IMG/VR virus record: IMGVR_UViG_3300005826_000294 | Location: 1 to 64,000 of that record | Reading direction: 5' to 3' (one strand) | DNA length: 64,000 nt | Shown here: one piece after another, positions 1 through 64,000 of the stretch | How positions within the stretch are numbered: position 1 is the first letter of the stretch | How the letters are laid out: every line of letters starts with the position of its first letter | The notes under the pieces: generated by a model | What the model was told of the DNA's origin: nothing | Databases searched by the model: none | Seen by the model: the letters and a program-made list of their open reading frames with translations, nothing else | Program-made: the position numbers and the translations under genes

Positions 1-63
1 GACCTAGACCAAGATTTACATAATTTTGGTTTCTTATATTTATTTTTCTTAAAAGGTTTTATT

Positions 64-240
64 TTAAAAATTCTTCGTTCCAAATTTAGATTTAGACCAA
101 GACCAAGGCCAAAATCCAGCCCAAGACCAAGACCAAGACCTAGACCAAGACCTAGACCTAGACCAAGACCAATACCAAGACCTAGACCAAGATTTACATC
201 TGTTTGGTTTCCTAAATTTATTTTTCCTAAAAGGTTTCAT
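64..240 (-). CDS. Basic Trp/Ser/Arg-repeat peptide (array unit)
   Basis: MKPFRKNKFRKPNRCKSWSRSW...SKFGTKNF; ATG 1 nt after the previous unit's TAA; paralogous units either side. Confidence 0.55.
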   Translation of the reverse strand: MKPFRKNKFRKPNRCKSWSRSWYWSWSRSRSWSRSWSWSWAGFWPWSWSKSKFGTKNF

Positions 241-241
241 T

Positions 242-394
242 TTAAAAATCCTTCGTTCCAAATTTAGATTTAGACCAAGACCTAGACTTAGACCAAGACC
301 AAGACCTAGACCAAGACCTAAACCAAAACCTAGACCAAGACCATGATTTACATGATCTTAGTTTCCTAATTTTACCTTTCTTAAAAGGTTTTAT
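242..394 (-). CDS. Trp/Ser/Arg-repeat peptide (array unit, ATA at the start position)
   Basis: IKPFKKGKIRKLRSCKSWSW...SKFGTKDF; start codon is ATA rather than ATG. Confidence 0.4.
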   Translation of the reverse strand: MKPFKKGKIRKLRSCKSWSWSRFWFRSWSRSWSWSKSRSWSKSKFGTKDF

Positions 395-410
395 TTTAAA
401 AATTCTTCGT

Positions 411-551
411 TCAATATCGAGATTTAATCCAAGACTCAAACCAAAACCTAGGCCAAGACCCACAAAATCTAGACTTATACCAAGATCTAGATCCAAACCA
501 CGATTTAAATAATTTCAATTTTCTAATTTTACTTTTCTTAAAAGGTTTCAT
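411..551 (-). CDS. Trp/Ser-repeat peptide (array unit, ends 5 codons early at TGA)
   Basis: MKPFKKSKIRKLKLFKSWFGSRSW...KSRY*; TGA stands where other units have GGA. Confidence 0.4.
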   Translation of the reverse strand: MKPFKKSKIRKLKLFKSWFGSRSWYKSRFCGSWPRFWFESWIKSRY

Positions 552-552
552 T

Positions 553-747
553 TTAAAAATTATTCGTTCCAAATTGAGATTTAATCCAAGACCAAGACCT
601 AGACTTAGACCAAGAATTAGACCAAGAATTAAGCCAAGACTTAGACCAAGACCCAGACCTAGACCAAGACCTAGACCAAGACCAAGACCAAGACCAAGAT
701 TTACATCTTTTTGGTTTTCTAATTTTACTTTTCTTAAAAGGTTTCAT
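553..747 (-). CDS. Trp/Ser/Arg-repeat peptide (array unit)
   Basis: MKPFKKSKIRKPKRCKSWSWSWSWSRSW...SQFGTNNF. Confidence 0.55.
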   Translation of the reverse strand: MKPFKKSKIRKPKRCKSWSWSWSWSRSWSRSGSWSKSWLNSWSNSWSKSRSWSWIKSQFGTNNF

Positions 748-911
748 TTTAAAAATTATTCGTTTCACATTGAGATTTAATCCAAGACCAAGTTAAAGAC
801 CAAAACCAAAATTCAGACCTAGACTGACACCAAGATTTACATAATTTTGGTTTTCTATATTTATTTTTTTAAAAAGTTTAAAAATTTAATTATATAAAAA
901 TATTTAATATA

Positions 912-974
912 ATCTTAACTTTGATTTGAATAGAAAAAAATAATTTATTAAATTATTCAAATCAAAGTTAAGAT
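912..974. terminator. Perfect 21-bp inverted repeat (terminator or processing hairpin)
   Basis: ATCTTAACTTTGATTTGAATA (912-932) and TATTCAAATCAAAGTTAAGAT (954-974) with a 21-nt loop; between the Sm-like gene stop and the array. Confidence 0.6.
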
Positions 975-1012
975 CGGTATGGAATTTAAATTCCATACCG
1001 ATCATTTTTACA

Positions 1013-1576
1013 CTACAAAACAGATTTATTCGATGCCCAAGTTGGAATACAAATCTGCTCTACTCCTTCAAAGCTTACAATCAAAGATCCTGGAATCTTT
1101 GATTCATGCTTTGTATTCTCAGATACAGCATCCCCTGTCTCATCAACTGCCCATACATCATGTAGAACCAATGATTGAACTCCTACTTTCTTTACTTTTC
1201 CACGATAAATCCAATTAAATCCCCAAACTGCTATATACCTGTCATCCCACTTTTCATCCTTTAAAACATCCTTCCATAGTCTTCCATTAATAGAACAATT
1301 TTCATTTGACTCATCCAATTTTGCATTGTTTGCAGCCCATGTTGGAATGCAAATTTGTTCAATAGAATCTAGATTTATAATTAGATCACTAGGAATCTTG
1401 GTCTCATGACTCACTTTTTGATCAGTTGCAAGACCTGTTTCTTCTACAGCATAAGGATCTCTTAAAGTAAGTGTTTGTGCATCTATATTACAAAGCTTTC
1501 CACGATAAACCCAATTCCAACTCCATACTGCAACATAACGACCCAAGAAATTTTCTTCACAAATAAACTCTTTCAT
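1013..1576 (-). CDS. Tandem Sm/LSm-like fold protein (two ~85-aa domains)
   Basis: Internal duplication RY(V/I)AVW..NW(V/I)YRGK...L.L.D..AV(E/D)ETG...HE(T/S)KIP..LI(I/V)...EQICIPTWA.N; AGGAG RBS before ATG 1576. Confidence 0.55.
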   Translation of the reverse strand: MKEFICEENFLGRYVAVWSWNWVYRGKLCNIDAQTLTLRDPYAVEETGLATDQKVSHETKIPSDLIINLDSIEQICIPTWAANNAKLDESNENCSINGRLWKDVLKDEKWDDRYIAVWGFNWIYRGKVKKVGVQSLVLHDVWAVDETGDAVSENTKHESKIPGSLIVSFEGVEQICIPTWASNKSVL

Positions 1577-1587
1577 TTTCTTTCTCC

Positions 1588-2742
1588 TTAAAAAACTTTT
1601 ACTATTCTTCCCCAAGGTGGGGTTCCACTACGATCTCTTTCACTCATCCATACAACAGGATATTGAGGCTTCTCTCCAAATGTTGCATGACAATCACTAA
1701 TTGCTACACAAACATCAATAATTCCTTTAAATTTATTAAAACCATCTGTTAATATAGTTCCTCCTCCTCCTTTCACATTTCCATATTTATATATATCTCT
1801 TATATTTTTAACATGGAAAAATGTTTGAACTTCTGTGTCAATTGATAAAAACCAAACATCTTTAAAATATTTACTAATATGTTTTACCTGAGATAAACAT
1901 TTATTTATTAATTCATTACTCATTGATCCTGATGTATCTAAAAGAATTCCAAGTCTTGACTCATATCCTTTAAGACCAGGATAAATTATATTACTTTGCC
2001 TCCTAGATAATTTAGCATATGAATAATCATCTTTACCTCTTGAACTATTGATGGAATTTTTTATTTTTAATCTAAAAATTTTCCTCCAATCTGCTTCTGG
2101 TTTAGAAAAGAACTCCTTTAGTTCAATTAATAAATTATTAGGAACATTTCCATGTTTTTCAGAATACTCCTTTATTAAAATTGCAGTTGTTCTTATAATG
2201 ATTTCTAAATCTTCTGGTGTAATTCCCTCTCCTGGTGTAATTCCCTCTCCTGGTATAGTTCCCTCTCCTTTATATTCTTCTACAAAAACATCCTGAATAA
2301 AAGATTTAAAATTTTCTTCAATATTATTTTTTAATTTTTCATAATAAAAATCTGCTGATTTAGATCTAGGAAAATTATAAGTTCTTGGATATAAAATTGG
2401 AAGACTACATGTAAATCCATATTGCTCCAAAATATCATTGTTATAAATATCAGAAGCCATATTAAATATTTTAGGAATTTTATTAGTTACTCTTTTAAAA
2501 TAATCTCCTAATAAATGAAGAATTTCATGTAATAATACAAACACCATATCTTCTTCATTTAATTTTAAACATTCTTCATTTATATGTAGAGTTCCTTTAT
2601 CTGAAATTGCCATATATGGAATTTTATTATTTATTACCGGCTTAATAATATAAAGTAAACTTGCCATATATGGTAATCTTTTTAAAGCTTTATATCTTAT
2701 TCTATATAAAAATTCATGACATTCTTTCTCCATTTTTGTCAT
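1588..2742 (-). CDS. VWA-domain protein with N-terminal HEXXH metallopeptidase (DUF2201-like)
   Basis: HEILH motif; MIDAS LLDTSGSM; GGGGT; SDC; downstream of a MoxR ATPase; GEGITP x3 linker. Confidence 0.85.
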   Translation of the reverse strand: MTKMEKECHEFLYRIRYKALKRLPYMASLLYIIKPVINNKIPYMAISDKGTLHINEECLKLNEEDMVFVLLHEILHLLGDYFKRVTNKIPKIFNMASDIYNNDILEQYGFTCSLPILYPRTYNFPRSKSADFYYEKLKNNIEENFKSFIQDVFVEEYKGEGTIPGEGITPGEGITPEDLEIIIRTTAILIKEYSEKHGNVPNNLLIELKEFFSKPEADWRKIFRLKIKNSINSSRGKDDYSYAKLSRRQSNIIYPGLKGYESRLGILLDTSGSMSNELINKCLSQVKHISKYFKDVWFLSIDTEVQTFFHVKNIRDIYKYGNVKGGGGTILTDGFNKFKGIIDVCVAISDCHATFGEKPQYPVVWMSERDRSGTPPWGRIVKVF

Positions 2743-3040
2743 ATTTTTCTCCTCGAATTAAATAATATCCATTTCCAAATTTAATTTTATTTATAGGAAT
2801 ATTTAATTTCTTAGAAATATTCTCCCTTTCATCAATAATCTTTGTTGCTGTTTTTTTATCTAAATATTTAATCATATCTTTGTTTTTTGCATCATCTAAA
2901 ACCTGTCCATATTTATTAACAATTAACTTATATAAAATTTTTTCTATATCATTGTTATACCAAGAAAATTCAAATATTTTTTTTAACCCATTCAAACCAC
3001 TAATCACGTCAATATTATTAATTATTTTTTCGTAATTCAT
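2714..3040 (-). CDS. Hypothetical protein
   Basis: ORF overlapping both neighbours in the operon. Confidence 0.6.
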   Translation of the reverse strand: MNYEKIINNIDVISGLNGLKKIFEFSWYNNDIEKILYKLIVNKYGQVLDDAKNKDMIKYLDKKTATKIIDERENISKKLNIPINKIKFGNGYYLIRGEKYDKNGERMS

Positions 3041-4077
3041 AGTTCTAATCCCTCAACCAGATTAAGAAACTCTTTAGAATTTCCTAAGTTCTTATTTAAT
3101 AGTTCCGTAACAACTTGAACTTTAATATCATTTATACTTATAGAAGACATCACCTCACAAAATTTAGGAACATGTTCATTATATTTAAAAACAAAACTCA
3201 AAGTAGCCATAATAGATGTGTAAATTTTATCTATCCTGTTTGGCATAGCATTTTTATATAAAATGTCAGTTGGAAGTGGAAGATCTAATTTCGCCATGTA
3301 CTCGTAAACTTCCTTTGTAATTCCTTCTCCAACACATCCTTTAATATAATCAAAAGCAGAAATTCTCTTTGTCCTACATGTTGCCCAAAGCCTACACGTC
3401 ATTTCCCATGATCTTGGTGAAGCAAATGATCTATCTTCAACATTTCCTTGAATATTATCTCTATTTGTTTTAAGATAATTAGTAATAATAGAAGTAACAT
3501 AACTATAATTTTCGTCCCATAGTTTTTTATCTATAGGAGAATAATCAACAACTTTTTGTTTATTGAATTGAAGGTAATCTCCAAACATTTCAACATCAGG
3601 TTTAAGATCAAAATGACAAAAACGATTGGCTAGTGGTGGTTCTAAATCTCCAGAATTTGCCCCCTCTTCTGCAGGGTTACATGCAGCAATAATTAAAGTG
3701 TCCTTTGGAAGAACAACCTCTCCTACAACTTTTTCACAAACAATTCTCAAAGCCGCTGCTTGAACAGCAGGAGGAGCACAATTTAGTTCGTCAAAAAATA
3801 AAATCCCACCATTATGTTTAACTAAATTATTAGCCCATGATGGTGGAAAAAGTTCAATTCCATTTTCTGTCCTTACTGGAAGACCACCTACATCTGCCGG
3901 ATCTCTAATACTTAAAATTACAACCTCACAATGAAGTCCCATTTGTTTTGCTATGGAAGAAATAATAGCACTTTTACCAATTCCAGGGGAACCCCAAAAT
4001 AATAGAGGAATCCCTCTTCCACCATCACTTCGTTGTGTAGCCCAACTGACTTCTATTGCTTTGCTTAGAATTTCCAT
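3037..4077 (-). CDS. MoxR-family AAA+ ATPase
   Basis: Walker A GSPGIGKS, Walker B LFFDELN, AACNP, ANRF, SPRSWE; likely start ATG 4077 after GGTGA. Confidence 0.85.
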   Translation of the reverse strand: MEILSKAIEVSWATQRSDGGRGIPLLFWGSPGIGKSAIISSIAKQMGLHCEVVILSIRDPADVGGLPVRTENGIELFPPSWANNLVKHNGGILFFDELNCAPPAVQAAALRIVCEKVVGEVVLPKDTLIIAACNPAEEGANSGDLEPPLANRFCHFDLKPDVEMFGDYLQFNKQKVVDYSPIDKKLWDENYSYVTSIITNYLKTNRDNIQGNVEDRSFASPRSWEMTCRLWATCRTKRISAFDYIKGCVGEGITKEVYEYMAKLDLPLPTDILYKNAMPNRIDKIYTSIMATLSFVFKYNEHVPKFCEVMSSISINDIKVQVVTELLNKNLGNSKEFLNLVEGLEL

Positions 4078-4101
4078 TACTTCACCTTTAAAATTTGTTT
4101 G

Positions 4102-4133
4102 TTTAAAAATTCTTCGTTCCAAATTGAGATTTA
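4102..4133. repeat. Solitary copy of the 32-bp array core motif
   Basis: 31/32 identical to the array copies at 63 and 552. Confidence 0.9.
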
Positions 4134-4140
4134 TTAAATA

Positions 4141-4217
4141 TAAGGTGTTTAGCTCAATTGAAAGAGCATCGGACAAAAAGATCCGGGAGATGTAGGTTCA
4201 ATTGAGCTGAACACCTT
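4141..4217 (+). ncRNA. tRNA-derived 21-bp hairpin in inverted orientation
   Basis: Arms 4141-4161 and 4197-4217 (one G-U on plus strand); 4141-4202 aligns with the tRNA-like gene at 12514-12586. Confidence 0.55.
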
Positions 4218-4234
4218 AGGTAATCGGTAATCCT

Positions 4235-4399
4235 CTATTGATATTTTATTCTCCGCTGTTTCTTTCTTTGAATCGTCTTTTCTTTTTCCTTCTTCTTAAT
4301 ATATTTATGCTCATAATTCTTAGAAGATTTATTATCTCCTTCTTCATCAATTTCATCATAGTCAAACCAATTATCATATTCAGGCCATTCTTCATACAT
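4235..4399 (-). CDS. Small acidic/basic hypothetical protein
   Basis: AGGAG RBS before ATG 4399. Confidence 0.5.
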   Translation of the reverse strand: MYEEWPEYDNWFDYDEIDEEGDNKSSKNYEHKYIKKKEKEKTIQRKKQRRIKYQ

Positions 4400-4429
4400 T
4401 TTTACTCCTCCAAAAATTTCAGAAAATAA

Positions 4430-4592
4430 ATGATTTGAAATCTTTTGTGTGCTCATGAGAACATGAACTATTGTTAGAAATTACATCACTACCAAAAGAA
4501 TAATTTATCCAAAATTTATCAGGATATTCAACAACAGGTCCATCTTCTTGATGAAATTTTCCAATTAAACACTATTCTTTTTTAATATTCAT
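4430..4592 (-). pseudogene. Degenerate H(R/Q)EDGP-repeat protein remnant
   Basis: MNIKKE*CLIGKFHQEDGPVVEYP; in-frame TAG at 4572-4574; paralog at 5101-5370. Confidence 0.5.
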
Positions 4593-4636
4593 GGTTTTTT
4601 TCCCAATTGATTTGTTGTTTATTAGATGTTCAATAG

Positions 4637-4709
4637 TAGGCCCGCAGGGATTTGAACCCTGAACCTTTTGGTTAAAAGCCAAATACTCTACCAGTTGAGT
4701 TACGGACCC
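4637..4709 (-). tRNA. tRNA-Lys(UUU)
   Basis: Cloverleaf; anticodon arm TTTGG-CTTTTAA-CCAAA; T-loop GTTCAAAT; no encoded CCA. Confidence 0.9.
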
Positions 4710-4716
4710 TAAAATT

Positions 4717-5046
4717 TTATCTATATATTCCCTTCTTTGAATTACACTTCATACAATAATGTCCTACTTCCTTTGATGAAGATATTTTCTTTTTTTGGAA
4801 TTTTGAAGAAAATTTTGTAAGAGTTATAGTAATAATATCTTTAACAACACATGGACATTCAACAATAAAAACTATAAATATAAAAACAATATATAATGGC
4901 CAAAAAATCCACCATACAATATCATTCTCAATTTCATATGGTTCGACCATTTTAAGTTTAATTTTATTACCAATTACTATAAAAATTAATGGTATGGTTA
5001 CATAACTAATTATACATATTAAAAAAATTATTGGATATAAAACCAT
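4717..5046 (-). CDS. Membrane protein with a C-terminal CxxC tail
   Basis: Two hydrophobic segments; tail SSSKEVGHYCMKCNSKKGIYR. Confidence 0.65.
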   Translation of the reverse strand: MVLYPIIFLICIISYVTIPLIFIVIGNKIKLKMVEPYEIENDIVWWIFWPLYIVFIFIVFIVECPCVVKDIITITLTKFSSKFQKKKISSSKEVGHYCMKCNSKKGIYR

Positions 5047-5100
5047 AAGAACCTCTGACTTGTTTAATTCACTAATATTTATCTTACATCTCGACCAACT

Positions 5101-5370
5101 TTACTTCTTTCCGCCAACCTCGATGATTTTTCCATTGTACCTATTATTAAACTCTTCCTCGCTTAATTTTTTTCCGTTTAAAAACCAAAATTTCTCTCCA
5201 TTAACATACTCAACAGCTGGACCATTTTCTCGATGATGTTTTCCATTTAAATACCATACTTTATATCCATTATTATATTCAATAGCTGGTCCATCTTCTC
5301 GATGATGCTTTCCTTCTTTATTAAACCACTCTGTTCTGTCTTTATATACTCTTACAATATATTCTTTCAT
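5101..5370 (-). CDS. HREDGPA-repeat protein
   Basis: Two GKHHRE(D/N)GPA(I/V)EY repeats; AGGAG RBS. Confidence 0.8.
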   Translation of the reverse strand: MKEYIVRVYKDRTEWFNKEGKHHREDGPAIEYNNGYKVWYLNGKHHRENGPAVEYVNGEKFWFLNGKKLSEEEFNNRYNGKIIEVGGKK

Positions 5371-5379
5371 CTTAAACTC

Positions 5380-5754
5380 CTACCGATTTACCTTATGTAA
5401 AAACACATCTTCACTATAATATCCGTTTGATATTCCAAACCACCGAAGTGTCACTGTTCCTTTAATTGTTGAAATATGATAAAAAGTCCATGTTTCTTCA
5501 TCATATTCTACATTATAATTAAGATCATAATTAGATGGAGATCTCCCCCTATTTGATCTTTCTAATGCATGTATAATTGGTGTTCCAATAAGATCTTCTA
5601 GATCTCCGCAAATATCTTCTAATCAAACCTCTTCACAACAATCTTAGTCATGAAACATTTTATAATGATCATCGCCTATGAAATGTAGAGTATCTCCGTC
5701 TTTGTAAATCTTATGAAATGTCTTATCAATCAAAGTTTCAAATGAAACTATCAT
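5380..5754 (-). pseudogene. Conserved phage protein (H-x-QDCCE...TWTFY...WFG.SNGYYS type) broken by two in-frame stops
   Basis: A single frame of 125 codons with TAA at 5644-5646 and TGA at 5623-5625; no frameshift. Confidence 0.7.
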
Positions 5755-5768
5755 CGTTTTCTCCTTTA

Positions 5769-5841
5769 TAGGTGCGCAGGGACTTGAACCCTGAACCTTC
5801 TGGTTAAAAGCCGGATACTTTTCCAATTGAGTTACGAACCC
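5769..5841 (-). tRNA. tRNA-Lys(UUU), one mismatch each in the acceptor and anticodon stems
   Basis: Paralog of 4637-4709; loop CTTTTAA. Confidence 0.7.
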
Positions 5842-5848
5842 TAAAATT

Positions 5849-6394
5849 TTATCTATAAATCCCTTTTTTCGGATTACACTTCATACAATAATGTCTTACT
5901 TCCTTTGGTGAAGATATTTCCTTTACATGTGGGATACTGTTTCTCGGATCCAGACATGTCTCAGTCAGGGTTGCCCCTCGCAGATTCGCACTTATCAGAT
6001 TCGCGCCGTCCAGATCCGCGCCGGTCATATCCGCGCCTCGCAAATCCGCGGAGGTCAAGTCCGCGCCGGTCAGATCCGCGCCGGACAGATACGCCCATTG
6101 CAGATTCGCCCATCGCAGACACGCACCTCGCAGATCCGCGCCGGACAGATCCGCGCGAGCCAGATCCGCGCCGGACAGTTTCGCGCCGAACAGATCCGCG
6201 CCGGACAGTTTCGCGTTGGCCAGAACCGCGTCTCGCAGTTTCGCGTTGGCCAGAACCGCGTCTCGCAGATCCGCGCCGGACAGTTTCGCGCCTTGCAGAT
6301 TCGCGTTGGCCAGATCCGCGCCTTGCAGATTCGCGCCTCGCAGATCCGAGCCTGGCCTGATATTGTACTCGCGACCATTTATCGTCCTCTTCAC
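5849..6394 (-). CDS. Pentapeptide-repeat protein fused to the C-terminus of the 4717-5046 protein
   Basis: A(D/N)L.G repeats; ends ISSPKEVRHYCMKCNPKKGIYR. Confidence 0.85.
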   Translation of the reverse strand: MKRTINGREYNIRPGSDLRGANLQGADLANANLQGAKLSGADLRDAVLANAKLRDAVLANAKLSGADLFGAKLSGADLARADLSGADLRGACLRWANLQWAYLSGADLTGADLTSADLRGADMTGADLDGANLISANLRGATLTETCLDPRNSIPHVKEISSPKEVRHYCMKCNPKKGIYR

Positions 6395-7113
6395 CCTAGC
6401 ACCTCCAGTTTCCTACATCTCCACTTATTGCTTGTCCTGTGCAGATCTTCCCTCCTGCACCTGACACGTACGATACTTCGATCAGGGTATTTTTTTCCTA
6501 TCCATTCCCTACTCGCTAGGTAGATTCCGGGGTGACACTTTGTGTCAGACGTGGAGAAATAAGGGGCTGTGTATTCTCCAGGTGTGTAATGTGTGTCTCC
6601 AACCTCAGTAGACCTCTCGGTCCGCCAGCCGTAGATCCAGTCGTCACCCCCGATCTCGAGTCCTCCTCCGAGTATCTCTGCGTCTGTCACGCGTGGGATA
6701 CTGTTGCTCGGATCCAGACATGTCTTAGTCAGATCCGCGCCGGTCATATCCGCGCCTCGCAAATCCGCGGAGGTCAAGTCCGCGCCGGTCAGATCCGCGC
6801 CTCGCAGATCTGCGGAGGTCAGATCCGCGCCGGTCAGATCCGAGTCGGCCAGACCCGCGAAGGTCAAGTCCGCGCCGGTCAGATCCGCGCCTCGCAGATC
6901 CGCTCCGGTCATATCCGCGCCTCGCAGATTCGCGTGTCGCAGATCCGCGTTGGTCAGATACGCGCCTCGCAGATTTGCGTCTCGTAGATCCGCGCCGGCC
7001 AGATACGCTTGTCGCAGATCCCTCCATTGCAGATTCGCCCGTCGCAGATCCGCGCATCGTAGATTTGCGCCTGGCTTGATATTGTACTCGCGACCATTTA
7101 TCGTCCTCTTCAC
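6391..7113 (-). CDS. Pentapeptide-repeat protein with a C-terminal domain (CHPGIYLA motif)
   Basis: ADLTG/ADLRG repeats; 4-bp overlaps with both neighbours. Confidence 0.9.
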   Translation of the reverse strand: MKRTINGREYNIKPGANLRCADLRRANLQWRDLRQAYLAGADLRDANLRGAYLTNADLRHANLRGADMTGADLRGADLTGADLTFAGLADSDLTGADLTSADLRGADLTGADLTSADLRGADMTGADLTKTCLDPSNSIPRVTDAEILGGGLEIGGDDWIYGWRTERSTEVGDTHYTPGEYTAPYFSTSDTKCHPGIYLASREWIGKKYPDRSIVRVRCRREDLHRTSNKWRCRKLEVLG

Positions 7114-7547
7114 CCTAGCACCTCCAGTTTCCTACATCTCCACTTATCTCCTGCCTTGTGCAGATTTTTCCTTCTGCATCTCACACGCACGATACGTCGC
7201 CTGGGGTAGTTTTTTTCCAACCATTCCCTGCTAGAGAGGTAGAGACCAGGATTACGCTTTGTATTAGATGTAGAGAAATAAGGGGCTGTGTGTTTCCCTA
7301 AGATGTAATATGTTCTCCCGGATGTGACTGACTTCTCCACCCGCCATCCGTAGACCCAGCATGTGTCGCTGATGGACATTTCTGTCAGGTATGACTCGCG
7401 GAAGTTCGCCCAACGCAGATTCGCCCTAATGAGGTCTATCCCGCTGAAGTCTGACTCGCAGAGGTATGACTTGCGAAAATCCATACAACGCAGGTCCGCC
7501 CTCGGATAAATTTCGTACTCAACTCCGTTTTTATTTTTGATCTTCAT
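7110..7547 (-). CDS. Degenerate pentapeptide-repeat paralog with the same C-terminal domain
   Basis: Shares YGWR...TAPYFSTS...KWRCRKLEVLG with 6391-7113. Confidence 0.75.
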   Translation of the reverse strand: MKIKNKNGVEYEIYPRADLRCMDFRKSYLCESDFSGIDLIRANLRWANFRESYLTEMSISDTCWVYGWRVEKSVTSGRTYYILGKHTAPYFSTSNTKRNPGLYLSSREWLEKNYPRRRIVRVRCRRKNLHKAGDKWRCRKLEVLG

Positions 7548-7769
7548 TCGTTCACATACCTTTGATGAAATGTTTTACCAACTAAAGTTTTAATAAAAAA
7601 TCATTTTCATGATTTTTTTTTGGTTGTTTTACTATATTATTTTTAAAATTTTAAAACTTACTCATCTACTTTTAAATTTAATTTGATATATTTCTGTGTA
7701 TCAATAATAAATATATGTTCACTATAATACACCAATCTATATTCATTGTTTTTTCTTATTAAATATAAA

Positions 7770-7842
7770 TTGGTTCAATAGGACTTGAACCTACAATTTT
7801 CCGATTATGAACTGGGAGCTCTACCAATTTAACTATGAACCA
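7770..7842 (-). tRNA. tRNA with CAU anticodon (Met-like), degenerate anticodon stem
   Basis: Acceptor TGGTTCA/TGAACCA and T arm GTAGG-TTCAAGT-CCTAT intact; anticodon stem has two mismatches. Confidence 0.55.
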
Positions 7843-7864
7843 TAAACCTATTAAATTATGAATT

Positions 7865-8314
7865 CTACAACAACTTCAATTCTACAGATATTTTCAAATC
7901 TTTGTTGTTCTCCAGTTCTTTCACCATTTCTCGAATATCTTCGGGAAGAGCTTTTCCGCAATATGTATTATTCTGTTTTTGTAACTCCTTTACTAGTGCT
8001 ACGGTTTCTTTCAAACCTTTTTTAGTATAGTTTCTTATTATTTTTACTGTTTCAGAAAAAATGACTTCACCTACAAAAGTCATATAGAATGCAACCTTAT
8101 TTTTGTCCAATTTTTCTTTCTGAACCGAAACTTTGTCTTGAAAACGATTTATTTGATACTCATCTGCAGCCGACAATCCAACGACCTCAGTGACCTTTTT
8201 CTGAATCAATTCCAAAAACTTCTTGGCTTCCTAATTCTCAACCAACTTACCATTGATCTCCCAAAACTTCATGGAATTCAACATCACAGAAATGGATACC
8301 AACAAATCATACAT
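7865..8314 (-). CDS. Ribosomal protein bL12 (L7/L12)-like, with an in-frame TAG at codon 28
   Basis: ELIQKKVTEVVGLSAA resembles the bL12 N-domain/hinge; VKIIRNYTKKGLKETVALV resembles the bL12 CTD; AAGGAG RBS before ATG 8314; TAG at 8231-8233. Confidence 0.55.
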
Positions 8315-8334
8315 TTTTTCTCTCCTTGATTTAG

Positions 8335-8399
8335 TACCACAGTAGAATTCGGACCTACATGCCCTTTAATTCCGTCACTAGCCATTAGGCTACCGTGAC
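8335..8399 (-). pseudogene. Decayed tRNA-Leu-like remnant
   Basis: Shares CACGGTAGC and GTGGTACTAA ends with 9715-9773; arms scrambled. Confidence 0.4.
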
Positions 8400-8464
8400 T
8401 AACTATTTATCAAAAAATATTCTATACTTCCTATTTAAATAACTGAATTACAAATCAGTTTAAT

Positions 8465-8500
8465 ATTGACGGAGAAGGAATCGAACATCATTTCCATCAA
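8465..8500 (-). ncRNA. Degenerate acceptor/T-arm minihelix
   Basis: TTGATGGA...TTCGATTCCTTC-TCCGTCAA; paralog of 10911-10953. Confidence 0.35.
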
Positions 8501-8674
8501 AAACCAGATCCAAGCTAAAACAAACCACACGACGTTTGATGATAAACGTTTTTCCTCTTCGTTTATAAACACTTACATGTATTAATTGATACCACTAAGT
8601 TATAAAAGTATACGAATATGAATTTATACGCCCTTTTGGAAAAAAATTTTCTATAACAAAATTGGGATTAGTGA

Positions 8675-8736
8675 TGAAACCTGCTGGAGTCGAACCAGCT
8701 TCCGCCTTGGCGCTGTCCCATTGACAGATAGGTTTC
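8675..8736 (-). ncRNA. 62-nt tRNA-like RNA lacking a normal anticodon arm
   Basis: GAAACCT-AT-CTGTC-AATGG-GACAG-CGCC-AA-GGCG-GAA-GCTGG-TTCGACT-CCAGC-AGGTTTC-A; all stems perfectly paired. Confidence 0.7.
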
Positions 8737-8776
8737 GATTGAAATTATTTAATCAGTCAACTAATCAGTCAACTAA

Positions 8777-9331
8777 TCAGTCGGTATAACTATCTGTTAA
8801 GATATAAGTTCCGCAGTCCATTACACCCCAAGGTGGAAGACCAAAATATTGAAGAATAATGCGACGCTCCTCTTTCGAAAAAGGCGCATTACTTCTCTTC
8901 TTAATTTTAGAAGAATACTGATGAGTATATTTTCTGGTTTCGAGCATCAGAAGACTATCAACAATCAACTTCCGTTCAGCTTGCTCAACTTTCCAGACTT
9001 CCGCCTTTTTATGATGTTCTTCATTCGCAGCATCCCATTTGGCTTTGATGATTTTTGATGCCCTGTGAACAGCATCTTCATCCATGAAGTCTGTGTCAAT
9101 TGGCAACCAAGCACCTCTACCATCAATCCATACACCCGTTTCCACATGGCCAAATGAACAGGTTTCGATCTCTTTGTCGATTAAAACAGGCACAGTCATT
9201 CCAACTTCCATTTTATGACGATTAGAATTAATAAGGATAACCTTACCCTCAGAGAAAGCAACCCACCTATCTCCTCGCCTGGAGATATATTTGATGACTA
9301 CAACTACTGACCACATTGGACGAAGATTCAT
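8777..9331 (-). CDS. Hypothetical protein
   Basis: GAGGAG RBS; 184 aa. Confidence 0.7.
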   Translation of the reverse strand: MNLRPMWSVVVVIKYISRRGDRWVAFSEGKVILINSNRHKMEVGMTVPVLIDKEIETCSFGHVETGVWIDGRGAWLPIDTDFMDEDAVHRASKIIKAKWDAANEEHHKKAEVWKVEQAERKLIVDSLLMLETRKYTHQYSSKIKKRSNAPFSKEERRIILQYFGLPPWGVMDCGTYILTDSYTD

Positions 9332-9389
9332 CTTTTACTCCTCTTGCTGTTGATATGGTTCTATTATGTTATATATTATTATGGTGTTG

Positions 9390-9614
9390 TTATCTTATAG
9401 AGACATGTACACATATATATGTATACTTATCTATATATCTTTGGTTATACGAAATTTTCCAAAAAACTAACTCTACTACGTAAGTACCCCATGGGTCCCC
9501 TATTTCCCCAAACGATTTTACGGGTTCCCCGGAACTTTCTTCACTTGGCTTATAAGATTTGTTTTTGTAAGTAAATAAAGGATCATGACCAAAAAAACCA
9601 TGATCCGGAGTCAT
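9390..9614 (-). CDS. Hypothetical small ORF; decayed paralog at ~12285-12503
   Basis: Shared TAGAGACATGTACACATA and VELxF..xxYN segments. Confidence 0.35.
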   Translation of the reverse strand: MTPDHGFFGHDPLFTYKNKSYKPSEESSGEPVKSFGEIGDPWGTYVVELVFWKISYNQRYIDKYTYICVHVSIR

Positions 9615-9625
9615 AAAAATTATAT

Positions 9626-9701
9626 TGGTGAGAGCGGAGGGGTTCGAACCCTCGACCTACAGATTAAAAGTCTGTTGCTCTTCCAGCTGAGCTACACTCC
9701 C
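9626..9701 (-). tRNA. tRNA-Lys(UUU) with encoded CCA
   Basis: Canonical cloverleaf; ACAGA-CTTTTAA-TCTGT. Confidence 0.95.
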
Positions 9702-9714
9702 ATAAAAATCTTAG

Positions 9715-9773
9715 TACCACGGGTGGGATTCGAACCCACACTGAACGGATTTTAAGTCCGTTGCTACCGTGGT
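9715..9773 (-). tRNA. D-armless tRNA-Leu(UAA)-like RNA
   Basis: ACCACGG/CCGTGGT acceptor; AACGGA-CTTAAAA-TCCGTT; GTGGG-TTCGAAT-CCCAC; only TAGC between acceptor and anticodon arm. Confidence 0.65.
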
Positions 9774-9780
9774 TAAACTT

Positions 9781-10263
9781 CTACACTATTATCTCCCAAC
9801 CCTTCATTCTCATTTTTTCCTCCCTCTTGTCAGTACACCTAATAAGTTTACGGGCTTTACCATTCCTTATGTTTTCAAGTATCTTTGGAACACTTAAATA
9901 ATCTAGAAAAGAGTTTAATCCATATCTGTTTAGTCGCAATGTATTAATATCGAAATCCGGAGAGAACACCAGATTTGACACTACATCAATTTGCATCTGT
10001 TCATCTCCGTGAACAACAAACCTTTCAAGATGAATACTATTATCATAATTACTACAATAATATTCAAGTGCCAAAACTCCAAATGACCCAAAATGACGTA
10101 GCAAAAACTTCTTAAAACTAAATCGATATTTTGGATCGATACAACAATCGATGTCATTTGTTGACTTACCGGCAATTGTGTCTCGTACATAACCTCCAAA
10201 CACAAAACCAAAGTTGTTAGCAATTTCATTTACGAGTTCTTTTTTATCCATGATGGCCTCCAC
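9781..10263 (-). CDS. Minimal nucleotidyltransferase (CCA/poly(A) polymerase head-like)
   Basis: FGGYVRD...DID catalytic motif and DFDIN (RDFTIN-like). Confidence 0.7.
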   Translation of the reverse strand: MEAIMDKKELVNEIANNFGFVFGGYVRDTIAGKSTNDIDCCIDPKYRFSFKKFLLRHFGSFGVLALEYYCSNYDNSIHLERFVVHGDEQMQIDVVSNLVFSPDFDINTLRLNRYGLNSFLDYLSVPKILENIRNGKARKLIRCTDKREEKMRMKGWEIIV

Positions 10264-10272
10264 ATATGGTGA

Positions 10273-10344
10273 TACTCCGGGTGGGACTTGAACCCACGCT
10301 CTGTCGCTTATAAGGCGACTGCTTTACCACTAAGCTACCGGAGT
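10273..10344 (-). tRNA. tRNA-Ile(UAU)
   Basis: Perfect cloverleaf; GTCGC-CTTATAA-GCGAC. Confidence 0.9.
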
Positions 10345-10352
10345 TCTTTAAC

Positions 10353-10655
10353 TTAAAGTTCAGGAAGAAGATCTTTCAATACTTCCCAATTCTTATTCCT
10401 TGGCATACTCTTTCCCGTTTCCCAAAGGGAAATCGTTACATTAGAAACTCCCACTAACTCTGCAAATTCTGCCTGAGAAAACTTGTGGTGTTTCCTTAAC
10501 TTCCTAAGCCGTGAAGAAAAGTCGTTTGTGCAAAGTTTTCTAGAAATAACTTCACACTTTCTTTCCTTTAAAAGACGATTCATTTTCTCGGCCGCGGCAA
10601 TACGAACCTCAATTGGTAAGTTCATATCATTTTGAGCCTTTAATAACTCTTCCAT
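10353..10655 (-). CDS. XRE-family HTH transcription regulator
   Basis: LRKLRK...SQAEFAELVGVSNVTISLWETGKSMP. Confidence 0.85.
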   Translation of the reverse strand: MEELLKAQNDMNLPIEVRIAAAEKMNRLLKERKCEVISRKLCTNDFSSRLRKLRKHHKFSQAEFAELVGVSNVTISLWETGKSMPRNKNWEVLKDLLPEL

Positions 10656-10665
10656 TGTGGCCTCC

Positions 10666-10863
10666 TTAACACATTCCTGTACATGCCCGGTGATACTCTT
10701 CCTCGATCTTACTCATTATTTTTGTTGCCTCCCTTACTCCACTACACTTCCTCTCTTCCAAAATGTTATTACCCTGAATAACTTTAACGGTTTTGCCGTT
10801 GTAAATAAAATTCAAATTAAACAATGCAACTTCTCTCTTGATGATTTCCATTGTCTCCTCCAT
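10666..10863 (-). CDS. Hypothetical protein
   Basis: ORF co-directional with neighbours. Confidence 0.5.
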   Translation of the reverse strand: MEETMEIIKREVALFNLNFIYNGKTVKVIQGNNILEERKCSGVREATKIMSKIEEEYHRACTGMC

Positions 10864-10910
10864 TTTGTGGTTCCTTAATGAACAAATAAAATATTCATCA
10901 TATTTTTAAT

Positions 10911-10953
10911 ATTGACGAAGAAGGAATCGAACCTTCATAAACCATTTCGTCAA
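10911..10953 (-). ncRNA. 43-nt tRNA minihelix (acceptor stem plus T arm only)
   Basis: GTTGACGAA-ATGGTTAT-GAAGG-TTCGATT-CCTTC-TTCGTCAAT. Confidence 0.55.
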
Positions 10954-10961
10954 CCTTTTAA

Positions 10962-11798
10962 TTAAATAGACTTAAACAATAATCTATTCAAATCTTCCAT
11001 CGAAAGTCTCTCCTTCGTTTTTGCGATAAATCCGCCCGGATGGGCGAATAATACTTCCTCTTCATTAACAATCTTAGAAAAGTCTACCTTAGGGTGATCG
11101 TTAAATCTATATAGTGACCATCCTTCCCCCCTATTGTCATAGGAAACCATTGCTCCAGCATTAGGATATTGAGTCTTTTGAATATATGAAACTACACCCA
11201 TATCTGAATTAGAAAGTCCTTTTTCTACAATCAAAACATCCACTCCATTAAGCCAAATAAAATTAATTTCTTCCTTCAAACTTTCCATCCCCTTATACCA
11301 TTCCTCCGCGTTCTTTACCAGTTGCTCTCCAATCATGGAAAGCATAGTATAAAGATCACTTCCTACCTCAATATTTCTCTTTTTTGAAACCATATTCATA
11401 ATTGCTTCATCGACCGGAGACCAAAGACTATCAGTCCAATCATTTGGAAGACCAAGTCTCTTGGCGACCTGGAATGGACCTTTGCTATCCATTTCCATGG
11501 ATGTATCCCACCACATCAAAGAACTAAAACACTTATAAAGACTTGGAAATACTCCTAAGAGAAAATACCCAAACCCCCACGCCGGGTCATCGTCCCTTTT
11601 AAGTTGATGATGATCATAATTATTCAATTTAGGTTCGTGCTGATTCCCAACATCGACTACTAATACCTCAGGATCATTCAACTCTTCCTCTGTAGGATCC
11701 CTACGGAAAATGGAAATCGCCATCTTGAAGGCCACAATGGCCATTGTAAGAAAATCATCTCGATGTGTTGGACCTGAATGTACAATCAACTTTTTCAT
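10962..11798 (-). CDS. MYG1-family (DHH-like) exonuclease
   Basis: HSGPTHRDD, VVDVG, YDHHQ, LFAHPGGFIA; likely start MKKLIV. Confidence 0.8.
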   Translation of the reverse strand: MKKLIVHSGPTHRDDFLTMAIVAFKMAISIFRRDPTEEELNDPEVLVVDVGNQHEPKLNNYDHHQLKRDDDPAWGFGYFLLGVFPSLYKCFSSLMWWDTSMEMDSKGPFQVAKRLGLPNDWTDSLWSPVDEAIMNMVSKKRNIEVGSDLYTMLSMIGEQLVKNAEEWYKGMESLKEEINFIWLNGVDVLIVEKGLSNSDMGVVSYIQKTQYPNAGAMVSYDNRGEGWSLYRFNDHPKVDFSKIVNEEEVLFAHPGGFIAKTKERLSMEDLNRLLFKSI

Positions 11799-12188
11799 TG
11801 TCTTTCCTTTCGCGTTGTTGTGTTGATTTAAAAATCTATCCGCAACGATCCCATCCGGATCCACATGGACATTCATAGTGCCCGTTTTGTCTATTGTTGT
11901 CTAGATAATTAAAATAATAATCATACAACAAATCTTTCACTTCCTTCTCAGACATGCTTTTAAGAAGCGAAAGACTTATAACTTCTCTATTTTGCAAACT
12001 TCACAAACCCAAGTTTTTCAAGAATCTTTGAAGCTTTGGTTATTCCAACCGTCCCACAAACTTTGTTACAAATCTTGATTGCCTTTTCTGCGTTAATTTT
12101 TCTTTACTTTTTCTACTGATTTACACGCAGTTTTGAAAAAAAATTTTTTTATATAAAAATCAGTATTTTGATTTTAATGAGATCTTAT

Positions 12189-12245
12189 TCTATTATCTCT
12201 AATATAGTGAAATCTATAAGACTTGAACATATTAGAGATAATAGA
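12189..12245. terminator. 17-bp perfect inverted repeat
   Basis: TCTATTATCTCTAATAT / ATATTAGAGATAATAGA with a 23-nt loop. Confidence 0.45.
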
Positions 12246-12513
12246 TTAGAATAACATATTTCTGTTATTATAGTGTTATTGTCTCGTAGAGACATGTACA
12301 CATACACATATCTATATGCCTTTAGTTATACGGCATTTGGCAAAAAATTAATTCTACTATGTGACCACCCCCGCCCCTCGTATATACACCTGATATTGCT
12401 CAGGTTTCTTGGGCCCACCCTCGTTTGAAAATAATGATCTTTTCGTGTAAGGTCCTAAAATTACAAAAGATCATTGTCCAAAGGACAAATGATCCAGCGC
12501 CATGATCTTTTAA

Positions 12514-12586
12514 CGGTGTTGTGGGAATCGAACCCACGTCTTTCGAGTCTTTCTGCTCGACGCTCTTCCAGTTGAGCTAAACACCT
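12514..12586 (-). tRNA. Atypical tRNA-like gene with an 8-nt anticodon loop (CAGAAAGA, Phe-like)
   Basis: D, anticodon (TCGAG/CTCGA) and T arms intact; 6-bp acceptor; A33 instead of U33. Confidence 0.6.
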
Positions 12587-12629
12587 TACATTTTTCTACT
12601 CCTGAACAATATTGAAATTATATGGTGGT

Positions 12630-13001
12630 TTAAACATCATCGGTGAAACTAAACCTGCATTTTTTACAGGTAATTGTTTCTATGTGTCTATTTTTACCAA
12701 GGGATAAAATAAGTATCCCAAGGCCAACACAACCAAGAGGTAAGGTAAGTGTCCCAACCCCATTACCACCAAGAAACAGAACAAGTGCCCCAAGCCTATC
12801 AAGGGACAAGATAGTCCCTAGCCTAGTGCTCCCAATGGATAGACCAACCGAGAATAAGGCCCAAAGTAACCCCATGATTATCAAAACACAAGAAATGAAT
12901 AGTGATCCCGTTGGAACCACATTACGTCGACGTCGATGTAAATCTACATCTACTCCTGCTTCCGAACATTTAGGACAATTTCTGATGTCTGATATATCCA
13001 T
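12630..13001 (-). CDS. Membrane protein with a split CxxC...CxxC zinc ribbon
   Basis: CPKC, hydrophobic segments, CKKC. Confidence 0.7.
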   Translation of the reverse strand: MDISDIRNCPKCSEAGVDVDLHRRRRNVVPTGSLFISCVLIIMGLLWALFSVGLSIGSTRLGTILSLDRLGALVLFLGGNGVGTLTLPLGCVGLGILILSLGKNRHIETITCKKCRFSFTDDV

Positions 13002-13207
13002 AAACTTCTCTCTTTCAAGTTGAGATTGTTTTCCATGTAATCCTTTATGTTATTTCATCAATCCCCTTTCTTTTGCTATGTAATTAGCCCCCTTACACCC
13101 TTTTGAAAACTTAGGTTTCTGGATACTGCTTCCCGCCATACGACGACTTGGTCGGCAAATAGTAACCATGACTTCCTGACCATTGATAATCGTCTTCCCT
13201 TTCTATA

Positions 13208-13280
13208 TGAGAGCGGTGGGGCTCGAACCCACGACCTACAGATTAAAAGTCTGTTGCTCTTCCAACTGAGCTACGCTCCC
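13208..13280 (-). tRNA. tRNA-Lys(UUU)
   Basis: Canonical cloverleaf; near-identical to 9626-9701. Confidence 0.95.
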
Positions 13281-13309
13281 GAAGTAATCTCTATGATCTT
13301 TTGGAAAAC

Positions 13310-13524
13310 TTAATTCCCCTAGGGGAAAATGCTTCTTTTCCCAAAATGCTATCACTATGCTTGCTACTTGATAGTAGGTTGCTATACACTTACTATAATA
13401 CTGCTGTATTCTTCACAAGCATTTTACTGGGGGGTTTTAAAACTTTCCCATACAGCAAAATGCTAAGTGCTTGTAATCATTAGGGGCAGGTTCAAAGAGC
13501 CAAAACCCCCTAGAGAAATTAAAC
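13310..13524 (-). ncRNA. 215-nt structured element, copy 1
   Basis: Near-identical to 13936-14150; the ends form a 16-bp helix with two G-U pairs on the minus strand. Confidence 0.65.
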
Positions 13525-13528
13525 TTAG

Positions 13529-13600
13529 CGGGACTGACGGGGATCGAACCCGCCTCGCCGGATCGACAGTCCGGAGGCCTCACCAGATGCCTACAGTCCC
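13529..13600 (-). tRNA. tRNA-Asp(GUC)
   Basis: CCGGA-CTGTCGA-TCCGG; acceptor GGGACTG/CAGTCCC. Confidence 0.9.
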
Positions 13601-13610
13601 AATAAAATAA

Positions 13611-13694
13611 TGCCTGAGGTGGGACTCGAACCCACATGCTCATAAGAACGGCAGATTTTAAGTCTGCTGTGTATGCCAATTCCACCACTCAGGC
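13611..13694 (-). tRNA. tRNA-Leu(UAA)
   Basis: GCAGA-CTTAAAA-TCTGC; long variable arm. Confidence 0.95.
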
Positions 13695-13727
13695 ATAGCA
13701 GTTTATACTTATGCTGAGGAGTTATAA

Positions 13728-13850
13728 CTAAAACTTAATGTGCTTAAAACACAGTATCTTTCCGTCCAACTTCATTGTGTTCCTTTTCTCCACCATTTCC
13801 CCACACACCGTACATTTTACCAAACGGATATCACAAAGATTCTTGTACAT
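13728..13850 (-). CDS. 40-aa zinc-finger-like peptide
   Basis: AAGGAG RBS; CTVC...CFKH. Confidence 0.5.
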   Translation of the reverse strand: MYKNLCDIRLVKCTVCGEMVEKRNTMKLDGKILCFKHIKF

Positions 13851-13935
13851 TGTCTTTCTCCTTGGTTGAAAAGTTCTACGACCGTTAGCATTACCCAGAC
13901 AATACCACGTGGAGGTGGTCGCTTATTGTCCATCT

Positions 13936-14150
13936 TTAATTCCCCTAGGGGAAAATGCTTCTTTTCCTAAAATGCTATCACTATGCTTGCTACTTAATAG
14001 AACAATGCTATACACTTACTATAATACTGCTGTATTCTTCACAAGCATTTTACTGGGGGTTTTTAAAACTTTCCCATACAGCAAAATGCTAAGTGCTTGT
14101 AATCATTAAGGGCAGGCTCAAAGAGCCAAAAACCCCTAGAGAAATTAAAC
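13936..14150 (-). ncRNA. 215-nt structured element, copy 2
   Basis: Direct repeat of 13310-13524. Confidence 0.65.
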
Positions 14151-14331
14151 AACAGAGATTTTTCGCAGACAAGATGACCATAAGAGTCGAACCTCATAGG
14201 ATCACTCCCAAGAATAACCCTTGTGTAAAGAAATATGTCTAGTCAGACATAGACACATGTAAGTATTTACACATGATGTGATCTCGGTTGGTTATCCAGT
14301 GGCACCACGAGGAGGTGATCACATGCCACCA

Positions 14332-14362
14332 TACTCCCCCCCCTTTGACGAGGGGGGGAGTA
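14332..14362. terminator. GC-rich hairpin downstream of 14386-14772
   Basis: TACT-C8-TTTGACGA-G7-AGTA, 11-bp stem; no U tract. Confidence 0.5.
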
Positions 14363-14385
14363 AAAGCCGAAATAATTACGGGAGC

Positions 14386-14772
14386 TTAGCTCCCAACAAC
14401 CTCATCCTTAAAAGACTTGGTGGCCTTATCGGCAACCTCCGCTTCGGAAGTTGCTGAACTCAAATCAAGCTTGCTTGTATCAACCCAACCCGTAGCCCAG
14501 AGATAGACATTACCCCTGGAGTTCTTCTTGGCGACACAGCTGATATGCAAGGCCCCGAGGGCCTCTTGAGGCACGCTTAACTTCACTCTCTTCCCAACGA
14601 GATCCTGATGGGTTCCTTTTTGAAACACGAGGTTAGTGCTGATAACCAAAGCATCCGAAGGACGCCTTCCATGGGCCTCACGCAACTTGGCATTCTCACT
14701 CTGGAGAGCCGCGAGCTGAGCTTCAAGGGCGGCCTGGGTCTCAAGCAAAGTCTTCTTGCTAGGAACGTTCAT
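14386..14772 (-). CDS. Hypothetical protein (N-terminal coiled coil, beta-rich core)
   Basis: GAGG RBS; higher GC than the core genome. Confidence 0.7.
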   Translation of the reverse strand: MNVPSKKTLLETQAALEAQLAALQSENAKLREAHGRRPSDALVISTNLVFQKGTHQDLVGKRVKLSVPQEALGALHISCVAKKNSRGNVYLWATGWVDTSKLDLSSATSEAEVADKATKSFKDEVVGS

Positions 14773-15443
14773 TATTCCTCTTCCTTTACGCCGACTTACA
14801 AATCCCCCTATTGAGGATAGCCTCAGTCGTTTGGCTTGTATAGTTTTACAACTATACTTCTATTAAGTTATCTAAGCATGACAGCCGGTAGGGTCTTCCC
14901 ACTTGTCGCTTAGTTTTGAAACACCGAAAGCTAAAATCACCTCAGCACCACCGCCAAAGTAATTTTTTTGCTTTCAGCCCCTAAGAGCGAAAAAGTTGTG
15001 GTTTCAAAAAAACCTAATCATTTCGCTAAGTTTTCCTATGTGATTTTTAATCACATTGAATGCCTTGTGAATACCACGCCCAACAGGAAAAGCTGTGAGC
15101 CGGAGGCTCAGGCTCGCGCCCCCCCGATAGATTTTTGTAAAGAAAAACATATATAGAGTATAATATAGAAGTTTCTTGGTATAGTAATAACACAGATCCA
15201 GCAAATAGAGTATAATAATTTTATAGAACATAGAATAATGTATAATAGTTTATAGGATAAAAGATTTTTTAGATAGTAGAGTAATAAATTAAAGTATAAT
15301 AACAGATATAGAATAATGTATAATGGTTTCTTAATTAAGGAAGTATGGGGTAATAATTTATAATATAATGGTTTTTATAGATTATAGAAGAATAATAGAT
15401 TATATAATAGGTAGTTTTATAGTTTATAAGTTTCTTGTTGTTT

Positions 15444-15645
15444 ATTCAGATAAAATTATTGATTATTCTTTGCCGTTTTACTTATTGATTATTCTTTTAT
15501 TGCCGTTTTACTTTATATTCAGATAAAATTATTGATTATTCTTTGCCGTTTTACTTTATATTCAGATAAAATTATTGATTACCGCCATTTTTATTTTACT
15601 TTTATTGATTATTACCGTTTATTGTTTATCTCCTCGCCGTTTTTT
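15444..15645. repeat. AT-rich iteron-like repeats
   Basis: ATTCAGATAAAATTATTGATTA at 15444, 15517 and 15560; GCCGTTTT four times. Confidence 0.75.
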
Positions 15646-15769
15646 ACTGAATAAAATGATGGGAAAATTTATTCAGGTGATGTATAAAATTATTGGATTA
15701 ATAAGACGAATAATTACGGGCAGTTATGGGGGCGAAAATAGTATAAAAAAGACGAATAATAATAACACA

Positions 15770-16906
15770 TTAGGCGGGCACAATTTTTCTCACGATGGGA
15801 TGATTTTTCAATTGATTCACGACATACAGGTCATCTGTTTGAATAATAACATCAGAGGTAGAGATCAGATTTCTTTCTAATTTATAATTAAAGTCATCTT
15901 CAACAATAGAGAAGTCATATTTTTCTTGAAGGTTTTTAATTTCATTTAGGGCATATTCAAAGGCATCCATAACGCCGAGGCGATAATTTAGTTCTTGATC
16001 TCTATTCATATTCAGAAGGTTTGGTGGATTATCAAACCCCTGATATTTCAAACCTTGTTCAGTAATAAAGAACTGCAATTGGGAATCGGTAGGTTTTATT
16101 GAAAGAATGTATTGTTTCAATTCTTTTTCTGCTCTTTTTGCTATACGCATAGAAGCCTCCTTAACGGATTTATATAATTCTTTCACAGCTTTCTGCCATT
16201 TTTTTGGTTCTTGTTTTAATTCTTCAAAGAACATTCTTGGAGCTGATTTCATATTTGATGGCAAGAACCAAGTCAATTTATCAGAAGGTGGAAACCCCAA
16301 GAACCATCTAAAAATCTCATCTTTCATATCGGGCCATTTTTGTAAATATCTTTTTAGTTCTATTTTAGCATCATTAAGAATAGGATAGAACTCAATATCT
16401 CTTAGGTTATAGTTTTTTTCTTCGAATGTTTTTTTATGTTGACCTTCTGGTGAATAATCAGTATTTGATATATTTTTAGATGGCAGTCCAAAATTTTTAA
16501 ACAAGAATTGTCCTAAATGAGCGACTTCATGTTCGATATTTCTATGAATTGAAGCTTTAATTCTTTCATATTGATGAATAGTAGAAGGATCAAGCCAATT
16601 ATTATCAAATATAATTTCAATAGTATTAGTTTTATAATTATAAAGTCCGAAGTATTCTGGATCTTGTTCAGCAAAGATAAGTACATTAACATTCAAATAA
16701 TCCCATTCTTTTACATACCAATTTTCCAGATCCAAAGGAATAGTAGTTATAAAATCATATTTTGGGGAAACGAAATCTTTTTTTGAAAGTTCTTTAATTT
16801 CAGGATTATTTGTATTTAAATACACTTGAGATGCATATCTTGTAAGCACCCAGTCCCATATTTTTTTTACCATTTCTGGTGGGGGTTTAAATCCTTTTTT
16901 TAACAT
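15770..16906 (-). CDS. Hypothetical protein with an HEXXH zinc-peptidase-like motif
   Basis: IEHEVAHLGQ. Confidence 0.65.
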   Translation of the reverse strand: MLKKGFKPPPEMVKKIWDWVLTRYASQVYLNTNNPEIKELSKKDFVSPKYDFITTIPLDLENWYVKEWDYLNVNVLIFAEQDPEYFGLYNYKTNTIEIIFDNNWLDPSTIHQYERIKASIHRNIEHEVAHLGQFLFKNFGLPSKNISNTDYSPEGQHKKTFEEKNYNLRDIEFYPILNDAKIELKRYLQKWPDMKDEIFRWFLGFPPSDKLTWFLPSNMKSAPRMFFEELKQEPKKWQKAVKELYKSVKEASMRIAKRAEKELKQYILSIKPTDSQLQFFITEQGLKYQGFDNPPNLLNMNRDQELNYRLGVMDAFEYALNEIKNLQEKYDFSIVEDDFNYKLERNLISTSDVIIQTDDLYVVNQLKNHPIVRKIVPA

Positions 16907-16920
16907 ATTTTTATGCTTTC

Positions 16921-16930
16921 ATATTAGCAG
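16921..16930 (-). promoter_or_regulatory. Putative phage promoter motif CTGCTAATAT
   Basis: Same 10-mer upstream of genes at 33742-33751 and 38112-38121. Confidence 0.45.
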
Positions 16931-17425
16931 ATTAACCCGCATTTTTGGAATAGAATTTGAGCAACCGCAAAGGGGACAGGTCATTTTATTTGACACTTTT
17001 ATAATAAACAAATAGCATTTACAATATTTACAATTCATTTCCAATTCAGTTTTTTCTTTTGGTTTTGTTATTGAAATTGATTTCATTATACTCCTTTTAA
17101 TAATGATTTTATGGATTTATGGTTTTAATTTTTTTCTATATTCTTGGAATTATTGAATTTTTATTATTTAGAAATAAATATAATAATTTCGAGAACTTGG
17201 CAACAAATTTTTTTCCAAATTAAACATCTACGGAACACCCTTTGTATGTTTTTCTCAAAAAAACCTTTCAATGGCATAGAATTTAACATAAACCATTTTC
17301 AAACATTTATTTTTTAATTTCTTTTGGCAAATTAGGATCTGGGAACCCTATAAACTCTAATTCAGATATTCTCGAATTAATATATTTTACTATCTTCTTC
17401 CATTTTACATTTGAATTTATTAATT

Positions 17426-17740
17426 TCATGCTACACCTTTTGGAATTTTTCTTCCTTTTTTAATATCTTGAGCTATAAAATATGGTTCTTCAATATTGGC
17501 GAAATAATTTTTAATTTCTTCTACATATTTTTCTTGATTATTTTCAGGTCTTAGAGCCCATAATATAGCATCCATTTGAATTGTAAGCATTTTAAACTCT
17601 ATTAACTCGGAATCATTTAATTTATCGGTTTTACCAAGAACCATAAATTCTTGTCCGCCAATTGCTTTCAATTCTGCTAATCTTCTTCCTTTGGTGTCGA
17701 AGAATTCTTTAATTTTTGGATGCATACTTTCTCCTTCCAT
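17426..17740 (-). CDS. Hypothetical protein
   Basis: ORF track. Confidence 0.55.
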   Translation of the reverse strand: MEGESMHPKIKEFFDTKGRRLAELKAIGGQEFMVLGKTDKLNDSELIEFKMLTIQMDAILWALRPENNQEKYVEEIKNYFANIEEPYFIAQDIKKGRKIPKGVA

Positions 17741-18600
17741 GTTTTATCCATTAACTTACTTCTTTCATAAATCCATTTAGAGTTTTTTTGTAATTCTTTA
17801 TTTTCTCCAAGAAGTTCATTAACTTTATTCATAAAAACCATTCTAAATTCAGCCTTTCCTTTAAAAGGTTCTGTAGAATTAATCATTTCTTTTGCAATTT
17901 TTTCTATACACATTAGTCCATTTTCATATAATTCTTTATTTAAATAATTTTCATATAATTCCTTATTTAAATAATTTCCTATATTTACTATGTTAATTAT
18001 ATTTTTTGGTTCTCTAAAAACACAACTATCAAAGGATGGTTTTTGATTTTTCAAATCATTTCTAACCATAATTCCATTCTTGATATAATATTTTCTTTTT
18101 CTACCAGAAACATAGTTAGGATCTATCCAAGTAGAATGTGTATCCAAAATACCTAATTTAACAACAGACATATAGTTATATAAATCTTTTTTATGTTTTA
18201 ATAGATATTTATATGCAGTTGCTAATTCTTTATATTGCTTTCTAATAAAAGATTTCTTATTTTTCTCCATACGTTTAAAGAAAAACAATATACGATTTTT
18301 TAATAATTGTTTTCTAGAGGATTTAATCATAAATAAAATTTCTTCAAACAATGAATCTTCTATTTTTTTATTAGATTTTTTTTTATAAACTGGTATTTCT
18401 ACAATTTTTAAACTTATTCCAGAAAGAAATACACCTAATGCTTGTCTTAATTTTTCTACCCATTTTTCTTTACCCATTTTTTTCTCCCGAGGCGTTGAAA
18501 TTATTAATATTTTCTTTTCATACTTTTTACATATTTCAAATATTTTATTCCAATTAAATTCATTCATCATAGTTATTTTATGTTTTTTAATTAACTTCAT
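17677..18600 (-). CDS. Hypothetical Lys-rich protein
   Basis: 307-aa ORF. Confidence 0.65.
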   Translation of the reverse strand: MKLIKKHKITMMNEFNWNKIFEICKKYEKKILIISTPREKKMGKEKWVEKLRQALGVFLSGISLKIVEIPVYKKKSNKKIEDSLFEEILFMIKSSRKQLLKNRILFFFKRMEKNKKSFIRKQYKELATAYKYLLKHKKDLYNYMSVVKLGILDTHSTWIDPNYVSGRKRKYYIKNGIMVRNDLKNQKPSFDSCVFREPKNIINIVNIGNYLNKELYENYLNKELYENGLMCIEKIAKEMINSTEPFKGKAEFRMVFMNKVNELLGENKELQKNSKWIYERSKLMDKTWKEKVCIQKLKNSSTPKEED

Positions 18601-18998
18601 TTAATAACTCTCCAGATTGATTCAATAATTGCATATTTCATCATTTCTTTTTTATTTACCACTCCATGAAGGGGGTCTAAAAACTGCTTTCTTTTACTAT
18701 CCCAAACAACATAATGTCCGGTCATATTTTCTTCTTTCCATTGGATTGTAACCAGAGCTTTTCCATTTTTTGGTAGATTTTTCACTTCTTTACAATCATA
18801 CCCAAATTCATCAAGCAATTCGAACATATGATTTAGATACATTCCTTTACTCGTACTTATTTTTAAAGCTCGTATTACGGCTACAACTTCTCCATATAGT
18901 TTATTGGCCAACATAGCTGCACAGGCTATTCCGCAGTCTGTTTTCTTCCTCTGCTCTATAAACTCAATCTGCTTGGGCCTATGAGAAGGAAAATTCAA
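18597..18998 (-). CDS. C39-like cysteine peptidase
   Basis: Q...DCGIACAAM, GHYVVWD, FLDP. Confidence 0.75.
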   Translation of the reverse strand: MNFPSHRPKQIEFIEQRKKTDCGIACAAMLANKLYGEVVAVIRALKISTSKGMYLNHMFELLDEFGYDCKEVKNLPKNGKALVTIQWKEENMTGHYVVWDSKRKQFLDPLHGVVNKKEMMKYAIIESIWRVIK

Positions 18999-19001
18999 AT
19001 T

Positions 19002-19238
19002 TTACCCCTTTTGGCTTTTAATATCACCTAATTTAAACATAATTTTTTTAAGTTCCGATATTGTAGCCATTTGCTCTACAGTAGTTCCTGTTTTTTGAGA
19101 AAGATTGTCAAATTCTTTTATGACCATCAAAATCTTATTCAGGGTTCTTTCTCTTGCTTTTTGTCTATCAGTTGTTTCTGTTTCAAATTTTTTCTCTAAT
19201 TTTTCTTTTAATAATTTTAATTGTTCTTTAATATCCAT
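19002..19238 (-). CDS. Hypothetical coiled-coil protein
   Basis: ORF track. Confidence 0.6.
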   Translation of the reverse strand: MDIKEQLKLLKEKLEKKFETETTDRQKARERTLNKILMVIKEFDNLSQKTGTTVEQMATISELKKIMFKLGDIKSQKG

Positions 19239-19515
19239 TTAATTCCTTTTCAAGAGAATTTAGATCTTGAGATTTAAATAAATTCATAAAACAAATTATT
19301 CTTTCCATTTCTAAATCAATTGTATTTAATTTCTTTATAGGGTGGGAATAAACTTCTTTAGCGTCAATCAAGAAAACCATATCTCCTCGATCTCTATCAA
19401 TTTTAATCTCCCAACAAGGAAATCTTTGTTCCTCATTTTCAAAGAAATCATAACTTTCTGGTTCTGAATTCTCCAAGATTTTTGTTATAACTTTTCTACT
19501 ATTAATCAATTTCAT
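19228..19515 (-). CDS. Hypothetical protein
   Basis: ORF track. Confidence 0.6.
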   Translation of the reverse strand: MKLINSRKVITKILENSEPESYDFFENEEQRFPCWEIKIDRDRGDMVFLIDAKEVYSHPIKKLNTIDLEMERIICFMNLFKSQDLNSLEKELNGY

Positions 19516-19524
19516 AACTCCGCC

Positions 19525-19722
19525 TTATTCTTCGTTTAATTGTAAATCTTTAAAACAATATTCACAAACATTCCAATTAACCTCTGGATCAACTGGATCA
19601 ATATATTCCATCAATAAAGCTGGTTTTTCGCAACTATTACACTTTCCAAATTGCCGTTTTTTTCTATATTTGGCAATAAAACTTTGATGTCCTCTTTTAA
19701 CAAGTTTTGTAAAATCAACCAT
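19525..19722 (-). CDS. Small zinc-finger protein
   Basis: CNSC...CEYC; likely start MVDFTK. Confidence 0.6.
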   Translation of the reverse strand: MVDFTKLVKRGHQSFIAKYRKKRQFGKCNSCEKPALLMEYIDPVDPEVNWNVCEYCFKDLQLNEE

Positions 19723-19726
19723 TTTA

Positions 19727-20329
19727 TTAATCCTTTTGGATTTTAACGCCAGAATGTCTTTTAACCCAAGCAGCATAAGCTTTTCTCTGCTTAGAATTTT
19801 TATCAACTGAATGAGGACCAATTGCCTCTTTTATACCAAGAGTTTCAGCTGCCTTTCCTGTAACGCTACGATAATAAACTTCGTCATCATCCTTTTCGAC
19901 CTTATCTTCTGTTATAATAGAATTTTTACCATTAATATTCTCTCCGACCATAACTGTTGATGGTGTCTTCACTTCTAATTCAACTGGTATTTCTACTCCG
20001 TTATGAACCAAAGATGGAGGTTCGCCTGTTCCATTTGGACCTGGAACCACTACCATTACTACTCTAGGTGGATTATCTTCAAAACGAATATCATTTACAT
20101 TATTTAATTGTTTATGTAAATCCCACGCATTTTTTTGTAAATAATCAAGAACAAATTTTCTATTTAATGAATTAGATTTCTCATTTTTCTTTGATTTTCC
20201 AGATTGTTTCGCTTCTTTCATTGCTTTCTCAGCGACCGCTCTTGCTTCAATTGCTTCTTTCTCTAATCTCTCCGCATTACGAAGTGCTTCTTCTGCTTTT
20301 CTTGCCGCCTCTACCGATTTCTTAGACAT
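19727..20329 (-). CDS. Hypothetical protein
   Basis: AGGAG RBS; N-terminal coiled coil. Confidence 0.7.
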   Translation of the reverse strand: MSKKSVEAARKAEEALRNAERLEKEAIEARAVAEKAMKEAKQSGKSKKNEKSNSLNRKFVLDYLQKNAWDLHKQLNNVNDIRFEDNPPRVVMVVVPGPNGTGEPPSLVHNGVEIPVELEVKTPSTVMVGENINGKNSIITEDKVEKDDDEVYYRSVTGKAAETLGIKEAIGPHSVDKNSKQRKAYAAWVKRHSGVKIQKD

Positions 20330-20332
20330 TAT

Positions 20333-21466
20333 TTACTCCTTTAATATATTTCGTGCTGCCACAATACCAGAAGCCATTGCTCCTATTAAAGAAACAACTC
20401 TGATAGTACATTCTCCTGCTCCATATAAACCATCTATTTCTGTTCTCATTTTAGCATTTACTGGTAAAACTCCACGTAATCTCACTTCTGGAGAATACAT
20501 AACAGCATAGGTAGTAATTGAAGGAAAAAATGTTTCTAAATATTTAAATGATTGTTTTAATTTATTAAATGTTTTTAAATGTTCTAAGGCTGATTTCCCC
20601 TCCACATAATCTTTAACTCTTTCTGGTCTAATTTTATCATTTTGTAAAACATTAGCAATCTTCACCTCTCTTAAAGCATTTTCAGACTCTTTTTCTGTTT
20701 TAGGTTTAGTTCCAACCATAAAATTTGTTCGCTCGGAATTTTTATTTGGTAAACAATGCCCAAAAGCCGATAGTATATCTGAATCTTCCCATTCTCCAAC
20801 AAATGAATTAATTCTAGCATCTTCTGTAAAAACATTATCATTACATTCTATTTTAATATCTCCGGTATCTTTTAAGACCTCATTTATGCGAAATGTTGGA
20901 ACTTCTATACGAACTCCAACTCTTATTCCATTTGTTGCTGGAATAATATTAAACATTTTACAAATTTTCTTTATCCATTCTAATGAATTTTTTCCTGTTG
21001 TTATAAGGCATCTTTTAGAACAATATTCTTTTCTTAGTGTTTTAATATGAAATAAATCTCCATCTTTATTAATTGATTCAACTTCCGTATTAAATACTAT
21101 ATCCGCACTTTTTGAAATAGAATTAAAATAATATTCTGCTAGTTCTTTTCCAATTGAGTCAGATAATCTACAATATTGAGGTTTATCATTAGGTTTTATA
21201 ATTTGAGGAATTTCCGTAGAAACCTGTTGAACAACCTTAAATGCTTCTTTTATTGCTCTTTTATTTTTAAATACTGGGTCTTCGAGTTCCAATCTATTCA
21301 TAGCATATAATCCATGACCAAACCATCCAGAAGTTAAATCTCTTCGTCTATTTATATCTTTTCCTCGTTCTATTAAAAGACAAGACATTCCTTTTGAGGA
21401 GACAACCTTAGTAGCAGAAACCCCAGCAGGCCCAGAACCTATTACAATTAAATCGTATATCTTCAT
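20333..21466 (-). CDS. NAD(P)/FAD-dependent oxidoreductase
   Basis: VIGSGPAG dinucleotide-binding motif; GLYGAGE; GAMASG. Confidence 0.8.
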   Translation of the reverse strand: MKIYDLIVIGSGPAGVSATKVVSSKGMSCLLIERGKDINRRRDLTSGWFGHGLYAMNRLELEDPVFKNKRAIKEAFKVVQQVSTEIPQIIKPNDKPQYCRLSDSIGKELAEYYFNSISKSADIVFNTEVESINKDGDLFHIKTLRKEYCSKRCLITTGKNSLEWIKKICKMFNIIPATNGIRVGVRIEVPTFRINEVLKDTGDIKIECNDNVFTEDARINSFVGEWEDSDILSAFGHCLPNKNSERTNFMVGTKPKTEKESENALREVKIANVLQNDKIRPERVKDYVEGKSALEHLKTFNKLKQSFKYLETFFPSITTYAVMYSPEVRLRGVLPVNAKMRTEIDGLYGAGECTIRVVSLIGAMASGIVAARNILKE

Positions 21467-22101
21467 GATTTTATAATTTCATACACATCTCTATAAGCTG
21501 GATTTGGGTCATTTAAACAGTTAAGATCTTGACTTGACCATTCTTTTAGCTCTTTCTTTATACTTTTAAAAGGCCACATATAATAATATGCTGAAGATGT
21601 GAATTTATCAACATATAAATCTTCATTGATATTCCATCCCAACCAATTACGAACCTTTAAACTCATTCCATATCCTCTTAATTCCGCCTTTTTTCGAAAT
21701 GGAGCTGGAAGAGGAGATAATGTAAGAAGAAATAAAAGAAATAAAAGAAACCAAGGAGAAATAAATGCTAAAACAGAAAATAGAGAAAAAATTGCTAAAA
21801 CCTGAGGAAATAAATAACCTAAAATAAATTTAGAAGGATTTTCCTTATAATCCATAATATGAACATATTCATGAGCTAATGTTAAAAAAGACCCTAATGG
21901 ATATTGATCAAATTTTTCTTTACTAGGCCAATATACTTTTGTTCCAATAGTAGTAATATAATCATTCATAAAACCTTTATTAAAGAAAAGCAATTTCCCG
22001 AGACATTTCATAAATAAACTTTTATCTTTAAATTTAATATCAAAACTAGGAACTCTTTCTTTTATTTTTGTTTGTAAGACATCTAATCGTTGATCATTCA
22101 T
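21463..22101 (-). CDS. Membrane-associated HEXXH metallopeptidase-like protein
   Basis: AHEYVH, hydrophobic hairpin, AELRGY. Confidence 0.6.
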   Translation of the reverse strand: MNDQRLDVLQTKIKERVPSFDIKFKDKSLFMKCLGKLLFFNKGFMNDYITTIGTKVYWPSKEKFDQYPLGSFLTLAHEYVHIMDYKENPSKFILGYLFPQVLAIFSLFSVLAFISPWFLLFLLFLLTLSPLPAPFRKKAELRGYGMSLKVRNWLGWNINEDLYVDKFTSSAYYYMWPFKSIKKELKEWSSQDLNCLNDPNPAYRDVYEIIKS

Positions 22102-22309
22102 TCGAAAACTCCTTTACCAATTCATCTCCAATCCAATTAACAAGATCAATGGTTTCATCTGATGTTAATTCTACACTAGTTGAAGTATATTTTATTTCTT
22201 CTCCAAGATGACGAGCCTGCAATATTAATGTTATTTTCCCGCCATTTAAAAGAATTACTTTTAACATACTACCATCTTCAAATTTTAAGACTTTTTCTCT
22301 CTGTGCCAA
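22094..22309 (-). CDS. Hypothetical protein
   Basis: ORF track. Confidence 0.6.
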   Translation of the reverse strand: MAQREKVLKFEDGSMLKVILLNGGKITLILQARHLGEEIKYTSTSVELTSDETIDLVNWIGDELVKEFSNE

Positions 22310-22563
22310 TGTAATATCCTTGTTTTTATAACTAATGGAACAATTTGATCATATTCAAGTATTCCAGGAACTTCTTCAACTGTCACCATAGCAGTTTTAT
22401 CTAATTTTTGAATAGATTCAATTGTAAATTTATTTCTTTTTCTTCTGGACCATTCTATAAAATTTTTAGGAACCTGTCGAGATCCAAACATTAAATAAAG
22501 AGGTCTAATCTTAATTTTTCCCCCCACTTTAATATTTTTAAAATAGTCTACAAACTCAAACAT
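22285..22563 (-). CDS. Hypothetical protein
   Basis: GAGGTG RBS before ATG 22563. Confidence 0.55.
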   Translation of the reverse strand: MFEFVDYFKNIKVGGKIKIRPLYLMFGSRQVPKNFIEWSRRKRNKFTIESIQKLDKTAMVTVEEVPGILEYDQIVPLVIKTRILHWHREKKS

Positions 22564-22573
22564 CTTCACCTCT

Positions 22574-22604
22574 ATATTATAACCATAACGACATAAAGTC
22601 GACA
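22574..22604 (-). promoter_or_regulatory. Putative promoter TGTCGAC-N16-TATAAT
   Basis: Related motifs at ~27570 and ~56570. Confidence 0.45.
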
Positions 22605-23063
22605 TTATTTTTTCAAATAATTAATAAATTCGTACTTTATTCCACTTTTACTTGTTCCAGAAAACTCTTTTTCTTCATAAAACTCATTAATATTAAAATT
22701 TGGAAAAAACGTATCTCCTTCTACATTTAAATAAACTTTTGTTAAATATATTTTATCTGCTTTATTTATATAATGTTTATAAATATATGATCCTCCAATT
22801 ATAAATATATCTTCTTCAACTATTTGATTTGGGTCTGAAACAACATAAGCATCTTTAATATTAATATTACTTCTGCTAAGAACTATATTTTTTCTATCCG
22901 GTAGAGCTTTTCCTATAGACTCATATGTTTTTCTGCCCATTACAATAACTTTACCTGTTGTTAATTTTTTAAACCTTCTTAAATCTCTCGATAAATACCA
23001 TGGAATTTTTCCATTAATCCCAATTACATTATTTAAACTTACAGCCACAATTATAGAAATCAT
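22605..23063 (-). CDS. folA: Dihydrofolate reductase
   Basis: VIGINGKIPW...DLRRFK, VMGRKTYESI, IIGG, GDTFFP. Confidence 0.95.
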   Translation of the reverse strand: MISIIVAVSLNNVIGINGKIPWYLSRDLRRFKKLTTGKVIVMGRKTYESIGKALPDRKNIVLSRSNINIKDAYVVSDPNQIVEEDIFIIGGSYIYKHYINKADKIYLTKVYLNVEGDTFFPNFNINEFYEEKEFSGTSKSGIKYEFINYLKK

Positions 23064-23869
23064 ACTATCATTTCCGCCTTTATAGTTCCTTGATGTTTAT
23101 AATCAAAAAGTTTTATATCTTTCATTGTAAAATCATTTATGTCATTTATTTCTTTATTTAACCAAAGTTTGGGAAGAATTTCATAAGGAGTCCGTGATAA
23201 TTGTTCTTTTATAGCAGAAAAGTGATCATGATAAATATGAACATCTCCTAGAATATGAACAAACTCATATGGTTGTTTTCCTGTAATTTGAGAAACCATG
23301 CTTAAAAGAAGAGAATAACTGGCAATATTAAAAGGGACACCTAAAAACATATCACAGGATCTTTGATACATTGATAAAGACAACCCCTTAGATGAATTAT
23401 AAAATTGAAAAAACATATGACAAGGAGGTAAACACATATTATCAAAGTCGCTAGGGTTCCAAGCACTTACAAGAATTCTCCTATCATTTGGAGTATTCTT
23501 AATTTTGTCAATAGCAATTTGTAATTGATCTATTTTATTATCCCAATTTCTCCATTGAGTTCCATAAATCCTTCCAACATCTCCTTTAAACTCTGCTTTA
23601 TCTAACCAATAATCTGAATAAGCATTTGCATCCCAAATTTTTGATCCTAATTTATTTAATTCCCTTACATCTCTCGATCCAGAAATTAACCATAATAGTT
23701 CAGCTTTAACAGATTTAAAATATAATTTTTTAGTTGTTAAAGCAGGAAAACCATTTTGAAGATTATACCTCATTGTTAATCCAAATTTTGATCTTGTTTT
23801 ACCATTTCTACACTCTTTATCTTCTCCGTTTTGATATATATCATTTAAAACTTTCAAATATTGTTTCAT
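23060..23869 (-). CDS. thyA: Thymidylate synthase ThyA
   Basis: MCLPPCH, YQRSCD, GVPFNIASY, DVHIY. Confidence 0.97.
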   Translation of the reverse strand: MKQYLKVLNDIYQNGEDKECRNGKTRSKFGLTMRYNLQNGFPALTTKKLYFKSVKAELLWLISGSRDVRELNKLGSKIWDANAYSDYWLDKAEFKGDVGRIYGTQWRNWDNKIDQLQIAIDKIKNTPNDRRILVSAWNPSDFDNMCLPPCHMFFQFYNSSKGLSLSMYQRSCDMFLGVPFNIASYSLLLSMVSQITGKQPYEFVHILGDVHIYHDHFSAIKEQLSRTPYEILPKLWLNKEINDINDFTMKDIKLFDYKHQGTIKAEMIV

Positions 23870-24864
23870 CTTAATCCATTTTCCTTAGTAATTAAATCCA
23901 TCATGTATTCTGTTTTCTTACCCCAAATTCCATCAACAGCAAGACCAACTTTAGCTTGAAAATATTTAATAGCATTTTTAGTTTTTAATCCATATTCACC
24001 ATCAATGGGCCCTGGACTGTAACCTAATTTTTTTAACCATTCTTGCCTTTCTTCCCAAGAATCAAGTTTTAACCAAGTTGGCCCCTGATTTGGATTTTTT
24101 TCTTTTATTCCTCGAAGTAATCTATAATGATCAAATGAGATAGGATCATTTTTTGCTGTACTATTATTATAATGACAAATCAAACCACAATGGGTTTGTG
24201 GGTTGTTCATCGAGAATTTAATAATTCTTTTATTATTTGTAGGAAAATTCATATCTCCCATTTTTGGAAAAATATATTTAAGAGCTATTGCTAATCTTAT
24301 AAGAGTTTTATATTGATTATCATTATACTCATATCCTTCTGTCCAACCTTTTTGAACAAGATCAATTCTTTTTCTACGAGGAATAACTTTATATTTCTTA
24401 CAATGAACCTCATCATAGGCATCAGGAAATCTACCAGCATGGGCCCTTGAATCAATTTCAATTCCAACAGACATAGTGTTATTACTTCCTCCATGCCAAC
24501 CCTTTTCTCTAAGATCTAGGGTTTGATATAAAGTTCCATCATCATCAAGAATAAAATGAACCGACAATCTACGCTGATTATGAAGAACATTAAAAGTATC
24601 TTTTGATCTATATAATCCAGAATGATGTAAAAAAAACTGGGTCACTATTTCTTTTAATTGTTCTAAATTTGGTGTTTTCCAACTTCTTTTACTATATCTT
24701 ACTCCTTGTATAGTAGTTTTGATTTGCTTACCAGTTTTTCTATCTGTATCTATAATTACATTTTTTGATGTATCATAAGCATTAAATCCATTATCTTCAT
24801 TCCATAATATAACTCTGGTTCCAATATCATATTTTTCACCACATACAATTATTGAATTATTCAT
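23866..24864 (-). CDS. Endolysin: N-acetylmuramoyl-L-alanine amidase with a peptidoglycan-binding domain
   Basis: LHHSG, SVHF, WHGG, SVGIEI; C-terminal LGY.PGPIDG..G.KT..AIK.FQ...GL.VDGI.G. Confidence 0.88.
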   Translation of the reverse strand: MNNSIIVCGEKYDIGTRVILWNEDNGFNAYDTSKNVIIDTDRKTGKQIKTTIQGVRYSKRSWKTPNLEQLKEIVTQFFLHHSGLYRSKDTFNVLHNQRRLSVHFILDDDGTLYQTLDLREKGWHGGSNNTMSVGIEIDSRAHAGRFPDAYDEVHCKKYKVIPRRKRIDLVQKGWTEGYEYNDNQYKTLIRLAIALKYIFPKMGDMNFPTNNKRIIKFSMNNPQTHCGLICHYNNSTAKNDPISFDHYRLLRGIKEKNPNQGPTWLKLDSWEERQEWLKKLGYSPGPIDGEYGLKTKNAIKYFQAKVGLAVDGIWGKKTEYMMDLITKENGLR

Positions 24865-25901
24865 ATTTTTCTCCTACATAATTTTATCCATTCATCTTCC
24901 CATATATCAATTATATTATAATTTTCTTTTAAATTATTCTTTTTTTCAAGAGTATTTCTATATAATTCTCCAAAAGTAGTTTTTGTTATTGGGTTTATTT
25001 CATCCAAATTATATATTCTAGGGTTCCCGTGCCAAAAGTCTCCGTTAAACTCATAAACAGTGTTTGTTTTATTATCATAAGCATCAACTAAATATTGTTT
25101 ATCATTATATTTTACTAAAACTTCTCTATATTTTTTAGGTATATTCAAATAATCTAACCATTGCTGAGATATTTTAGAAACATTTGAACAACATTTGGGG
25201 CATCCACATCCTTTTAAATGATGATTAGGAGCCTGTAAAAATTCTCCATGTTTTTCACAAATAATAATAATTTTTGTATGAGAGTTTTTATAATTAACTT
25301 TTGAATAATCATATTTATGGATTTTTTTAGCTTCTTTGATAAATGATTTAGAAGTTTTCTTTTTATTATTTGAGCATTTAGAACAACCAAAACCTTTTAA
25401 ATGACTTAATGGAAGTTGGGAAAATTTACCATGTATGGGACAGATAATAGTTATTTTTGTTTTATTGTTTTTATATTCTATTTTTGAATAATCATATTTA
25501 TTCTTATGTATTATATTTGATTTAGATATAAAAACATTATCTATTACACATTTATTACATCCATATCCATTTAAATGATGTTTTGGTGTTTGTAAAAACT
25601 CTCCATGCTTTTCACAAATTATAATAACTTTTGTATAAGAATTTTTATAATTAACTTTTGAGTAATTATATTTATGTATTTTTTTAGCTTTAATAATAAA
25701 ATCTTTTGCTCTGAGTTTATCAATACCACATTTATTACATCCATGCCCATTTAAATGATGATATGGTAATTGTTCAAAATCTCCATGAATTGGGCAACCT
25801 ATTATTATTTTTGTATGAGAATTTTTATAATTAACTTTTGAGTAATCATATTTATTATGTATTTGACTTGCTTTAATAATAAAATCTTTAGTTGATCTCA
25901 T
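24861..25901 (-). CDS. Putative homing endonuclease (repeated KYDYSKV.Y...C..HG.F zinc modules plus PD-(D/E)XK-like C-terminus)
   Basis: About four repeats; YEFNGDFWHGNP. Confidence 0.8.
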   Translation of the reverse strand: MRSTKDFIIKASQIHNKYDYSKVNYKNSHTKIIIGCPIHGDFEQLPYHHLNGHGCNKCGIDKLRAKDFIIKAKKIHKYNYSKVNYKNSYTKVIIICEKHGEFLQTPKHHLNGYGCNKCVIDNVFISKSNIIHKNKYDYSKIEYKNNKTKITIICPIHGKFSQLPLSHLKGFGCSKCSNNKKKTSKSFIKEAKKIHKYDYSKVNYKNSHTKIIIICEKHGEFLQAPNHHLKGCGCPKCCSNVSKISQQWLDYLNIPKKYREVLVKYNDKQYLVDAYDNKTNTVYEFNGDFWHGNPRIYNLDEINPITKTTFGELYRNTLEKKNNLKENYNIIDIWEDEWIKLCRRKI

Positions 25902-26565
25902 CCATTAACCCATTGACCCAAATCTTTTTAGAAATAATATTAACTACTTCTTCATGAATTTGTTCAATTGTTTTTGGAGGAGAAGCATTTATAACAACAA
26001 ATCTATGCTGTTCTGCTATACTTTCCGCCAATTTTAGAAATCCATATCTCACATCTTCATGGAATTTAAACCCAGCATTTTCTATTCTGTCCCCTTCTTT
26101 ATAGATACTTTTTGCTTTTGCTCTATTAAGGCCAGTATTCACAGGAACATCAAGAATAAACGTAATATCAGGCATTACACCGTCAGTTGAGAATTCTAAA
26201 AGTAAATCTATTTTATCTCTACTAAATCCACGAATATTTTGATATACCAAAGTAGAATCCGAAAATCTATCACATATAATATGTTTATTCTCTTCAAGAG
26301 AAGGCTTTATTAAATTATTTACATGTTGGGCTCTATCGGCAAGAAATAGTAATAATTCTGATTTAGAACATATATTATTTTTTGGATTTAACAATAACTC
26401 CCTAATTTTTTTACATTCTTCAATATGTGGAGTTCCAGGTTCTTTTGTTAAGATATGTGGAATTCCTCTTTCTTTCATCCATTTAGATAAAAGTTCTGCC
26501 TGAGTAGTTTTTCCTCCTCCCTCTCCTCCCTCAAAAGAAATAAATAATCCTTTACTCATTATCAC
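25888..26565 (-). CDS. tmk: Thymidylate kinase
   Basis: FEGGEGGGKTT, LFLADRAQH, CDRFSDST. Confidence 0.95.
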   Translation of the reverse strand: MIMSKGLFISFEGGEGGGKTTQAELLSKWMKERGIPHILTKEPGTPHIEECKKIRELLLNPKNNICSKSELLLFLADRAQHVNNLIKPSLEENKHIICDRFSDSTLVYQNIRGFSRDKIDLLLEFSTDGVMPDITFILDVPVNTGLNRAKAKSIYKEGDRIENAGFKFHEDVRYGFLKLAESIAEQHRFVVINASPPKTIEQIHEEVVNIISKKIWVNGLMDEIN

Positions 26566-27292
26566 TCCTTGTTAAAATCAATGGCTCATCTTCAGTAATC
26601 AAAATTGTATGCTCAAAATGAGCTGTAATATTTTCAGCTATAATATCCCATTTATTATCTGCTATTCTTAAATTCGAGCTTCCATTAATGAGCATGGGTT
26701 CTATGGCGAAAATCATATCAGGTCTTAATTTTAGATCATAATAATAATCAGGAATATTTGGAACAAAAGGTTCAGAATGAAGATTATATCTATCTATTCC
26801 ATGTCCACCATATTCTTCTGGAATAGAATATGACTTTTTACATTTATAAACTTCCTTACTAATTATACTTAATTTATTTCCAGATCTAGCTTTTTTAATT
26901 GCTGAGTATAAAGAGTTTCTACAAGCATCTATTATGTCATTATGAATATTACTAACAGATTTAGTATAAGCAGTATCACCTATAAATCCATCCAGAGTGA
27001 CCCCCAAATCAATTGAAATAATATCTTTTGGTTTTAATGGAATATCTGTTGGAATACCATGAACTAATGTATTATTTACTGAAGCACATATTGCGGCTGG
27101 AAACCCCCTATAATTTAAAAATGTAGGAACAACATTATTTTTCTTACACTCCTCTCTAGCAATTTCATCAAGTTCTTTTGTAGTTATTCCAACATCAACA
27201 TTATCAAGAAGTTTTTTTAAAATTAAACCGGCTATTTTGCCGGCTTCTTTAAATCCTTCAATTTCTTCCTTAGTTTTTAAATATACTATCAT
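26552..27292 (-). CDS. map: Type I methionine aminopeptidase
   Basis: HGIP, DLG...GDTA, GHGI...H, AIEP, HFEHT. Confidence 0.93.
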   Translation of the reverse strand: MIVYLKTKEEIEGFKEAGKIAGLILKKLLDNVDVGITTKELDEIAREECKKNNVVPTFLNYRGFPAAICASVNNTLVHGIPTDIPLKPKDIISIDLGVTLDGFIGDTAYTKSVSNIHNDIIDACRNSLYSAIKKARSGNKLSIISKEVYKCKKSYSIPEEYGGHGIDRYNLHSEPFVPNIPDYYYDLKLRPDMIFAIEPMLINGSSNLRIADNKWDIIAENITAHFEHTILITEDEPLILTRSDNE

Positions 27293-27298
27293 TCTTCC

Positions 27299-27535
27299 TC
27301 ATTTTTGTGTATAAATTTCCCTTAATTCAAAATTATTATCTTCAAACATTTGGGAATTATCTTCCATTAATCTATTTATTAATTCTTCATCAATTTCTTT
27401 TAAACGAATGCGAACTTTTGATATTTGTTCTCTTGTTGGTTTAGCAAATAAAAAACTATCTGTTGAATTCATTACAGCAACTAACCATATTCTTGATTGT
27501 AAAAGTTCTAACAATGAAAAATTCTTCACTTCCAT
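27299..27535 (-). CDS. Hypothetical protein
   Basis: GGAGG RBS before ATG 27535. Confidence 0.55.
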   Translation of the reverse strand: MEVKNFSLLELLQSRIWLVAVMNSTDSFLFAKPTREQISKVRIRLKEIDEELINRLMEDNSQMFEDNNFELREIYTQK

Positions 27536-27623
27536 CTTACCTCCCTTTAAGTACATCAACACGCAAATTGTCGACAAGAATGTTATAACTACCGAAAATC
27601 ATTATTAAATTAAACTAAAATCA

Positions 27624-28541
27624 CTATTCATTTTTAATATCTCTTATTTCATTTGAAGGAATAAATCCAGACTCTTCAGTCATAAAAATAATTGCTCTAT
27701 TTCCTCCTATAGATATTTGTGTTAAACCACCATTTCCATATCCATCCGAGGTAGCTACAAATATAATACCATTTTCTTCATCTGTAGATATATCTGATAT
27801 ATTTTTAACCGACCCTCCTATACACTCATTAGGTGCTCCCCCTCCAATAATACTACAAAATGTTGAAGTTCCAGAACTATCTAATCCAGCACTATATCCA
27901 TCGGAAACTTCTTGATCAAATGCGTCAATAATAGTCATACCTATAGATTGACCTACATATATTCTTGTACCACCAGTTAAAGCTTCAGATTCTCCGCTTA
28001 CTACATGAATTGTTTTAATAATTCCCGTATCATATCCATCAGCAAATAATGGTGGAGTTGAATATCCATCATAAATGTAATCTGGAGATCTTAAATATCC
28101 ATCCCTAAAATCAGCTCCATAATATGCTTCTATTCTATTAAAAGTTCTATTAATAAGATATAAAATACCATTATCCGTTATACTTGCTTTTTCACATAAA
28201 TAACCATCAGCATATGTATTAATATCTATTTCATCTTTTATTACTTCAACACCAAATCCACCAGCTAAACCTCCCCAATACCAAAGACCCCATGGTAAAA
28301 CTCCCCAAGGAATTTCTTCCCAAGTATCATAACCACGAAGAGCATTTAATCCCATAGATGCTATTAAAAAATCATATCCATCTATATGCTTTGACATTAA
28401 ATGAGTAACACGGTTATCAGGAATTGAAGGAACACTTCCAGTATGAAAAAGTCTTTGAGAGACGGTTTGACTTTCTCCAACAGCATCTTCAATATTTATT
28501 TTAAAAATACCATAAGCATCAGAATAGTAAAGTGTATTCAT
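27624..28541 (-). CDS. Putative virion/tail-associated protein
   Basis: Acidic, Gly-rich with DGY motifs; co-transcribed with tail-like genes. Confidence 0.5.
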   Translation of the reverse strand: MNTLYYSDAYGIFKINIEDAVGESQTVSQRLFHTGSVPSIPDNRVTHLMSKHIDGYDFLIASMGLNALRGYDTWEEIPWGVLPWGLWYWGGLAGGFGVEVIKDEIDINTYADGYLCEKASITDNGILYLINRTFNRIEAYYGADFRDGYLRSPDYIYDGYSTPPLFADGYDTGIIKTIHVVSGESEALTGGTRIYVGQSIGMTIIDAFDQEVSDGYSAGLDSSGTSTFCSIIGGGAPNECIGGSVKNISDISTDEENGIIFVATSDGYGNGGLTQISIGGNRAIIFMTEESGFIPSNEIRDIKNE

Positions 28542-31500
28542 TAAACACCTCCAAATGGAAATCCGCCAAATGGAGATCCTCCAAAACCATCAATAGAAAC
28601 AATTATATTAAAATTAAAACTCGTATCGAGTTCATTTTCCATTAGATCTTGAGCAACCACCCTAACTGTTACTATAGATGCCAAATCAAACAAGGAATCC
28701 TGCCATATTTCAATAGAAAGTTGGTGATGCTCAACATCAATTGATCCTGACCAATAATTCTGCCAACCACCATATCCTCCACTAAAAACTAAATTTCCTT
28801 CTACATATATTCTTAAACTTGTAATTTCTACAGCAGTTTCTAAATCCCTAACCTTAAAAGAAATATGTGTATTTGCTGTAGCAAAATAAGATGGAACTGG
28901 AAAAACATCTACCAATATTGGAGGGGTTGTATCCGTTATTTCTATATCTGTTGGATAATTGTAAACAGTCATAGCATCTATTCCATATTCATCAAAAATT
29001 TGTCCCCATCTATAGAAAATTGTAGAAGTATGTTTTCTAAATATATCTATACCTTTTGTTCCCCCAAGATATATTCTTTGTGAATCACTATCTATTATAT
29101 AACTATCATGCCAAGTTCTAACCATAGCATTATAATTTGTAAAAGTAGCATCTGATTTAAATGGAGCAATATTATAAGCATCCATACTAGTATTAAAACT
29201 AAATCCGTCAATATTTTTAACTTTTTGATTTATAGATAGTAGAGCAAAATCATCTCTTCCATAAAAAAGTTCCACCCATAACCTAATACTTGTATTACTT
29301 AAAACATCTACTTTTCTAGCATACATTCCATTATTAAAAACATAATTTGCTGGATTTCTTAATTCATTATTATCCAGCATATCTACATTAAAATCAACAT
29401 CAAGTGTAATTTCATATAATGAGGATTTGATACTCAAAACTTCTGGAATAATTGTTATGTTAAAAGAAAAACTTTCATCAAAATCATTACCATAAGCATC
29501 TCTACCGGTTATTCTTAATGTATGAGAACTTCCAGAAATATATTCATTTGTATTATCAATTACTAGATTATATCCATCAAATCCACCATACGTTGTTGAA
29601 CTAATTATAGAAGATAATCCATCATACGGAGAAATAAAAATATCTGGACCAGAGAAAATTAAAACTCCATCCATATAAGCATCTAAAGATGATTGTAAAA
29701 CTCCAGAAGCATCATCAAGAATATCTGTAGAAACTAAAGTATTTATTGATGCTCCTGATGTTGGACTATTATTTTCTAACCAAGGAGCTACGTAATCTAA
29801 TACTTGAAATTGCCATGTATAATCTATATAATTGTTATGTAAATCATAAGCAATTATCCTAATATTATAAATGCCATATGAATCTAAATCTGTAGAACTA
29901 TCAAGAGAAAGAAAATATCCATCATAACCATCTACTACAACATCTGTAATAGTAGAACTAATATCAAATGGAGAATAAAAAGTGTTTGGACCTGAAAAAA
30001 CTAGTGTTCCATTAACATAGGCATCTATTTTATTTATATCTACACCACTATAATCATCTAGAATATTTGCTGATATTATAGTGTCTTTCGAAGCATATTG
30101 TCCAATAGGAAATTCATCTTGTATCCAAGGAGCATTATAATCAATAACTCTAAACTGCCAATTATCATCTAATAAATTTTCGTCAAGATCACTGGCTACT
30201 ATTCTTACTGTATAAAGTTCTCCTGAATCAAAATTAGAAACATTATCTAATAAAAGATAATATCCATCATATCCATCTATGAAAGTAGGAGTGATTGTTG
30301 AAAATGTTCCATCATATGGAGATATAAAGGTGTTCGGGCCTTCAAATGCTTTTATTCCATTTACATAAGCATCAATAGAATTTATATCTACTCCGCTATA
30401 ATCATCTAAAATATCTACAGATATAATAGATCCTGGAGCAACTCCTGAACCAGTGGGAGATTGGTTTTTTAGCCAAGGTGGAGTTCCATCACCACTAATC
30501 TTAAAACTCCAATCTGTATCAACAAAATTACCATAATTGTCATATGCTACTATTCTTACAAGAACATCATCTCCAATTCCAAAATCTGATGTTTTTTCTA
30601 TAGTTAAATGATAACCGTCATATCCATCAACAATTGTTCCTAATATTGTTGATGATGTTCCATCATATGGAGATATAAAGGTGTTCGGGCCTTCAAATGC
30701 TTTTATTCCATTTACATAAGCATCAATAGAATTTATATCTACTCCGCTATAATCATCTAAAATATCTACGTCTATTAAAGTATTTGAATTTACATTAATT
30801 CCTGTTGGAGATTCATTTTCAATCCATGGGATAACATAATCTGCTACTTCAAATGACCACTCTAAACTTGATAATGGTAAAGATGGTGAATATTCTATAT
30901 AACGTAGAATTAAACCTAAAGCAGATGAGGTTTCATCCCATATATCATTATTTGAGCCTGAATATGAATATGTATTATCCCAATCACTACCATCATATTT
31001 TCTATATCTTCCATTAGCAATAAGTGCTATAGCACTACTTGGAACATCATCTCTTTGAGTAATATCAGAAGTAGAAGTTCCATATTGAACTCCTTGGTCT
31101 ACTGACCATGTGCTTCCATTATAATATAAATAATAATCACTTTCTGAACTGGGTCCAGTTACTTGGAAAAGAGCCCAACCTTCTGACCCATCTTTTGCCA
31201 TCCAAAGACCAACAATTCCATTTGATCTAATGTCTGTATCTTCATATTCTACTGAAAGTGAAGAACCATTCCATTTCCAAATCCTACCAACTAAATCTGA
31301 TCCCCCAACAAAATATCCACCAGTAATCCAAACTTCATTTTCACTAATAACTCTAACCTGTTGCCATCTCCAAGAATTACCGTCTGTAATAGAGGCAACT
31401 GAACTCCATGTTCCATTAGAATTCCTTTTTAATAATTCAACATCATCATTCCCAGAGCCAAGATATGAACGTATAGCAAAAACTGCAGAACCATCTGGTG

Positions 31501-31918
31501 TTCCATGAATATCATTAAAATATCCATTACCCGCACCGTCATCAAATTCTGTAACCCACGACGTTCCAGGAAGTCCAGGTCTTGTTCGTATCACATTATT
31601 GTATGAACTACTCCATCCAGCAGCACATACAATTGAATCATCATCTGAACACCAAATAGTTTGACTCTCTGGTCTTGATTGTGTAGCATACCACCATGGT
31701 CCGTTCGCATCTTCTAAATGCCAAGTTCCATCATAATAGTATGTTCCATCATCTGCTACTCCAACATAAATCTTCCAAACACTTGTTGGCCCCCATAGAC
31801 CATTTAACCAATTAGAGAGACTAGAAACATCTACTTCTGACCAAGTGGTTCCTTGATCAAAACTATACCAGAGTTCTTTGTTTGCTCCAAGAGCCCAGAG
31901 GGTATTGTCATTAACCAT
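28541..31918 (-). CDS. Large tail/fibre-like protein: beta-propeller-like N-terminus plus ~6 Ig-like DGYDGY repeats
   Basis: Repeats of PW..N..P...DILDD.SGV....DAY..G...DGYDGY; C-terminal GFGGSPFGGFPFGG. Confidence 0.6.
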   Translation of the reverse strand: MVNDNTLWALGANKELWYSFDQGTTWSEVDVSSLSNWLNGLWGPTSVWKIYVGVADDGTYYYDGTWHLEDANGPWWYATQSRPESQTIWCSDDDSIVCAAGWSSSYNNVIRTRPGLPGTSWVTEFDDGAGNGYFNDIHGTPDGSAVFAIRSYLGSGNDDVELLKRNSNGTWSSVASITDGNSWRWQQVRVISENEVWITGGYFVGGSDLVGRIWKWNGSSLSVEYEDTDIRSNGIVGLWMAKDGSEGWALFQVTGPSSESDYYLYYNGSTWSVDQGVQYGTSTSDITQRDDVPSSAIALIANGRYRKYDGSDWDNTYSYSGSNNDIWDETSSALGLILRYIEYSPSLPLSSLEWSFEVADYVIPWIENESPTGINVNSNTLIDVDILDDYSGVDINSIDAYVNGIKAFEGPNTFISPYDGTSSTILGTIVDGYDGYHLTIEKTSDFGIGDDVLVRIVAYDNYGNFVDTDWSFKISGDGTPPWLKNQSPTGSGVAPGSIISVDILDDYSGVDINSIDAYVNGIKAFEGPNTFISPYDGTFSTITPTFIDGYDGYYLLLDNVSNFDSGELYTVRIVASDLDENLLDDNWQFRVIDYNAPWIQDEFPIGQYASKDTIISANILDDYSGVDINKIDAYVNGTLVFSGPNTFYSPFDISSTITDVVVDGYDGYFLSLDSSTDLDSYGIYNIRIIAYDLHNNYIDYTWQFQVLDYVAPWLENNSPTSGASINTLVSTDILDDASGVLQSSLDAYMDGVLIFSGPDIFISPYDGLSSIISSTTYGGFDGYNLVIDNTNEYISGSSHTLRITGRDAYGNDFDESFSFNITIIPEVLSIKSSLYEITLDVDFNVDMLDNNELRNPANYVFNNGMYARKVDVLSNTSIRLWVELFYGRDDFALLSINQKVKNIDGFSFNTSMDAYNIAPFKSDATFTNYNAMVRTWHDSYIIDSDSQRIYLGGTKGIDIFRKHTSTIFYRWGQIFDEYGIDAMTVYNYPTDIEITDTTPPILVDVFPVPSYFATANTHISFKVRDLETAVEITSLRIYVEGNLVFSGGYGGWQNYWSGSIDVEHHQLSIEIWQDSLFDLASIVTVRVVAQDLMENELDTSFNFNIIVSIDGFGGSPFGGFPFGGV
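30305..30769. repeat. Exact 114-bp intragenic direct repeat
   Basis: 30305-30418 equals 30656-30769 (offset 351 bp). Confidence 0.9.
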
Positions 31919-31946
31919 TGATTATATACCTCAATATAAACATTTT

Positions 31947-33692
31947 TTAATTACCCTCTCTATCAAGAGCAGTTATTCTTACAGAAATATTCTCTCCTGA
32001 CTTAAATGTTCCAACTTTATCTATTATTAATTTATATCCATCATATCCATCAACTACTATTGGTATAAGATCAGAGTGGGGACCATCATATTCTGAAATA
32101 AATGCTCCATTATAAATATGCTGACCACCAATATATGCGTCTATAGAATTAACATCAACTCCTGAACCTTTATCATATACTTCAGCCCATATTAATGTAT
32201 TTGGACCAGGATAGGATTTTTCAGCCGATGGGTAATAATCCCCGAAAACTGGACCTTCAATATCTTTAATTCTAAATTGCCATGTATCTGACCCAATACT
32301 TAACTCATCTTCAGCATATGCATCAATGATGATTGTTTGATATGAATTCCAAGGAATATTTATATAATCTAAAATCACTTTATAACCATCATATCCTTCA
32401 ATTGTAGTAATGTGTCCAAAATATGAATCAATTCCATTGAAAGGAGCAATAAAAGTTTCATCAAAGACAGCTAAAACTCCATCTACATATACATCTATTG
32501 ATGACCCTTCTACATATGAATCATAAGATATAACATCAAATTCAATTGTGTCTTGATTTACAGGAATTTGGATTTCATAAGGATAAGGATCTTTATTAAT
32601 AAAATCTATTCCAGCTCCCATCCATCCATATAATGTGACTGATTGTAATCCACTTGTTGATGACCATGGTAAAGACATATCCTCAAATGAGTCAAAATTA
32701 TCATATGAAATAAAAACATGAGATAATATGCTACTATCTGTAACAATAATCGTATGTGGATTATCTTCTGTGATTCCAATTATATTTCTTCCAAGTGGAG
32801 TTCTTAAACCACTTACAAGTAATTCAGTTGTTGATTCATATGTTGGATGAGGTATTGTCCTCCATCCTTCAAAAGATAACCCTGCATCTAAAGCACCCAT
32901 ATAATGATTTGTTCCATCAGACCACATTCCCGGAGTTCCACCAAGTCTGGCTGAGGGGCCATCACCAATTCCACCATAATTTCTAATAAATAATTGATAA
33001 CCTACTCTCTGAGACACTTCATTCCAATAAATTCCATCATATTTTATAACTGATGCGAAAGTATACGTTAAAAAAGGTGTATATTTTAATGATATTGAGC
33101 AATACACTTCATTTGAGGACAATCCCCAAATAGCCCCTGTATAATAAGAATGTGTATTTATATCTCCAAAAGGAATATCCCACCAAGGAGTTCTCCAAGT
33201 AGTATTAAGATCAGAAAGAATTTGAGACCAAATATCATTCCAAGTAGCACCATAATCATCAGAATAATAAATCGCATTACCACCTGTGGATGCCCAAACA
33301 TATCGTCCAGTATTATTACACCAAATAGTATTTACAGAAAATCCTGTTGTTGAAACTGACCAAGAAACTCCATCCCATTTATGAATGTAATTACTACCAC
33401 CAGAATAAACTATATCACCATTATCTGAGCCATGAAAAGCACGTGGAGGATTTCCTGAGGGAATTGTGGGAGATGTATATTCAGACCAGACTGATCCATT
33501 AAAAAATAAATATTTTGGAATTCCTATAGTGGATTTTCCATTATGTGTCCATATTGTATTTTTTGGACCACCCCAAATACCAGTAGTAACCCCATCACTA
33601 GGTTGAACCGAAAACTCAGACCACTGAAGGGGGTTTCCAGAAAGTTCATAGATTTTTCCATCAGTAGGTCTTGTACCAATAATTATAGTCAT
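31947..33692 (-). CDS. Tail/fibre-like paralog with two DGYDGY repeats
   Basis: Trp/Gly-rich N-terminus; IEGYDGY and VVDGYDGY repeats. Confidence 0.55.
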   Translation of the reverse strand: MTIIIGTRPTDGKIYELSGNPLQWSEFSVQPSDGVTTGIWGGPKNTIWTHNGKSTIGIPKYLFFNGSVWSEYTSPTIPSGNPPRAFHGSDNGDIVYSGGSNYIHKWDGVSWSVSTTGFSVNTIWCNNTGRYVWASTGGNAIYYSDDYGATWNDIWSQILSDLNTTWRTPWWDIPFGDINTHSYYTGAIWGLSSNEVYCSISLKYTPFLTYTFASVIKYDGIYWNEVSQRVGYQLFIRNYGGIGDGPSARLGGTPGMWSDGTNHYMGALDAGLSFEGWRTIPHPTYESTTELLVSGLRTPLGRNIIGITEDNPHTIIVTDSSILSHVFISYDNFDSFEDMSLPWSSTSGLQSVTLYGWMGAGIDFINKDPYPYEIQIPVNQDTIEFDVISYDSYVEGSSIDVYVDGVLAVFDETFIAPFNGIDSYFGHITTIEGYDGYKVILDYINIPWNSYQTIIIDAYAEDELSIGSDTWQFRIKDIEGPVFGDYYPSAEKSYPGPNTLIWAEVYDKGSGVDVNSIDAYIGGQHIYNGAFISEYDGPHSDLIPIVVDGYDGYKLIIDKVGTFKSGENISVRITALDREGN

Positions 33693-33762
33693 ATATTCAC
33701 CAATTTACATTAGGCATTCGCATAAATATAAGATTATTGATATATTAGCAGGTTAAGGTGTT

Positions 33763-34512
33763 TTATCTATATTTCTTTAGATATTCTATAAATAATCCCT
33801 TATCATATGTATCCTTTTTAGATAAATTCTCTTTATCCAAAAGCCATTGATGATTTTCCGGGGCAAAAGCTGCAATAATATGATTTTCCTTTGTTAAATC
33901 AAAAGCTTTTAAGGGAAATATATGATCTATATGATAATCATTTCCTGGAGGAGGACCTAAATATTTAATAATTTTTCCATAATCTATTAAATATTTCAAC
34001 GATTTGCGAAAACATAATGATCTTATACTTTTAGAAACTCTTTTCCTTAATTTTGTTCTTATGTGAAAATTAACATCTTTCTCGCATCTTTCTTTAGTAC
34101 GGCAAGACATACATAGTTCTTTTGTTGCTAATTTTCTAATTTTTCCACAAGATAAACATTTCTTTTTATTAGGGTTATATAGTTTAGAATAACATTTTCC
34201 ACATATTGGACCATTTTTAGCATTTTTATGGATGCATCTTTTTTCTCCACACATCACACATATTTTTTTAATAGCATTATATTCTTTTATATAACATTTT
34301 CTACATAATAATGGTTCTCTTTTATAAACATTGGTTATATCACCACATTGAGAACATTTTTCAATAGGAGTTTTATATGTTTTTAAATAACAATTTTTAC
34401 ATATTGGTTTCCCATTTTCTTTATAATATGATTTATTTTTTCTACCACATTTAGAGCAAACTATTTGCGGAATATTTCTTTTACCGCAAATAGTTTTTTT
34501 TACATATTTCAT
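33763..34512 (-). CDS. HNH endonuclease with multiple CxxC zinc fingers
   Basis: YHIDHIFPL...PENHQWL...NLSK; paralog at 59020-59796. Confidence 0.8.
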   Translation of the reverse strand: MKYVKKTICGKRNIPQIVCSKCGRKNKSYYKENGKPICKNCYLKTYKTPIEKCSQCGDITNVYKREPLLCRKCYIKEYNAIKKICVMCGEKRCIHKNAKNGPICGKCYSKLYNPNKKKCLSCGKIRKLATKELCMSCRTKERCEKDVNFHIRTKLRKRVSKSIRSLCFRKSLKYLIDYGKIIKYLGPPPGNDYHIDHIFPLKAFDLTKENHIIAAFAPENHQWLLDKENLSKKDTYDKGLFIEYLKKYR

Positions 34513-35306
34513 AATATTTTAGAAGCTAATGTTGCTAATTCAGATCTTTCTCCCTTTTTTAGAGTAATATGTCCTGCTATTTTTTGATCTTTAAATTTCT
34601 CTACAACATGAGTTAAACCATTATCAGCAAAATCAAGATAAGGAACATCTATCTGATTTATATCGCCAGTTATTACTATCTTACTACCTTCTCCAATTCT
34701 TGTAATAATTGTTTTAATTTCATGAATAGAATTATTTTGAGCTTCATCAAGTATCATAAATGACTTTGGAACAGATCTTCCTCTAATATATGTTAATGGC
34801 TCTATTTGTAACAGCCCACTAAACTTATATTCTTCAATCATTTGTTTATCGCCACCTAATAAAAACTCCAAATTATCATAGAGAGGTTGCATCCAAGGTT
34901 GAAGTTTTTCATCGATAGTATTATGAGTGACTATAAAATCATCAGTTATATATAAATGTTCAGGGTTTTCTATTAGTATACACTGAACTTCTTTTTCCCC
35001 AACTAATTCAACTGATGATATTTTATCTACAGAATTTGTGTGTTTGAAATATTTAGATTTTCTACTTAAATAAAATGGATTTACTTCATTTCCAAATCTA
35101 ATCGAAACATCATACCCAATATGCTTAGATATTATCTTTGATCTATTAATTATGTTTATTCTTCCCAATCTATTTCTTTCTCTAATTCTTGCTCTCCCGC
35201 CCAATGATTTTACTAATTCAACAATATCTAAACTTAATTGTTTTGAGGTAGTTGAAAAGGTCGCTTCTCCAGTCTTTTTCTTTACACATCCATCAGTATC
35301 CATCAA
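34509..35306 (-). pseudogene. phoH: 3-prime remnant of an intein-containing PhoH gene (intein C-part 34920-35306; PhoH C-extein 34509-34919)
   Basis: LMDTDG LAGLIDADG block; HLYITDDFIVTHN/T; EKLQPWMQP, YIRGRS, ILDEAQN, GD..Q.D; no P-loop or intein N-terminus. Confidence 0.85.
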
Positions 35307-35314
35307 CCGTTCCC

Positions 35315-36418
35315 TCAAACTTGGACATTTTTACCAAGTTCTTTAGGTTTGTACGAGGCACCGTAGGGACCTCGAAGAAGCCGCTGAAGTATATTGATGG
35401 CAGCATTTATATCCGCATTTCCGCTGTGATCACATTTTAAACATCTAAATACTTCACCTTTGCGATTTCTCCTCTCTGTATGACCACAATTAGAACATTG
35501 CTGACTGGTATAATAAGACGGCACACTACGAAAGCAAACACGGTTTTCTTCCGTTGCCTGTTGAAGTCTAGTTAACCAATAGCGATAATTCCAACTACCG
35601 AGAGAACGACGCATATTTTTACTCAAGCGTCGTTTGAGTTTTGTTTTATAATTTAAATTGCTTAACTTCTCTACCACAATTAATTGCGGATTTTCATTTA
35701 TAATTTCTTTTACTGTTTCGTTGATATATTGCTTTAAAGCATTTCTTCTTTTCTTTTGATTCTTCGAGCCATATTTACATCGTTTAATTTTTTCAATATA
35801 TTTCTCAATATCTTTACCGAATTGTTTTCCATCAGAAGTAGATGCCAATGCTTTAATGCCTGTATCCACTCCAATAAGTTTTCCAGATGTTTTCTTGGAT
35901 TCGGTTTCTATTTTAAACACAAATTGAACATAGTCATTTGTAATAGTATAAGCATTTAACCTTCTACCTTTTTCATTCCACTTATTAAATTGCCTATGAT
36001 GTTTAATTGGAATGTCTAAAATAGTTTTGCCTCCAATTGAAGCAAGGTGTAACCAAGCATCAAATGTGCTATTTTTACTGGGTTGTAATTCGGCAATAGT
36101 AGAAGAAACACACATTCTCTTACCTTTATGTAGAGGCATTTTTATTTTGCTTGGCTTATTCTTCCATCGTTGCTTCACTGTTAAAATCATATCTATTGCT
36201 TCTCTAGCAGCAACTTTTCTCAATCTTGCGGATAACCAAGTTTCTGGTAGATTAACTATGTCTTTTAACAATTTGGATTTACTTGGAATTTTTTCCCAGA
36301 ACTTTTGGATAAAGAAATTACACACTCTGCCATATTCTTGAAGAGTATTTTCTAATTGCTGTTTCTTGTGTTTGGTAGCAAACTTGGTGCTACATTTAAC
36401 AGAGCGTTTGAATTTCAT
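35315..36418 (-). CDS. tnpB: TnpB RNA-guided endonuclease
   Basis: RuvC GVDTG / VVEKL / NADINAA intact; zinc finger CSNC...CLKC. Confidence 0.92.
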   Translation of the reverse strand: MKFKRSVKCSTKFATKHKKQQLENTLQEYGRVCNFFIQKFWEKIPSKSKLLKDIVNLPETWLSARLRKVAAREAIDMILTVKQRWKNKPSKIKMPLHKGKRMCVSSTIAELQPSKNSTFDAWLHLASIGGKTILDIPIKHHRQFNKWNEKGRRLNAYTITNDYVQFVFKIETESKKTSGKLIGVDTGIKALASTSDGKQFGKDIEKYIEKIKRCKYGSKNQKKRRNALKQYINETVKEIINENPQLIVVEKLSNLNYKTKLKRRLSKNMRRSLGSWNYRYWLTRLQQATEENRVCFRSVPSYYTSQQCSNCGHTERRNRKGEVFRCLKCDHSGNADINAAINILQRLLRGPYGASYKPKELGKNVQV

Positions 36419-37032
36419 TTTACCTTTGCTTGTTTCAATTTCTTTCTATTCTCAGCAGATCGTTTCCCATAGATTCTTGCGGAAAAAGACGACATTAAAG
36501 ACAATATGTCTTCCACTAATTCTGACTCATATGACTTCGGTAAAGTATCTTCTATTACTTCTACCTCAACACCAAAACTTTCAAAATATTTTTTCAACAG
36601 GTTGAAATTAAATCTAACAAGTCTGTCTTTGTGCTCAACTACAAGTCGTGATATTTTGCCATCTGCCGCCATGTCCATAAGTTTTAACAGTTTGCGGCGA
36701 TTGTCTGACATACCAGAACCAACTTCATCACAGATGTATTTAACTTTGTAATCTTTCTCGGCACAGTATTTGACTAATCTCGCTTGTTGCCTATCTAAAT
36801 CACCTTTTTGTTTTTGTTCGTGGCTAGACACTCTACAATAGATTGCTATGTCGTCTGTTTGCTCTTCGTCTTCAAATCCCTGCATCGCTTCTATTTCAGA
36901 AAGTAAATATCTGCGATGCCCGCCAATTGTTTTTTGAGGAGAGATCTTATCATCGGATTCCCATCTGCGAAGCGTTTTTGGATCTACACCCAATAGTTCT
37001 GCGGCCTCTTTTATGGCGATGAGTTTATTCAT
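36415..37032 (-). CDS. tnpA: IS607 serine recombinase transposase
   Basis: N-terminal MerR-like HTH; IYCRVSS; GSGM; EHKDRL. Confidence 0.95.
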   Translation of the reverse strand: MNKLIAIKEAAELLGVDPKTLRRWESDDKISPQKTIGGHRRYLLSEIEAMQGFEDEEQTDDIAIYCRVSSHEQKQKGDLDRQQARLVKYCAEKDYKVKYICDEVGSGMSDNRRKLLKLMDMAADGKISRLVVEHKDRLVRFNFNLLKKYFESFGVEVEVIEDTLPKSYESELVEDILSLMSSFSARIYGKRSAENRKKLKQAKVK

Positions 37033-37213
37033 ATACTTCGATCTCTAAATAATAATCTTCGGTACTTAATGGAGATTTTATTACATGACCAAAAGGTTTT
37101 TGATTATCATTAACAGGTTTGGTTGTGAACTGATGGTCTTTGATATAAATAAGTGAATTTATTGGATATAAATATCTAGCATCATAACTCTTCGTTTTAA
37201 CATAAATCATCAT
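37025..37213 (-). CDS. Hypothetical protein (stop overlaps the tnpA start)
   Basis: ORF track. Confidence 0.5.
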   Translation of the reverse strand: MMIYVKTKSYDARYLYPINSLIYIKDHQFTTKPVNDNQKPFGHVIKSPLSTEDYYLEIEVYE

Positions 37214-37830
37214 TAATCTCTTTCTTTATTTTTGATTAACTTTCCACCCAACTTTCTTTCCAAATCTTTAATTTTTTTGTTGAGTAAATATTCTTTTGAA
37301 CTTATACTATTATACAAATCATTAAATTCTTTTTTATCTTTTAAAAAAATGTCCCATTCTTTTTTAATCCATTTTAAAGCATTCATTAAAGCATTAATGC
37401 CAATAACAAACTCCTTACTTGTGGGTTCGTTTTTGATATAATTTAGATATGTCAAATTCCCTGTTTTGCGTCTTAATCCATCTCTCCAATGCCAATATTT
37501 AGACAACAATTCTTTGTTGTTTGTAACACCCGCTTCCTTGGCTACAATATTATCCAATTTTATAACTATGTCTTTTAAATCTTCAGCAATAGATTGTATA
37601 GACACATTATCTTCATAGATCTTTTTAATAAGAGCAGCAAGCCCAACAATTCCAGCCAATCCTACGGTAATGGCAGATTTTGGATAAGAATAAAAATAAT
37701 TAAGTCCAACTTTAGGGGCAACTTCAATATATTCTCTAGCACGAAGTAAAACCGCCCCAGCATAACTGGTTTCTACTGTTCCAGCACCTTTATACAATTG
37801 CCTTTTAGACAAGATAAATTTTTTTTTCAC
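37213..37830 (-). CDS. Hypothetical protein
   Basis: 205 aa; GTG start after AGGTGA. Confidence 0.65.
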   Translation of the reverse strand: MKKKFILSKRQLYKGAGTVETSYAGAVLLRAREYIEVAPKVGLNYFYSYPKSAITVGLAGIVGLAALIKKIYEDNVSIQSIAEDLKDIVIKLDNIVAKEAGVTNNKELLSKYWHWRDGLRRKTGNLTYLNYIKNEPTSKEFVIGINALMNALKWIKKEWDIFLKDKKEFNDLYNSISSKEYLLNKKIKDLERKLGGKLIKNKERD

Positions 37831-37872
37831 AATTGTTCACCTACAAAATAAAATTACTACCACAATGTATCT

Positions 37873-38091
37873 TTAATCCCTATTCTGCCCTAACTCGGAA
37901 TGTAAGTCGTGACCTCCATCCCGTTGGAGAGGTAACTCCCGACCCATTGATCCTAGAAGTTTATAACAATATTCATAGATTTTTTGAAACTCTTCTACAG
38001 TTGGCACCTCTTCCAACTCTACCATATGAGGATATATGGTGCCGTCGTCAAGTTCAAATTCTTCGGAATCTACTCTTACTACTTTTCTCAT
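37873..38091 (-). CDS. Hypothetical protein
   Basis: GAGGTG RBS; CTGCTAATAT motif upstream. Confidence 0.6.
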   Translation of the reverse strand: MRKVVRVDSEEFELDDGTIYPHMVELEEVPTVEEFQKIYEYCYKLLGSMGRELPLQRDGGHDLHSELGQNRD

Positions 38092-38162
38092 TTCTACACC
38101 TCTATGTTAAAATATTAGCAGATTTTTGTCCAAGTTTCTTCAAAAATGTCCAAGTTTATTGA

Positions 38163-38366
38163 CTACTGTTGGTAACCCTTTTCCCTTAACTCATCCAACA
38201 TTCTAATTGCACTTCTAATATTACGACCAAGTTCATCTGGACGAGCTTTCATATTATCTAATTCATCCAATACTGAAATGGGAATAATGACTTCATTGTC
38301 GTCAAAAATCTTAAGAGCGGAAGGGTCATACATTAGCACATTAGTATCAAGAATAAATTTTTTCAA
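38163..38366 (-). pseudogene. phoH: 5-prime remnant of a PIN-PhoH gene (truncated PIN domain)
   Basis: FILDTNVL...V.DELD...GRN.R.A.R.LD.LR; AGGAGG RBS with TTG start; ends abruptly at the IS end. Confidence 0.8.
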
Positions 38367-38421
38367 GTATGCTAACCTCCTATGGCAGGACTTCATTATA
38401 ATATTGAATTATTGATATAAA

Positions 38422-38883
38422 CTACCTACTCCTTCTTGCTCTCCTATTAGATATACGCTGTTTGATTTCATTCACTTCCCTATATTCATTAACACTTATA
38501 TCTGTTGGTAAAAACACAACTTTTTTTGTAATTCCTCTTAATTGTTCTTTCGCCATTTTTTGTAATGCTCCAAGATTTGATAAATCGTCTGCTCCTGTTA
38601 CTCTCACAACTATATGTTTTTCCCCAACTTCTTTTAAAGTTCCTACAATTTCAAAACTAAAATTATATACGGATGTTAAAAAACTAATATTTTCCCACAT
38701 TTCCAAAGCATCATCATCTCTTAAACATTCCATTGTTTCTTCAATCTCATGTTCATCTGCTGGATTTTCATCACTACCAATCCTAACAGCAATTAATTTA
38801 TTTTCCCAATCTTTAGTTATAATTTCTGTAAAAGTTATTGGAATGTAATTTCCATCTTTAGTTTTTTTATAAAATGTCGTCAT
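38422..38883 (-). CDS. Hypothetical protein
   Basis: AGGAG RBS. Confidence 0.7.
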   Translation of the reverse strand: MTTFYKKTKDGNYIPITFTEIITKDWENKLIAVRIGSDENPADEHEIEETMECLRDDDALEMWENISFLTSVYNFSFEIVGTLKEVGEKHIVVRVTGADDLSNLGALQKMAKEQLRGITKKVVFLPTDISVNEYREVNEIKQRISNRRARRSR

Positions 38884-38892
38884 TATTTCTCC

Positions 38893-39405
38893 TTAAAATC
38901 TAATACAACCTTTAAAAAACTCTAAAGGTATTTCTCTATATCCAGTTATTGCTTCTGAAAATTCATCAGTTTTTTCAAGTTCTTCTCTATGAATATTTCT
39001 GTATTCTAAATATTCAGTTTCAATTAAATCATTTACATATTCATCAAACCATTTTATCATATCTTCTTTTAATATATTTAATTTTCCTTGTCGCCCTATA
39101 CTACAATCACTTACATCACAATCAAACCAAAAGAAATAATAATGTTTTCCTGTCTCTCCTAAAATAAGAACATCATCATCAAGATCACTAAGTTTAGTAT
39201 GAAACTTAAATTCCATATTATTCCATTTTTCTTCAAACTTGGGACCTTGGGTTCTATATCTTTCTAATAAATATGCTTTGATAGGCTTAATATGATTAAT
39301 ATAACCTTCAAGAAATGATGATCCAATATAACTATATAAAACTCCGCTTCTAAAATTTGATACTAAATCTTCAGTATTGTATTCAACAATTTCAGGAAAT
39401 ATCAT
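38893..39405 (-). CDS. Hypothetical protein
   Basis: ORF track. Confidence 0.7.
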   Translation of the reverse strand: MIFPEIVEYNTEDLVSNFRSGVLYSYIGSSFLEGYINHIKPIKAYLLERYRTQGPKFEEKWNNMEFKFHTKLSDLDDDVLILGETGKHYYFFWFDCDVSDCSIGRQGKLNILKEDMIKWFDEYVNDLIETEYLEYRNIHREELEKTDEFSEAITGYREIPLEFFKGCIRF

Positions 39406-39735
39406 TTATTTCTCCAATTTTTGTAAATGTTTTGCCCAAGAGTCAATATGGATTTCATAATACCAATTAGGCTTATCTTTTATTAATATAAGTCTAGGAA
39501 CTTTCCATTGAGCTACAATCTCATCATTCTTATAAACATCTAAAGCTCCATCATAATTGTTCCAAACTTCTATGTTTGAAGATGAAAGATGCTCTTTCAT
39601 ATCTTCCATGTCCAATTCAAATAATTGTTCAGAAATTCCCAAAGCTAAAAGAACTTCAACTAACCAATCATGCTTTTCTTCCTCTATAACTTTCTGTTCA
39701 TCTCCCCTATCTGCTAAAACCAACATTATCCACAC
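39406..39735 (-). CDS. Hypothetical protein
   Basis: ORF track. Confidence 0.65.
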   Translation of the reverse strand: MWIMLVLADRGDEQKVIEEEKHDWLVEVLLALGISEQLFELDMEDMKEHLSSSNIEVWNNYDGALDVYKNDEIVAQWKVPRLILIKDKPNWYYEIHIDSWAKHLQKLEK

Positions 39736-42700
39736 CTACTCTCACCACAATCTAAACAACTCATACATCCTTCTTCCATTCTTATATTTGAACTTCCACA
39801 CTTTTCACATAATACTTTCCTCATATCTAAACTTTCAGATAAAATATTACAAAGTCGTGCGGATAAACTTCCAGCATAAGAATTAGAATCTAATATGTCA
39901 ACCGCTTTATCTAAATTATTGGTTTTCATAGATAATGATAAAAATCTTGTTAATCTTGTTAAAGAATTATTGCTTCTATCAATATATTTTTGTATTCTAT
40001 CTTCCGCAACTCCCTGATTTGAAAGCATTTTTATTAGAGCATTACTAGTTTTAATAAATGAATCACTTTCTTTCTTTTTATAATTAAGAACAAAAACTTG
40101 ATAAGGATGCTTTATATTTTTATCCTTATAAGAAATCATTATGTAAAACTTATCTCCTCCTTCGGCTCTAACACATCTTGTAATAGTATCCATATTTGGA
40201 GTTTTTTTCTTCGCAAATTTCTCTGTAACCAAAACTCCTTCTCTTGATCCTTCTCTATAAACAGTAATTCCTTTTAATCCTTCTCGCCAAGCATCCATAT
40301 AAATTTGACTAACAACTTCTGGAGAAACATCTGCTGGTAAATTTATTGTACTAGAAATACTAGCATCAATGTGTTTTTGAAGAACCCCTTGAAGTTTAAC
40401 ACGATGTTGATAATCTATATCATGAGCGGTCACCCAATATTCTGGTAAATCTTGTTTCCCAACAATGTTAAAAAACCTAGAAATTCCCTGATGATATACT
40501 GAAAATTCCTTTTTCTCTTCTTTGCCCAACATTACATTTCTAGTATATGAAAAAGCAAAAATTGGTTCTGCACCTCCAGAACATTGAGCTATAATTGAAA
40601 GTGATCCGTTTGGAGCAATTGTTGAAATTGCGACATTTCTTAAACCATTTTCTTTAGCCTTTTGTTTTAATTCCTCTGGTAATGTAGCACAAAAACCACG
40701 AGAAAAATGAATATTTGGATCATATAAAGGAAATGGTCCACGAAGTTTTGCTAATTCAATAGAAGCATCATATTCATGTAATTTTTTAAACTCCATTAAT
40801 TTATCCGCAAACTGAATTGCTTCATCAGAATCATATTTTATTTTGAGAGAAACAAACATATCCGCAAGACCAGTAAGGCCTAACCCTATTCTACGACCAG
40901 ACACCGATGCTTCTTCCTGCTCAGCAAGAGCATGCTTTCCTATGTTTAATTGTACTACATTATCCAAATGTCTAACACCACGAGAAATCATCTCACCAAA
41001 TAATTCAAAATCAAATTCTGCTTGATCAGTAAAAGGATTTTTAACAAATTTATGTAATAATAGAGAAGATAATACGCAAGTTCCACCATTTTCTAATATT
41101 TGCTCACCACAATTTAAATTATTGAAATAAAACCATTTTCTTTTTCCAAAAGGAGTTGTACTTTCAAAAGCTCCTGTAAAAAAATTATGGAATTCATCTA
41201 CAGTACCATTGTAAACATTTTCATATCCACAAAACTCTACACTAACTACTCTATGATTATAATCTAAAGCAGATTCTTTTAATTGTTTGAAATTGAATTT
41301 TAATGTTTGGATAACATTGTTTTCGTTACAATATTGTTCCCATTCTTTTTTTCTAGGTTCTCTACTTAATTTAAATTTTAAATCTGTATATGCTTTAAGT
41401 TGATTTTCTTTATCTGTATATTCTTTAGATTTATATCCAGAATTTATATTACCCATATAAACAGAACGGCATTTTCTAGAACAAATTCCTGATTCTCTTC
41501 TACTATGATGAATTTCATATTCTTTACCACAAATTTCACAATTTTTAATAATAAAAATTTTCTTGTCCCTAATAATACAATTATATCCTTGTTCTAATAA
41601 TTCTAGATAGTATTTTTTATTTATAGGATCAAGATCAATATTATTTAAACCACATTTGTTAAATGCCCATTTTGATAATCCTAAAATCCCTCCAAGATGG
41701 TCATTACGCCATTTTGGAAATTGCTCCGTAATTTTATTATTTCTAGCATATTTAATCCAATCTTCATTAGAAAACATACATCCCAATTCTTTTGTAAGTA
41801 AAACTGCATGTTGCTTTAATTCTTCATTAGAAACATTACTAATGAATTTTGAATCATTTTCAAATCTAGTTATAATTCTTAGACTATCTCCTTTTTTTAA
41901 TTCATCAGTTCTTCTATAAGAACCATTTTTTAGTCTAAATTTATGATTATTAGTCACTTTAAGATGATTGCCATCATCAAATGTAATTTTATAAACTGGT
42001 TGATTATATCCAGTAATTCTAGGATTACGCATATTCCTTATAGATATTTTTTCATCATTGTCAAAACAAAATACAGGAACATCTTTACCTTCTTCAGCTA
42101 ATTGTTTAATCGAAACATTATTTCTTCCATCAGCAACATAAACCAAAGTATCACCAACAACACATGGATTTGTAGAATGAACTTTTAGTCTCTCATACGA
42201 ATCCGATGGAGACATTTCAACCATTTTTGTCCAAAATAAAAGACCAGGCTCTGCTGAATCACGAGCAGATAAGATAATTTTTTTCCATAAATCACGAGCC
42301 TTAATAGTTCTTTTTATTGTCTCGTGGTAAGTTTCAAAAGACAAAGTAAAATCATCATCATTTTCAACAGCCATCATAAAATCATCTGTTAATTTAATAC
42401 TTATATTAGCATATTTTACTTTATCTATATTATTATGCTTCATTTCAACAAACTTTTCAATATCTGGATGATTAACAGGAATTGTAATCATAAGAGCACC
42501 ACGACGCCCATGTTGTCCAACAAGCCCGGTAGTTAATGAATAAAGATCCATAAAACTTACAGCTCCTGTAGAAAATTTAGCACTATTAGACACCTTTGAA
42601 TCTTCTGGCCTAAGTTCTCCAATACATAGACCAATACCGCCACCGTATGAATATGTATGTGCTAATTTCTTTGCTGCATTGAAAATACCTTCTAAACTAT

Positions 42701-43103
42701 CATCTTCAATCTTTGTAACATAACAATTAGTGTAAGTTGCCTTATTAATATACTTATTTCCCAAAGCAAACATTTGCCTGCCTGCTGGTAAAAAATATTC
42801 ATATAATTCACGAAAATAACCTACTTTTTTTTTACCATTTGGAAACTCATTTTCTGCGGAAACTATACATTCTGCCCATCTGTCTTTTGCTTCTTCCAAA
42901 GTAAATTCAATTATCTTATTATCACCATCTCGAAGAGCATATTTTTTATAGAAAACAGATGTAGCAATTTCATCACCGCCAAAAGACTTTAAGGTTTTCA
43001 ATACATTTTCTCTATTTAGACCGCAATTATTTAATTCTGTATCAGATAAAATCCTATCTATTGTGGAACCAATATCATCATTTAAATAAATTAAGTTATT
43101 CAT
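39726..43103 (-). CDS. nrdJ: Ribonucleotide reductase large subunit (class II NrdJ-like) containing an intein
   Basis: PAGRQM, NCY, GGGIG, RRGA, NP/CGEQ split by the intein, TIAPNG, C-terminal zinc ribbon; no nrdB in the window. Confidence 0.85.
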   Translation of the reverse strand: MNNLIYLNDDIGSTIDRILSDTELNNCGLNRENVLKTLKSFGGDEIATSVFYKKYALRDGDNKIIEFTLEEAKDRWAECIVSAENEFPNGKKKVGYFRELYEYFLPAGRQMFALGNKYINKATYTNCYVTKIEDDSLEGIFNAAKKLAHTYSYGGGIGLCIGELRPEDSKVSNSAKFSTGAVSFMDLYSLTTGLVGQHGRRGALMITIPVNHPDIEKFVEMKHNNIDKVKYANISIKLTDDFMMAVENDDDFTLSFETYHETIKRTIKARDLWKKIILSARDSAEPGLLFWTKMVEMSPSDSYERLKVHSTNPCVVGDTLVYVADGRNNVSIKQLAEEGKDVPVFCFDNDEKISIRNMRNPRITGYNQPVYKITFDDGNHLKVTNNHKFRLKNGSYRRTDELKKGDSLRIITRFENDSKFISNVSNEELKQHAVLLTKELGCMFSNEDWIKYARNNKITEQFPKWRNDHLGGILGLSKWAFNKCGLNNIDLDPINKKYYLELLEQGYNCIIRDKKIFIIKNCEICGKEYEIHHSRRESGICSRKCRSVYMGNINSGYKSKEYTDKENQLKAYTDLKFKLSREPRKKEWEQYCNENNVIQTLKFNFKQLKESALDYNHRVVSVEFCGYENVYNGTVDEFHNFFTGAFESTTPFGKRKWFYFNNLNCGEQILENGGTCVLSSLLLHKFVKNPFTDQAEFDFELFGEMISRGVRHLDNVVQLNIGKHALAEQEEASVSGRRIGLGLTGLADMFVSLKIKYDSDEAIQFADKLMEFKKLHEYDASIELAKLRGPFPLYDPNIHFSRGFCATLPEELKQKAKENGLRNVAISTIAPNGSLSIIAQCSGGAEPIFAFSYTRNVMLGKEEKKEFSVYHQGISRFFNIVGKQDLPEYWVTAHDIDYQHRVKLQGVLQKHIDASISSTINLPADVSPEVVSQIYMDAWREGLKGITVYREGSREGVLVTEKFAKKKTPNMDTITRCVRAEGGDKFYIMISYKDKNIKHPYQVFVLNYKKKESDSFIKTSNALIKMLSNQGVAEDRIQKYIDRSNNSLTRLTRFLSLSMKTNNLDKAVDILDSNSYAGSLSARLCNILSESLDMRKVLCEKCGSSNIRMEEGCMSCLDCGESRCG
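41112..42164 (-). mobile_element. 351-aa intein in the RNR active-site loop
   Basis: Starts CVVGDTLV, TNNHKF block B, VYNGTV block F, ends NNLN before Cys+1. Confidence 0.88.
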
Positions 43104-43738
43104 TATTTTACCTCAAAAAATTTTCTCAATTCTATATTTTTACGTAATTTTAAAACGGCACCAGAACTTATTTGTTCTATTCGTTGTTTTGTTAAAGAAA
43201 ATACATCACCGATCTGTTGATAAGTTTGACCTTCATTATGCCCATCTAATCCAAATCTCATCTTAATTACTTTCTTGTCCATATCAGGAAGTTCGTTTAT
43301 AGCTAAAAGCAACATCTTTTTTGCTTCTTTTTGTTCAAGAGTAGTTGCTGGTGTTGATTCATCAATATAATCTATAACATAATCAACAAGAACTTCCTTT
43401 TTTCTTCTCTTATGTTTTTTTAAATATATTCTAATTTTATTTTTGATATGCCAAATACAATAATGAAAAAAGTTCGGACATCTCGATGGGTCAAACTTAT
43501 CCATAGCCATCATAATTCCGAGACACGCTTCCTGCATTAAATCTTCATATATATTAGTATTCTTATAAAATGCTATTCTTTTTCCAATCATAAAACTCAT
43601 ACGAGATATTATACGACCTTGAATAAAAGATTTTTTATTTTTTGGAGCCTCTTTCCAAGCTTGTATAAGACCTAATATTTCATCATTATAGACATAGTAG
43701 GTCTTATCCCACTCTGTCTTTACCTCATTGTTTTCCAT
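43103..43738 (-). CDS. Sigma70-family RNA polymerase sigma factor
   Basis: EDLMQEACLGIMMAMDKFDP (region 2); RFGL...TYQQIG..FSLTKQRIEQI (region 4). Confidence 0.9.
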   Translation of the reverse strand: MENNEVKTEWDKTYYVYNDEILGLIQAWKEAPKNKKSFIQGRIISRMSFMIGKRIAFYKNTNIYEDLMQEACLGIMMAMDKFDPSRCPNFFHYCIWHIKNKIRIYLKKHKRRKKEVLVDYVIDYIDESTPATTLEQKEAKKMLLLAINELPDMDKKVIKMRFGLDGHNEGQTYQQIGDVFSLTKQRIEQISSGAVLKLRKNIELRKFFEVK

Positions 43739-44289
43739 TATTTACCTACTGTGGGTGGAGTCCACCCATTATTAAGGTCTTCTTTAAAAACAGGACGAAG
43801 ATCATTAAGAGCATTGAATACAAATTTAGAATTTTTAAGTGCTGATTTCATAGCATCATATGTTCCACCACGTTTTTTTCCTACCCAAAATGCTATTACA
43901 AAACTAGCTTCCTCTATCATTTTACTATTTCTTTCAAAATATTTAGAAACATCGTATTCAATATTAGGATCAGGTTCCATAATATTTATTCCAATTGCTT
44001 TCTGTAATTGTCTATCTAACTCTTTTCTTTGTTCGTACGTCCAATAGGACGCTTGAACTTTTGGATGAAATGGTAAATATAATCTAAATTTTACATTATT
44101 TTCTATACAGGCAGAACCTACCCATAAATCAGCACCTAAGGCTCCACCCAAATTAAAACATAAATTTTCACCATATTCTTTTTTAAGCTTCCATACAACA
44201 TCATCAGCTATTCTTTGTATTGTTGATGGGTTATAATGAGATATTAAAAAAGAATCGGGGCGATGCCCCGTTATAGCAATATGAATCAT
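43738..44289 (-). CDS. SLOG-superfamily (YspA/DUF1273-like) protein
   Basis: ITGHRP, GGALGAD, RN..M, GGT. Confidence 0.75.
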   Translation of the reverse strand: MIHIAITGHRPDSFLISHYNPSTIQRIADDVVWKLKKEYGENLCFNLGGALGADLWVGSACIENNVKFRLYLPFHPKVQASYWTYEQRKELDRQLQKAIGINIMEPDPNIEYDVSKYFERNSKMIEEASFVIAFWVGKKRGGTYDAMKSALKNSKFVFNALNDLRPVFKEDLNNGWTPPTVGK

Positions 44290-44298
44290 ATTTTCTCC

Positions 44299-45738
44299 TT
44301 ATGGTAAAATAATTCGACCACGATAGGGTTGATCTTCTTCAACTTCTTCAAAACTTAATCCTTCATCTAAATTCTTCTCATAATATCCACCCTCATCAAA
44401 ACAAAGAATAATTTCCTCATCTTCCTCATTTTTAGTATAAAGTTCAATACGAGCTGCCCATAAATCCCAAATATATTCAAGTGTTTTGGAAGCAAATTTA
44501 TGATCAAGAGTCCCAGATTCAGAACTATTATGTTTCAAAATAAGAGTACCATCAGGACCAATTTCAGTAATCACAATCTTAGGAACTCCTCCATTATATA
44601 AAGAAGAAATTAGAGTTTCTACAACACAATCTCTAATTCTCTCTTTAACTTCAATAAACTTATCTCCCTTATGATCCTTTGGATAATCATCAACATATCC
44701 AAAAGTAAATAATTTCATTTCTTCAACCAAATCAGCAGTTAAATAATTTCTAATAAAAGATATATCATTTTCGTTTTTAATTACATCAAATACTTTTTTT
44801 CTCCCTTCACCTTTCCCATATTTTTCATCCCATCTTTTTTCGATGTCTTTAAAAATCTTAAACCCAAGATAATATGGGTTTATTCTAAAGGGATTCCCGC
44901 CAGGTTGAACAACTTTTTCATGAGTTCTTAGAAAATCTACATATTCTGAAGAACTTAAATTATAATTATACATAACTTCCGCATGCCAATAACTAGCTGC
45001 CCCCTCATGAACTATCTTTGTTTGCATCTGTGGATAAAAATAAAACTGCTCTTCTCTTATAATATCAAGAACATCCTTCTCCCATTCTTCCAATGGAGCA
45101 TAATTTATAAAAAACCATAATAAATCTTTTTCTGGATGTGGAGGAATTTTATTACAAGAAACATTAGGTTTTGGTTTCTTTTTTATTAACAAATCATCAA
45201 ACTCATTTGGTTTTCTTCTATTACATTTTACAGGTTTAACTCCATATGGTTTTCTATAAAGTCCCTTATGCCAATCAATATGATGACTCAAAGCCATACC
45301 AATATCCATTAAATGCTCAACTTTTTCAAACCCATATTTTTCAATATAATCTTCAATTCTTCCTGCATGCTCGGCAGCATGTTTAATCATATTTCTATTA
45401 GTATTTTCAAACATATAATTGTTTTTAAACACAGCACTATGCCCTTGACAATGCGCTACTATAAACAAATTTTGAACTTCTGTGTTCGTATCTAAAAGAA
45501 AAGCATAAGAAGGATTGTTGTTTAATATTACTTCATAAATTTTGGAATATCCCATCTCGCCTGTTGCTTTTTGAAAATCATATGAACGACCATAACTCCA
45601 ATGCCTAGCTCTAGTAGGAAGACCATAAGCACATATATTAAACATCGTAGATCGTTCAATTATCTCATGAACAACAGGAAAAGCATCAATCCCAAGTTCT
45701 AATCCAACTTCTATTACTTCTTCAAATCGTTTATTCAT
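44299..45738 (-). CDS. spoVR: SpoVR/YcgB-family protein
   Basis: HWSYG, YEV..N.NP, AHCQGH, QTKIVHEG.ASYWH, NPYYLG. Confidence 0.92.
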   Translation of the reverse strand: MNKRFEEVIEVGLELGIDAFPVVHEIIERSTMFNICAYGLPTRARHWSYGRSYDFQKATGEMGYSKIYEVILNNNPSYAFLLDTNTEVQNLFIVAHCQGHSAVFKNNYMFENTNRNMIKHAAEHAGRIEDYIEKYGFEKVEHLMDIGMALSHHIDWHKGLYRKPYGVKPVKCNRRKPNEFDDLLIKKKPKPNVSCNKIPPHPEKDLLWFFINYAPLEEWEKDVLDIIREEQFYFYPQMQTKIVHEGAASYWHAEVMYNYNLSSSEYVDFLRTHEKVVQPGGNPFRINPYYLGFKIFKDIEKRWDEKYGKGEGRKKVFDVIKNENDISFIRNYLTADLVEEMKLFTFGYVDDYPKDHKGDKFIEVKERIRDCVVETLISSLYNGGVPKIVITEIGPDGTLILKHNSSESGTLDHKFASKTLEYIWDLWAARIELYTKNEEDEEIILCFDEGGYYEKNLDEGLSFEEVEEDQPYRGRIILP

Positions 45739-46901
45739 CTTCCACCTACATTTGGTAAAAATTCTTTAAGGGTTTGGTAAATATCTTCACGCTTCTCTAT
45801 TGTGGCAACTACGAACCTCTCATTATCAGCAAGTTCTCCGTCTTTTTCAAAAATATCAGCTAAATTAGACCACAATGATGTTCCTCCAGACCATCCCCAA
45901 AAATTAGAAGATACTTGAACTTCACCATATCCTACAGATTGACATAATGGAAGAATGTCTTTTACAGATTTTAAACACCTACTATTATCTTCCGGCCAAT
46001 TATCTCCATCGGAAAAAGCAAATACATAATTATTCCAAATATTTGTTGGAAACCTATCTTCTATTATTTTTCTCGCTAAAATAAATCCCGAACTAACCAT
46101 TGTCCCACCAGATTGAGAAATCTTGAAAAAATTCTCCTCTTCAACTTCCTTTGCCTCTGTATCATGAGCAATAAATACTAATTCCACATTATCATACTTT
46201 TTCTCAAGAAACCTAACCATCCACCAAAAAAATGATTTAACAATATATTTCTTTTCAGAAGTCATGCTTCCTGATCTATCCATAATAAGAATAACTGTAG
46301 CATTAGAATGCCGCTCAATAACTTCTTCATATACTTTATATCTTAAATCAGATGGATCAAAACCTCCGATTTTCATTTTCCCCTTCATAGCATTCTTTCT
46401 CATATTTCTTAATACAGTCCTTCTCTTATCTATATTAGAAGCTAATCCTTTCTCTGCTATATCTTGAAAAACAACATCTTCGGTTTCTATCTCTATAGAT
46501 TTTTCTTTTTGCTCCATCCAAGGTAGATCAAGATCTTCAAGCATCATTTCTACAATTTCTTCAATATCTACCTCTTCCTCATAAACATCTTCACCAGATT
46601 CTTGACCGGCCTTTCCTTTTCCCTGACCAGGATTTTCTTTAGCAATTATATCACCAGGATCACCATCCCCTTGCCCCACACCCTTTTGCTTATTGTTCTT
46701 GCCAAATTTAAATCTCCACATATCCAAAAACTTAATGGGAACTTTTACTTTCTTTCCACCCTTTGAAGAAATTATATTTTCTTCAGATATTAAATCATGT
46801 AGATTCTTTTTAATTGCTTCCCTTATTCTCTGTTTATGTCTTTCCGAGTCAATAGCCCCCGGTTTTCTTAAACTCCAAATATCTTTAAAACTATCGGACA
46901 T
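45735..46901 (-). CDS. yeaH: YeaH/YhbH-family (DUF444, VWA) protein
   Basis: MDRSGSM, FIAH, SGGTMVSS, SDGDNW. Confidence 0.92.
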   Translation of the reverse strand: MSDSFKDIWSLRKPGAIDSERHKQRIREAIKKNLHDLISEENIISSKGGKKVKVPIKFLDMWRFKFGKNNKQKGVGQGDGDPGDIIAKENPGQGKGKAGQESGEDVYEEEVDIEEIVEMMLEDLDLPWMEQKEKSIEIETEDVVFQDIAEKGLASNIDKRRTVLRNMRKNAMKGKMKIGGFDPSDLRYKVYEEVIERHSNATVILIMDRSGSMTSEKKYIVKSFFWWMVRFLEKKYDNVELVFIAHDTEAKEVEEENFFKISQSGGTMVSSGFILARKIIEDRFPTNIWNNYVFAFSDGDNWPEDNSRCLKSVKDILPLCQSVGYGEVQVSSNFWGWSGGTSLWSNLADIFEKDGELADNERFVVATIEKREDIYQTLKEFLPNVGGR

Positions 46902-46909
46902 TTTTCACC

Positions 46910-48835
46910 TTATCTCGTTCTAGACATAATGTTATTTACATAACGAAGTAATTCATTAGCACTCTCTGCAGTATATCCATGATAATCAACTAAAGAACTA
47001 ATAACAGAATTTAATTTCTTTAACGCTTCAGGTTCAGGATTTCTTGTAGAAACTGTTAATCTAATAGTGTCAGCTCTTTCCTCAAAAAGTTGCTTCTGTA
47101 AAGCTTCCTTTAATTTTGGGTGGCTTTGCCACTTATATTCTCCATCTTCATTCTTAGTCTTTAACATTTTTCTATAAACTTCAGATCTAAATGAATCCTT
47201 TCCTGTGCTTGTAATCTCTACCTTTTCTTCAACACTTCTCATTAATTCTTCATCTGGATCAACTAACTCATCCCACTCATTTTTACACTTACTATCATCT
47301 AAATATGCAGCAACATTATCAAGATAATTTTCAAGCAAATTGTTAATTTCATATTCAAAATTAACAAAAAAAGCCTTTTGAACCTCATTCATCGCAATCT
47401 TATTATATTCTTCAACACATAAAGAAACAAGATTTTCTAGTTTTTCTACTGCTTCATCATCAAGTTTAGCATTTGTTGGAAGACCTTCCTTAATACTTCT
47501 AAGAGCACTAATAGGAGTAATATATGTTGCTCCATGCTTTGCTAAACACGCAGAAAGTCTATTAATAATATATCTTGGAGAAACTCCATCTAATCCTTCC
47601 CTTTCAGCCGATTTTTGAAGTTCCTTAATATCCTCTTTCGTAAATCCATCAACATCCTTACCATTATATAAATGCATCTTTTGTAGAATTGTTATGCTCT
47701 TATCTTTTGGTTCTTCCAATCTGGACAAAATAGCAAACATCGCGGCAATTTTAAGAGTATGAGGAGCAATATGAATATTCTTAAATCCATCCGCTTCTTT
47801 CATTAATTTCTCATAAATCCTAACCTCATTATCTACCCCTAGATTATATGGAAACGGAATTAACCAAAGTCTATCATGTAGAGCTTCTTCAGTCTTATCT
47901 CCTCGGAACTTTAAAAATTCTGTTTCATTAGAATGACCTACAGGAACTAAATCAGCATAAATTAACGGAAACCTTTCAGTTTTAATTCTCTTTTCTTGAA
48001 CCAATGTTAAAAGGATATATCTGAATTTTGGATCTACCTTCAAAAGCTCAATAAATTCCATAACTCCTCTATTAGAAATATTAAGCTCTCCATCAAAGTT
48101 ATAAGCTAAAGGATGAGACTCTACTCCAAACTCTTCCAATTTGGCAAAATTAACAGACCCTGTAAGTTCTGATTGTGATTGACTCTTTTTATCAGCTGGT
48201 TGAAATGTTCCAATACCAATTCTATTCATCTCCGATAAAAATATTCTCTTTACAGGAATTTTCCAGAAATCTTCTCCAAATTCATTTTGTAATCTATAAG
48301 CACATTTTGGACAAAGATCTCCTTCAATAGAAATTCCGTACTCTTCCTTTAATCCTTTTCGTGCGGAATGAGGTATAGCATTAAGAGGATTTTCAAACAT
48401 TGGACAACCATCAATCGCAAAAAGCCTTCCACTCTCTGTCCTAGAAAAAAGTTCTAAACCCTTTTTAAGAGTTGTAACAAATTGACTCTTACCAGAGCTA
48501 GTGGGTCCCCATAATAATAAAAGTCTTTTCTTCGCATCAGATCCATTCCCCGCAGCTCTAAAAAACTCCATAACTTGAGCTAAAACATGATCGATTCCAA
48601 ACAACTCATCTTCAAAAAATTTATATTTTGGTGTCTTATCAATAAAATCAACTCCCTGTTCTTCAATCATTCTACAAACTCTAGAATGTGATGTTTCATT
48701 ATAAGAAGGATTTTCCAAAACCATAGGAAGATAGTCTTTTAGTGTTCCAGACCATTTAGTAAGATCCAAATTACTTGTAGATTCTTCTACTAAATTTAAA
48801 ATACTTTTCTTCTTACTGTTTGTTACTTTGATCAT
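46910..48835 (-). CDS. prkA: PrkA/YeaG AAA+ serine kinase
   Basis: LWGPTSSGKS, CPMFENPL, NRGVMEFIE, HIAPHTL. Confidence 0.95.
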   Translation of the reverse strand: MIKVTNSKKKSILNLVEESTSNLDLTKWSGTLKDYLPMVLENPSYNETSHSRVCRMIEEQGVDFIDKTPKYKFFEDELFGIDHVLAQVMEFFRAAGNGSDAKKRLLLLWGPTSSGKSQFVTTLKKGLELFSRTESGRLFAIDGCPMFENPLNAIPHSARKGLKEEYGISIEGDLCPKCAYRLQNEFGEDFWKIPVKRIFLSEMNRIGIGTFQPADKKSQSQSELTGSVNFAKLEEFGVESHPLAYNFDGELNISNRGVMEFIELLKVDPKFRYILLTLVQEKRIKTERFPLIYADLVPVGHSNETEFLKFRGDKTEEALHDRLWLIPFPYNLGVDNEVRIYEKLMKEADGFKNIHIAPHTLKIAAMFAILSRLEEPKDKSITILQKMHLYNGKDVDGFTKEDIKELQKSAEREGLDGVSPRYIINRLSACLAKHGATYITPISALRSIKEGLPTNAKLDDEAVEKLENLVSLCVEEYNKIAMNEVQKAFFVNFEYEINNLLENYLDNVAAYLDDSKCKNEWDELVDPDEELMRSVEEKVEITSTGKDSFRSEVYRKMLKTKNEDGEYKWQSHPKLKEALQKQLFEERADTIRLTVSTRNPEPEALKKLNSVISSLVDYHGYTAESANELLRYVNNIMSRTR

Positions 48836-50446
48836 TTAATCTCCTTTACATAATTTCTTTAAAATATCTACTTTCTTTTTAGATTGGTAGATCTCAACTG
48901 CAGTTTTTATAATTTCTGATTTTGATGCTAAAATAGGTTCATAAACACAATCTTTTTTAAATCCCTCCCATCTATAAATAACTTTATAACCATTTTCACA
49001 AAGAGTATTTAATTTATTTATTGTTTTATATAATAAAGTATAAAACATCTTTCCAACTTTTTTATTTACTTTATTTGGATTAAAGACTGCTGGATTTCCG
49101 TGCCAAAAATCTCCTAAAAATTCATATACAACATTATCTTTAAATCCGTCAGCAAAAAACCTCTTCCCATTTATTTTTATTAATTTTTCCCTTTTCTTAA
49201 TATTTTTGTTGTTTAACCATTTAGTAGAAACCTTTGATATGTTTTTAGAACAATGAGGACATCCTCTTTCATATCTATTACAAATTGTAACATTCCATTC
49301 ATGATTATTTTTACAAATCCACCAAACCTTTTTATGAGATCTCGGTAGAACATCCTTTGGTGTTAAATCTCCATTTCTTTTATAATTCCACTCTTTAGCT
49401 AATTCGGGATTTATTTTATCTAAACAATTATCTTTACATACTTTTTTATTAGAACAATAGGGACATTTACTACCATTATTTCTACCGGCAACTCTAGCTT
49501 TCCATTCATGATTATTTTCACAAATCCACCATATTTTTTTATCAGAACCTGATGTTACATCATCTGGTGTTAAAACATTTTTAGAACTCCATTGCTTCGC
49601 TAATTCAGGATTTATTGTTGATAAACAATTATCTTCGCATACTTTATTTCCTGAGCAATAAGGACATGTGTTTTTATCTTTTCTATTTATTTGAGCTTTC
49701 CATTCATGATTATTTTTACAAATCCACCATACTTTCATATTTGAACCAGCCGTAACCTTATTTGGAGTTAAATTTCCATTTTTAGAACTCCATTCTTTTG
49801 ATAGTTCTGGGTGAGTTGTGGCCAAGCAATTATCTTCACATACTTTTTTACCAGCACAATAGGGACAACCTACTTTTTGCTTTCCACTTCTATGATAAAT
49901 TTTTGCTTTCCATTCGTGATTGTTTTCACAAATCCACCATACTTTTTTATTAGATCCTGATGTAAAATTTTTTGGTGTAAGATTACCATTTTTTGTAGGA
50001 TGCCACTGTTTCACTAATTCAGGATTTATTGTTGCTAAACAATTATCTTCGCATACTTTATTTCCCGAGCAATAAGGACAATTATTACCTTTATTTCTAT
50101 CTGCAATTCTAGCTTTCCATTCATGATTTTTCTCACAAATCCACCACACTTTTTTTTCTGATCCTTGGGTTACATCTTTGGGAGTTAAAATATTTTTAGA
50201 ACTCCATTGTTTTGCTAATTCAGGATTTATTGTTGCTAAGCAATTATCTTCGCATACTTTCTTATTAGAACAATAAGGACAATTTCTTCCATTATTTCTA
50301 TGACTTACACTCGCTTCCCATTCGTGATTTTTCTCACACAACCACCACACTTTTTTAGTAGAATTTACGGAAACATCATTAGGTGTTAAAGTATTTTTAG
50401 AACTCCATTGCTTCGCTAATTTAGGATTTTTTATGGAAAGGCTCAT
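48836..50446 (-). CDS. Putative homing endonuclease with ~7-8 zinc-ribbon repeats (DUF4379-like)
   Basis: Repeated NPELAKQW...KVWW.C...HEW.A...CPYC; YEFLGDFWHGNP. Confidence 0.85.
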   Translation of the reverse strand: MSLSIKNPKLAKQWSSKNTLTPNDVSVNSTKKVWWLCEKNHEWEASVSHRNNGRNCPYCSNKKVCEDNCLATINPELAKQWSSKNILTPKDVTQGSEKKVWWICEKNHEWKARIADRNKGNNCPYCSGNKVCEDNCLATINPELVKQWHPTKNGNLTPKNFTSGSNKKVWWICENNHEWKAKIYHRSGKQKVGCPYCAGKKVCEDNCLATTHPELSKEWSSKNGNLTPNKVTAGSNMKVWWICKNNHEWKAQINRKDKNTCPYCSGNKVCEDNCLSTINPELAKQWSSKNVLTPDDVTSGSDKKIWWICENNHEWKARVAGRNNGSKCPYCSNKKVCKDNCLDKINPELAKEWNYKRNGDLTPKDVLPRSHKKVWWICKNNHEWNVTICNRYERGCPHCSKNISKVSTKWLNNKNIKKREKLIKINGKRFFADGFKDNVVYEFLGDFWHGNPAVFNPNKVNKKVGKMFYTLLYKTINKLNTLCENGYKVIYRWEGFKKDCVYEPILASKSEIIKTAVEIYQSKKKVDILKKLCKGD

Positions 50447-50719
50447 ATTTTTTCTCCTATATCCCATTATACGAAACTAGAATTCAAAATTCAACGCAAT
50501 TTTGGAAAAAATTATTCAAGAACAATAATATTAAATTTGTTATTTGAGTTAGATAAAGCACAATATCTATGATAACCATCAATTATCCTATATTTTTTAT
50601 CATCTTTTATATAAACTCCAATTGGATATTTATAATCCTTATATTTTTCAACAATCTGTTTATCTAATTTTCTATAATGTTCTAGATTTGGAATTACTAA
50701 ATCATCTAAACCGACTGTT

Positions 50720-51397
50720 TTAATTGAACATTTTTTTTAATTTATTTATTTCTTTTAATAAATACCCATATTCATTTATTAAAACATATTTAATTATATT
50801 AATTGGGGTTAAAAACAATAATTTACTAATATTTATTTCTATTTCTTTTAAAGAATCTAGTTTTATTGATTTAATTTCTTCACCATAATAACTATGATGG
50901 CAATCAACATAATAATTATCTTTATTATTTAGATGATAAAATTGTAATATTCTTTCTATACCATATTCTAAAATTACATTATTATTATTATTATTATTAT
51001 TAATTAAAAACCTTTTATTTAAATTATTAGATATTTCTCCAATTATTACTTCTATAATACGAGATTCATCTACTTCATTTATCTTTAAATCTATTATTTT
51101 TCCACAACGACAGATTGAATCACAATTTTCTTCTATACAATTATAACTATAATCATAATCTACATCCATATAATGGTATAGATCTACATTTAAAGCGTCA
51201 TTTATTATATTTTCAACTGAAAAACTTTTATGAAGTCGTATTTTAGTTCCTTTTTCAGAAATAGTTTTTTTATAAATTTCTACTTTATCATTTTGTTTTA
51301 TTGTACTAAAAGGTATTTTATATTTTTTAAGTTCTACTCCTTTTAAATCTTTTTTTAGATATTTTTTACCAACACGCACATCATATATGTATTTCAT
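50720..51397 (-). CDS. Hypothetical protein with a Cys cluster and poly-Asn tract
   Basis: CIEENCDSICRC; AAT microsatellite near 50975-51000. Confidence 0.65.
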   Translation of the reverse strand: MKYIYDVRVGKKYLKKDLKGVELKKYKIPFSTIKQNDKVEIYKKTISEKGTKIRLHKSFSVENIINDALNVDLYHYMDVDYDYSYNCIEENCDSICRCGKIIDLKINEVDESRIIEVIIGEISNNLNKRFLINNNNNNNNVILEYGIERILQFYHLNNKDNYYVDCHHSYYGEEIKSIKLDSLKEIEINISKLLFLTPINIIKYVLINEYGYLLKEINKLKKMFN

Positions 51398-51406
51398 TAT
51401 TTCTCC

Positions 51407-51688
51407 TTATTTATTACCATAATACTCTAATGCTCCTTTTTCTCCAAGATAGTCTGCGGCTTTTTCAATATCACCATTTCTGATATCTTCAATATCTTTT
51501 TTTGCTTCTTGTTTTATTTGTTCTCCTAATTCTTTAGCATCTCTAAATACTTGGGCATTTGTGTTAGAAATTAATCTTTTTATTAATTCTCCACATTCTG
51601 GACATTCTGTTAATGGTTCATCTGTAATTGGTTGAAATTCTTCAAAAAAATAATCACAAACATTACATTTATATTCATAAAACGGCAT
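51407..51688 (-). CDS. FmdB-family zinc-ribbon protein
   Basis: MPFYEYKC..C...FE..Q...CPEC. Confidence 0.85.
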   Translation of the reverse strand: MPFYEYKCNVCDYFFEEFQPITDEPLTECPECGELIKRLISNTNAQVFRDAKELGEQIKQEAKKDIEDIRNGDIEKAADYLGEKGALEYYGNK

Positions 51689-51709
51689 TGTTTAACTCCA
51701 TTAAAAATT

Positions 51710-51877
51710 TTAACCTTGTTTTTTATCATCAATAACTAATTTTACATCCATATTTTGCCACTCTCTTATAATTCTCTGTCTCCACGTTGGATCTGTAACT
51801 TCCATTTCCAAATAAACTTGACCTGTATCCGTATTTACCTTTACATTTAAAAGTCTAGCAATTTCTATTTCAACCAT
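51710..51877 (-). CDS. 55-aa hypothetical protein missed by the ORF track
   Basis: MVEIEIARLLNVKVNTDTGQVYLEMEV...; GGAG RBS. Confidence 0.55.
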   Translation of the reverse strand: MVEIEIARLLNVKVNTDTGQVYLEMEVTDPTWRQRIIREWQNMDVKLVIDDKKQG

Positions 51878-53454
51878 TTTCTCTCCATAAAAATATCTAC
51901 ATATTCATCCATTTTAAATATTCTCAAAGCATTCTTTTTTATATTTTTAACATTTACCGGAAAATATTGTCTTGATTTATCACTTTCCCATTTATAAATA
52001 ATTATAAATTTTTTATTTAAAATATTTAACCTTTTCGCCGTCTTAATCAAAATATCAAGATACAACATATTCTTTATTGGATGGATTTTTCTTGGGTCAA
52101 ATATATTGGGGTTTCCATGCCAAAAATCTCCAAGAAACTCATAAATAACATTATTTTTGATTCCATCAACAATATATTTTCTTCCTCTTATAATGATAGA
52201 TTTTTCTCTATTTGTAATTCCTATCTCATCCAACCATGCTTGAGATATTTTTGAAATACAATTCTTACTACATTTAGGGCATCTTGCCCCACTATTCCTT
52301 CTATTTATTTGAGCTTTCCATTCATGATTATTTTCACAAACCCACCATACTTTTTTATTTGATCCAAAAACTACATCATTGGGAGTTAAAATATTTTTAG
52401 AACTCCATTGTTTTGATAATTCAGGATTTATTGTTGCTAAACAATTATCTTCACAGACTTTCTTATTAGAGCAATAAGGACAGTTTCTTCCATTATTTCT
52501 ATGACTTACACTCGCTTTCCATTCATGATTGTTTTCACAAACCCACCATACTTTTTTATCAGATCCAGCTAACACATCATAAGGTGTTAAAGTATTTCTA
52601 GAACTCCATTGTTTTGCTAATTCGGGATTTGTTGTGGTCAAACAATTATCTTCACATGCTTTTTTATTGGAACAATATGGACAACCTAAATTTTTGTTTC
52701 TTTTATATATTAATGCTTTCCACTCATGATTATTTTCACACACCCACCACACTTTTTTATCAGACCCTGATGTAAAATTTTTTGGAGTAAGGTTTCCATT
52801 TTTCGTAGGATGCCATTGTTTTGATAATTCGGGATTTATTGTAGATAAAGAATTATCTTTACATACTTTCTTATTAGAACAATAAGGACAATTTCTACCA
52901 TTACTTCTATGACTTATACTTGCTTTCCATTTATGATGATTTTCACAAATCCACCATACTTTTTTACCAGATTTACATACCACATCATTTGGAGTAAGGT
53001 TTCCATTTTTATCAGGATGCCATTGTTTTGCTAATTCAGGATTTATTGTTGCTAAACAATTATCTTCACATACTTTCTTATTAGAACAATATGGACAATT
53101 ATTTCCACACATTCTATCATTTATTACTGCTTCCCATTCGTGATTATTTTTACAAATCCACCAAACTTTTTTATTTGAACCAGAAACTACATCATATGGA
53201 GTTAAAATATTTTTAGAATTCCACTCTCTTGCTAATTTTGGATGAGTAGTTGCTAAACAATTATCTTTACAAACTTTTTTATTAGAACAATAAGGGCACC
53301 CCGAAACATTTCTTGAATATATTATGGCTTTCCACTCATGATTATTTTTACAAATCCACCAAACTTTTTTAGTAGAATTCTTAGAAACATCTTTTGGTGC
53401 TAAATTACCATTTTTAGTTGGATGCCATTCCAAAATTAACTTCTTATTCAGCAT
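51865..53454 (-). CDS. Zinc-ribbon-repeat homing endonuclease, paralog of 48836-50446
   Basis: Same repeats and C-terminal motif. Confidence 0.85.
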   Translation of the reverse strand: MLNKKLILEWHPTKNGNLAPKDVSKNSTKKVWWICKNNHEWKAIIYSRNVSGCPYCSNKKVCKDNCLATTHPKLAREWNSKNILTPYDVVSGSNKKVWWICKNNHEWEAVINDRMCGNNCPYCSNKKVCEDNCLATINPELAKQWHPDKNGNLTPNDVVCKSGKKVWWICENHHKWKASISHRSNGRNCPYCSNKKVCKDNSLSTINPELSKQWHPTKNGNLTPKNFTSGSDKKVWWVCENNHEWKALIYKRNKNLGCPYCSNKKACEDNCLTTTNPELAKQWSSRNTLTPYDVLAGSDKKVWWVCENNHEWKASVSHRNNGRNCPYCSNKKVCEDNCLATINPELSKQWSSKNILTPNDVVFGSNKKVWWVCENNHEWKAQINRRNSGARCPKCSKNCISKISQAWLDEIGITNREKSIIIRGRKYIVDGIKNNVIYEFLGDFWHGNPNIFDPRKIHPIKNMLYLDILIKTAKRLNILNKKFIIIYKWESDKSRQYFPVNVKNIKKNALRIFKMDEYVDIFMERKWLK

Positions 53455-54820
53455 TCTGTCCTTCAAACTCTGGACTCCAACTGTCAAGATCTTCATCATA
53501 TATTCTCATTAAATCAAATCTTTTTTGTAGCATAAAACATCCACCTTGTTCTCCATCTCTCATTTTTACAATATGTATCGGCATATCTAATCTTGTACTT
53601 TCATCCTCCCTTGTTTCAATATTTAACATTATATTACAATTCTGAGGTAGTAATATGCTTCTTCCAACTCTCTCTTGCCCAGGAGCCCTGTCCCCAGGCT
53701 TATTCCTTGTGAGCTGAACAGGAGAAATTAAAGGAATAGAAAAATTACGACAAAAATCATGTAAATATTCTGCTAATCGACCTAAATTTAACCAATCTTG
53801 TTCTAAATTATTATCCGCTTTTAAAAGACTAATATAATCTATAACCACAATTTCTGGAACAAAATCATATAATAATTCCAAATATTTAGCTTCTATTTGT
53901 GCAACTGTACAACCTCTTGGAATATCTACCACATAAAATTGTTTTGGATATATTTTTTGAAATGATAAAGCATTAAAGTATTTCTCTTCTTCACTATTAG
54001 TTAAAGTCCCGTCTCTAATTCCATACAAAGGAACCTCAGCTAAACACGCATCAAAACGTCTTCTAAATGGATCAAATGGCATTTCTAATGTAAAATATAC
54101 AACATTAGCTCCATCTGTGGAAAACTCTGGAACTGGACTACCAGGTGGAGGAACTGAATTACTACCCAACCAACAATTCATAGCCATATTCATTGATAGA
54201 GTGCTTTTACCAGATCCGCTTGTTCCTCCTATTAGAATTAATTCTGATTTTTGTAATCCATTTGTTATTCTATCTAACTCCCTATAACCTGTCAAAAGTC
54301 CTTTAGCAATTTCAGGATTTTCTTTTCTTTTGATATATTCTTCTTTGGCACTATCACTTGTTTCAGCAACAGTCCCTTCTTTATATGTTCTTCCAACTTC
54401 TAACTGATCAAGTTCCCCAACAACCTTTTTTAAAGATTTCGCTGCTTCCTGTAGATCATTAAAATCTTTGCCGTTCCAATTCTCTTTAAATATTTCTTTT
54501 CCTACTTTTAATATAGTAGTTTTCTTATATCTTTCTTTAAGATCTTCTAATTCAATAATAAAGTTTTCTGGTACGAAATCATCATCATTTTTAATATCTT
54601 TTGCTGTTTCAAATATATTTTTTAGGTCATCATCCCATTTTTCACATCTTTTCATCATTTCAATTGTTGGGACTTCATTATATTTCTTAACACATTCTGC
54701 TATGACTAATAACATAGGTCTAAACTCGGGCTTTAGGGTTTTTGGCATTACTTTATCAACAACCTTAATGGCTAGAGATTTATTAGTTATAGCATATGCT
54801 ATTATTCTTTCATCTAACAT
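53444..54820 (-). CDS. dnaB: Replicative DNA helicase
   Basis: TGYRELD, GGTSGSGKS, FTLEM, IDY, QLTR, KMRDG. Confidence 0.92.
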   Translation of the reverse strand: MLDERIIAYAITNKSLAIKVVDKVMPKTLKPEFRPMLLVIAECVKKYNEVPTIEMMKRCEKWDDDLKNIFETAKDIKNDDDFVPENFIIELEDLKERYKKTTILKVGKEIFKENWNGKDFNDLQEAAKSLKKVVGELDQLEVGRTYKEGTVAETSDSAKEEYIKRKENPEIAKGLLTGYRELDRITNGLQKSELILIGGTSGSGKSTLSMNMAMNCWLGSNSVPPPGSPVPEFSTDGANVVYFTLEMPFDPFRRRFDACLAEVPLYGIRDGTLTNSEEEKYFNALSFQKIYPKQFYVVDIPRGCTVAQIEAKYLELLYDFVPEIVVIDYISLLKADNNLEQDWLNLGRLAEYLHDFCRNFSIPLISPVQLTRNKPGDRAPGQERVGRSILLPQNCNIMLNIETREDESTRLDMPIHIVKMRDGEQGGCFMLQKRFDLMRIYDEDLDSWSPEFEGQNAE

Positions 54821-55491
54821 TTTTCTTCTCTCTTTCTAGCATCAGGACCTGCAGCGGTTAGAGTTTTAACAAATTGATTCCATAATGATTGAAATGATTC
54901 TTTAAATTGTCCTTTAAAAACAAGATCAATATCAAGGGCATTACTACACATAATTGTTGGCAATTTATTCTGCATTCTACTTCTCAATAAACTTTCTAAT
55001 TGAGCACCATATAATTCCATACTATTTTCTGTCGGGAAAAATCTATTATCAATTTCATCAATGGTAAGAAAATCAATGTTTTTTAAATTTAATTTAAGAG
55101 ATGGAGATATTGTTGTAATTCTTGTAATTAAATCTGATAAATTTATATAGAATGCTGAATATCCACTTAATAAAGATTTTTTAAGAACACTACAGGCCGA
55201 CATTGTTTTTCCTCTTCCTCTATTCCCAGCGATATAAAATGACTGTCCTGATTTATATATATCATCAATATTATTTGATATGTTTAAAATTTCATTTTTC
55301 AATTCCTTATAACCATAGAAGTTATTCATACTACGAAACCAATAATCAACTGGAATTTCTGCGTTTGCCATTTGATTAATAAAACCAAACCATCTTTTAC
55401 AATTATAACAAACTGTTGATCTATTTTTACATGTTTCACATTTATTTTTAATATCTTCTTTTGCTAATTCTATTTTCTTTATTGGAATCAT
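54814..55491 (-). CDS. DnaC/IstB-like helicase loader ATPase
   Basis: GNRGRGKT, IDEID, R...KLPTI..SN. Confidence 0.8.
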   Translation of the reverse strand: MIPIKKIELAKEDIKNKCETCKNRSTVCYNCKRWFGFINQMANAEIPVDYWFRSMNNFYGYKELKNEILNISNNIDDIYKSGQSFYIAGNRGRGKTMSACSVLKKSLLSGYSAFYINLSDLITRITTISPSLKLNLKNIDFLTIDEIDNRFFPTENSMELYGAQLESLLRSRMQNKLPTIMCSNALDIDLVFKGQFKESFQSLWNQFVKTLTAAGPDARKREEKC

Positions 55492-55814
55492 TTTTTACTC
55501 TTTACAAACTCTATTTGTCTCACATAAGGAGACTTATTTACGGGCATAGGCATTGTATATTCATTACTAGAACTAACATATTGGGGTTTTGGGGGTTCAT
55601 AATTTTCTTTTTCATCGTATTCATTATTTGTATATTCGTTTTTGTATTCAACTCCAATTCTGGCAAAACTAATATCTAATATTTTAACAATTACTTTTTT
55701 ATTATCATTTTCTATAAGTGTTAAATATATCTCTTCCATATTATCTACAAAACCTTCTAATACACTTCCATTACTCATACTTAAAACAACATGTTTTTTA
55801 AGAATTTCTTCCAT
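55488..55814 (-). CDS. Hypothetical protein, possible Sm/Hfq-like fold
   Basis: VVLSMSNGSVLEGFVD...LTL. Confidence 0.45.
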   Translation of the reverse strand: MEEILKKHVVLSMSNGSVLEGFVDNMEEIYLTLIENDNKKVIVKILDISFARIGVEYKNEYTNNEYDEKENYEPPKPQYVSSSNEYTMPMPVNKSPYVRQIEFVKSKK

Positions 55815-56515
55815 TATTCCTCCAATTGAGCATATCCAGTTTTTGGTAATATTCCCTTATTTCTTGCCTCTTCAACCACTTTTGCTTCATTAGAGATATT
55901 ATTTGAAGACGATAATGATATAAGAACATTAAGGTCATTAAATGATTTTAACTCATGATACTCAACCACCTCTGGATAATTTTCCTTACACCATTTTAAA
56001 AAACTTTCTGGTATTTTAGTACTTCTTTTAGGTTTAATATTTCTAGCTCTAGCACTTTTATAGTCATTTACAAATTTTGATGATGCTAAAAACCCAAGAC
56101 TATTTACAGGATATTTTCTTGATCTAACTCTTTTATTAAACACCCACTTAATATAGTTAGGTATTTGTAAATAATCATCTCCAAATAAAGTTAATATACG
56201 TCTAGCCATTGTAAATTCTTTATTTTTATATGGTATTGGGTTGCTATAATCCATCGTATATGAAAACCCATAAAACTTATTAAACTGATAACAAAAATAA
56301 CTAACAATACAAGAGGGTTGATCTTTTTTATTATTCCAATATTCCTTTTTTAACCCCCTATTAGAATATTTGTCCCACCACAATTGCCATTCATTTCTTT
56401 TATCTGGGCCATGCTCTAAACAAGAAAAAACGGGGTATTTTATCCCGTCTCCATCAAAAGAAATTTCCTTTTCTTTTCCACATATTACACATTTTGGTTT
56501 CATTTTTCCTCTCAT
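55814..56515 (-). CDS. Hypothetical protein in the replication cluster
   Basis: ORF track. Confidence 0.7.
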   Translation of the reverse strand: MRGKMKPKCVICGKEKEISFDGDGIKYPVFSCLEHGPDKRNEWQLWWDKYSNRGLKKEYWNNKKDQPSCIVSYFCYQFNKFYGFSYTMDYSNPIPYKNKEFTMARRILTLFGDDYLQIPNYIKWVFNKRVRSRKYPVNSLGFLASSKFVNDYKSARARNIKPKRSTKIPESFLKWCKENYPEVVEYHELKSFNDLNVLISLSSSNNISNEAKVVEEARNKGILPKTGYAQLEE

Positions 56516-56616
56516 TTTTCAAATTCGCTTCGACCTCTTACCTGAACATAATTACCACAAACCGCAAATTGTCGACATGATTTTTATAATTTGTTGAAAT
56601 TATTTAGAAAATTAGT

Positions 56617-58143
56617 TTATTTCGCTTTGCTGGAAATTTTATCTGGCGGTTTTAATGACAAACGATCAAAATTTTTAGGAAATTTAATTTTGAAAAGTGG
56701 TTCCGTTTCATATATTGCTATTCTTGTTGCTGTGTGTTTATCTAAATATCTAGCATTATCAATAAAATCAACAATGATAGCATTTTTCTTATTTTTAAAA
56801 GTTCTAATAACTCTTCCTACTCTCTGCAATGCTCTAACTGTAGATTTTCCTCCTCCAGCCATTATAAGACTATCTAAACAGGGAATATTTACTCCAATAT
56901 CAAAAACACTTGAAGCAATTAAACATTGTAATTCTCCATTCTCAAAATCTTTTTTTACTTTTTCTCTTGTTTCACTATCTACTTCACCATTAACAAAAAA
57001 CAATGGAATATCAGATAATTTTTCTGCTAATTCCTTTCCATGGTTAATATATCTTACTAATATAAGAAGTTTCCTTCCTTTTTTTATTAAAAGTCTGGCA
57101 GAATCTTCTATCATTCCGTTTCTAATATCATTATTAGATATATATTTATTATAAACAGAAGCATAATGTTTTGGTAATTTTTCTATATATGGAGGAACTT
57201 CTAACATTGTAATATGTGCTGGAACAAGAAATCCATCTTTTATTAATTTTGATGCTGGTAAGTTAAATATTCTTTCTCCGCATACAGATTCTAATAATAA
57301 ATCAGCACCATCTGTTCTCCAATCAGTTCCACTTAATCCAAATAAATATCTACAATTTTTACTTGCCTTAAATATTGATTGAATTGTATCTGTTGCTAAA
57401 AAATGTGCCTCATCATAAATTGCTAGGTTTGTATTTTTAATAGCTTCTCTAATCATTCCTTTTTGTTTTGTTCCTGCTGGCATTACCTCTGGGGCCCAAT
57501 CTTCGTCATCAAGGGAAATTGCTTGTTTAAGATCAAAAGAAGTTATTGCTGTCCATATAGAACATACATTTATCTTTTCAATTATACATTGTCCATCTCC
57601 TATAATACCAATTTCTATCCCCAAAGCTTTTTTCATTTCATCATGAAACTGATATAATAAATCTTTACCAATAACATAAATCATTGTTGGAATATTATAA
57701 TGGGCAGCAATCATAGCTGCAAGGATAGTTTTACCCGATCCTGTAGCCATCCTTATAATTCCTCTTTCATGTTTTATAGCAGATTTCAATGCTTCCTGTT
57801 GGTAATCTCTTGGGATATATTTTTTTATTTTTATTGGGGTTTTTGCTTTTGGAGTATATCTTTGATCAATTAATTCATATTGTATTTTTTGTTTATCTAA
57901 GAATTTTTTTACCCTTTCTAAAAGACCAGTAGGAAAAACTAACTTACTATTTAATAAATGCTTTTTTCCATCCCAATGAACAAACATTCCTCTTTTCTTA
58001 TCATAATAACCTTCTCTAAAAGCTTTTGTATACATGTATCCTTCTAAATAAAAACTGGTTTTCTTATCTAATGCATCTATGGTTTGAATATCTTTTAAAT
58101 TTCTTATTCTGGACCATACATTATTTATTATTATTTCAACCAT
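56617..58143 (-). CDS. SF2 helicase (UvsW-like)
   Basis: PRDYQ, ATGSGKT, DEAH, SGT, QRVGRVIR. Confidence 0.9.
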   Translation of the reverse strand: MVEIIINNVWSRIRNLKDIQTIDALDKKTSFYLEGYMYTKAFREGYYDKKRGMFVHWDGKKHLLNSKLVFPTGLLERVKKFLDKQKIQYELIDQRYTPKAKTPIKIKKYIPRDYQQEALKSAIKHERGIIRMATGSGKTILAAMIAAHYNIPTMIYVIGKDLLYQFHDEMKKALGIEIGIIGDGQCIIEKINVCSIWTAITSFDLKQAISLDDEDWAPEVMPAGTKQKGMIREAIKNTNLAIYDEAHFLATDTIQSIFKASKNCRYLFGLSGTDWRTDGADLLLESVCGERIFNLPASKLIKDGFLVPAHITMLEVPPYIEKLPKHYASVYNKYISNNDIRNGMIEDSARLLIKKGRKLLILVRYINHGKELAEKLSDIPLFFVNGEVDSETREKVKKDFENGELQCLIASSVFDIGVNIPCLDSLIMAGGGKSTVRALQRVGRVIRTFKNKKNAIIVDFIDNARYLDKHTATRIAIYETEPLFKIKFPKNFDRLSLKPPDKISSKAK

Positions 58144-58146
58144 TTT

Positions 58147-58650
58147 CTACTCCAAAAATACAAATATAAATTGAGAATCAAAAGAATTATTTTTAAACAT
58201 ATTATATATATTATCAACTTCTCTCTTAGATAAAATAGAAGAACAGTCTATAATAACTCCATCTATTTTTCGACCAAAGAATTTATTTTGATTATCATTT
58301 GCTAATCCTATCCAACTCCATTCTGGATATAGTTTTAAATTACAGGCAACTCTATAATTCGGCATAATGATTACTGGATTTTTAAATATATCTTTATTTG
58401 TGGTTCCATTTGGACCATACTCTCCAATAATCTTTTTTAAAAAACTAGTATGTCCAGATTGTCTTGAAACACAAAATTTAATTGTAGAAAACTCTTTTGC
58501 CCATATTAAAGGATGCTTATAATCATAATTTATTTTTTCTTTAAATTGCCTAGTCCATTTAATCATAGTTATTAAAGAATTAAACAAATCATCATGACTT
58601 ATTTTATTAGAACATTTTATCATTTTTATTAAATTTTTCATTAGGAACAT
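58147..58650 (-). CDS. Hypothetical protein with a degenerate P-loop
   Basis: SRQSGHTS. Confidence 0.55.
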   Translation of the reverse strand: MFLMKNLIKMIKCSNKISHDDLFNSLITMIKWTRQFKEKINYDYKHPLIWAKEFSTIKFCVSRQSGHTSFLKKIIGEYGPNGTTNKDIFKNPVIIMPNYRVACNLKLYPEWSWIGLANDNQNKFFGRKIDGVIIDCSSILSKREVDNIYNMFKNNSFDSQFIFVFLE

Positions 58651-58663
58651 CTCCTTTTAAGAC

Positions 58664-59023
58664 TTACTTCGTCTCATCTATCCATTTTCCATTTTTAAAT
58701 ATCTCGGTTTTTATATTTTCTTCTTTCATTAAATCATTAACTTTCTCTTTTATTGATGAAAAACCTTGTAGTCTTACTGCTGACTCCATTTTAATCCATA
58801 TTTTAAACTCTTTTGTATTTACTAATCTATTAAAAGCTTCTTTTAAATTTTGATTTTGTGTTCTATGGGTATTTGATTTTCCAATAGCACCAGAGTCTTT
58901 ATGCTTTATTCTTACGGCTGTTGCTCTTTTATTAACATTTTGGCCACCCGGGCCTTTTGATGAAGCGTAGTATGTGATTTCTAAATCTTTTTTTGTTATT
59001 GAAAATAAAAGTTCTTTTTTCAT
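58664..59023 (-). CDS. Peptide chain release factor-like (ArfB/PrfH-type GGQ domain)
   Basis: GPGGQNVNK..TAVRI.H; RTQ.QN...AF. Confidence 0.9.
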   Translation of the reverse strand: MKKELLFSITKKDLEITYYASSKGPGGQNVNKRATAVRIKHKDSGAIGKSNTHRTQNQNLKEAFNRLVNTKEFKIWIKMESAVRLQGFSSIKEKVNDLMKEENIKTEIFKNGKWIDETK

Positions 59024-59796
59024 ATTTTCACCTTGTTCATAATTTTATTTTTAAATATTTTCAATTCTTCTAAATTATAATTACTACCTTTTAATAGATT
59101 ATCATTTGCCAATAACCATTGATGATTTTCTGGAGAAAAAGCAATATCAAATTCTTTTTGTAAATTGAAAGCTGATAATGGAAATATATGATCAATATGA
59201 TAATCTTCTATATTTCCAGGGCAAGGTCCTAAAAACTCTATAATTTCTCTATATTTTGTTTTAGGATGTTTTGATTTTATTGAATTTCTAATTCTTTTTC
59301 TAACCAATTCTTTAATCTTAAATTGTTCATCTGTTTCCATTCTACATTTCTTATAACAATTAAAACATAATTGTTTTGAATGTATAATAGACATTATCCC
59401 ACATTTTTTACATTCATGTTTTAAACGAGTTTTATTAGAGCATTTTGGACATATTGGGTTTCCATCAATTCTTTTTTCTACTCTTTTAACTTCTTTACAA
59501 CTAAAACATTTTTCTTGTTTTCCTTTTCTATAACAACTTTGACATTTTCCTTTTCTTAAATGTTGTAGTTTATTACATTTTATACATTTTTGTTTTGGTG
59601 TTGATTTTATATAACAATTAGGACATAAAGGATTTCCATCAATTCTTTTATCTACTCTTTTAATCTTATTACAAATAGAACATTTTTCTTGTTTTTCTTT
59701 TCTATAACAACTCTGGCAATATTTTAAATCATTTTTTCTATATTCAATTCTAACATCTTTTCTTTTACAAATATCACAGGCACCTTTTGCCCTCAC
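59020..59796 (-). CDS. HNH endonuclease with CxxC repeats, paralog of 33763-34512
   Basis: YHIDHIFPL...PENHQWL...NLLK. Confidence 0.8.
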   Translation of the reverse strand: MRAKGACDICKRKDVRIEYRKNDLKYCQSCYRKEKQEKCSICNKIKRVDKRIDGNPLCPNCYIKSTPKQKCIKCNKLQHLRKGKCQSCYRKGKQEKCFSCKEVKRVEKRIDGNPICPKCSNKTRLKHECKKCGIMSIIHSKQLCFNCYKKCRMETDEQFKIKELVRKRIRNSIKSKHPKTKYREIIEFLGPCPGNIEDYHIDHIFPLSAFNLQKEFDIAFSPENHQWLLANDNLLKGSNYNLEELKIFKNKIMNKVKI

Positions 59797-61193
59797 CTCT
59801 TTCTCCGATCCTTTACTTGTTTATTCATAGCATTTGATGTTAGTTTACCAAATCCAGATTTCTTTTGCTGAATAATTCTATGAACCTCTTGAGCTTTACT
59901 TTGAGATTCTGTTCCAGCTCCATAATCAATCATCATTTTTTCTGCTCTATTTGTTTCTTTCTCTTTTAAAATCGCCATACGTTGGGCAGCTTCATTTTTA
60001 AGACCTTCTATCCTAGCAGTAGGTAATCCTAAGCCACTAAACATCGTATAAACTCTCACAACATCTTTTTCAATTGGTTGTTCATAAACACCACTTACTA
60101 GGCTTGGAGAGTCGCACGTTTCGCTTAAAACATGATTAGCATAGTTGATATTAACTGCTGGCAAATTAGAAAGTACTTCCGAATTCCCAGTAATTATGAA
60201 TCCACCAAATCTTGTGTCTTTTAAATTAAAATCACTTGCTAATAATCCAGATTCTAAATTATCTATAATCGCCTCAGATATTGCTGTTGTTTCTCTATAA
60301 TTTTCAACTTCTAACATTCCATAAGTTAATAAATCTCCTGCTGTAAAAAGACGACCATAATCCATAGGATCTAAAGATCCATATTTAGAAGGCTGAGATG
60401 ATAAATGATTAAACAAATGTAATGGTTCAATAATTGCTTTATTAGCAGTTGTCCAAAACTCTGCTTTACTAAGACCAGGATAAAGAAGTTCAATTCTAGA
60501 ATTATCAACTACAATTAATGTAGTAATAACATCTGAACTAGCCATCTTTGCTAATTTTCCTAATGTTACAACAGAATTATGTTTACTTAAAGCATCTTCA
60601 GATTCCATTGGAAGAATATATATTACTCCTACAGGTTTTCCTAATGTTGACATTAAACCAAGCATTCCTTCAGCACCACCAGATCCAGTACCCCCACCCC
60701 CAGAAACAACAAGCATTAGCATTTCCTGATCATCACTAAATGTCTCATTAAGTTTATTAAGAATTAATTCTCCATTTTGTTCTATAGCCTGCCTTCCATT
60801 ATCAAGTTCTTTTCCAGCTCCTCCTAAACCAAAAGATAGAAATATTTTTCTATTATTTGGTAAATTAATATGTTCTAAATCTTGAGTTGCTGTGTTAAAA
60901 ATACATGTTTCATATCCTAATCCATAACATATTTCTCCAACATTTCCTCCAGCCTGTCCTAAACCAACAAACCCAAAATATAAACTTCTATCTCTTTTTG
61001 ATGTTGCCTTCACAGAACCCTCCTTCTTTTCTTTTAATTTCCTAAGAATTTCTGGGTCTAATTCATTTTCTTTTGGTTTTAAAGCATTTTCTAATTCTTT
61101 ATTTTCTTGAACAATTTCTTTTTCTGTTTTAATACGAGAAACTTCTCCAGTATCATCTATTACTACTACTCTATTTTTTTTCTCTTCAGTCAT
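59793..61193 (-). CDS. Tubulin/FtsZ-family GTPase (PhuZ/TubZ-like)
   Basis: GLGQAGGN, NT...DL, GAG, GGGTGSG, DN. Confidence 0.9.
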   Translation of the reverse strand: MTEEKKNRVVVIDDTGEVSRIKTEKEIVQENKELENALKPKENELDPEILRKLKEKKEGSVKATSKRDRSLYFGFVGLGQAGGNVGEICYGLGYETCIFNTATQDLEHINLPNNRKIFLSFGLGGAGKELDNGRQAIEQNGELILNKLNETFSDDQEMLMLVVSGGGGTGSGGAEGMLGLMSTLGKPVGVIYILPMESEDALSKHNSVVTLGKLAKMASSDVITTLIVVDNSRIELLYPGLSKAEFWTTANKAIIEPLHLFNHLSSQPSKYGSLDPMDYGRLFTAGDLLTYGMLEVENYRETTAISEAIIDNLESGLLASDFNLKDTRFGGFIITGNSEVLSNLPAVNINYANHVLSETCDSPSLVSGVYEQPIEKDVVRVYTMFSGLGLPTARIEGLKNEAAQRMAILKEKETNRAEKMMIDYGAGTESQSKAQEVHRIIQQKKSGFGKLTSNAMNKQVKDRRKR

Positions 61194-61375
61194 TTTTACC
61201 TTCCTATTTTAAATTAAATGTTTTTTTCTATTATATTTTTCAAAATCAAACATTTTGGGCAAATTTTCAAGAATTTCAACCGTTTATAAAATCTTTCATT
61301 TTTTCTCAAAATTTTTCTTGACGATTTTTTATCAACAATTTAAGTTAGTAATTGAACGTCGCGAGGAAAATTCTA

Positions 61376-62206
61376 TTATATAAGAGACCACTTATTCGCT
61401 ACAACCCATTTAATCGTTTTCTCTAAAGATGATTCTAAATCTTTTGAATCAGGTACCCACCCTCCAATTTGATCAAACTCAAATGTTTTAATAACACCTA
61501 AATTTTCTCCAAAATTCGATTCCATAATCTTTATATCATTTTTTATTATTTGATTAATTTTTTGGACAATTTCAAATTCACTTATATATCCAAGAGGAGG
61601 CATTCTAACAAGTCCTGTTCTTTTATTTTCTATAAGAAACCATAATAATGATGCTACATCTTCAGCATATACCCAAGGTATTTTATTAGTAGTAGCAGAA
61701 ATTACTTTTTCTTTATATATATAAGAAATAAATAAAGAAAGATTACTTCCAAATGATTTTAATAAACTAACATTCTGTCTCATTCCAAATTTATTTGGTA
61801 GTTCAAGAGCTGTATTCCCACTTTTAATAATTATATTTTTTATTGGAATACACATTTTATCAGGATCATTATCAGGAGAAACAGGGAGTATCATAATGAA
61901 TGGTATTTTCATATTTGTTAAATTATTAGTTGTATTAAGTAGTTTATCATATTCAAATATTTCGTCACCACATATAATAAAGTCTGGTTTTTCAAGATAT
62001 ATAAGTTTTTTCATAAATTCTATATCTGAAGCATCTCCAATATAGAATTTATGATTTTTATTAAAATATATACGTTTTGTATCTTCTAATCGATTAATAT
62101 TGTCGATACTAATTATCTCAAAATTTTTAGACCTATATACAATATAACGAATGAAATTCGCCATTAAAAACCCTGTAGATCCACATACTAAAATTTTTTT
62201 TCTCAT
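61376..62206 (-). CDS. Degenerate NAD-dependent epimerase/dehydratase (RmlB-like)
   Basis: ILVCGSTGFLMANF, IGD; no YxxxK seen. Confidence 0.65.
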   Translation of the reverse strand: MRKKILVCGSTGFLMANFIRYIVYRSKNFEIISIDNINRLEDTKRIYFNKNHKFYIGDASDIEFMKKLIYLEKPDFIICGDEIFEYDKLLNTTNNLTNMKIPFIMILPVSPDNDPDKMCIPIKNIIIKSGNTALELPNKFGMRQNVSLLKSFGSNLSLFISYIYKEKVISATTNKIPWVYAEDVASLLWFLIENKRTGLVRMPPLGYISEFEIVQKINQIIKNDIKIMESNFGENLGVIKTFEFDQIGGWVPDSKDLESSLEKTIKWVVANKWSLI

Positions 62207-62236
62207 ATTAAAAAATTCCTTGGTTTTTTAGTACTT

Positions 62237-63019
62237 TTACTTTTTCCCCCATATAAAATGTTCTTCTTCTAATTTTTTTATTTTAAATGGAGGAGTGTTG
62301 TTTATTACAATTGAATTTAAATTTCTTCTTTCTAAAGCATTTTGTAATGCCTTTTTAGCATTTAAATCTTGTTCTGTTCTTGATTTTGTTGAGACTTGAT
62401 TACTATGTTGTCTATAATAATAAGTTATAGGATCTTTAATTCTATGTATTTTAAATTTTTCATCAATTTTAAGAGCCAAATCATAATCTACAGCAGAAGT
62501 TAATTCATTAGAGTATCCACCAACATTTTTTATAACTGATTTTCTATAAAATCTCATAGGAAATAAACACATATATTTAAGAAGAACATTTGAATCATAT
62601 TCTCCACTTTTTTCTACATGAGGCAAAACCCATTTTTTTTCATTATTAAAACATATAAAATTACCACAGCAGGCTCCTATATCAGGATGTTTGTCCATAT
62701 AATTAACAAAAATTTCTAAACAATTAGTAGGAATTAAATCATCACTTCCAACATGACAAATATATTTATGATCATCTAATTTTTCAATACATTCATTTTT
62801 AATTTGTCCTATTTTACCAGAATGTTTCTCTCTTCTATAAAAAGAAAACCTTGAATCTTTTATAGATTTAGTTTTTTCAAATGTTTTATCTTCTGAACAA
62901 TCATCTATTAAAATATATTGAAAATTACTATAAGTTTGATTAATAATACTATTAATTGATTCATTTATATATTTTTCAACATTATGTGCTGGAACATAAA
63001 TACCTACTGAATTTAACAT
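62237..63019 (-). CDS. GT2 glycosyltransferase
   Basis: PAHN.E.YI...Q, IDDCSED, SDD, DYDL. Confidence 0.9.
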   Translation of the reverse strand: MLNSVGIYVPAHNVEKYINESINSIINQTYSNFQYILIDDCSEDKTFEKTKSIKDSRFSFYRREKHSGKIGQIKNECIEKLDDHKYICHVGSDDLIPTNCLEIFVNYMDKHPDIGACCGNFICFNNEKKWVLPHVEKSGEYDSNVLLKYMCLFPMRFYRKSVIKNVGGYSNELTSAVDYDLALKIDEKFKIHRIKDPITYYYRQHSNQVSTKSRTEQDLNAKKALQNALERRNLNSIVINNTPPFKIKKLEEEHFIWGKK

Positions 63020-63396
63020 TTTTTCCTCTTAAATAATGGATATTTACATAAATCTAAAGTTCCATTTATGTTTAGAAACCAAACATCAGCATTAAGTCGT
63101 TTATCAATTACACCACTATAACCTGTATAACCATCATCATGCTTTATTGAAACTTGAATATATTTTTTATTAGAATATTTATCTTTATATTCTATAAAAC
63201 TTGCAACAACAGGATTTTTATTATTTAATTGATCTATAGAATTCCATTTATTTCCATTAACCAAATTATTATTTATCCATTTAACTGCTACCTTATTATA
63301 CGAAAGTTTGTCTCCAATTTCAACAAAAAATCTGCTAGAATTGAGAATTTTCATTAAAAAACCTCTTTGTATGCTTTTTTCATTATACTTTCCCAT
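63013..63396 (-). CDS. Hypothetical protein
   Basis: ORF track. Confidence 0.55.
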   Translation of the reverse strand: MGKYNEKSIQRGFLMKILNSSRFFVEIGDKLSYNKVAVKWINNNLVNGNKWNSIDQLNNKNPVVASFIEYKDKYSNKKYIQVSIKHDDGYTGYSGVIDKRLNADVWFLNINGTLDLCKYPLFKRKKC

Positions 63397-64000
63397 TTAA
63401 ACATATTAACAGATTTAAGACTATTCTTTATTATATTCTCTCTTTCAGTATCATGATTTAAATAATATTTAATTAAATCAACACAATCACATAAAGAATA
63501 AAACCATACAATATCTTTATGATTTGTAAAATAATTTTCAAGTTTAGGAATGTATTTTGTAATCATTAAATTTCCTGAAGCCATTCCTTCAATCATTCTA
63601 ATAGACCAATAATGTTCTATATTATTGAAATGATTAATATTTAATATTATTTTTGATTTATTATAAAAATCATTAATTTTAGGAAGACTAAAAAATCCTA
63701 AAATATTTTCTTTTGGGATGAATTTATCCCATCCATTTCCTAAAATCTTAATGTTAAAATGTTTTATTAAATAAGATATTATTCCAACTCTCTCAATTGT
63801 TCCGGGGAAACCACTATTTTTATAAACATTTCCAGCAAATACAATATCATATTCTTTATTAATGTTTTTTTTAAAAAATAATAAATCACTAAATCCTTCT
63901 TGTAATATTTTACAATTTAACCCATTTTTTTGATACTCATGTTTTCTTCCTTTTTGAAAGCAAACATCAACATATTTCCCAGCACTAATTGTATATTTAT
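63354..64000 (-). CDS. GT-B glycosyltransferase (CgeB/YkvP-like), 5-prime partial
   Basis: Frame open to the window edge: YDIVFAG...SKIILNI...R.IEGMASG. Confidence 0.75.
   Translation of the reverse strand, partial: KYTISAGKYVDVCFQKGRKHEYQKNGLNCKILQEGFSDLLFFKKNINKEYDIVFAGNVYKNSGFPGTIERVGIISYLIKHFNIKILGNGWDKFIPKENILGFFSLPKINDFYNKSKIILNINHFNNIEHYWSIRMIEGMASGNLMITKYIPKLENYFTNHKDIVWFYSLCDCVDLIKYYLNHDTERENIIKNSLKSVNMFKWESIMKKAYKEVF

Follow-up and report, generated by a model that had tools for sequence, protein, structure and literature searches.

The first 885 nt of the window (the 64,000-nt stretch analysed here, positions 1 to 64,000 of IMG/VR record IMGVR_UViG_3300005826_000294) carry a reverse-strand array of repeats, each of which appears to spell out a short, basic, Trp/Ser/Arg-rich peptide, raising the question of whether these repeats are genes and, if so, what their products might do. 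We recovered the array described by the initial annotation; it comprises six head-to-tail units (1–885), with periods of 196, 157, 154 and 178 nt that each equal 3n+1; these periods, the single nucleotide between one stop and the next start, the two ATA starts and the one early stop were all as the annotation had reported. Every junction reads AAT TTT TAA - A - AT(G/A) AAA CCT, a stop-A-start packing that fits translational coupling. Tandem Repeats Finder reported the array at periods of 178 and 154 (scores 546 and 553) together with its internal hexamer tracts, and the array is not a chance pattern. Two of the units, both on the reverse strand as are all six, are intact mini-genes opening with ATG: unit 1 (552–747; 64 aa, pI ~12, net charge +15) and unit 4 (63–240; 58 aa). 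Unit 2 (395–551) also starts with ATG and meets a premature TGA four codons ahead of the usual stop (46-aa product), unit 3 (241–394) is intact apart from the replacement of ATG by ATA, and unit 5 (1–62) has an ATA head and is cut by the contig end. Unit 0 (748–882, 135 nt) is degenerate, with no start codon, a 1-nt deletion, a shifted frame and an internal stop, and is likely a 5′ leader or a pseudogene.

The truncation of unit 5 reflects the position of the window, which abuts one end of a jumbo-phage record of 301.7 kb; the phage origin that the initial annotation implied is supported. Window positions 82–1 are identical to nt 1–82 of JGI contig Ga0074477_1727307, a 21.5-kb metagenome contig on which unit 5 is complete and the array goes on; the contig adds ~38 units, arranged in at least six arrays. 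Because these 82 identical nucleotides overlap at both termini, the contig is most likely part of the same genome (its treatment as an independent, related phage was rejected on the same ground), such that comparisons between window and contig are comparisons between paralogues. The window array is thus only the edge of a family that the initial annotation could not see in full: the jumbo phage has 43 or more copies in total, sited among tRNA genes, with arrays dispersed over seven places in ~22 kb; array-initial units share the same ~22-nt leader and have no peptide before them. Beyond the window array, the 301,683-bp record contains no unit copy except an isolated 32-nt tail remnant (4102–4133, reverse strand; ...KSQFGTKNF-stop), ~25 nt upstream of a MoxR-like AAA ATPase gene. 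Scanning viral and metagenome contigs for the junction, exactly or in IUPAC form, returned 0 matches, and blastn of the array against GenBank phages gave no match. Contigs break at the arrays; repeats of this kind disrupt metagenome assembly, and their real size and spread are therefore probably underestimated.

The pattern of open frames supports translation of the Trp/Ser/Arg frame and selection on the encoded peptide. In 30 of the 37 full units this frame runs uninterrupted to a terminal stop (any other frame does so in at most 7), only 1 of 154 tract codons lying one step from TGG is a stop (~2 in 9 expected), ATG is retained in ~40 of 44 unit heads, and neighbouring genes all share the strand of the units. 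Peptide-level selection, as proposed in the initial annotation, is borne out by this frame integrity and stop avoidance and by the turnover of Ser codons described below, but not by the 3n+1 periods on which the proposal had been built: these are weak evidence, because most length changes are whole hexamers (29/37 units have the form 6n+4) and would keep the frame without any selection. Of its further suggestion, that some units are decaying or else that the RNA is what matters, the first half stands, in that ATA-headed and truncated units look like ordinary gene decay within an amplified family, and the second is not supported, given the conservation of ATG. The constant parts show no excess of variation at third codon positions; diversifying or concerted evolution would fit this pattern, which lacks the classic mark of purifying selection. 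An antisense Arg-Pro frame, considered since the TGG to AGG/GGG change is silent there, was rejected: it lacks a start, contains stops in most units and does not survive a change of Ser codon, because TCA would be TGA, a stop, in that frame.

Small protein-coding genes, amplified in tandem, make up the array; their peptides (45–75 aa) are intrinsically disordered and strongly cationic. Each begins with a basic N-terminal head (MKPFKKNKxRKPKxCKSW), continues through a hypervariable core and closes with a short tail; Ser occupies alternate positions of the core (hereafter X-Ser), the other position being mostly Trp, Arg, Gly or Lys. The window peptides contain 17–19% Trp and no acidic residues, with a net charge of +15 and a pI of 12. 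Cys15 is nearly invariant among the jumbo-phage units, and most relatives outside this phage have no Cys. No signal peptide or hydrophobic segment was found in the unit sequences, and an Atlas model of the peptide (pLDDT 0.42) indicates disorder. Searches of Pfam, PHROG and the Atlas with the peptides gave nothing informative, and a window-type peptide profile run against 1.84 billion proteins retrieved only the units of the same genome and one outside peptide (at locus L007, E 1.8e-5). Family members of low complexity that carry other heads escape sequence search; it was synteny that located them.

That synteny centres on the gene immediately upstream of the peptide genes, a partnership that the initial annotation had missed. 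The gene (1013–1576, reverse strand; Shine-Dalgarno AAGGAG 8 nt ahead of the ATG at 1576) encodes a 187-aa protein with two tandem domains of the Sm-like (LSm) type, an RNA-chaperone fold, referred to hereafter as Sm-Sm, as assigned from domain alignments, AF2 and Foldseek. Both halves align to single-domain proteins of ~85 aa (29% identity, E 6e-9 and 1e-4), and an AF2 model of the family (pLDDT 89.8, pTM 0.78) shows the five- or six-stranded bent β-barrel with N-terminal helix that defines the Sm/LSm fold, superposable on Sm/LSm structures. Almost all of the 50 PDB matches listed by Foldseek are Sm, LSm or SmAP proteins (prob 1.0, TM 0.6–0.83), AFDB clusters agree on the fold, and the structural matches include LSm4 and SmD3; we are confident, on the strength of these models, in the predicted Sm/LSm fold of the partner. 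Pfam yielded no threshold-passing match to the 187-aa protein (best LSM14, E 0.11, 13 bits vs a cut-off of 30), and the single-domain homologue has neither a Pfam match nor a PHROG. The Sm-like family is very common in phages (6,577 or more clusters at 90% identity) yet undescribed, having no Pfam or PHROG entry.

Related loci were recovered only with a three-domain alignment as query (the whole 187-aa sequence returned none), and the resulting comparison set covers 31 loci, 151 kb and 1,021 ORFs. All 37 alternate-Ser ORFs share the strand of the Sm-like gene, with starts at most ~1 kb past its end, and none occurs elsewhere in the 31 loci; an X-Ser ORF falls within 800 nt of the Sm-like gene in 24 of the 27 evaluable independent loci (25 if L030 is included), and the peptide start often overlaps the preceding stop as ATGA, as at L012, L029, L035 and MW202825. 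The Ser codon of the repeat varies by locus (TCT, TCA, TCG, TCC, AGC/AGT), including the switch from TCN to AGY, and what is conserved is therefore the residue and not the DNA word. Nearly all loci encode peptides of pI 9–12 and net charge +5 to +18; L009 is among the few that are near neutral (pI 5.2), and L019 is one of many whose peptides are Gly/Ser/Arg-rich with few Trp. Many environmental phages carry a two-part module in which one to three X-Ser peptide genes come after an Sm-like gene and share its strand; the window array is a local, greatly amplified version of this module. The continuation contig has no second Sm-like gene despite its many arrays, so that most peptide copies in the jumbo phage are not next to the partner gene; 43-copy amplification among its tRNA genes amounts to an extreme natural experiment on the module. 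More generally, small phage ORFs of low complexity tend to be dismissed as noise or repeats; one class of them is real, as judged by intact ORFs, by avoidance of stops and by a residue pattern that persists across phages despite codon turnover.

The variability of the core has a ready source in its NGG-TCT hexamers, which grow and shrink by slippage and unequal crossing-over to yield many different peptides. At L009 and L014, where the Sm-like genes are only two residues apart, the peptide genes have diverged by four 18-nt repeats and are present in different copy numbers; this pair, with the prevalence of 6n+4 units, upholds the slippage-generated peptide diversity put forward in the initial annotation. 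Simple-sequence contingency loci likewise rest on repeat tracts that vary by slipped-strand mispairing, and their hallmark, length change by whole repeats, is found here both between paralogous copies and between close relatives. The X-Ser tracts differ from such loci in that in-frame changes diversify the product rather than switch it on or off, and in that the variation lies inside a multi-copy phage gene family.

What the peptides do is a matter of lower confidence. Sm/LSm proteins form RNA-binding rings, and the Arg-Gly or Arg-Ser dipeptide-repeat tails of eukaryotic Sm/LSm and SR proteins bind RNA and partners; from these two properties we infer that the peptides may bind nucleic acid. 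The best overall explanation, which we rate at about even, is that the array consists of amplified mini-genes whose peptides are nucleic-acid-binding partners of the phage Sm-like protein. In the infected cell they would act as basic, low-complexity, probably RNA-binding partners of that protein, and repeat length and composition would tune binding. The comparison with Sm/LSm/Hfq proteins bearing repeat tails (the RG tails of SmB/D1/D3 and LSm4, the RS domains of SR proteins) rests on the predicted Sm fold of the partner and on the dipeptide repeats of the peptides, which are basic, disordered and rich in Arg plus Ser or Gly; it departs from them in that the repeat is a separate small polypeptide instead of a fused tail, that Trp is a major repeat residue, and that the partner falls below Pfam thresholds, its Sm assignment coming from predicted structure. 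The Sm fold also occurs in proteins that do not bind RNA, and a complex prediction for three Sm-Sm copies plus peptide yielded no usable model (score 0.02, peptide pLDDT ~30). Other small phage proteins with a predicted LSm-like fold come from Tevenvirinae, namely the early T4 proteins GoF, MotB.1 and Frd.2, suspected of a role in RNA stability (PMC12152347). No sequence relation to these was seen, the family described here has no PHROG, and the abstract and section headings of that study do not mention an X-Ser peptide partner (PMC12152347).

A bolder form of the partner reading, speculative and on balance unlikely, is that many aquatic phages possess an undescribed two-component system in which an Sm-like ring would employ hypervariable, detachable X-Ser 'tails' to capture or condense RNA of host or phage, or to counter RNA-based defence, the jumbo phage holding a slippage-made library of 43+ variants. 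If true, this library would generate diversity on the side of the phage, much as contingency loci do elsewhere. The pairing of gene and peptide offers a testable handle both on the role of the phage Sm-like protein and on slippage-driven diversification of a protein partner.

Membrane activity of the kind displayed by Trp/Arg-rich cationic peptides (indolicidin, tritrpticin, (RW)n or 'disruptin'-like), with lysis, host killing or competitor exclusion as the outcome, would be a different function for the same genes. The window peptides, short, cationic and without acidic residues, resemble known Trp/Arg antimicrobial peptides in composition, which is the only property they are seen to share. 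The absence of a signal peptide or hydrophobic segment speaks against such a role, as does the location of the genes, among early, nucleotide-metabolism genes and tRNAs rather than in a lysis cassette; many members are Gly/Ser/Arg-rich with few Trp (L019) and some are near neutral (L009), and the strict linkage to the Sm-like gene is left unexplained. We regard this function as improbable.

A similarly small chance attaches to the peptides being leader-core(-follower) precursors whose cores are cross-linked or otherwise modified by a neighbouring radical-SAM enzyme, like prochlorosins or HXS. As in those families, many paralogous small genes combine conserved ends (with the nearly invariant Cys15) and hypervariable cores, and a 340-aa radical-SAM gene lies ~350 nt after array 1 on the continuation contig; its core resembles MoaA, PqqE, AlbA, SkfB, PapB and the twitch/SPASM maturases of peptides, with no match reaching its family cut-off (NCBIfam matches fall far below, and PDB matches to MoaA and SkfB, E 1e-8, cover the core only). 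With arrays at seven places in ~22 kb, however, adjacency to one given gene is unsurprising. This radical-SAM family is very conserved (60–73% identity, more than 3,500 proteins), and its relatives at L004, L005 and L006 sit behind an overlapping ~90-aa ORF with no X-Ser peptides or hexamer tracts nearby. Another radical-SAM gene lies 2.5 kb from the peptide gene of L007, yet a CxxxCxxC enzyme occurs within 3 kb at just 1 of 30 independent Sm/X-Ser loci, is 27% identical over the core and belongs to a different family; Cys itself is absent from most family members outside the jumbo phage. A repeat effector matured by radical-SAM enzymes is known in bacteria, where, in the HXS defence system, the His-Xaa-Ser repeats of HxsA are processed by HxsB/HxsC, with HxsD as a further component (PMC13128918). 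The peptides here share with it a short-period repeat containing Ser, and differ in having a period of 2 (X-Ser) instead of 3, no His, no signal peptide and no peptidoglycan-binding domain. The HxsB, HxsC and HxsD components are missing as well (the HxsC4 model reaches 44 bits vs a cut-off of 500). Unlike RiPP libraries served by one maturase, peptide and radical-SAM gene are not conserved together across genomes (radical-SAM families, structures, homologues and three contexts were compared), and the precursor reading was downgraded.

It is very unlikely that the units are fused into one long polyprotein by +1 frameshifting at UUU-UAA-A (five U then four A), perhaps with the help of a tRNA with an 8-nt loop, which would render the ATA 'starts' irrelevant. 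A +1 shift at TTT-TAA does bring AAA-ATG-AAA-CCT into frame, every period equals 3n+1, the junction hardly varies even at third codon positions, and a tRNA at 12512–12587 has an 8-nt anticodon loop (CAGAAAGA) whose anticodon, read as GAAA, could pair with UUUU/UUUC. That tRNA lacks U33, has a mismatched acceptor stem and may be a pseudogene; the retention of ATG in most heads is expected only if every unit initiates independently, array-initial units follow a leader with no preceding peptide, and the peptides of other phages are single genes with their own starts. Scarcely credible, too, is a non-coding hexanucleotide microsatellite with conserved spacers, its ORFs incidental to a DNA- or RNA-level role (protein-binding iterons, a centromere-like site, a recombination hotspot), for although constant-block variation lacks third-position bias, the commonest tract change is silent in the antisense Arg-Pro frame and contig breaks coincide with arrays, ORF integrity is specific to one frame with stops avoided and start codons conserved, independent phages retain the peptide while the hexamer word changes (TCN to AGY included), and the antisense frame has no start and stops in most units.

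As to expression, exact window pieces (1013–1734, 2978–3898 and 4782–5111) are present in estuary metatranscriptomes, and contigs with X-Ser tracts greatly exceed their flanks in depth in four marine/marsh RNA libraries, two of them DNase-treated; these depths sum many organisms and cannot prove transcription of this locus, or translation. Directly upstream of the array lies a sigma-70-like consensus match (889–918, reverse strand; TTAAGA-18-TATAAT, 10/12), in a region where, taken together, promoter-like sites are no more numerous than in shuffled versions. A sigma-70 promoter within every junction was rejected from the junction consensus, the hexamer spacing being too short. Two strong hairpins occupy the gap between the Sm-Sm gene and the array (912–1003, reverse strand), one at 1003–972 (14 bp, a terminator-like scan match) and one at 974–912 (21 bp), and the RNA fold of this region reaches -44.1 kcal/mol (z = -9.7 vs shuffles). 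With this hairpin pair and a possible separate promoter between them, coupling of the peptide genes to the Sm-Sm gene looks looser here than in the small phages.

Six units lie head-to-tail on the minus strand of window positions 1–885, with periods of 135, 196, 157, 154 and 178: U0 (882–748), which is degenerate; U1 (747–552); U2 (551–395), with a TGA four codons early; U3 (394–241), with ATA in the start position; U4 (240–63); and U5 (62–1), again with ATA in the start position and cut by the start of the window and contig. In each, a constant head (M/I-KPFKKNKxRKPKxCKSW) and a constant tail (SW-I/S-KS-Q/K-FGTKNF, followed by TAA) enclose a core run of hexamers reading TGGTCT, AGGTCT or GGGTCT, and a single base separates each TAA from the next ATG or ATA. 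TRF detects both the array and its hexamer tracts, and on re-reading the initial annotation proved accurate as to the units, the ATA starts, the early stop and the one-nucleotide gap. Every gene near the array is on the minus strand.

Directly upstream, and missed by that annotation, is an Sm-like gene (1013–1576, minus strand; 187 aa) holding two copies of an ~85-aa domain that belongs to no family in Pfam or PHROG. An AlphaFold2 model from a 23-sequence alignment (pLDDT 89.8) gave, among the 50 Foldseek matches listed against the PDB, almost exclusively Sm, LSm or archaeal SmAP proteins (probability 1.0, TM 0.6–0.8), and AlphaFold DB clusters agree with an Sm/LSm fold for this domain. As modelled, the partner has an Sm fold but belongs to no sequence family, and the window protein is a predicted tandem Sm–Sm fusion. 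The Sm-like family comprises at least 6,577 clusters (E ≤ 1e-5), nearly all about 85 aa and unnamed. The interval that separates the Sm–Sm gene from the array contains two strong hairpins (z = −9.7) as well as a sigma-70-like match (TTAAGA-18-TATAAT), and the degenerate U0 may serve as a leader. The block directly upstream of the Sm–Sm gene (1588–4176, minus strand) contains genes for a DUF2201 metallopeptidase/VWA-like protein (1588–2742) and a MoxR-like AAA ATPase (3037–4176), together with a 108-aa ORF.

A profile search with the array peptides gave a match (P0126, E 1.8e-5) leading to ENA contig L007, which carries a single-domain homologue of the window Sm-like gene (29% identity, E 6e-9) and, starting 18 nt after it, a 68-aa peptide gene whose head and tail differ from those of the window units and whose core is of the same kind. 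Using a three-domain alignment as query, we recovered 29 IMG/VR loci and one matching GenBank record (MW202825.1, uncultured phage); the comparison set was 31 loci covering 151 kb, with 1,021 ORFs of 30 aa or more. Of these ORFs, 37 place Ser at every other position (X-Ser); each of them shares the strand of the Sm-like gene and begins at most ~1 kb past its end, with none elsewhere in the 31 loci, and such an ORF lies within 800 nt of the Sm-like gene in 24 of 27 evaluable loci (25 if locus L030 is counted). Some loci have two or three tandem X-Ser genes, and ATGA stop/start overlaps occur in several. The peptides span 35–96 aa, with a pI of about 12 and a net charge of +5 to +18 in nearly all loci.

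The contigs bearing these loci range from 31 to 63% G+C, and most loci encode the repeat Ser by TCT; L035 uses TCA, L019 TCG, L029 TCC, and both L030 and L012 use AGC/AGT. The antisense frame changes from codon to codon (Arg, stop, Arg, Gly, Ala). On this comparison the residue pattern is kept while the DNA word changes, the switch from TCN to AGY included. Because the Ser pattern survives codon change and the antisense frame is not conserved, the comparison of loci settles that the peptides are the product under selection; the translated frame and peptide-level selection proposed in the initial annotation are thus borne out by independent phages. Close relatives vary by whole repeats and in the number of gene copies: a single 96-aa peptide is encoded at L009, and L014 has three genes, one of them 24 residues (four SECWSG repeats) shorter than the L009 peptide. 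As the Sm-like proteins of these two loci are only two residues apart, hypervariability by slippage is real, and the earlier suggestion of a slippage-generated peptide library holds.

The source record is a single sequence of 301,683 bp (29.9% G+C), the window being its first 64 kb; it is classed as an IMG/VR virus (CheckV completeness 75%) and is recognisable as a jumbo phage from its ribonucleotide reductase, its helicases, a PhuZ-like tubulin match and nine tRNA genes in the first 14 kb. The contig end cuts the array, and the opposite end begins with an unrelated cytosine methylase gene. Among 5.8 billion clusters searched, proteins similar to unit 1 occur only on JGI contig 3300005826 Ga0074477_1727307 (21,519 bp), nt 1–82 of which are identical to window 82–1. 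The identical stretch takes in the unusual ATA unit and lies at a terminus of each contig, so Ga0074477_1727307 most likely continues this genome, the assembly having broken inside the repeat. Array 1 extends there by five complete units and one truncated; in all, ~38 unit heads form six or more arrays, on one strand throughout, interspersed with tRNA-Lys, tRNA-Leu and tRNA-Arg(UCU) genes, which brings the genome total to at least 43 units. Comparison of window and continuation is one between paralogues, not independent evidence.

Of 37 full units, 30 can be read through to a terminal stop in the Trp/Ser frame, against 7 that are open in the next best frame, antisense Arg-Pro; ATG is retained at ~40 of 44 unit heads. 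Tract codons (TCT 397, TGG 266, AGG 90, TTT 56, GGG 40) include one stop among the 154 that are one step from TGG, where two of nine possible changes would yield one, these counts being inflated by hexamer copying and not independent events. Unit length is 3n+1 in 33 of 37. From 3n+1 periods in the window the initial annotation had argued for peptide-level selection; the conclusion stands on frame integrity and cross-phage residue conservation, but the argument itself is weak, since slippage moves whole hexamers (6n+4 in 29 of 37) and frame preservation is mostly automatic. Two observations point the other way: the most frequent tract change, from TGG to AGG or GGG, leaves the residue encoded in the antisense frame unaltered, and within the constant parts of units it is not the third codon positions that vary most.

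What these comparisons show, as read from sequence, is a translated, amplified and slippage-diversified family of cationic, disordered X-Ser peptides whose genes are coupled to that of a phage Sm-like protein. Sm/LSm proteins form rings that bind RNA, and in eukaryotes both these and SR proteins make use of tails built from Arg-Gly or Arg-Ser repeats; by analogy with both, we infer that the peptides most likely bind nucleic acid, as putative partners of the Sm-like protein inside the infected cell. Exact pieces of the window (1013–1734 and others) occur at low depth in estuary metatranscriptomes. For the X-Ser tracts of locus L020, the summed depth of matching contigs runs from hundreds to about 1,800 in four RNA libraries from marine and marsh sites (two DNase-treated), against 0–18 for the flanking Sm-like gene; these depths, which sum many organisms, are compatible with high expression without proving it. 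Metatranscriptomes from marine, marsh and estuary sites are very rich in short contigs of NGGTCT hexamers (summed word depth to about 1,800, far above that of the flanking genes), at L020 3315–3600 in RNA library runs X4, X5, X6 and X11 and at window 124–195 and 643–699 in X2 and X3; some have flanks other than this phage's, and some adjoin Illumina adapter sequence.

A radical-SAM gene follows array 1 on the continuation contig, its core resembling peptide-modifying SPASM/twitch enzymes (below cut-offs), and the peptides might be RiPP precursors modified by that enzyme. We judge this unlikely: its close homologues (>3,500 proteins, 60–73% identity) sit on other phage contigs, without X-Ser peptides in the three contexts covered (contigs L004–L006), and any radical-SAM gene is nearby in only 1 of 30 independent Sm-like/X-Ser loci, that gene being of a different family. 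It is similarly doubtful that these are Trp/Arg-rich membrane-active peptides, a reading that suits the composition in this phage; the genomic context, the relatives poor in Trp, the absence of export signals and the Sm linkage all speak against it. A polyprotein made by +1 frameshifting is conceivable but improbable, favoured by the UUU-UAA-A unit junction and a phage tRNA with an 8-nt anticodon loop, against which stand the conserved unit ATGs and the relatives with single peptide genes. A non-coding repeat is rejected on the grounds of one-frame integrity, stop avoidance and cross-phage residue conservation despite codon change.

No curated family matches the peptides, and a non-exhaustive literature search turned up no account of a module that pairs an Sm-like gene with X-Ser peptides. 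Analogies can be drawn with the HXS system (PMC13128918) and with prochlorosin-type libraries, whose defining features the array peptides lack. LSm-like phage proteins have been proposed for T4 (GoF; PMC12152347), in a paper whose abstract and section headings make no mention of a peptide partner. We rate the pair as not assignable to a known kind, with a mechanism that we infer, and regard the array as an extreme amplification of a widespread, undescribed phage gene pair that matters more than the array itself.

The radical-SAM gene (1471–2493 of the continuation contig) belongs to a very conserved phage family, present on contigs that reach 384 kb and in some cases carry a Gracilibacteria or Planctomycetota label; on L004, L005 and L006, an overlapping ~90–100-aa ORF lies upstream of it. 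The nine-tRNA cluster (4636–13695, minus strand) includes four copies of tRNA-Lys(UUU), tRNA-Ile(UAU) and tRNA-Leu(UAA). A tRNA-like gene at 12512–12587 (minus strand; Infernal 50 bits) has an 8-nt anticodon loop (CAGAAAGA; ARAGORN anticodon GAAA), lacks U33 and has an acceptor-stem mismatch; it may decode quadruplets (UUUU/UUUC) or be a pseudogene. Another, at 9715–9773 (minus strand; 59 nt, 52 bits), has the anticodon loop CUUAAAA (UAA, Leu) and no D-arm, and is about 90% identical over the shared part to a full tRNA-Leu(UAA) at 8149–8221 of the continuation contig. A long inverted repeat with 22-nt arms (4141–4218, minus strand) lies just upstream of a unit-tail remnant and the AAA ATPase gene; its 5′ arm is similar to the 5′ half of the tRNA with the 8-nt loop (from 12587).

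Pentapeptide-repeat proteins (PF00805, E down to 1.7e-54) are encoded by three genes side by side at 5849–7547 (minus strand), which are built of strongly G+C-rich 15-nt repeats in a genome of 30% G+C. The ribonucleotide reductase large subunit (39726–43103, minus strand; 1,125 aa) matches PHROG only over residues 47–260 and 650–1125, and the ~400 unmatched middle residues suggest an intein or other insertion. Two paralogous ~543-aa ORFs (48836–50467 and 51865–53499, minus strand) contain five or six copies of a 201–207-bp repeat, and the first, the one of the pair that was scanned, matches HNH and endonuclease PHROGs.

What the first reader, a model, noticed from the sequence alone, without database searches (positions are those of the whole stretch)
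1..4217. Candidate new system: MoxR ATPase, VWA-peptidase, tandem-Sm protein and a peptide/repeat array, bracketed by two 21-bp hairpins
Seen: one minus-strand run of hairpin (4141-4217), lone repeat core (4102-4133), MoxR, ORF, VWA/HEXXH, double Sm-like protein, hairpin (912-974) and array. Both hairpins have 21-bp stems, and each is directly followed by array-type sequence. Known: MoxR-VWA pairs are chaperone/remodelling modules and Sm folds bind RNA. Inference: the shared 32-bp motif ties the operon to the array, either as a protein machine acting on a family of variable WS/RS peptides or as an RNA-guided or RNA-processing unit. The array runs off the left edge, so a key partner gene may be missing from this window.
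Basis: partly seen in the sequence, partly recalled or inferred. Interest (0 to 1): 0.78.

Follow-up and report, generated by a model that had tools for sequence, protein, structure and literature searches.

The report
Phage Sm-fold gene with Trp/Ser-peptide genes
The left end of this jumbo-phage contig is a greatly expanded copy of a widespread, apparently undescribed phage gene pair, in which an Sm-fold (RNA-chaperone-like) protein gene is followed by small genes made of TGGTCT-type repeats that encode serine-tryptophan/arginine peptides; the MoxR and VWA genes beside it are an already known chaperone-peptidase pair and not part of that core.

Summary

The 32-bp "repeat" is not a guide-RNA repeat. 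It is the junction between consecutive small genes: tail codons KSQFGTKNF, stop, SD-like purines, next ATG. The copy upstream of MoxR is a decayed junction that relatives lack.

The array runs on into a second contig of the same sample through an 82-nt exact overlap. That gives at least 31 peptide genes, with a radical-SAM gene beside one array; homologues of that gene elsewhere have no such peptides.

Comparative tests move the link. MoxR plus the VWA-zincin protein is a pair already described in jumbo phages and is tied to the array only in this lineage. The Sm-fold gene is the real partner:
- 120 viral contigs were found by the hexamer pattern alone. In all 26 Sm-like ORFs in them, the repeat ORF starts 18-162 nt downstream on the same strand.
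- The peptide ATG often overlaps the Sm stop codon (ATGA).

The Ser-(Trp/Arg/Gly) frame carries the start codons (109 of 167 regions against 13 in the other open frame). Yet GGTCT is also conserved at synonymous sites: TCT is 94% of Ser codons against 27% in flanking genes.

Whether the Sm protein's ligand is the peptide, the GGUCU-repeat RNA, or both remains open. Function is unknown.

The parts
1..751 (-). Tandem array of small genes for Ser-(Trp/Arg)-repeat peptides. Intact ORFs lie at 556-747 (64 aa), 414-551 (46 aa), 245-394 (50 aa, ATA in place of ATG) and 67-240 (58 aa); a unit at 1-62 is cut by the contig end. Each is MKPFKK..K.C leader, then (S-W/R/..)n, then KSxFGTKNF tail. Successive genes are joined as TAA-A-ATG, so each unit length is 1 mod 3.
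   Evidence: Only this frame is open over whole units; the other five frames carry 29-335 stops. The array continues in L005 by an 82-nt exact overlap.
748..778 (-). Junction motif AAATCTCAATTTGGAACGAAGAATTTTTAAA. Other copies lie at 552-582, 395-425, 241-271 and 63-93. It holds the last nine codons and stop of one peptide gene and the SD-like leader (GAAGA, 9 nt before the ATG) of the next.
   Evidence: In L005 all 30 copies precede ATGAAACC... starts. First-in-array units keep the motif although no ORF precedes them.
752..872 (-). Decayed first unit of the array. The ATG is lost and AAG has become TAA, while the core and tail (KLCKSW...SQCETNNF*) are still readable.
   Evidence: Read from the sequence; D4 repeat family copy at 830-872.
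889..918 (-). Best sigma-70-like match in the region (TTAAGA-18-TATAAT, 10 of 12), directed into the array. Candidate array promoter.
   Evidence: This is a consensus match only and is not significant against shuffles.
912..1003 (-). Double hairpin between the Sm gene and the array: a terminator-like palindrome at 972-1003 and a 21-bp perfect hairpin at 912-974.
   Evidence: (z = -9.2). L002 and L003 have two hairpins of different sequence at the same place.
1013..1576 (-). Tandem Sm-fold protein, 187 aa, acidic (pI 4.9, charge -8). Member of an uncatalogued phage Sm-like family with no Pfam hit.
1588..2742 (-). Zincin-like metallopeptidase (HEILH) fused to a VWA domain with an intact MIDAS motif (DTSGS); phrog_1314.
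   Evidence: The pair is described in PMC7824862.
2714..3040 (-). 108-aa orphan ORF between the MoxR and VWA genes, conserved only in L002 and L003 (59% identity).
3037..4074 (-). MoxR-type AAA+ ATPase with Walker A (GSPGIGKS) and Walker B (ILFFDE); phrog_1297.
4088..4133 (-). Relic of an array junction: tail codons NKSQFGTKNF, stop, then the first five codons of a next unit with ATG mutated to CAA. It lies 13 nt upstream of the MoxR ATG.
   Evidence: (family D3, 87% identity). Absent upstream of MoxR in L002 and L003.
4141..4218 (+). tRNA-derived element that folds as a 22-bp hairpin. It aligns end to end with the odd tRNA at 12512-12587, with the 3' half of the T-arm replaced so that it pairs with the D-arm. 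Its loop (4179-4197) is 18 of 19 complementary to MoxR codons 57-63 (3886-3904).
   Evidence: (I3, I7).

Best explanation
SHOWN.
- The region is the accessory end of an incomplete jumbo phage (301 kb, 30% GC).
- It contains one co-directional gene run: MoxR AAA+, a 108-aa orphan, zincin-VWA, and an acidic tandem Sm-fold protein. Its end is marked by a double hairpin.
- A multigene array follows, possibly with its own promoter (a consensus match only). The array continues on a second contig and totals at least 31 genes.
- Each unit is a small ORF: a Lys-rich leader with one Cys, a slippage-prone (NGG-TCT)n core read as (Trp/Arg/Gly)-Ser, a conserved tail, then a stop placed one base before the next ATG.
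- The '32-mer' is this gene junction.
- The conserved unit across phages is not the four-gene operon. It is a two-gene cassette: an Sm-fold gene followed at once, usually with overlapping stop and start, by one or more such repeat ORFs. The window holds an expanded version of it, with the Sm domain duplicated and the peptide gene amplified.

INFERRED (about 45% together).
- The Sm-fold protein and the product of the repeat genes act as a pair made in a coupled ratio.
- The acidic Sm protein (charge -8) binds and holds the disordered peptides, which are strongly cationic in the lineages computed (pI about 12, +11 to +14; one distant lineage only +3.5). It would act as chaperone, antidote or assembly platform.
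- The peptides themselves act by bulk properties, binding nucleic acid or membranes through Arg/Lys and Trp, rather than by exact sequence. That would explain why length and the W/R/G order vary freely while the termini are kept.
- Conservation of GGUCU at synonymous sites means the mRNA repeat is itself under selection. It is possibly a second ligand of the Sm protein or a self-pairing structure that sets expression.
- MoxR and zincin-VWA are a neighbouring virion-assembly or processing module. At most they were recruited in this one lineage.
For: Architecture.

Conservation of operon, hairpins and array in relatives at 76% identity.

Sm fold.

Sm-repeat link:
- Repeat ORFs lie near Sm-like genes in 4 of about 13 lineages that were found through the Sm protein.
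- Independently, all 26 Sm-like ORFs in 120 pattern-ascertained viral loci have the repeat 18-162 nt downstream on the same strand.
- The peptide ATG sits at -4, +1 or +2 from the Sm stop in most cassettes.

Translation of the W/R/G-S frame:
- An ATG within 30 codons upstream occurs in 109 of 167 regions, against 13 of 167 for the equally open G-L frame.
- Flanking genes are co-oriented in 35 loci and opposed in 2.
- An AGGAG sits 9 nt before the ATG in L042.

Charge complementarity. The peptide is predicted unfolded, pLDDT about 25.

RNA-level constraint: TCT is 94% of Ser codons against 27% in flanking genes, across GC 0.27-0.58. The repeat RNA folds with z from -0.6 to -7.0, and four of the five tested lie between -3.4 and -7.0.

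MoxR/VWA not linked elsewhere.
Against: - No physical interaction is shown; the complex prediction gave no answer.
- The window's Sm gene is separated from the array by about 140 nt with hairpins and a possible promoter, unlike the tightly coupled cassettes.
- Synonymous-site conservation of GGTCT, and the fact that the variable base is the wobble of an antisense (Arg-Pro)n frame, show that peptide-level selection alone does not explain the repeats.
- Most Sm-like relatives found through the protein sit in a different triad (p110, Sm, DUF6745) without repeat ORFs.
- Loci were found with a TCT-based pattern, which biases the codon statistics.
- Metatranscriptome support is weak and multi-mapping.
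Confidence: 0.45

Rival explanations
1. The functional product is the repeat RNA, not the peptide. The Sm-fold protein binds the (NGGUCU)n transcript encoded just downstream and forms an RNP that acts as a scaffold, sponge or regulator. This is loosely like a type III toxin-antitoxin pair, where a protein sits beside a tandem RNA repeat. The ORF features would then be secondary, for example translation used only to control RNA folding.
For: - Five of six positions of the hexamer are fixed regardless of codon degeneracy. TCT is 94% of Ser codons against 27% in flanking genes, and NGG is kept for Arg and Gly in genomes of 27-58% GC.
- Solved Sm and LSm proteins are RNA binders.
- Adjacency is 26 of 26.
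- The repeat RNA is strongly structured in four of five tests.
Against: - Start codons are enriched eight-fold in one frame.
- Leaders and tails are conserved as protein, with K/R substitutions.
- Stop and start are coupled to the Sm gene.
- The Trp fraction stays near 35% whatever the GC content.
- The Sm protein is acidic and shows no evident Sm2 Arg-Gly motif (read from the sequence).
- Homo-oligomeric Sm rings usually prefer homopolymeric U or A tracts (general knowledge).
Confidence: 0.25
2. One reading: MoxR, zincin-VWA and Sm act as one machine on the peptides. The zincin would cut the leader or tail while MoxR-VWA remodels or loads the peptides, for instance into the capsid as protamine-like DNA-condensing cargo.
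For: - Operon followed by array is conserved in the window, L002 and L003.
- Iyer et al. 2021 proposed a virion-assembly and processing role for this MoxR and peptidase-VWA pair.
- The peptides have conserved termini that could be targeting or cleavage signals.
- High gene dosage fits a bulk structural product.
Against: - The linkage exists only in one lineage, represented by two independent genomes.
- None of about 55 other loci with repeat ORFs, nor the 31 Sm-ascertained loci, has a MoxR homologue, and only one (L151) has a weak VWA match.
- Other arrays in L005 sit beside unrelated genes.
- The upstream motif is a relic absent in relatives.
Confidence: 0.12
3. A RiPP-like cluster: the peptides are precursors (leader, core, follower) cross-linked at Trp by the radical-SAM enzyme found next to the array in L005, then trimmed by the zincin.
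For: - A radical-SAM gene lies directly after a 7-gene array (L005 1471-2493).
- It has CX3CX2C plus seven C-terminal Cys, and its weak best matches are MoaA, PqqE, AlbA, PapB and SkfB.
- The tail WSWSKSKF recalls the darobactin core (from memory only).
Against: - The rSAM belongs to a family of more than 3,500 proteins at 56-73% identity. Its members in L006-L008 have no W-rich ORFs nearby.
- No rSAM occurs in other repeat-ORF loci.
- No RRE/PqqD or SPASM Pfam hit.
- All NCBIfam matches are far below their cut-offs.
- The cores are 30-60 residues of low-complexity repeat, unlike known RiPP cores.
Confidence: 0.06
4. No gene at all: a (TGGTCT)n minisatellite, or an antisense (Arg-Pro)n coding repeat, with the ORFs a by-product of a stop-free repeat.
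For: - The repeat is stop-free in four of six frames.
- The variable base is synonymous in the antisense Arg-Pro frame.
- Plain (TGGTCT)n tracts occur in many bacterial genomes.
Against: - Antisense ORFs lack start codons and have variable ends.
- They would be antisense to gene blocks in 35 of 37 informative loci.
- ATG enrichment, SD sequences and stop-start coupling favour the sense frame.
- About 27 of 31 units are intact from leader to tail.
Confidence: 0.05

Closest known systems
MoxR AAA+ with a vWA cochaperone fused to an N-terminal metallopeptidase, in group 2.2 jumbo phages (Iyer et al. 2021, Viruses 13:63; PHROGs 1297 and 1314; N4 gp24-like ATPases)
   Same: Same two families (AAA_3/AAA_5; DUF2201_N plus DUF2201), adjacent and co-directional in a jumbo phage. 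Walker A/B, HEXXH and MIDAS motifs are intact.
   Different: Here a 108-aa orphan lies between the two genes, and an Sm-fold gene and a peptide array follow. Those additions are absent from cultured-phage loci.
Sm/LSm/Hfq proteins, including Pfam Phage_Hfq and the DUF2642 Sm-like domains of Bacillus spore-coat protein CotB
   Same: Same fold: N-terminal helix plus five bent strands, with TM 0.6-0.78 to archaeal SmAPs and LSm. The ESM Atlas search places tandem DUF2642/CotB-type proteins nearest. CotB also joins such domains to a Ser-rich basic repeat region, SKR, which the kinase CotH phosphorylates (PMC7821199).
   Different: No Pfam Sm family matches. The protein is acidic. The family's invariant residues (YRG, two Glu, P..W) are not the classical Sm2 RNA-binding motif. 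The Ser-rich repeats are separate gene products and are Trp-rich. No kinase was seen.
Type III toxin-antitoxin loci (ToxIN type): a protein gene next to a tandem RNA repeat array, separated by a terminator hairpin
   Same: A protein gene and a tandem repeat array sit on one strand with a hairpin between them. The repeat shows nucleotide-level conservation.
   Different: The order is reversed. The repeats are ORFs with starts and stops. The protein has an Sm fold and is not an endoribonuclease. No PADLOC hit.
Arg/Trp-rich cationic antimicrobial peptides and protamine-like Arg/Ser peptides (from general knowledge)
   Same: Small, strongly cationic and unstructured, with a composition dominated by Trp, Arg and Ser. 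The core is 23% W and 39% S, and peptide pI is about 12.
   Different: Much longer (44-87 aa), with a strict Ser-X alternation and no signal peptide. They occur in arrays of dozens of paralogues in a phage. One lineage (L045) is only weakly basic.
RiPP precursor arrays with radical-SAM/SPASM maturases
   Same: Multiple tandem short ORFs have conserved ends and variable middles. A MoaA/PqqE-clade rSAM lies beside one array.
   Different: The rSAM association is not conserved. There is no RRE. The cores are long low-complexity repeats.

Membership tests
MoxR-type AAA+ ATPase | AAA_3/AAA_5 domain with Walker A and Walker B motifs | tested here: met
   Pfam AAA_3 at 28.7 bits (cut-off 27) and AAA_5 at 27.9 bits (cut-off 22). 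phrog_1297 at 6.6e-54. GSPGIGKS and ILFFDE read from the translation.
MoxR-vWA chaperone pair with peptidase-fused vWA (jumbo phage type) | A vWA protein with MIDAS and an N-terminal HEXXH domain, encoded next to the ATPase | tested here: met
   DUF2201_N at 1.7e-15 and DUF2201 at 4.3e-15. HEILH and DTSGS read. Same strand, with one 108-aa ORF between. The pair is described in PMC7824862.
Sm/LSm fold | N-terminal helix followed by five strongly bent beta strands | tested here: met
   AF2 model with pLDDT 88 shows two such units. The top 50 Foldseek PDB hits are all Sm, LSm or SmAP, with target TM 0.54-0.78.
Sm/LSm fold | Conserved RNA-binding residues (Sm1 Asp/Asn, Sm2 Arg-Gly) and ring oligomer | tested here: inconclusive
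   The family's invariant residues are Y24, R25, G26, L38, E58, E73, P78 and W80. No evident Sm2 RG motif after strand 4. The oligomeric state was not modelled.
RiPP biosynthetic cluster | Dedicated maturase whose adjacency to the precursors is conserved | tested here: not met
   The rSAM lies next to an array only in L005. Homologues in L006-L008 lack W-rich ORFs, and no rSAM was found in the 120 repeat loci.
RiPP biosynthetic cluster | RiPP recognition element (PqqD-like) or SPASM domain in the maturase or a neighbour | tested here: not met
   Pfam finds only Radical_SAM in the 340-aa protein, and the neighbours have no PqqD hit. PapB and twitch models match far below their cut-offs.
CRISPR-like or RNA-guided array | Constant repeats separated by unique spacers, with associated nuclease or RT genes | tested here: not met
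   The stretches between motifs are hexamer-repeat coding cores. PADLOC gave no significant hit. No Rfam family beyond tRNA.
Type III toxin-antitoxin (ToxIN-like) | Endoribonuclease toxin that processes an adjacent non-coding tandem RNA repeat | tested here: not met
   The protein has an Sm fold. The repeats carry ATG, SD and stop signals. No PADLOC hit.
Sm-fold gene plus (NGGTCT)n repeat-ORF cassette (defined here) | The repeat ORF lies on the same strand directly downstream of an Sm-like gene | tested here: met
   In the window the Sm stop is at 1013, a decayed unit starts at about 872 and the first intact ATG is at 747. In 26 of 26 other Sm-like ORFs the repeat starts 18-162 nt downstream.
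Sm-fold gene plus (NGGTCT)n repeat-ORF cassette (defined here) | Translational coupling of the peptide ATG to the Sm stop | tested here: not met
   Most cassettes show -4 to +6 nt. The window, L002 and L003 instead have about 140-165 nt with two hairpins and a possible promoter.

The most novel reading that the evidence does not exclude
Phages widely carry a two-part module in which an Sm-fold protein recognises a GGUCU-period RNA repeat that is at the same time translated into a Ser-(Trp/Arg/Gly) polypeptide. The repeat would be a dual-use sequence, with selection on both RNA and peptide, forming an RNP or peptide complex with a role in host takeover or defence evasion. The jumbo phage here would have amplified it to more than 30 copies.
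Probability: 0.2. Interest if true: 0.9.

Novelty: categorically new. Interest (0 to 1): 0.74.

Why it matters
If the cassette is what it appears to be, it is a common and unannotated piece of phage biology. It pairs a new Sm-like protein family (no Pfam model) with a class of extreme low-complexity peptides: 23% Trp and 39% Ser in the core in this genome. These peptides are easily dismissed as microsatellites, and gene callers and low-complexity filters hide them.

The synonymous-site conservation makes the cassette a clean test case for sequences selected at both the RNA and the protein level. The perfect adjacency gives an immediate, cheap experimental handle: two small genes.

For annotation, it shows that the MoxR and VWA-peptidase pair should not be read as part of the array system.

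Tried and rejected
- Leftward extension from the contig's own JGI record failed: that record starts at the same base, and it could not be searched as a handle.
- Exact-motif and leader-pattern scans of viral and metagenome contigs found nothing.
- tblastn of the Sm protein against cultured phages found nothing.
- The 107/382/170-aa genes in L005 are not paralogues of the window's 108-aa/VWA/Sm trio. The 170-aa 'Sm' hit there was an artefact of its inclusion in the model and vanished once it was left out.
- Complex prediction of VWA, Sm and peptide gave no answer.
- The 108-aa ORF has no informative neighbour in the ESM Atlas search.
- PADLOC shows no defence-system membership.
- The radical SAM as dedicated maturase was rejected as the main explanation.
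- Antisense poly-(Arg-Pro) coding was considered because the variable base is its wobble position. It was rejected for lack of start codons and for opposing the orientation of neighbouring genes.
- Literature searches for DUF2201, DUF6745, tryptophan-rich jumbo-phage proteins, phage RiPPs and the repeat strings found no description of the array or the cassette.
- Hairpins related to the window's do not flank the L005 arrays.

Full report
**Source and setting.** The window is the first 64 kb of a single 301,683-bp viral record (29.9% GC). IMG/VR classes it as a provirus-trimmed fragment, and CheckV estimates it about 75% complete. Genes run on the minus strand. The window also carries nine tRNAs, ribonucleotide reductase, DnaB and helicases, so this is a jumbo phage. 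The left edge of the window is the end of the contig itself, including in the 312,596-bp JGI record it derives from.

**Checking the observation.**
- The hairpin at 912-974 has a 21-bp perfect stem. It is the longest of only eight perfect hairpins (stem >=14, loop <=45) in the whole genome; Markov controls gave 0, 0 and 1.
- It abuts a 16+16 palindrome at 972-1003. Together they fold with z = -9.2.
- The upstream hairpin at 4141-4218 has 22-nt arms with one mismatch.
- The 31-nt motif occurs six times in 301 kb: five times in the array and once at 4102-4132.
- Pfam assigns 3037-4074 to AAA_3/AAA_5 and 1588-2742 to DUF2201_N (HEXXH) plus the DUF2201 VWA-like domain. PHROGs place them in phrog_1297 and phrog_1314.
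- The 187-aa protein has no Pfam hit. Its AlphaFold model (pLDDT 88) shows two copies of helix plus five strands. The first 50 Foldseek matches in the PDB are all Sm, LSm or archaeal SmAP chains. The ESM Atlas search places DUF2642/CotB-type tandem Sm-like proteins, LSM and Phage_Hfq nearest.

**What the array is.** Read on the minus strand, each unit is a small ORF.
- The ORF runs MKPFKK-K-(R/K)K----C-K, then a core of alternating Ser and Trp/Arg/Lys/Gly/Phe, then KS-x-FGT-K-N-F and a stop.
- Consecutive genes are joined as TAA-A-ATG, so all unit lengths are 1 mod 3.
- Two units have ATA in place of ATG.
- In the continuation contig all 30 copies of the motif precede a peptide start. First-in-array units keep the motif although no ORF precedes them, so it also serves the downstream gene.
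- Core composition over 30 units is 39% Ser, 23% Trp and 10% Arg. Only this frame stays open across whole units.
- The copy upstream of MoxR (4088-4133) is a decayed junction: tail, stop, then a next-gene start with ATG mutated to CAA. The nearest relatives lack it.

**The missing left side.** A profile of six peptides searched against 5.8 billion proteins found nine hits, all on one 21.5-kb contig of the same metagenome sample (L005).
- The first 82 nt of L005 equal the reverse complement of window 1-82 exactly, including the rare ATA variant. L005 has the same GC content and paralogues of the window's 73-aa and MORN-like ORFs.
- L005 adds at least 26 peptide genes in five arrays, giving at least 31 in all.
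- A 340-aa radical-SAM gene follows the first array. It has CX3CX2C and seven C-terminal Cys, and its weak best matches are to MoaA, PqqE, AlbA, PapB and SkfB.
- This suggested a RiPP cluster. However, the rSAM belongs to a family of more than 3,500 proteins at 56-73% identity. Its members in three other large phage-like contigs have no Trp-rich ORFs nearby, and no rSAM was found in other repeat loci. I therefore treat the adjacency as probably incidental.

**Which neighbour is really linked.** The MoxR and peptidase-VWA pair is already described for group 2.2 jumbo phages, with a proposed role in virion assembly and processing (PMC7824862).
- It occurs in hundreds of cultured phages. In Atu_ph07, PA5oct and phiFa it has no Sm gene or array beside it.
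- The Sm protein's only close homologue (76% identity) lies on two short metagenome contigs, L002 and L003. These repeat the whole arrangement: AAA, 107 aa, DUF2201, Sm, two hairpins of unrelated sequence, then peptide genes (MKPYKK...C, SW repeats, KSNSGTRSF, TAAAATG).
- More distant Sm-like relatives found by exhaustive HMMER and locus scans never have MoxR or VWA nearby.
- Most of them sit in a different conserved triad: a 110-aa protein, the Sm-like gene, and DUF6745.
- Four of about 13 such lineages carry Ser-Trp repeat ORFs within 1.5 kb, with other leaders such as MKMITRxNS in L042 and L045.

**An independent test.** I searched collections for the DNA pattern TCTTGGTCTNGGTCTTGGTCT alone.
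- The bacterial hits are mostly plain microsatellites.
- In the viral set, 55 loci carry 112 small ORFs of the form Met, short basic leader, then (Ser-Trp/Arg/Gly)n. Many are in abutting arrays, such as seven in L073.
- An Sm-like HMM built without these loci found 26 ORFs in 25 of them. In all 26 the repeat begins 18-162 nt downstream on the same strand.
- The peptide ATG usually overlaps or abuts the Sm stop, commonly at -4, +1 or +2.
- No DUF6745, p110, MoxR or rSAM homologue occurs in these loci, and there is only one weak VWA match (L151).
- The conserved unit is therefore the Sm-fold gene plus the repeat ORF. The window has a duplicated Sm domain and a hugely amplified peptide gene.

**Peptide, RNA, or both.** Several results favour translation of the W/R/G-Ser frame.
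- An ATG within 30 codons upstream, with no intervening stop, occurs in 109 of 167 repeat regions. The equally open Gly-Leu frame has one in 13 of 167.
- Flanking genes are co-oriented with this frame in 35 loci and opposed in 2.
- A canonical AGGAG lies 9 nt before the ATG in L042.
- Leaders and tails are conserved as protein.

The repeats are also constrained as nucleic acid.
- TCT makes up 94% of Ser codons in these ORFs against 27% in flanking genes, across loci of 27-58% GC.
- NGG is kept even for Arg and Gly.
- Only the first base varies. Its G/C share follows genome GC (rho 0.44), while T (Trp) stays near 35%.
- That variable base is the wobble position of an antisense (Arg-Pro)n frame. 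However, antisense ORFs lack start codons, have variable ends, and would oppose the gene blocks.
- The repeat RNA folds into long, periodically interrupted hairpins. Four of five tested have z between -3.4 and -7.0, and the fifth has z = -0.6.
- Part of the codon bias may come from how the loci were found and from slippage.

The peptides are strongly basic (pI about 12, up to +14) and are predicted unfolded. The Sm proteins are acidic (pI 4.6-5.0).

**Mechanism.** The genetic architecture, the cassette and the coupling are shown. The rest is inferred. My preferred reading (about 45%) is that the Sm-fold protein is the dedicated partner of the repeat-gene product. It would hold a polycationic, aromatic, disordered peptide whose action depends on bulk composition. 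The GGUCU repeat in the mRNA would be a second constrained layer. A purely RNA-level RNP is the main rival (about 25%). The four-gene machine, a RiPP pathway and a non-coding repeat are less likely, for the reasons above. Metatranscriptome contigs from four estuary runs match the Sm and MoxR genes exactly at low depth. They match the array region at higher depth but ambiguously, so expression is not established.

**The hairpins.** The downstream pair sits where L002 and L003 also have two hairpins. It overlaps the best promoter-like match pointing into the array, so it most likely marks the operon end and array start.

The upstream one is a different kind of element.
- It aligns end to end with an odd tRNA (four-base anticodon call) at 12512-12587, in inverted orientation. 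The 3' half of its T-arm is changed so that it pairs with the D-arm.
- Its loop is 18 of 19 complementary to MoxR codons 57-63. Only two such inverted 19-mers exist in the genome, and controls gave none.
- The match uses this genome's own synonymous codons, and it competes with the local stem in the MFE fold.
- This is unexplained. It may be a 5'-UTR regulatory pairing.

**Verdict.** The known part is the MoxR and VWA-peptidase pair. The new part is a widespread Sm-fold plus Ser-(Trp/Arg/Gly) repeat cassette, for which I found no family model and no literature.

Noticed in passing
window 4141-4218 with 3886-3904 and 12512-12587: The upstream 'hairpin' is a rearranged, inverted copy of an odd tRNA (ARAGORN: anticodon gaaa). 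Its loop is 18 of 19 complementary to MoxR codons 57-63, matching this genome's own synonymous codons. Five of the six differences from the parent tRNA move toward the MoxR sequence. It is a possible 5'-UTR/CDS pairing or a recombination footprint.
   Followed up: partly
window 12512-12587 (-): A tRNA-like gene with a four-base anticodon call (gaaa) and an 8-nt anticodon loop, sitting among nine tRNAs that include four tRNA-Lys(UUU). It may be a frameshift-suppressor-like tRNA or a pseudo-tRNA.
   Followed up: no
L005 1471-2493: The radical-SAM protein next to the array belongs to a very large, tightly conserved family: more than 3,500 proteins at 56-73% identity, on many jumbo-phage-like contigs. 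One of them is labelled Candidatus Gracilibacteria. The family's function is unknown and it is not tied to the peptides.
   Followed up: partly
L009, L016-L048 (for example L045 1116-2480): A conserved phage triad, gene by gene: a 110-aa protein (GEVTGHxH...RQREYDPLAAE, 50-63% identity across loci), a single or tandem Sm-like protein, and a DUF6745 protein of about 200 aa. In some proteins the first and third are fused. Function unknown.
   Followed up: partly
window 5849-7113 (-): Two adjacent pentapeptide-repeat genes lie in a patch of about 50% GC within a 30% GC genome. Both start MKRTINGREYNI. They look like a recent acquisition followed by duplication.
   Followed up: no
window 4637-4792 and 5769-5924; 5101-5370; L005 2801-3121 and 9287-10126: A duplicated block contains tRNA-Lys (88% identity). 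MORN/DUF6745-like repeat ORFs and a 73-aa ORF (4235-4456) have paralogues in L005. This end of the genome is a hotspot of tandem duplication.
   Followed up: partly
window 39726-43103 (-), 48836-50467 and 51865-53499 (-): The ribonucleotide reductase large subunit is 1,125 aa and matches its family in two separated stretches (residues 47-254 and 662-1124), so it may hold an insert such as an intein. Two paralogous HNH-endonuclease-like genes lie nearby.
   Followed up: no
L169-L260 (bacterial genome contigs): Plain (TGGTCT)n tracts occur in many unrelated bacterial genomes, including 70% GC actinomycetes, mostly without a consistent ORF. L238 (Patescibacteria MAG) carries a true phage-type repeat ORF, MRGKKQKWSGSWS...
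   Followed up: partly
window 1-800 in estuary metatranscriptome runs X2 and X3: Short contigs 90-95% similar to the repeat cores reach a summed depth of 90-360, while the operon genes sit at 1-4. Related repeat transcripts may be abundant in these RNA libraries, but the mapping is ambiguous.
   Followed up: partly

Follow-up and report, generated by a model that had tools for sequence, protein, structure and literature searches.

Phage tRNA islands are usually read as codon-usage helpers, and more recently as spares held against tRNA-cleaving immunity. What use, then, would a huge phage have for an island gene that keeps the body of a tRNA but lacks the arm that reads codons? The question arises in a 64-kb stretch of DNA, hereafter the window, which is the first 64 kb of IMG/VR UViG_3300005826_000294 (301,683 bp); the same genome is also represented by a 312,596-bp JGI contig in which the window coordinates are identical. 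Its source is an uncultured huge phage of ~300 kb. GC content of the window is ~30% and every long ORF lies on the minus strand. The genome carries phage and jumbo-phage genes for a UvsW-like helicase, a DnaB-like helicase and a tubulin-like protein, as well as a ribonucleotide reductase with an intein, PrkA and SpoVR. No DNA match, close or distant, was found among 50,697 GenBank phages, and the nearest cultured phage reaches only ~35% identity in a helicase. Landmarks on the minus strand of the window include the intein-interrupted ribonucleotide reductase (39726-43103), the SpoVR/PrkA pair (44299-48835), two proteins of ~540 aa with six DUF4379 zinc-finger repeats each (48836-53499), and a tubulin/FtsZ-like protein (59793-61193).

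Ten tRNA genes, identified by matches to tRNA models, are found on the minus strand between 4.6 and 13.7 kb, and the element considered here sits inside this island on the same strand. Its parts are as follows.

8675..8736, minus strand: tRNA-like RNA gene (TLS), 62 nt, supported by sequence, fold, covariance model and covariation
8736-8730 with 8682-8676, minus strand: acceptor stem, 7 bp
8729-8728, minus strand: linker A8 U9
8727-8713, minus strand: D arm, 5-bp stem (8727-8723 with 8717-8713) and loop AAUGG
8712-8703, minus strand: stub CGCCAAGGCG, 10 nt, replacing the anticodon arm
8702-8700, minus strand: variable loop GAA, 3 nt
8699-8683, minus strand: T arm, 5-bp stem (8699-8695 with 8687-8683) and loop UUCGACU
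8675, minus strand: discriminator A

An earlier, sequence-only reading had described a 7-bp acceptor, a 5-bp D stem and a canonical T arm with no stem mismatch, and both the sequence and RNAfold bear this out. All 17 core pairs are Watson-Crick, and the cloverleaf is at once the minimum free energy and the centroid structure (-25.0 kcal/mol, z = -3.5), with none of 200 dinucleotide shuffles folding as well. The same reading placed a 10-nt stub where the anticodon arm should be, which stands, but drew it as 4 bp with a 2-nt loop, which does not; RNAfold closes it as 3 bp with a 4-nt loop. The body thus has the 7-bp acceptor, the 5-bp T arm with a UUCRANY loop and the D-loop GG of a tRNA, but not its anticodon arm of 5 bp, 7-nt loop, U33 and 3-nt anticodon. 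The element is intergenic, as no ORF of at least 60 aa overlaps it on either strand. ARAGORN made no call at 8675-8736, and no Rfam family, including tRNA, mascRNA, tmRNA and YrlA, matched these positions at E <= 10, the curated threshold for membership of the tRNA family RF00005 being 29 bits. When a covariance model built from three copies was run on the 64-kb window, the element scored 81 bits (E ~6e-20), and the only other matches were ordinary tRNAs at E >= 0.05.

Conserved homologs do exist. About nine further copies came from four other phage lineages among those sampled, although two of these copies are weak or truncated at a contig end. The known total is only about ten copies in about five lineages, five of the copies being paralogs in one genome. 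In the list below L numbers denote sequence pieces; L018, L045, L047 and L048 are parts of one 460,879-bp contig.

L003 6352-6419: TLS homolog with compensated changes in the acceptor and D stems, from a T-arm scan
L048 3129, 3584, 11706, 13659 and 19713: five TLS homologs, all in one 460.9-kb contig
L061 359-427: TLS homolog, covariance model, 77 bits
L061 1929-1951: TLS 5' fragment, covariance model
L060 1187-1237: mini version of the TLS, ~49-50 nt, covariance model

The member on L060 is only probable, since its cloverleaf is 1.8 kcal/mol above the minimum free energy. L018 came from a loop-anchored pattern search of metagenomes, and the covariance model from three sequences recovered four more paralogs (L048 3129, 3584, 11706 and 13659). 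This single metagenome scan, which also found L010, used a gap minimum of 26 nt against 25 nt in the window copy, and hence missed short-armed relatives. In IMG/VR, patterns for the exact core, the loops only, the 3' half, a relaxed acceptor and a relaxed linker returned only the window's own contig and structureless chance matches. In GTDB genomes the patterns matched 17 times, but no match folded like a tRNA, so within the species sampled the family belongs neither to host tRNAs nor to prophages. L051, retrieved through a homolog of the neighboring gene, has no copy. We also considered a sequence in the element's own neighborhood (8335-8399) as a family member and ruled it out as a decayed tRNA with an unpaired middle. 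The family has so far been seen only in a sparsely sampled clade of huge phages, on contigs of 300-460 kb.

Standard tools handle these copies poorly. RF00005 gives the L003 6352 homolog 22.6 bits, the L048 copies have no Rfam match at E <= 1, and the labels that ARAGORN attaches to paralogs, Ser(AGA), Leu(AAG), Lys(UUU) and Phe(AAA), are a meaningless assortment. The window copy, the L003 copy and several L048 copies are skipped by standard annotation altogether. An encoded CCA is found in only two of nine copies; we tried it as a marker, and it does not separate the elements from true tRNAs.

Other unusual RNAs were seen on the relatives' contigs. The 460-kb relative has a full tmRNA (L048 6689-7038, Rfam 165 bits) in the same tRNA-rich region, and two tRNAs whose anticodon loops are tetraloops (L048 16642-16712, equivalent to L045 6847-6917, and L047 6545-6607). 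One of the pair has a 5-bp stem with AUAA and an Rfam tRNA score of 56 bits, the other a 4-bp stem with AUCA; both sit on other, more canonical scaffolds than the TLS, and loss of the anticodon loop thus recurs in this clade. L003 has a ~100-nt tRNA-like sequence with two T-arm motifs inside a single acceptor stem (3497-3594; Ser(CGA) to ARAGORN), which lies ~200 nt downstream of the L003 copy of the protein gene described below, the place taken by the element in other lineages. It also has an oversized tRNA-like sequence of 94 nt (2613-2706; Rfam tRNA 30.7 bits).

The arm that replaces the anticodon arm is the hypervariable part of the family, with these lengths.

Window copy: 10 nt
L048 11706: 13 nt
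L048 13659: 15 nt
L003 copy: 16 nt
L048 19713 and L061 359: 17 nt
L048 3129: 21 nt
L048 3584: 23 nt
L060 copy: none, a 5-nt linker in its place

Where present, each arm closes into a hairpin whose loop measures 3-7 nt, and in six copies the three outer arm pairs covary too. The canonical layout of a 5-bp stem and 7-nt loop occurs only in L048 19713 and L061 359, where the loop can zip to a triloop, and a 7-nt loop can still be drawn in two or three members (L048 19713, 3129 and 11706). Three paralogs have UUU-centered mini-loops reminiscent of the tRNA-Lys loop. Because the anticodon arm has become a free-running hairpin of ~0-23 nt, the TLS cannot read codons.

The rest of the structure is kept by selection. 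Across three sequences all 51 pair cells were paired, with double changes at six pairs. In six full-length copies 98.3% of 120 cells (118/120) were paired against 78.7% in shuffles, 11 of 20 pairs had double compensatory changes (25 cells with such a change) and the covariation score was 0.70 against 0.28; none of 500 shuffles reached the observed values, a significance that is inflated because five of the copies are paralogs in one genome. As a control the 3' partner was slid by 1-3 columns, and the covariation score was then at most 0.12. A segment-by-segment table of seven copies held one non-pair in 119 cells at a core identity of 60-81%, and D-stem pairs 2-5 and T-stem pairs 1-3 are each made by two to four pair types. 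Near-invariant positions are acceptor pairs 4-7, A8, the first D-stem pair, the D-loop GG and the T-loop UUCRA, with acceptor pairs 4-7 and A8 holding across genomes of 30% and ~50% GC. Conservation of the acceptor is partly by construction, as the pattern for the first three members fixed acceptor pairs 3-7; the members found later with the model share it too. The sister paralogs at L048 11706 and 13659 have short, evidently homologous arms and differ by a compensated T-stem pair, which indicates that the structure was still under selection after the canonical arm, and decoding with it, was lost. For the window copy alone the argument is weaker. Its syntenic counterpart, L048 3129, has a 21-nt arm, and the recent loss of 11 nt from an arm of this kind could have produced the stub, in which case perfect pairing is no proof of selection after the deletion.

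These data also bear on what had been proposed from the letters of the window. Pairing had been judged unlike random decay, and the covariation among homologs and the retained elbow nucleotides (D-loop GG, T-loop UUCRA) agree. The proposed search of Rfam and of homologs for covariation has now been made: no Rfam family matches the element, while conserved homologs, whose lack would have counted against the reading, were recovered and their stems covary. The suggestion of a tRNA mimic survives in the form of a tRNA-shaped, non-decoding RNA gene with its pairing under selection, on the strength of the covariation and the conserved elbow.

Which protein, if any, belongs with this RNA? The conserved upstream neighbor is a gene on the same strand.

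8777..9331, minus strand: gene for a 184-185 aa protein, conserved upstream neighbor of the TLS

The protein is laid out as an N-terminal TRAM/OB-like barrel (residues ~6-66), a 43-residue helix and a small C-terminal alpha/beta domain, in which a conserved motif, LPPWGV..D....I.TDSYTD, runs right up to the stop codon. A profile search of 1.84 billion representative proteins returned only six clusters, an IMG/VR search returned only the window's own contig, and a 60%-identical homolog lies on contigs L003-L007. It is the only ORF family common to positions 1-20 kb of the window and 31 kb of L048 plus L047. Counted from the stop codon of this gene, the TLS starts after 40 nt in the window (16 nt without a repeat described below) and after 7 nt in L048/L049; the other lineages compare as follows, with protein identity to the window.

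L061: 40% identity, TLS 8 nt after the stop codon
L060: 45% identity, TLS 4-5 nt after the stop codon
L003: 60% identity, TLS 3 kb downstream
L062: 31% identity, no TLS copy
L063: 28% identity, no TLS copy

The site behind this gene is therefore a frequent one, the TLS being found 4-40 nt behind the stop codon in three to four lineages including the window, but adjacency breaks down in L003 as well as in L062 and L063, whose proteins are the two most distant homologs, and it could reflect inherited gene order. L063, a distantly related phage contig, also encodes ribosomal protein L12 (6710-7282).

We assign a TRAM, that is RNA-binding, fold to the N-terminal domain on the basis of a predicted structure. 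A first AF2 model from three sequences was discarded (pLDDT 65.7), and a model from nine sequences reached a pLDDT of 93.9 with the five-stranded beta-barrel of TRAM domains. Foldseek (probability 1.00) and VIA-align both put TRAM domains of RNA-modifying enzymes first among PDB structures, namely those of RlmCD, MiaB, RimO and RumA, together with stand-alone TRAM proteins, and S1/OB RNA-binding domains ranked after them. Superposition gave an rmsd of ~2 A over 54-60 residues with VIA Z scores of 6.0-6.7, and because Z is below 8 the assignment is safer for the fold class (TRAM/S1/OB) than for one exact family. At the sequence level, against a threshold of 21 bits for Pfam TRAM (PF01938), the window protein has no match, the homolog P0011 scores 30.4 bits, and P0010 (15.5 bits) and P0008 (12 bits) match weakly; P0011 is linked to the window protein by profile at E 2.7e-22. 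NCBIfam PyTRAM matches one family member at 8e-6. Beyond TRAM, PHROGs, PADLOC and NCBIfam offered no functional name, no defense or anti-defense family matched, and neither the sequence nor the fold resembled SmpB. A PDB sequence-profile search was uninformative, and a viral structure library gave only generic S1/OB matches.

The DNA around the window copy has three further features.

8747..8782, minus strand: 12-mer in three tandem copies, two of them GACTGATTAGTT and the third diverged
8744..8772, minus strand: sigma-70-like promoter match, TTGACT, 17-nt spacer, AATAAT (10/12 match)
8622..8661, minus strand: repeated intergenic motif ending in GCGTATAAAT, ~15 nt downstream of the TLS

The triplication starts where the upstream gene ends, on its last codon and stop codon, and accounts for the longer spacer here, 40 nt instead of ~16 nt, the extra 24 nt being the duplicated last codon, stop codon and next six bases. 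It yields three in-phase copies of the stop region and the TTGACT motif, and the only two exact copies of the 12-mer in the window are those at 8747..8782. The sigma-70-like match, created by this repeat, has its -10 element ending 8 nt before the 5' end of the TLS; we do not count it as a promoter, since it is not significant alone and the region is no richer in such matches than shuffled sequence. The downstream motif has a second copy at 12119-12158 (two found, none expected by chance) and may serve the next transcription unit as a phage promoter. Beyond the window copy there are ~460 nt of non-coding DNA. The same spacer holds the decayed sequence at 8335-8399 (minus strand) and a half-tRNA remnant at 8459-8486 made of a T arm and 3' acceptor strand, which is identical at 27 of 28 positions to another at 10905-10932; the pieces at 8335-8399 and 8459-8486 are true tRNA debris and contrast with the intact element. 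Most copies are wedged between same-strand ORFs: they start 1-16 nt behind a stop codon and stop 14-26 nt short of the next start codon, and their 3' end is followed at once by a ribosome-binding site. Spacing is just as tight around the true tRNAs of these arrays.

The island also has four genes, in two paralog pairs within 9 kb, for tRNA-Lys(UUU), the tRNA on which nucleases of the PrrC and PARIS types classically act.

4636-4709, minus strand: tRNA-Lys(UUU)
5769-5841, minus strand: tRNA-Lys(UUU)
9626-9701, minus strand: tRNA-Lys(UUU)
13208-13280, minus strand: tRNA-Lys(UUU)

A 59-nt tRNA without any D arm (9715-9773, minus strand) lies 13 nt upstream of the tRNA-Lys at 9626-9701 and directly after a small nucleotidyltransferase ORF; it scores 52 bits with Rfam tRNA with the D-arm positions deleted, reads UAA in the loop CUUAAAA, and was missed by ARAGORN. 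Another tRNA (12512-12587, minus strand; Rfam 50 bits) has an 8-nt anticodon loop in which ARAGORN sees the four-base anticodon GAAA; it might decode quadruplets, suppress frameshifts or simply represent a further non-standard arm. An association of small HDV-like ribozymes with phage tRNAs has been described, and weak matches to HDV-like ribozymes, all below curated thresholds, were seen next to tRNA genes in the window (13853-13933, minus strand, 23.9 bits) and in L003 (986-1061 and 1904-1972, 41 and 27 bits). Three adjoining pentapeptide-repeat genes (5849-7547, minus strand) have ~50% GC in a genome of 30%, a spike caused by internal 15-nt periodic repeats, and on a related contig a pentapeptide-repeat gene comes after the homolog of a different gene of the island. 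A 160-aa protein (9781-10263, minus strand) weakly matches the head domain of poly(A) polymerase/CCA-adding enzymes and a PHROG nucleotidyltransferase family, and a 304-aa protein (10962-11876, minus strand) is a MYG1/DHH-like putative exonuclease; the two could be phage enzymes for processing tRNA ends. A 215-nt direct repeat (13310-13524 and 13936-14150, 95% identity) flanks a tRNA-Asp/tRNA-Leu pair.

How might such an RNA be made and used? The family keeps those parts that tRNA-processing and tRNA-binding proteins would read, namely acceptor, T arm, compact D arm and elbow. RNase P, RNase Z and the CCA-adding enzyme use the acceptor, T arm and elbow. It would be logical to assume that RNase P and a 3' tRNA-processing activity excise the TLS from a polycistronic transcript and that CCA is added as for the neighboring tRNAs, a natural route given that most wedged copies have no room for a promoter or terminator. 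The TLS may then be bound by the TRAM-fold protein encoded immediately upstream, a candidate interaction suggested by conserved adjacency, and the resulting small RNA-protein particle would work in trans by mimicking a tRNA before some tRNA-handling factor of the host or the phage. The conserved neighboring gene points to a dedicated RNA-protein pair. On these grounds the TLS is probably matured like a tRNA and partnered with the upstream protein, and we give somewhat better than even chances to the reading in which a selectively maintained, non-decoding tRNA-like RNA with this putative maturation and partner acts as a mimic in trans. A more specific version is offered only tentatively: the anticodon-less RNA and its TRAM-fold protein may form a dedicated particle, with paralogs bearing different arm hairpins, that impersonates a tRNA toward a host tRNA-handling machine. 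Possible targets are a defense nuclease or toxin that docks on the acceptor end or the elbow, and an enzyme that processes or modifies tRNAs. The ribosome is a third, and there the protein's long helix would take the place of the anticodon arm.

A simpler account would make the TLS a cis-acting processing signal only, like mitochondrial tRNA punctuation or the mascRNA element of MALAT1, its tRNA shape letting enzymes cut apart the flanking cistrons while the released RNA has no role. We rate this as unlikely, even though most copies are wedged between same-strand ORFs close to stop and start codons and the free variation of the arm fits the needs of RNase P and RNase Z, which require only acceptor, T arm and elbow. 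Placement does not discriminate, as true tRNAs are wedged as tightly; processing needs no specific acceptor sequence, yet pairs 4-7 and A8 are near-invariant; the window copy precedes not a cistron but ~460 nt of non-coding DNA; and linkage to one particular RNA-binding protein gene goes unexplained. The near-invariant acceptor and the linked RNA-binding protein together speak for more than a cleavage signal, namely for a specific partner acting in trans. At the opposite extreme the TLS would be a neutral leftover: a single recent internal deletion would have removed the anticodon loop of a tRNA, and the resulting pseudogene would still await decay. We consider this highly improbable. This would fit the window copy, as the outer four pairs of the 21-nt arm of L048 3129 align with the window stub, so that a single 11-nt deletion suffices, and clearly decayed tRNA pieces share the spacer. 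It does not fit the family: nearly all members lack a canonical arm, yet 118 of 120 cells are paired with many compensated changes, short-armed sister paralogs were compensated after the loss, and an arm-less version persists behind the same gene at 45% protein identity.

Two further readings assign the RNA a definite task. The sequence-only reading had cast it as a decoy that soaks up tRNA-targeting defense nucleases and cannot be cut for want of an anticodon loop. Some observations are in keeping with this. The island has four tRNA-Lys(UUU) genes along with Leu(UAA), Ile(UAU) and Met, classes that known anticodon nucleases attack; three paralogs have UUU-centered mini-loops like that of tRNA-Lys; and phage tRNAs are known to counter tRNA-cleaving defenses (PMC11555353; 10.1101/2024.01.02.573894). 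However, AriB of PARIS reads the anticodon loop, and phages evade it not by decoys but by supplying working replacement tRNAs that it cannot cleave (10.1101/2024.01.02.573894). The known case is thus a working tRNA, and the TLS would be a poor competitor for a PARIS-type enzyme because the loop that this nuclease reads is absent. It also should be considered that a stoichiometric decoy would be inefficient against a multi-turnover enzyme, that the window stub, the L003 arm and that of L048 19713 are unlike any tRNA's anticodon loop, and that the neighboring protein matches no defense or anti-defense family. As a decoy for anticodon nucleases the element seems improbable, the idea being mechanistically doubtful and a poor fit with PARIS. 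The last reading is an aminoacylated carrier: the RNA would be charged through identity elements in its acceptor and directed to the ribosome with barrel and long helix replacing the anticodon arm in the manner of SmpB, or else would donate its amino acid to a non-ribosomal transferase. Taken jointly these two forms have the faintest chance of the readings weighed here. The acceptor stem is conserved as in an isoacceptor family, the partner is a small beta-barrel followed by a 43-residue helix, and the 460-kb relative encodes its own tmRNA, so that the clade does manipulate translation. Against this, the discriminator is A or G, G3:U70 is limited to two copies and a long variable arm is missing, so that no known anticodon-independent synthetase identity set is matched; CCA is encoded in only two of nine copies; and the protein has no SmpB sequence or fold match.

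The element points to genes in such islands that are not decoders. Our data suggest that they include conserved tRNA look-alikes with a likely protein partner of their own. Since annotation skips or mislabels these elements, tRNA counts for huge phages are possibly inflated or distorted. Should the RNA-protein pairing hold, a 62-nt RNA and a 184-aa protein would make a compact, testable system for examining the benefit to a virus of displaying a tRNA's acceptor and elbow face with no anticodon. The dedicated particle would then be a new class of phage RNA-protein tRNA mimic.

Full-text literature searches found no description of anticodon-less tRNA-like phage genes or of a TRAM partner, and several known systems can be set beside this one. 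A likeness to mascRNA, tmRNA and Y RNA had been proposed, and it holds for the tRNA-like modules they share but not as membership, the element falling outside all three. YrlA with Ro/Rsr (RF02553) likewise does not decode, resembles a tRNA in its acceptor, T arm, D arm and elbow, and is encoded, as here, beside the gene of an RNA-binding protein thought to be its partner; some jumbo phages are reported to have a TROVE protein with a tRNA-like partner (PMC7824862). In contrast, our element lacks the long Ro-binding helix, it pairs its 5' and 3' ends in a normal acceptor stem of 7 bp, and its neighbor is TRAM-fold and not a TROVE/Ro ring. RF02553 has no match on the element, the only weak YrlA match overlapping ordinary tRNAs at 9664-9755, and no Pfam TROVE match was found among the 30 window ORFs scanned. 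The tRNA-like domain of tmRNA also has acceptor and T arm without anticodon and is bound by a small beta-barrel protein, SmpB. Unlike tmRNA, the element has no mRNA-like part, no G3:U70 (pair 3:70 of the window copy is A-U) and a true 5-bp D stem, its neighbor is not SmpB-like, and neither ARAGORN nor Rfam found a tmRNA in the window.

Among tRNA-derived RNAs, the tRNA-Lys of T5 acting against PARIS (10.1101/2024.01.02.573894) and phage tRNAs acting against retrons (PMC11555353) come from a likewise tRNA-Lys(UUU)-rich island, with changes likewise concentrated in the anticodon arm. Such tRNAs decode and carry point changes in the anticodon stem-loop, whereas the element cannot replace a cleaved tRNA. 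The tRNA-Other of Bacillus cereus is similarly tRNA-derived and non-canonical and has a cellular effect without a role in translation, but keeps a full cloverleaf (PMC3399842). Armless mitochondrial tRNAs, also tRNA-derived, lose the D or T arm and keep the anticodon arm, the opposite of the loss seen here. The mascRNA/MEN-beta small RNA (RF01684) is likewise a ~60-nt cloverleaf with a shortened anticodon arm that does not decode, released from a longer transcript by RNase P and RNase Z and working as a processing signal. It is part of a vertebrate nuclear lncRNA, whereas the element belongs to a phage genome, and RF01684 matches only ordinary tRNAs in the window, weakly, and not the element. 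We know of no partner protein gene for mascRNA. The element is best placed among the non-decoding tRNA mimics.

Follow-up and report, generated by a model that had tools for sequence, protein, structure and literature searches.

Stable RNAs whose purpose is obscure have been known from phage tRNA clusters for a long time. Those of the phage T4 cluster, species 1 and 2 (rnaC/rnaD), are structured non-tRNA molecules of 100–200 nt that are co-transcribed with the tRNAs and undergo the same processing; we know of no function for either. In E. coli, the short tRNA-operon spacer RNA 3'ETS-leuZ serves as a sponge with defined sRNA partners. Bacterial MITEs are intergenic DNA elements of 100–400 bp with terminal inverted repeats and stable folds.

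Theta and minimal, P4-less HDV-like ribozymes have been described in Caudoviricetes, in phage tRNA regions (Kienbeck et al. 2024; PMC10879173). Such ribozymes cut at their own 5' edge and so form the 3' end of the upstream RNA, and the tRNAs concerned have no encoded CCA, a nucleotidyltransferase gene being found close by. The same study reports hundreds of examples that are not associated with tRNAs and whose role is open (Kienbeck et al. 2024).

The locus described here belongs to virus record IMGVR_UViG_3300005826_000294 (301,683 bp, from a parent contig of 312,596 bp), which originates from an estuary metagenome; the window, meaning the whole stretch of DNA that was analysed, is the first 64 kb of that record. 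The genome has a GC content of 29.9%, which rises to 36–61% between 5.8 and 15 kb. Ten tRNAs lie near the element (nine found by ARAGORN and one by Rfam only), all on the minus strand, as are all the sizeable ORFs around it, and no tRNA of the array has an encoded CCA. An ORF of 160 aa at 9781–10263 (minus strand) matches nucleotidyltransferases (PolyA_pol head) and could, from its sequence, encode a CCA-adding enzyme in short or split form. The features around the two copies of the element are listed here in minus-strand order, 5' to 3':

14386–14772, minus: ORF of 128 aa, with homologues at 52–67% identity; the anchor of the syntenic contigs that carry a ribozyme and lack the element
14334–14360, minus: G/C-rich hairpin at the 3' end of the message of ORF 14386–14772, 3 nt upstream of the ribozyme B cut
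14277–14330, minus: predicted minimal HDV-like ribozyme B (P1 of 6 bp, P2 of 8 bp, L3 UCCUCGU, J4/2 CCGA)
14151–14276, minus: leader of 126 nt between ribozyme B and copy 2, homologous to the relatives' post-ribozyme leader, with a degenerate T-arm remnant
13936–14150, minus: copy 2 of the element, 215 nt, 95% identical to copy 1, its 3' end 4 nt upstream of the ribozyme A cut
13878–13931, minus: predicted minimal HDV-like ribozyme A (P1 of 7 bp from G1-U, P2 of 6 bp, P3 of 3 bp)
13728–13850, minus: Cys-rich ORF of 40 aa (CxxC...CxxH; weak LIM-like match), with an AAGGAG ribosome-binding site right after ribozyme A
13610–13695, minus: tRNA-Leu(TAA), within the 626-bp unit that separates the two copies
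13528–13600, minus: tRNA-Asp(GTC), without encoded CCA, whose 3' processing site sets the 5' side of copy 1
13310–13524, minus: copy 1 of the element, 215 nt, beginning 4 nt after the tRNA-Asp discriminator, with a terminal helix of 17 bp (21 bp with flanks)
13208–13280, minus: tRNA-Lys(TTT), its RNase P site 29 nt past copy 1

Since the 40-aa Cys-rich ORF starts directly after ribozyme A, its message would begin with the ribozyme. Upstream of this operon, the AT-rich intergenic stretch at 15000–15770 is dense in promoter-like sites and in direct repeats, with a 41-nt unit present three times alongside units of 21–27 nt, and may be a regulatory or origin region.

The tRNA array has peculiarities of its own. 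Four separate tRNA-Lys(TTT) genes occur within 9 kb (4636–4709, 5769–5841, 9626–9701 and 13208–13280, minus strand), which fits heavy AAA use in a 30%-GC genome. The tRNA at 12512–12587 (minus) has an enlarged anticodon loop that ARAGORN reads as the four-base anticodon gaaa; among its relatives, one on a related contig is read as gatc (L048, 2963–3039), and it may be a tRNA of frameshift type or one unusual in another way. Adjoining the tRNA-Lys gene at 9626–9701 is a tRNA-like sequence of 59 nt (9715–9773, minus) that scores 52 bits with the Rfam tRNA model and is not called by ARAGORN. Elsewhere in the window, three tandem pentapeptide-repeat genes (5849–7547, minus) form a 61%-GC patch in the 30%-GC genome, and an ORF of about 376 aa at 35390–36500 (minus) is TnpB-like (Cas12f1-like_TNB). 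The related contig L047 has a TnpB-like ORF near its tRNA region as well, and a pentapeptide-like ORF directly after its ribozyme.

A preliminary description of this DNA had drawn attention to two near-identical copies lying 626 bp apart and to the pairing of their ends, and both hold. Repeat search and alignment give a spacing of 626 nt and ten differences between the copies, five of them inside a 10-nt stretch, and neither nhmmer nor a covariance model finds a third one anywhere in the 301,683-bp record. Direct reading confirms 16 contiguous end pairs in which both non-Watson–Crick positions are G-U on the minus strand; counted in full, the terminal helix of copy 1 has 17 pairs, or 21 when the flanks are included. 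The 16-mer end motif occurs four times in the window against 0.34 expected. The span from TTAA to TTAA is 13310–13522, with two more bases common to both copies. The inner 12-bp helix (13453–13464 with 13418–13429) is likewise as described, its one non-Watson–Crick pair being G-U on the minus strand. An alternative 8-bp helix does exist, one position away from where it had been placed (13450–13457 with 13402–13409), but the conformational switch built on it finds no support: adopting this helix costs +5.3 kcal/mol and its equilibrium probability is ~0, against ~1.0 for the terminal and 12-bp helices. The sequence AGCAUUUU is present three times in the element, with one complement, so that alternative pairings can be drawn on paper, none of which is favoured. 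The apical loop of the element is palindromic (GUUUUAAAAC), as is its 3' end. The palindromic ends, CCCCTAGGGG, occur genome-wide only at these two places; CTAG is under-represented in this genome (418 against 784 expected).

The element is more stably folded than its composition would give, with a z-score of -3.2 and none of 200 shuffles as stable, but the plus strand gives the same z, so this score does not pick a strand. What strand signal the fold carries comes solely from the three non-Watson–Crick positions of the two long helices, all G-U on the minus strand, and from the penalty of 4.7 kcal/mol incurred when the minus-strand pairs are threaded onto the plus strand. The setting adds to this. 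Both copies lie in a minus-strand operon of tRNAs and mRNAs, copy 2 next to a predicted ribozyme cut and copy 1 between tRNAs, and the earlier preference for RNA structure over bare DNA terminal repeats, and with it a minus-strand RNA, thereby gains support.

The differences between the copies are unevenly placed with respect to the fold. None falls in the terminal helix, the 12-bp helix or the adjoining helices; positions 42 and 183 change from C-G to U-A, a compensatory exchange; five differences remodel one hairpin, which is kept in a different register; and one perfects a small hairpin. Random mutants with ten substitutions keep the structure as well in 3–12% of trials and the stability in 10–35%, so that structural conservation between the two copies is significant only weakly, with p ~0.03–0.12 for the fold and 0.1–0.35 for the energy. 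A divergence of 5% without decay of the fold suggests some constraint, and the evidence that the fold is under selection is suggestive only. Two other readings of the element were considered and set aside. A 45-aa plus-strand ORF inside the element changes P to L, V to E and G to Q between the copies and is thus not conserved as protein. A promoter-like site on the plus strand within the element, TTGATA-17-TACTAT, is of a kind no commoner here than in shuffles, and its first hexamer is altered in copy 2.

Relatives of the element were sought widely. Rfam has no match for it, whether at the gathering score or with E relaxed to 10, in agreement with the earlier statement that no known family could be recognised. 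The analogies offered at the same time, to 6S RNA (alike in size and paired ends) and to GOLLD and ROOL (alike in their phage location near tRNAs, and themselves 3–4 times longer than the element), likewise lack support from the Rfam models, even with E as high as 10. A blastn search against 50,697 phage records returned the tRNAs only and nothing for the element. In IMG/VR, the end motif and a pair of internal seeds turned up single chance matches only, checked by nhmmer; an end-gap-end pattern had zero matches in 185,579 GTDB species genomes and 241 million JGI metagenome records, and internal 21-mers had zero matches in the GTDB genomes and JGI metagenomes. The genome, metagenome and viral scans used exact seeds, by which diverged members could be missed. 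When a covariance model of the two copies was run on the window and on the relatives' loci, it found only the copies themselves. By these sequence searches, the element is an orphan for which no family was found.

Several candidate identities were tried and rejected. A bacterial Y RNA bound by Ro, or an RNA circularised by RtcB, has no family-model match and the genome has no TROVE or RtcB gene; tmRNA gives no covariance match and ARAGORN finds none. The paired ends recall a retron msr-msd, but there is no RVT_1 in the genome, and for a TnpB guide RNA the sole TnpB lies 21 kb off. As an antisense RNA, the element has no complement longer than 12–13 nt in the phage genome. In piggyBac-like ends, the CCCTAG motif would stand on the other side of the TTAA from where it is found here.

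Because Rfam returned low-scoring matches of HDV type, the whole genome was scanned with an HDV-like descriptor. Exactly two good candidates emerged in 301 kb; they have G1 at 14330 and 13931, lie on the minus strand and flank the transcript of copy 2. Ribozyme A is predicted to cut at 13932|13931, 4 nt after copy 2, and ribozyme B at 14331|14330, after the hairpin of the upstream ORF; ribozyme B is the positional orthologue of the ribozyme in related phages. In both, P1, P1.1, P2 and P3 can form a nested double pseudoknot, and a G1-U wobble marks the cut site. L3 follows the consensus UCCNCGN in each, its CC pairing with the GG that follows P1, and J4/2 (CNRA) opens with C; in ribozyme A, L3 is UCCACGU, its CC pairing with the GG of P1.1, and J4/2 is CUAAC. 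The Rfam scores, in bits, of the HDV-type matches at these same two sites are under the gathering thresholds (RF00094, 23.9 against 50; RF01787, 16.7 and 15.0 against 37; RF02682, 16.2 against 44), those models expecting a P4 stem that the minimal forms do not have.

Stronger evidence comes from comparison. In an alignment of eight distinct sequences (ribozymes A and B of this phage and those of related contigs), all 18 pairs of P1, P1.1, P2 and P3 are standard in 100% of sequences, and seven of the 18 change on both sides in a compensatory manner. None of 500 shuffles matches this, and controls in which the alignment was slid pair at 25–52%. As a family, judged by this covariation, the predicted ribozymes are real. 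They fit the minimal HDV-like class in Caudoviricetes, as assigned with an HDV-like descriptor apart from the exact one used by the authors of that class.

Homologues of the 128-aa ORF are found on metagenomic contigs L047–L053 and L057–L059, and each of these contigs has the ORF, a hairpin, 5–6 nt and then one ribozyme of the same type; six of these ribozymes lie at the following places:

L047, 10453–10508
L048, 1797–1849
L053, 1323–1378
L057, 484–539
L058, 512–566
L059, 1018–1070

In every relative, and in other IMG/VR phages, the hairpin ends 3–6 nt before the cut. An IMG/VR scan with the core motif found the same hairpin-then-ribozyme module in unrelated GC-rich phages, where it is intergenic and occurs up to three times per contig:

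L064, plus strand: modules at 5012, 5532 and 6829
L092, L062, L066, L068 and L096: further contigs with the module

The recurrence of this arrangement suggests that hairpin-then-ribozyme modules act as intercistronic RNA punctuation. The ribozyme family and the upstream-hairpin rule are the firmer and more general result of this work, ahead of any role for the element.

The terminal helix of copy 2 sits where the relatives have a simple hairpin before the cut, and neither BLAST nor the covariance model detects the element in the relatives' syntenic loci. BLAST similarity between ribozyme A and its counterpart in L053 runs upstream into the last 12 nt of the element; from this short match we infer that the base of the copy 2 terminal helix probably descends from an ancestral pre-ribozyme hairpin. 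Ribozyme B and its leader resemble the L048-type arrangement, whilst ribozyme A with its Shine–Dalgarno-led ORF resembles the L047 type, which places copy 2 at the seam of two module types. Downstream of the ribozyme, a tRNA-like RNA of ~95 nt is conserved in relatives (L053, 1475–1570; L048, 1940–2045); its acceptor-like stem has 7 bp, its T-arm is perfect and it contains a long insert, and ARAGORN makes no call for it. The contig L055 (1036–1134), from another sample, matches the window exactly down to 14164 and then continues into unrelated sequence of 58% GC; a separately assembled contig of run X1, possibly derived from the same data as L055, diverges likewise at 14164. This point is 13 nt upstream of copy 2. 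The divergence shows the site to be variable in nature and is, by sequence comparison, a strain variant or recombinant.

Four estuary metatranscriptome runs contain the region, in the form of assembled contigs, which carry neither strand nor ends. Contigs of runs X1 and X2 cover 12.4–15.2 kb nearly continuously at a depth of 5–11, against patchy coverage at depth 0–4 for 26–32 kb of the same phage, a difference that argues for real transcription over even carry-over of DNA. Both predicted cut sites are spanned by contigs from these libraries. The depth of the element (6–10) is no higher than that of neighbouring mRNA (5–11) and does not mark it as a stable RNA of very high abundance. An apparent circular or tandem form of 626 nt, together with a hybrid copy in X2, was rejected as a product of repeat collapse and bubble popping in assembly.

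We put the chances at about even that the element is a helix-capped non-coding RNA domain excised from a minus-strand phage tRNA/mRNA precursor, copy 2 by an HDV-like ribozyme and copy 1 by tRNA processing. Beyond the anatomy of the element, the covarying ribozyme fold and the synteny, all of them observed, we infer the strand of transcription, the cleavage, and the release and stability of the element RNA. The element would be a self-folding domain of a polycistronic minus-strand precursor, released as an RNA of ~215–250 nt by the processing signals that adjoin it. The 3' end of copy 2 would be made by the ribozyme A cut, 4 nt past the terminal helix, and its 5' side would extend back to the ribozyme B cut unless another nuclease cuts the leader, giving a piece of 399 nt whose ends would be 5'-OH and 2',3'-cyclic phosphate. 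Copy 1 would be freed when the 3' end of tRNA-Asp is processed and RNase P cleaves tRNA-Lys. The G/C-clamped terminal helix of 17 bp may cap both ends against exonucleases and prevent misfolding with the adjoining ribozyme and tRNAs. Copy 2 probably grew from a simple pre-ribozyme hairpin, copy 1 being a later copy of the whole helix-bounded unit. Any role in trans, whether as a decoy or sponge in the manner of the spacer RNAs of tRNA operons or through self-association via the palindromic apical loop, is a guess on our part. A bolder form of the same idea holds that this is a new lineage-specific phage RNA gene, derived from a pre-ribozyme hairpin, with ends made by a ribozyme or by tRNA-processing enzymes and a trans-acting product that serves as decoy or sponge or self-associates via the GUUUUAAAAC loop and the palindromic 3' end; we hold this to be doubtful.

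The excised-domain reading must be set against a selfish origin, in which the element is a MITE-like, non-autonomous transposon of 213–215 bp with imperfect inverted ends of 16 bp, inserted twice at TTAA or TA by a host transposase acting in trans and transcribed only passively. Much of the anatomy would suit such an element, since the repeated unit stops exactly at its TTAA-tipped inverted repeats, these repeats are 16 nt long and complementary at 14 of 16 positions, and the size and AT-rich foldable interior are typical; TTAA (or TA) stands at both tips of both copies, where a target duplication would be inseparable from the repeat itself. The surroundings are also of the right kind, being permissive non-coding spots in a higher-GC, recombination-prone island with a variant break 13 nt from copy 2. 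However, there are two copies only, both oriented as the operon, with no solo ends within two mismatches genome-wide, and no family member appears in the exact-seed scans of GTDB, metagenomes and IMG/VR. Copies at unrelated TTAA sites, which the preliminary description had named as the mark of a MITE, are absent from the genome, viral and metagenome exact-seed scans. The phage genome has no DDE_3, DDE_Tnp_1 or reverse transcriptase, its one TnpB being 21 kb away. Each copy has an RNA-processing site no more than 4 nt away, the 3' tip of copy 2 seems to be homologous with an ancestral pre-ribozyme hairpin, which would be unexpected for an imported transposon end, and the mismatches are all G-U on the transcribed strand with one internal pair compensated. 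A MITE-like origin is weakened by these observations, and we regard it as unlikely.

It is also possible, though again rather improbable in our judgement, that the element is a neutral by-product of modular recombination. The tRNA island would then have been put together from two related array types, and the element would be a junction hairpin that overgrew, was duplicated once by template switching or unequal crossover, persists because it does no harm, and acts at most as a spacer or insulator in cis. Parts of the island do match two array types (ribozyme–leader–tRNA-like, L048-type, and ribozyme–SD–ORF, L047-type) with copy 2 at their seam, a natural variant diverges at 14164, and the phage genome offers no antisense target longer than 13 nt. 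Relatives have a simple hairpin without the element, and as these syntenic relatives manage with the plain hairpin, the extra 190 nt need not be functional. Yet a random duplication is not expected to have both its boundaries exactly at the base of a helix. Moreover, no long helix is touched by the ten differences, amongst which is one compensatory pair, and 5% divergence has left the fold intact, as under some constraint. Far less probable still is a DNA-level site, the ends CCCCTAGGGG and the direct repeats serving as sites for protein binding, recombination or packaging around a 626-bp cassette that holds ribozyme A, the small ORF, tRNA-Leu and tRNA-Asp. The direct repeats do bracket a compact cassette, and the rarity of CCCCTAGGGG (two genome places, in a genome with 418 CTAG against 784 expected) could be taken in its favour. 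Against it, no recombinase stands beside the cassette among the roughly half of nearby ORFs scanned, a scan without a specific search for integrase families; the apparent 626-nt circular contig and the hybrid copies come from repeat collapse and bubble popping; and a G-U asymmetry and a compensatory pair would be meaningless for duplex DNA. Nothing specific speaks for such a site.

Should the element prove to be no more than a MITE or a scar of recombination, what lasts is the ribozyme family with its hairpin rule. On the reading of an excised RNA domain, a phage operon is punctuated by a conserved module of hairpin and ribozyme, and a 215-nt domain took up the hairpin position in one jumbo phage and was then copied between two tRNAs. 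Were this RNA released and stable, it would mean that ribozymes shape non-tRNA RNAs in phages and would provide a concrete case of the birth of an RNA gene; were the trans-acting version true, this would be a case in which a ribozyme assists the biogenesis of an RNA other than a tRNA within the tRNA array of a phage.

Amongst known systems, T4 RNAs C and D come near in position and strand, the element being likewise a putative non-tRNA structured RNA inside a tRNA unit and bounded by processing sites. This type is a functional class, not a homology family, and the likeness is one of position in which no sequence relationship is expected. The T4 RNAs are single-copy and are not known to be bounded by a 16-bp terminal helix or by a ribozyme; the element is present twice, with such a helix in each copy and a predicted ribozyme after copy 2. 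The likeness to 3'ETS-leuZ is that a piece excised from a tRNA precursor can act in trans, although no target of the element was found in the phage genome. In contrast to bacterial MITEs, the element has no family, dispersed copies or cognate transposase, and its orientation and placement track RNA-processing sites. With the theta and minimal ribozymes of Caudoviricetes, the two predicted ribozymes of this locus share the P4-less form, the location in a tRNA region, the CCA-less tRNAs and a nucleotidyltransferase ORF (Kienbeck et al. 2024), but the genome here is that of an estuarine, 30%-GC jumbo phage and not of a gut phage, and the RNA upstream of the cut is not a tRNA: it is a hairpin-ended mRNA in the case of ribozyme B and the 215-nt element in that of ribozyme A. 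The locus links the stable RNAs of phage tRNA clusters with the non-tRNA HDV-like ribozymes of phages.
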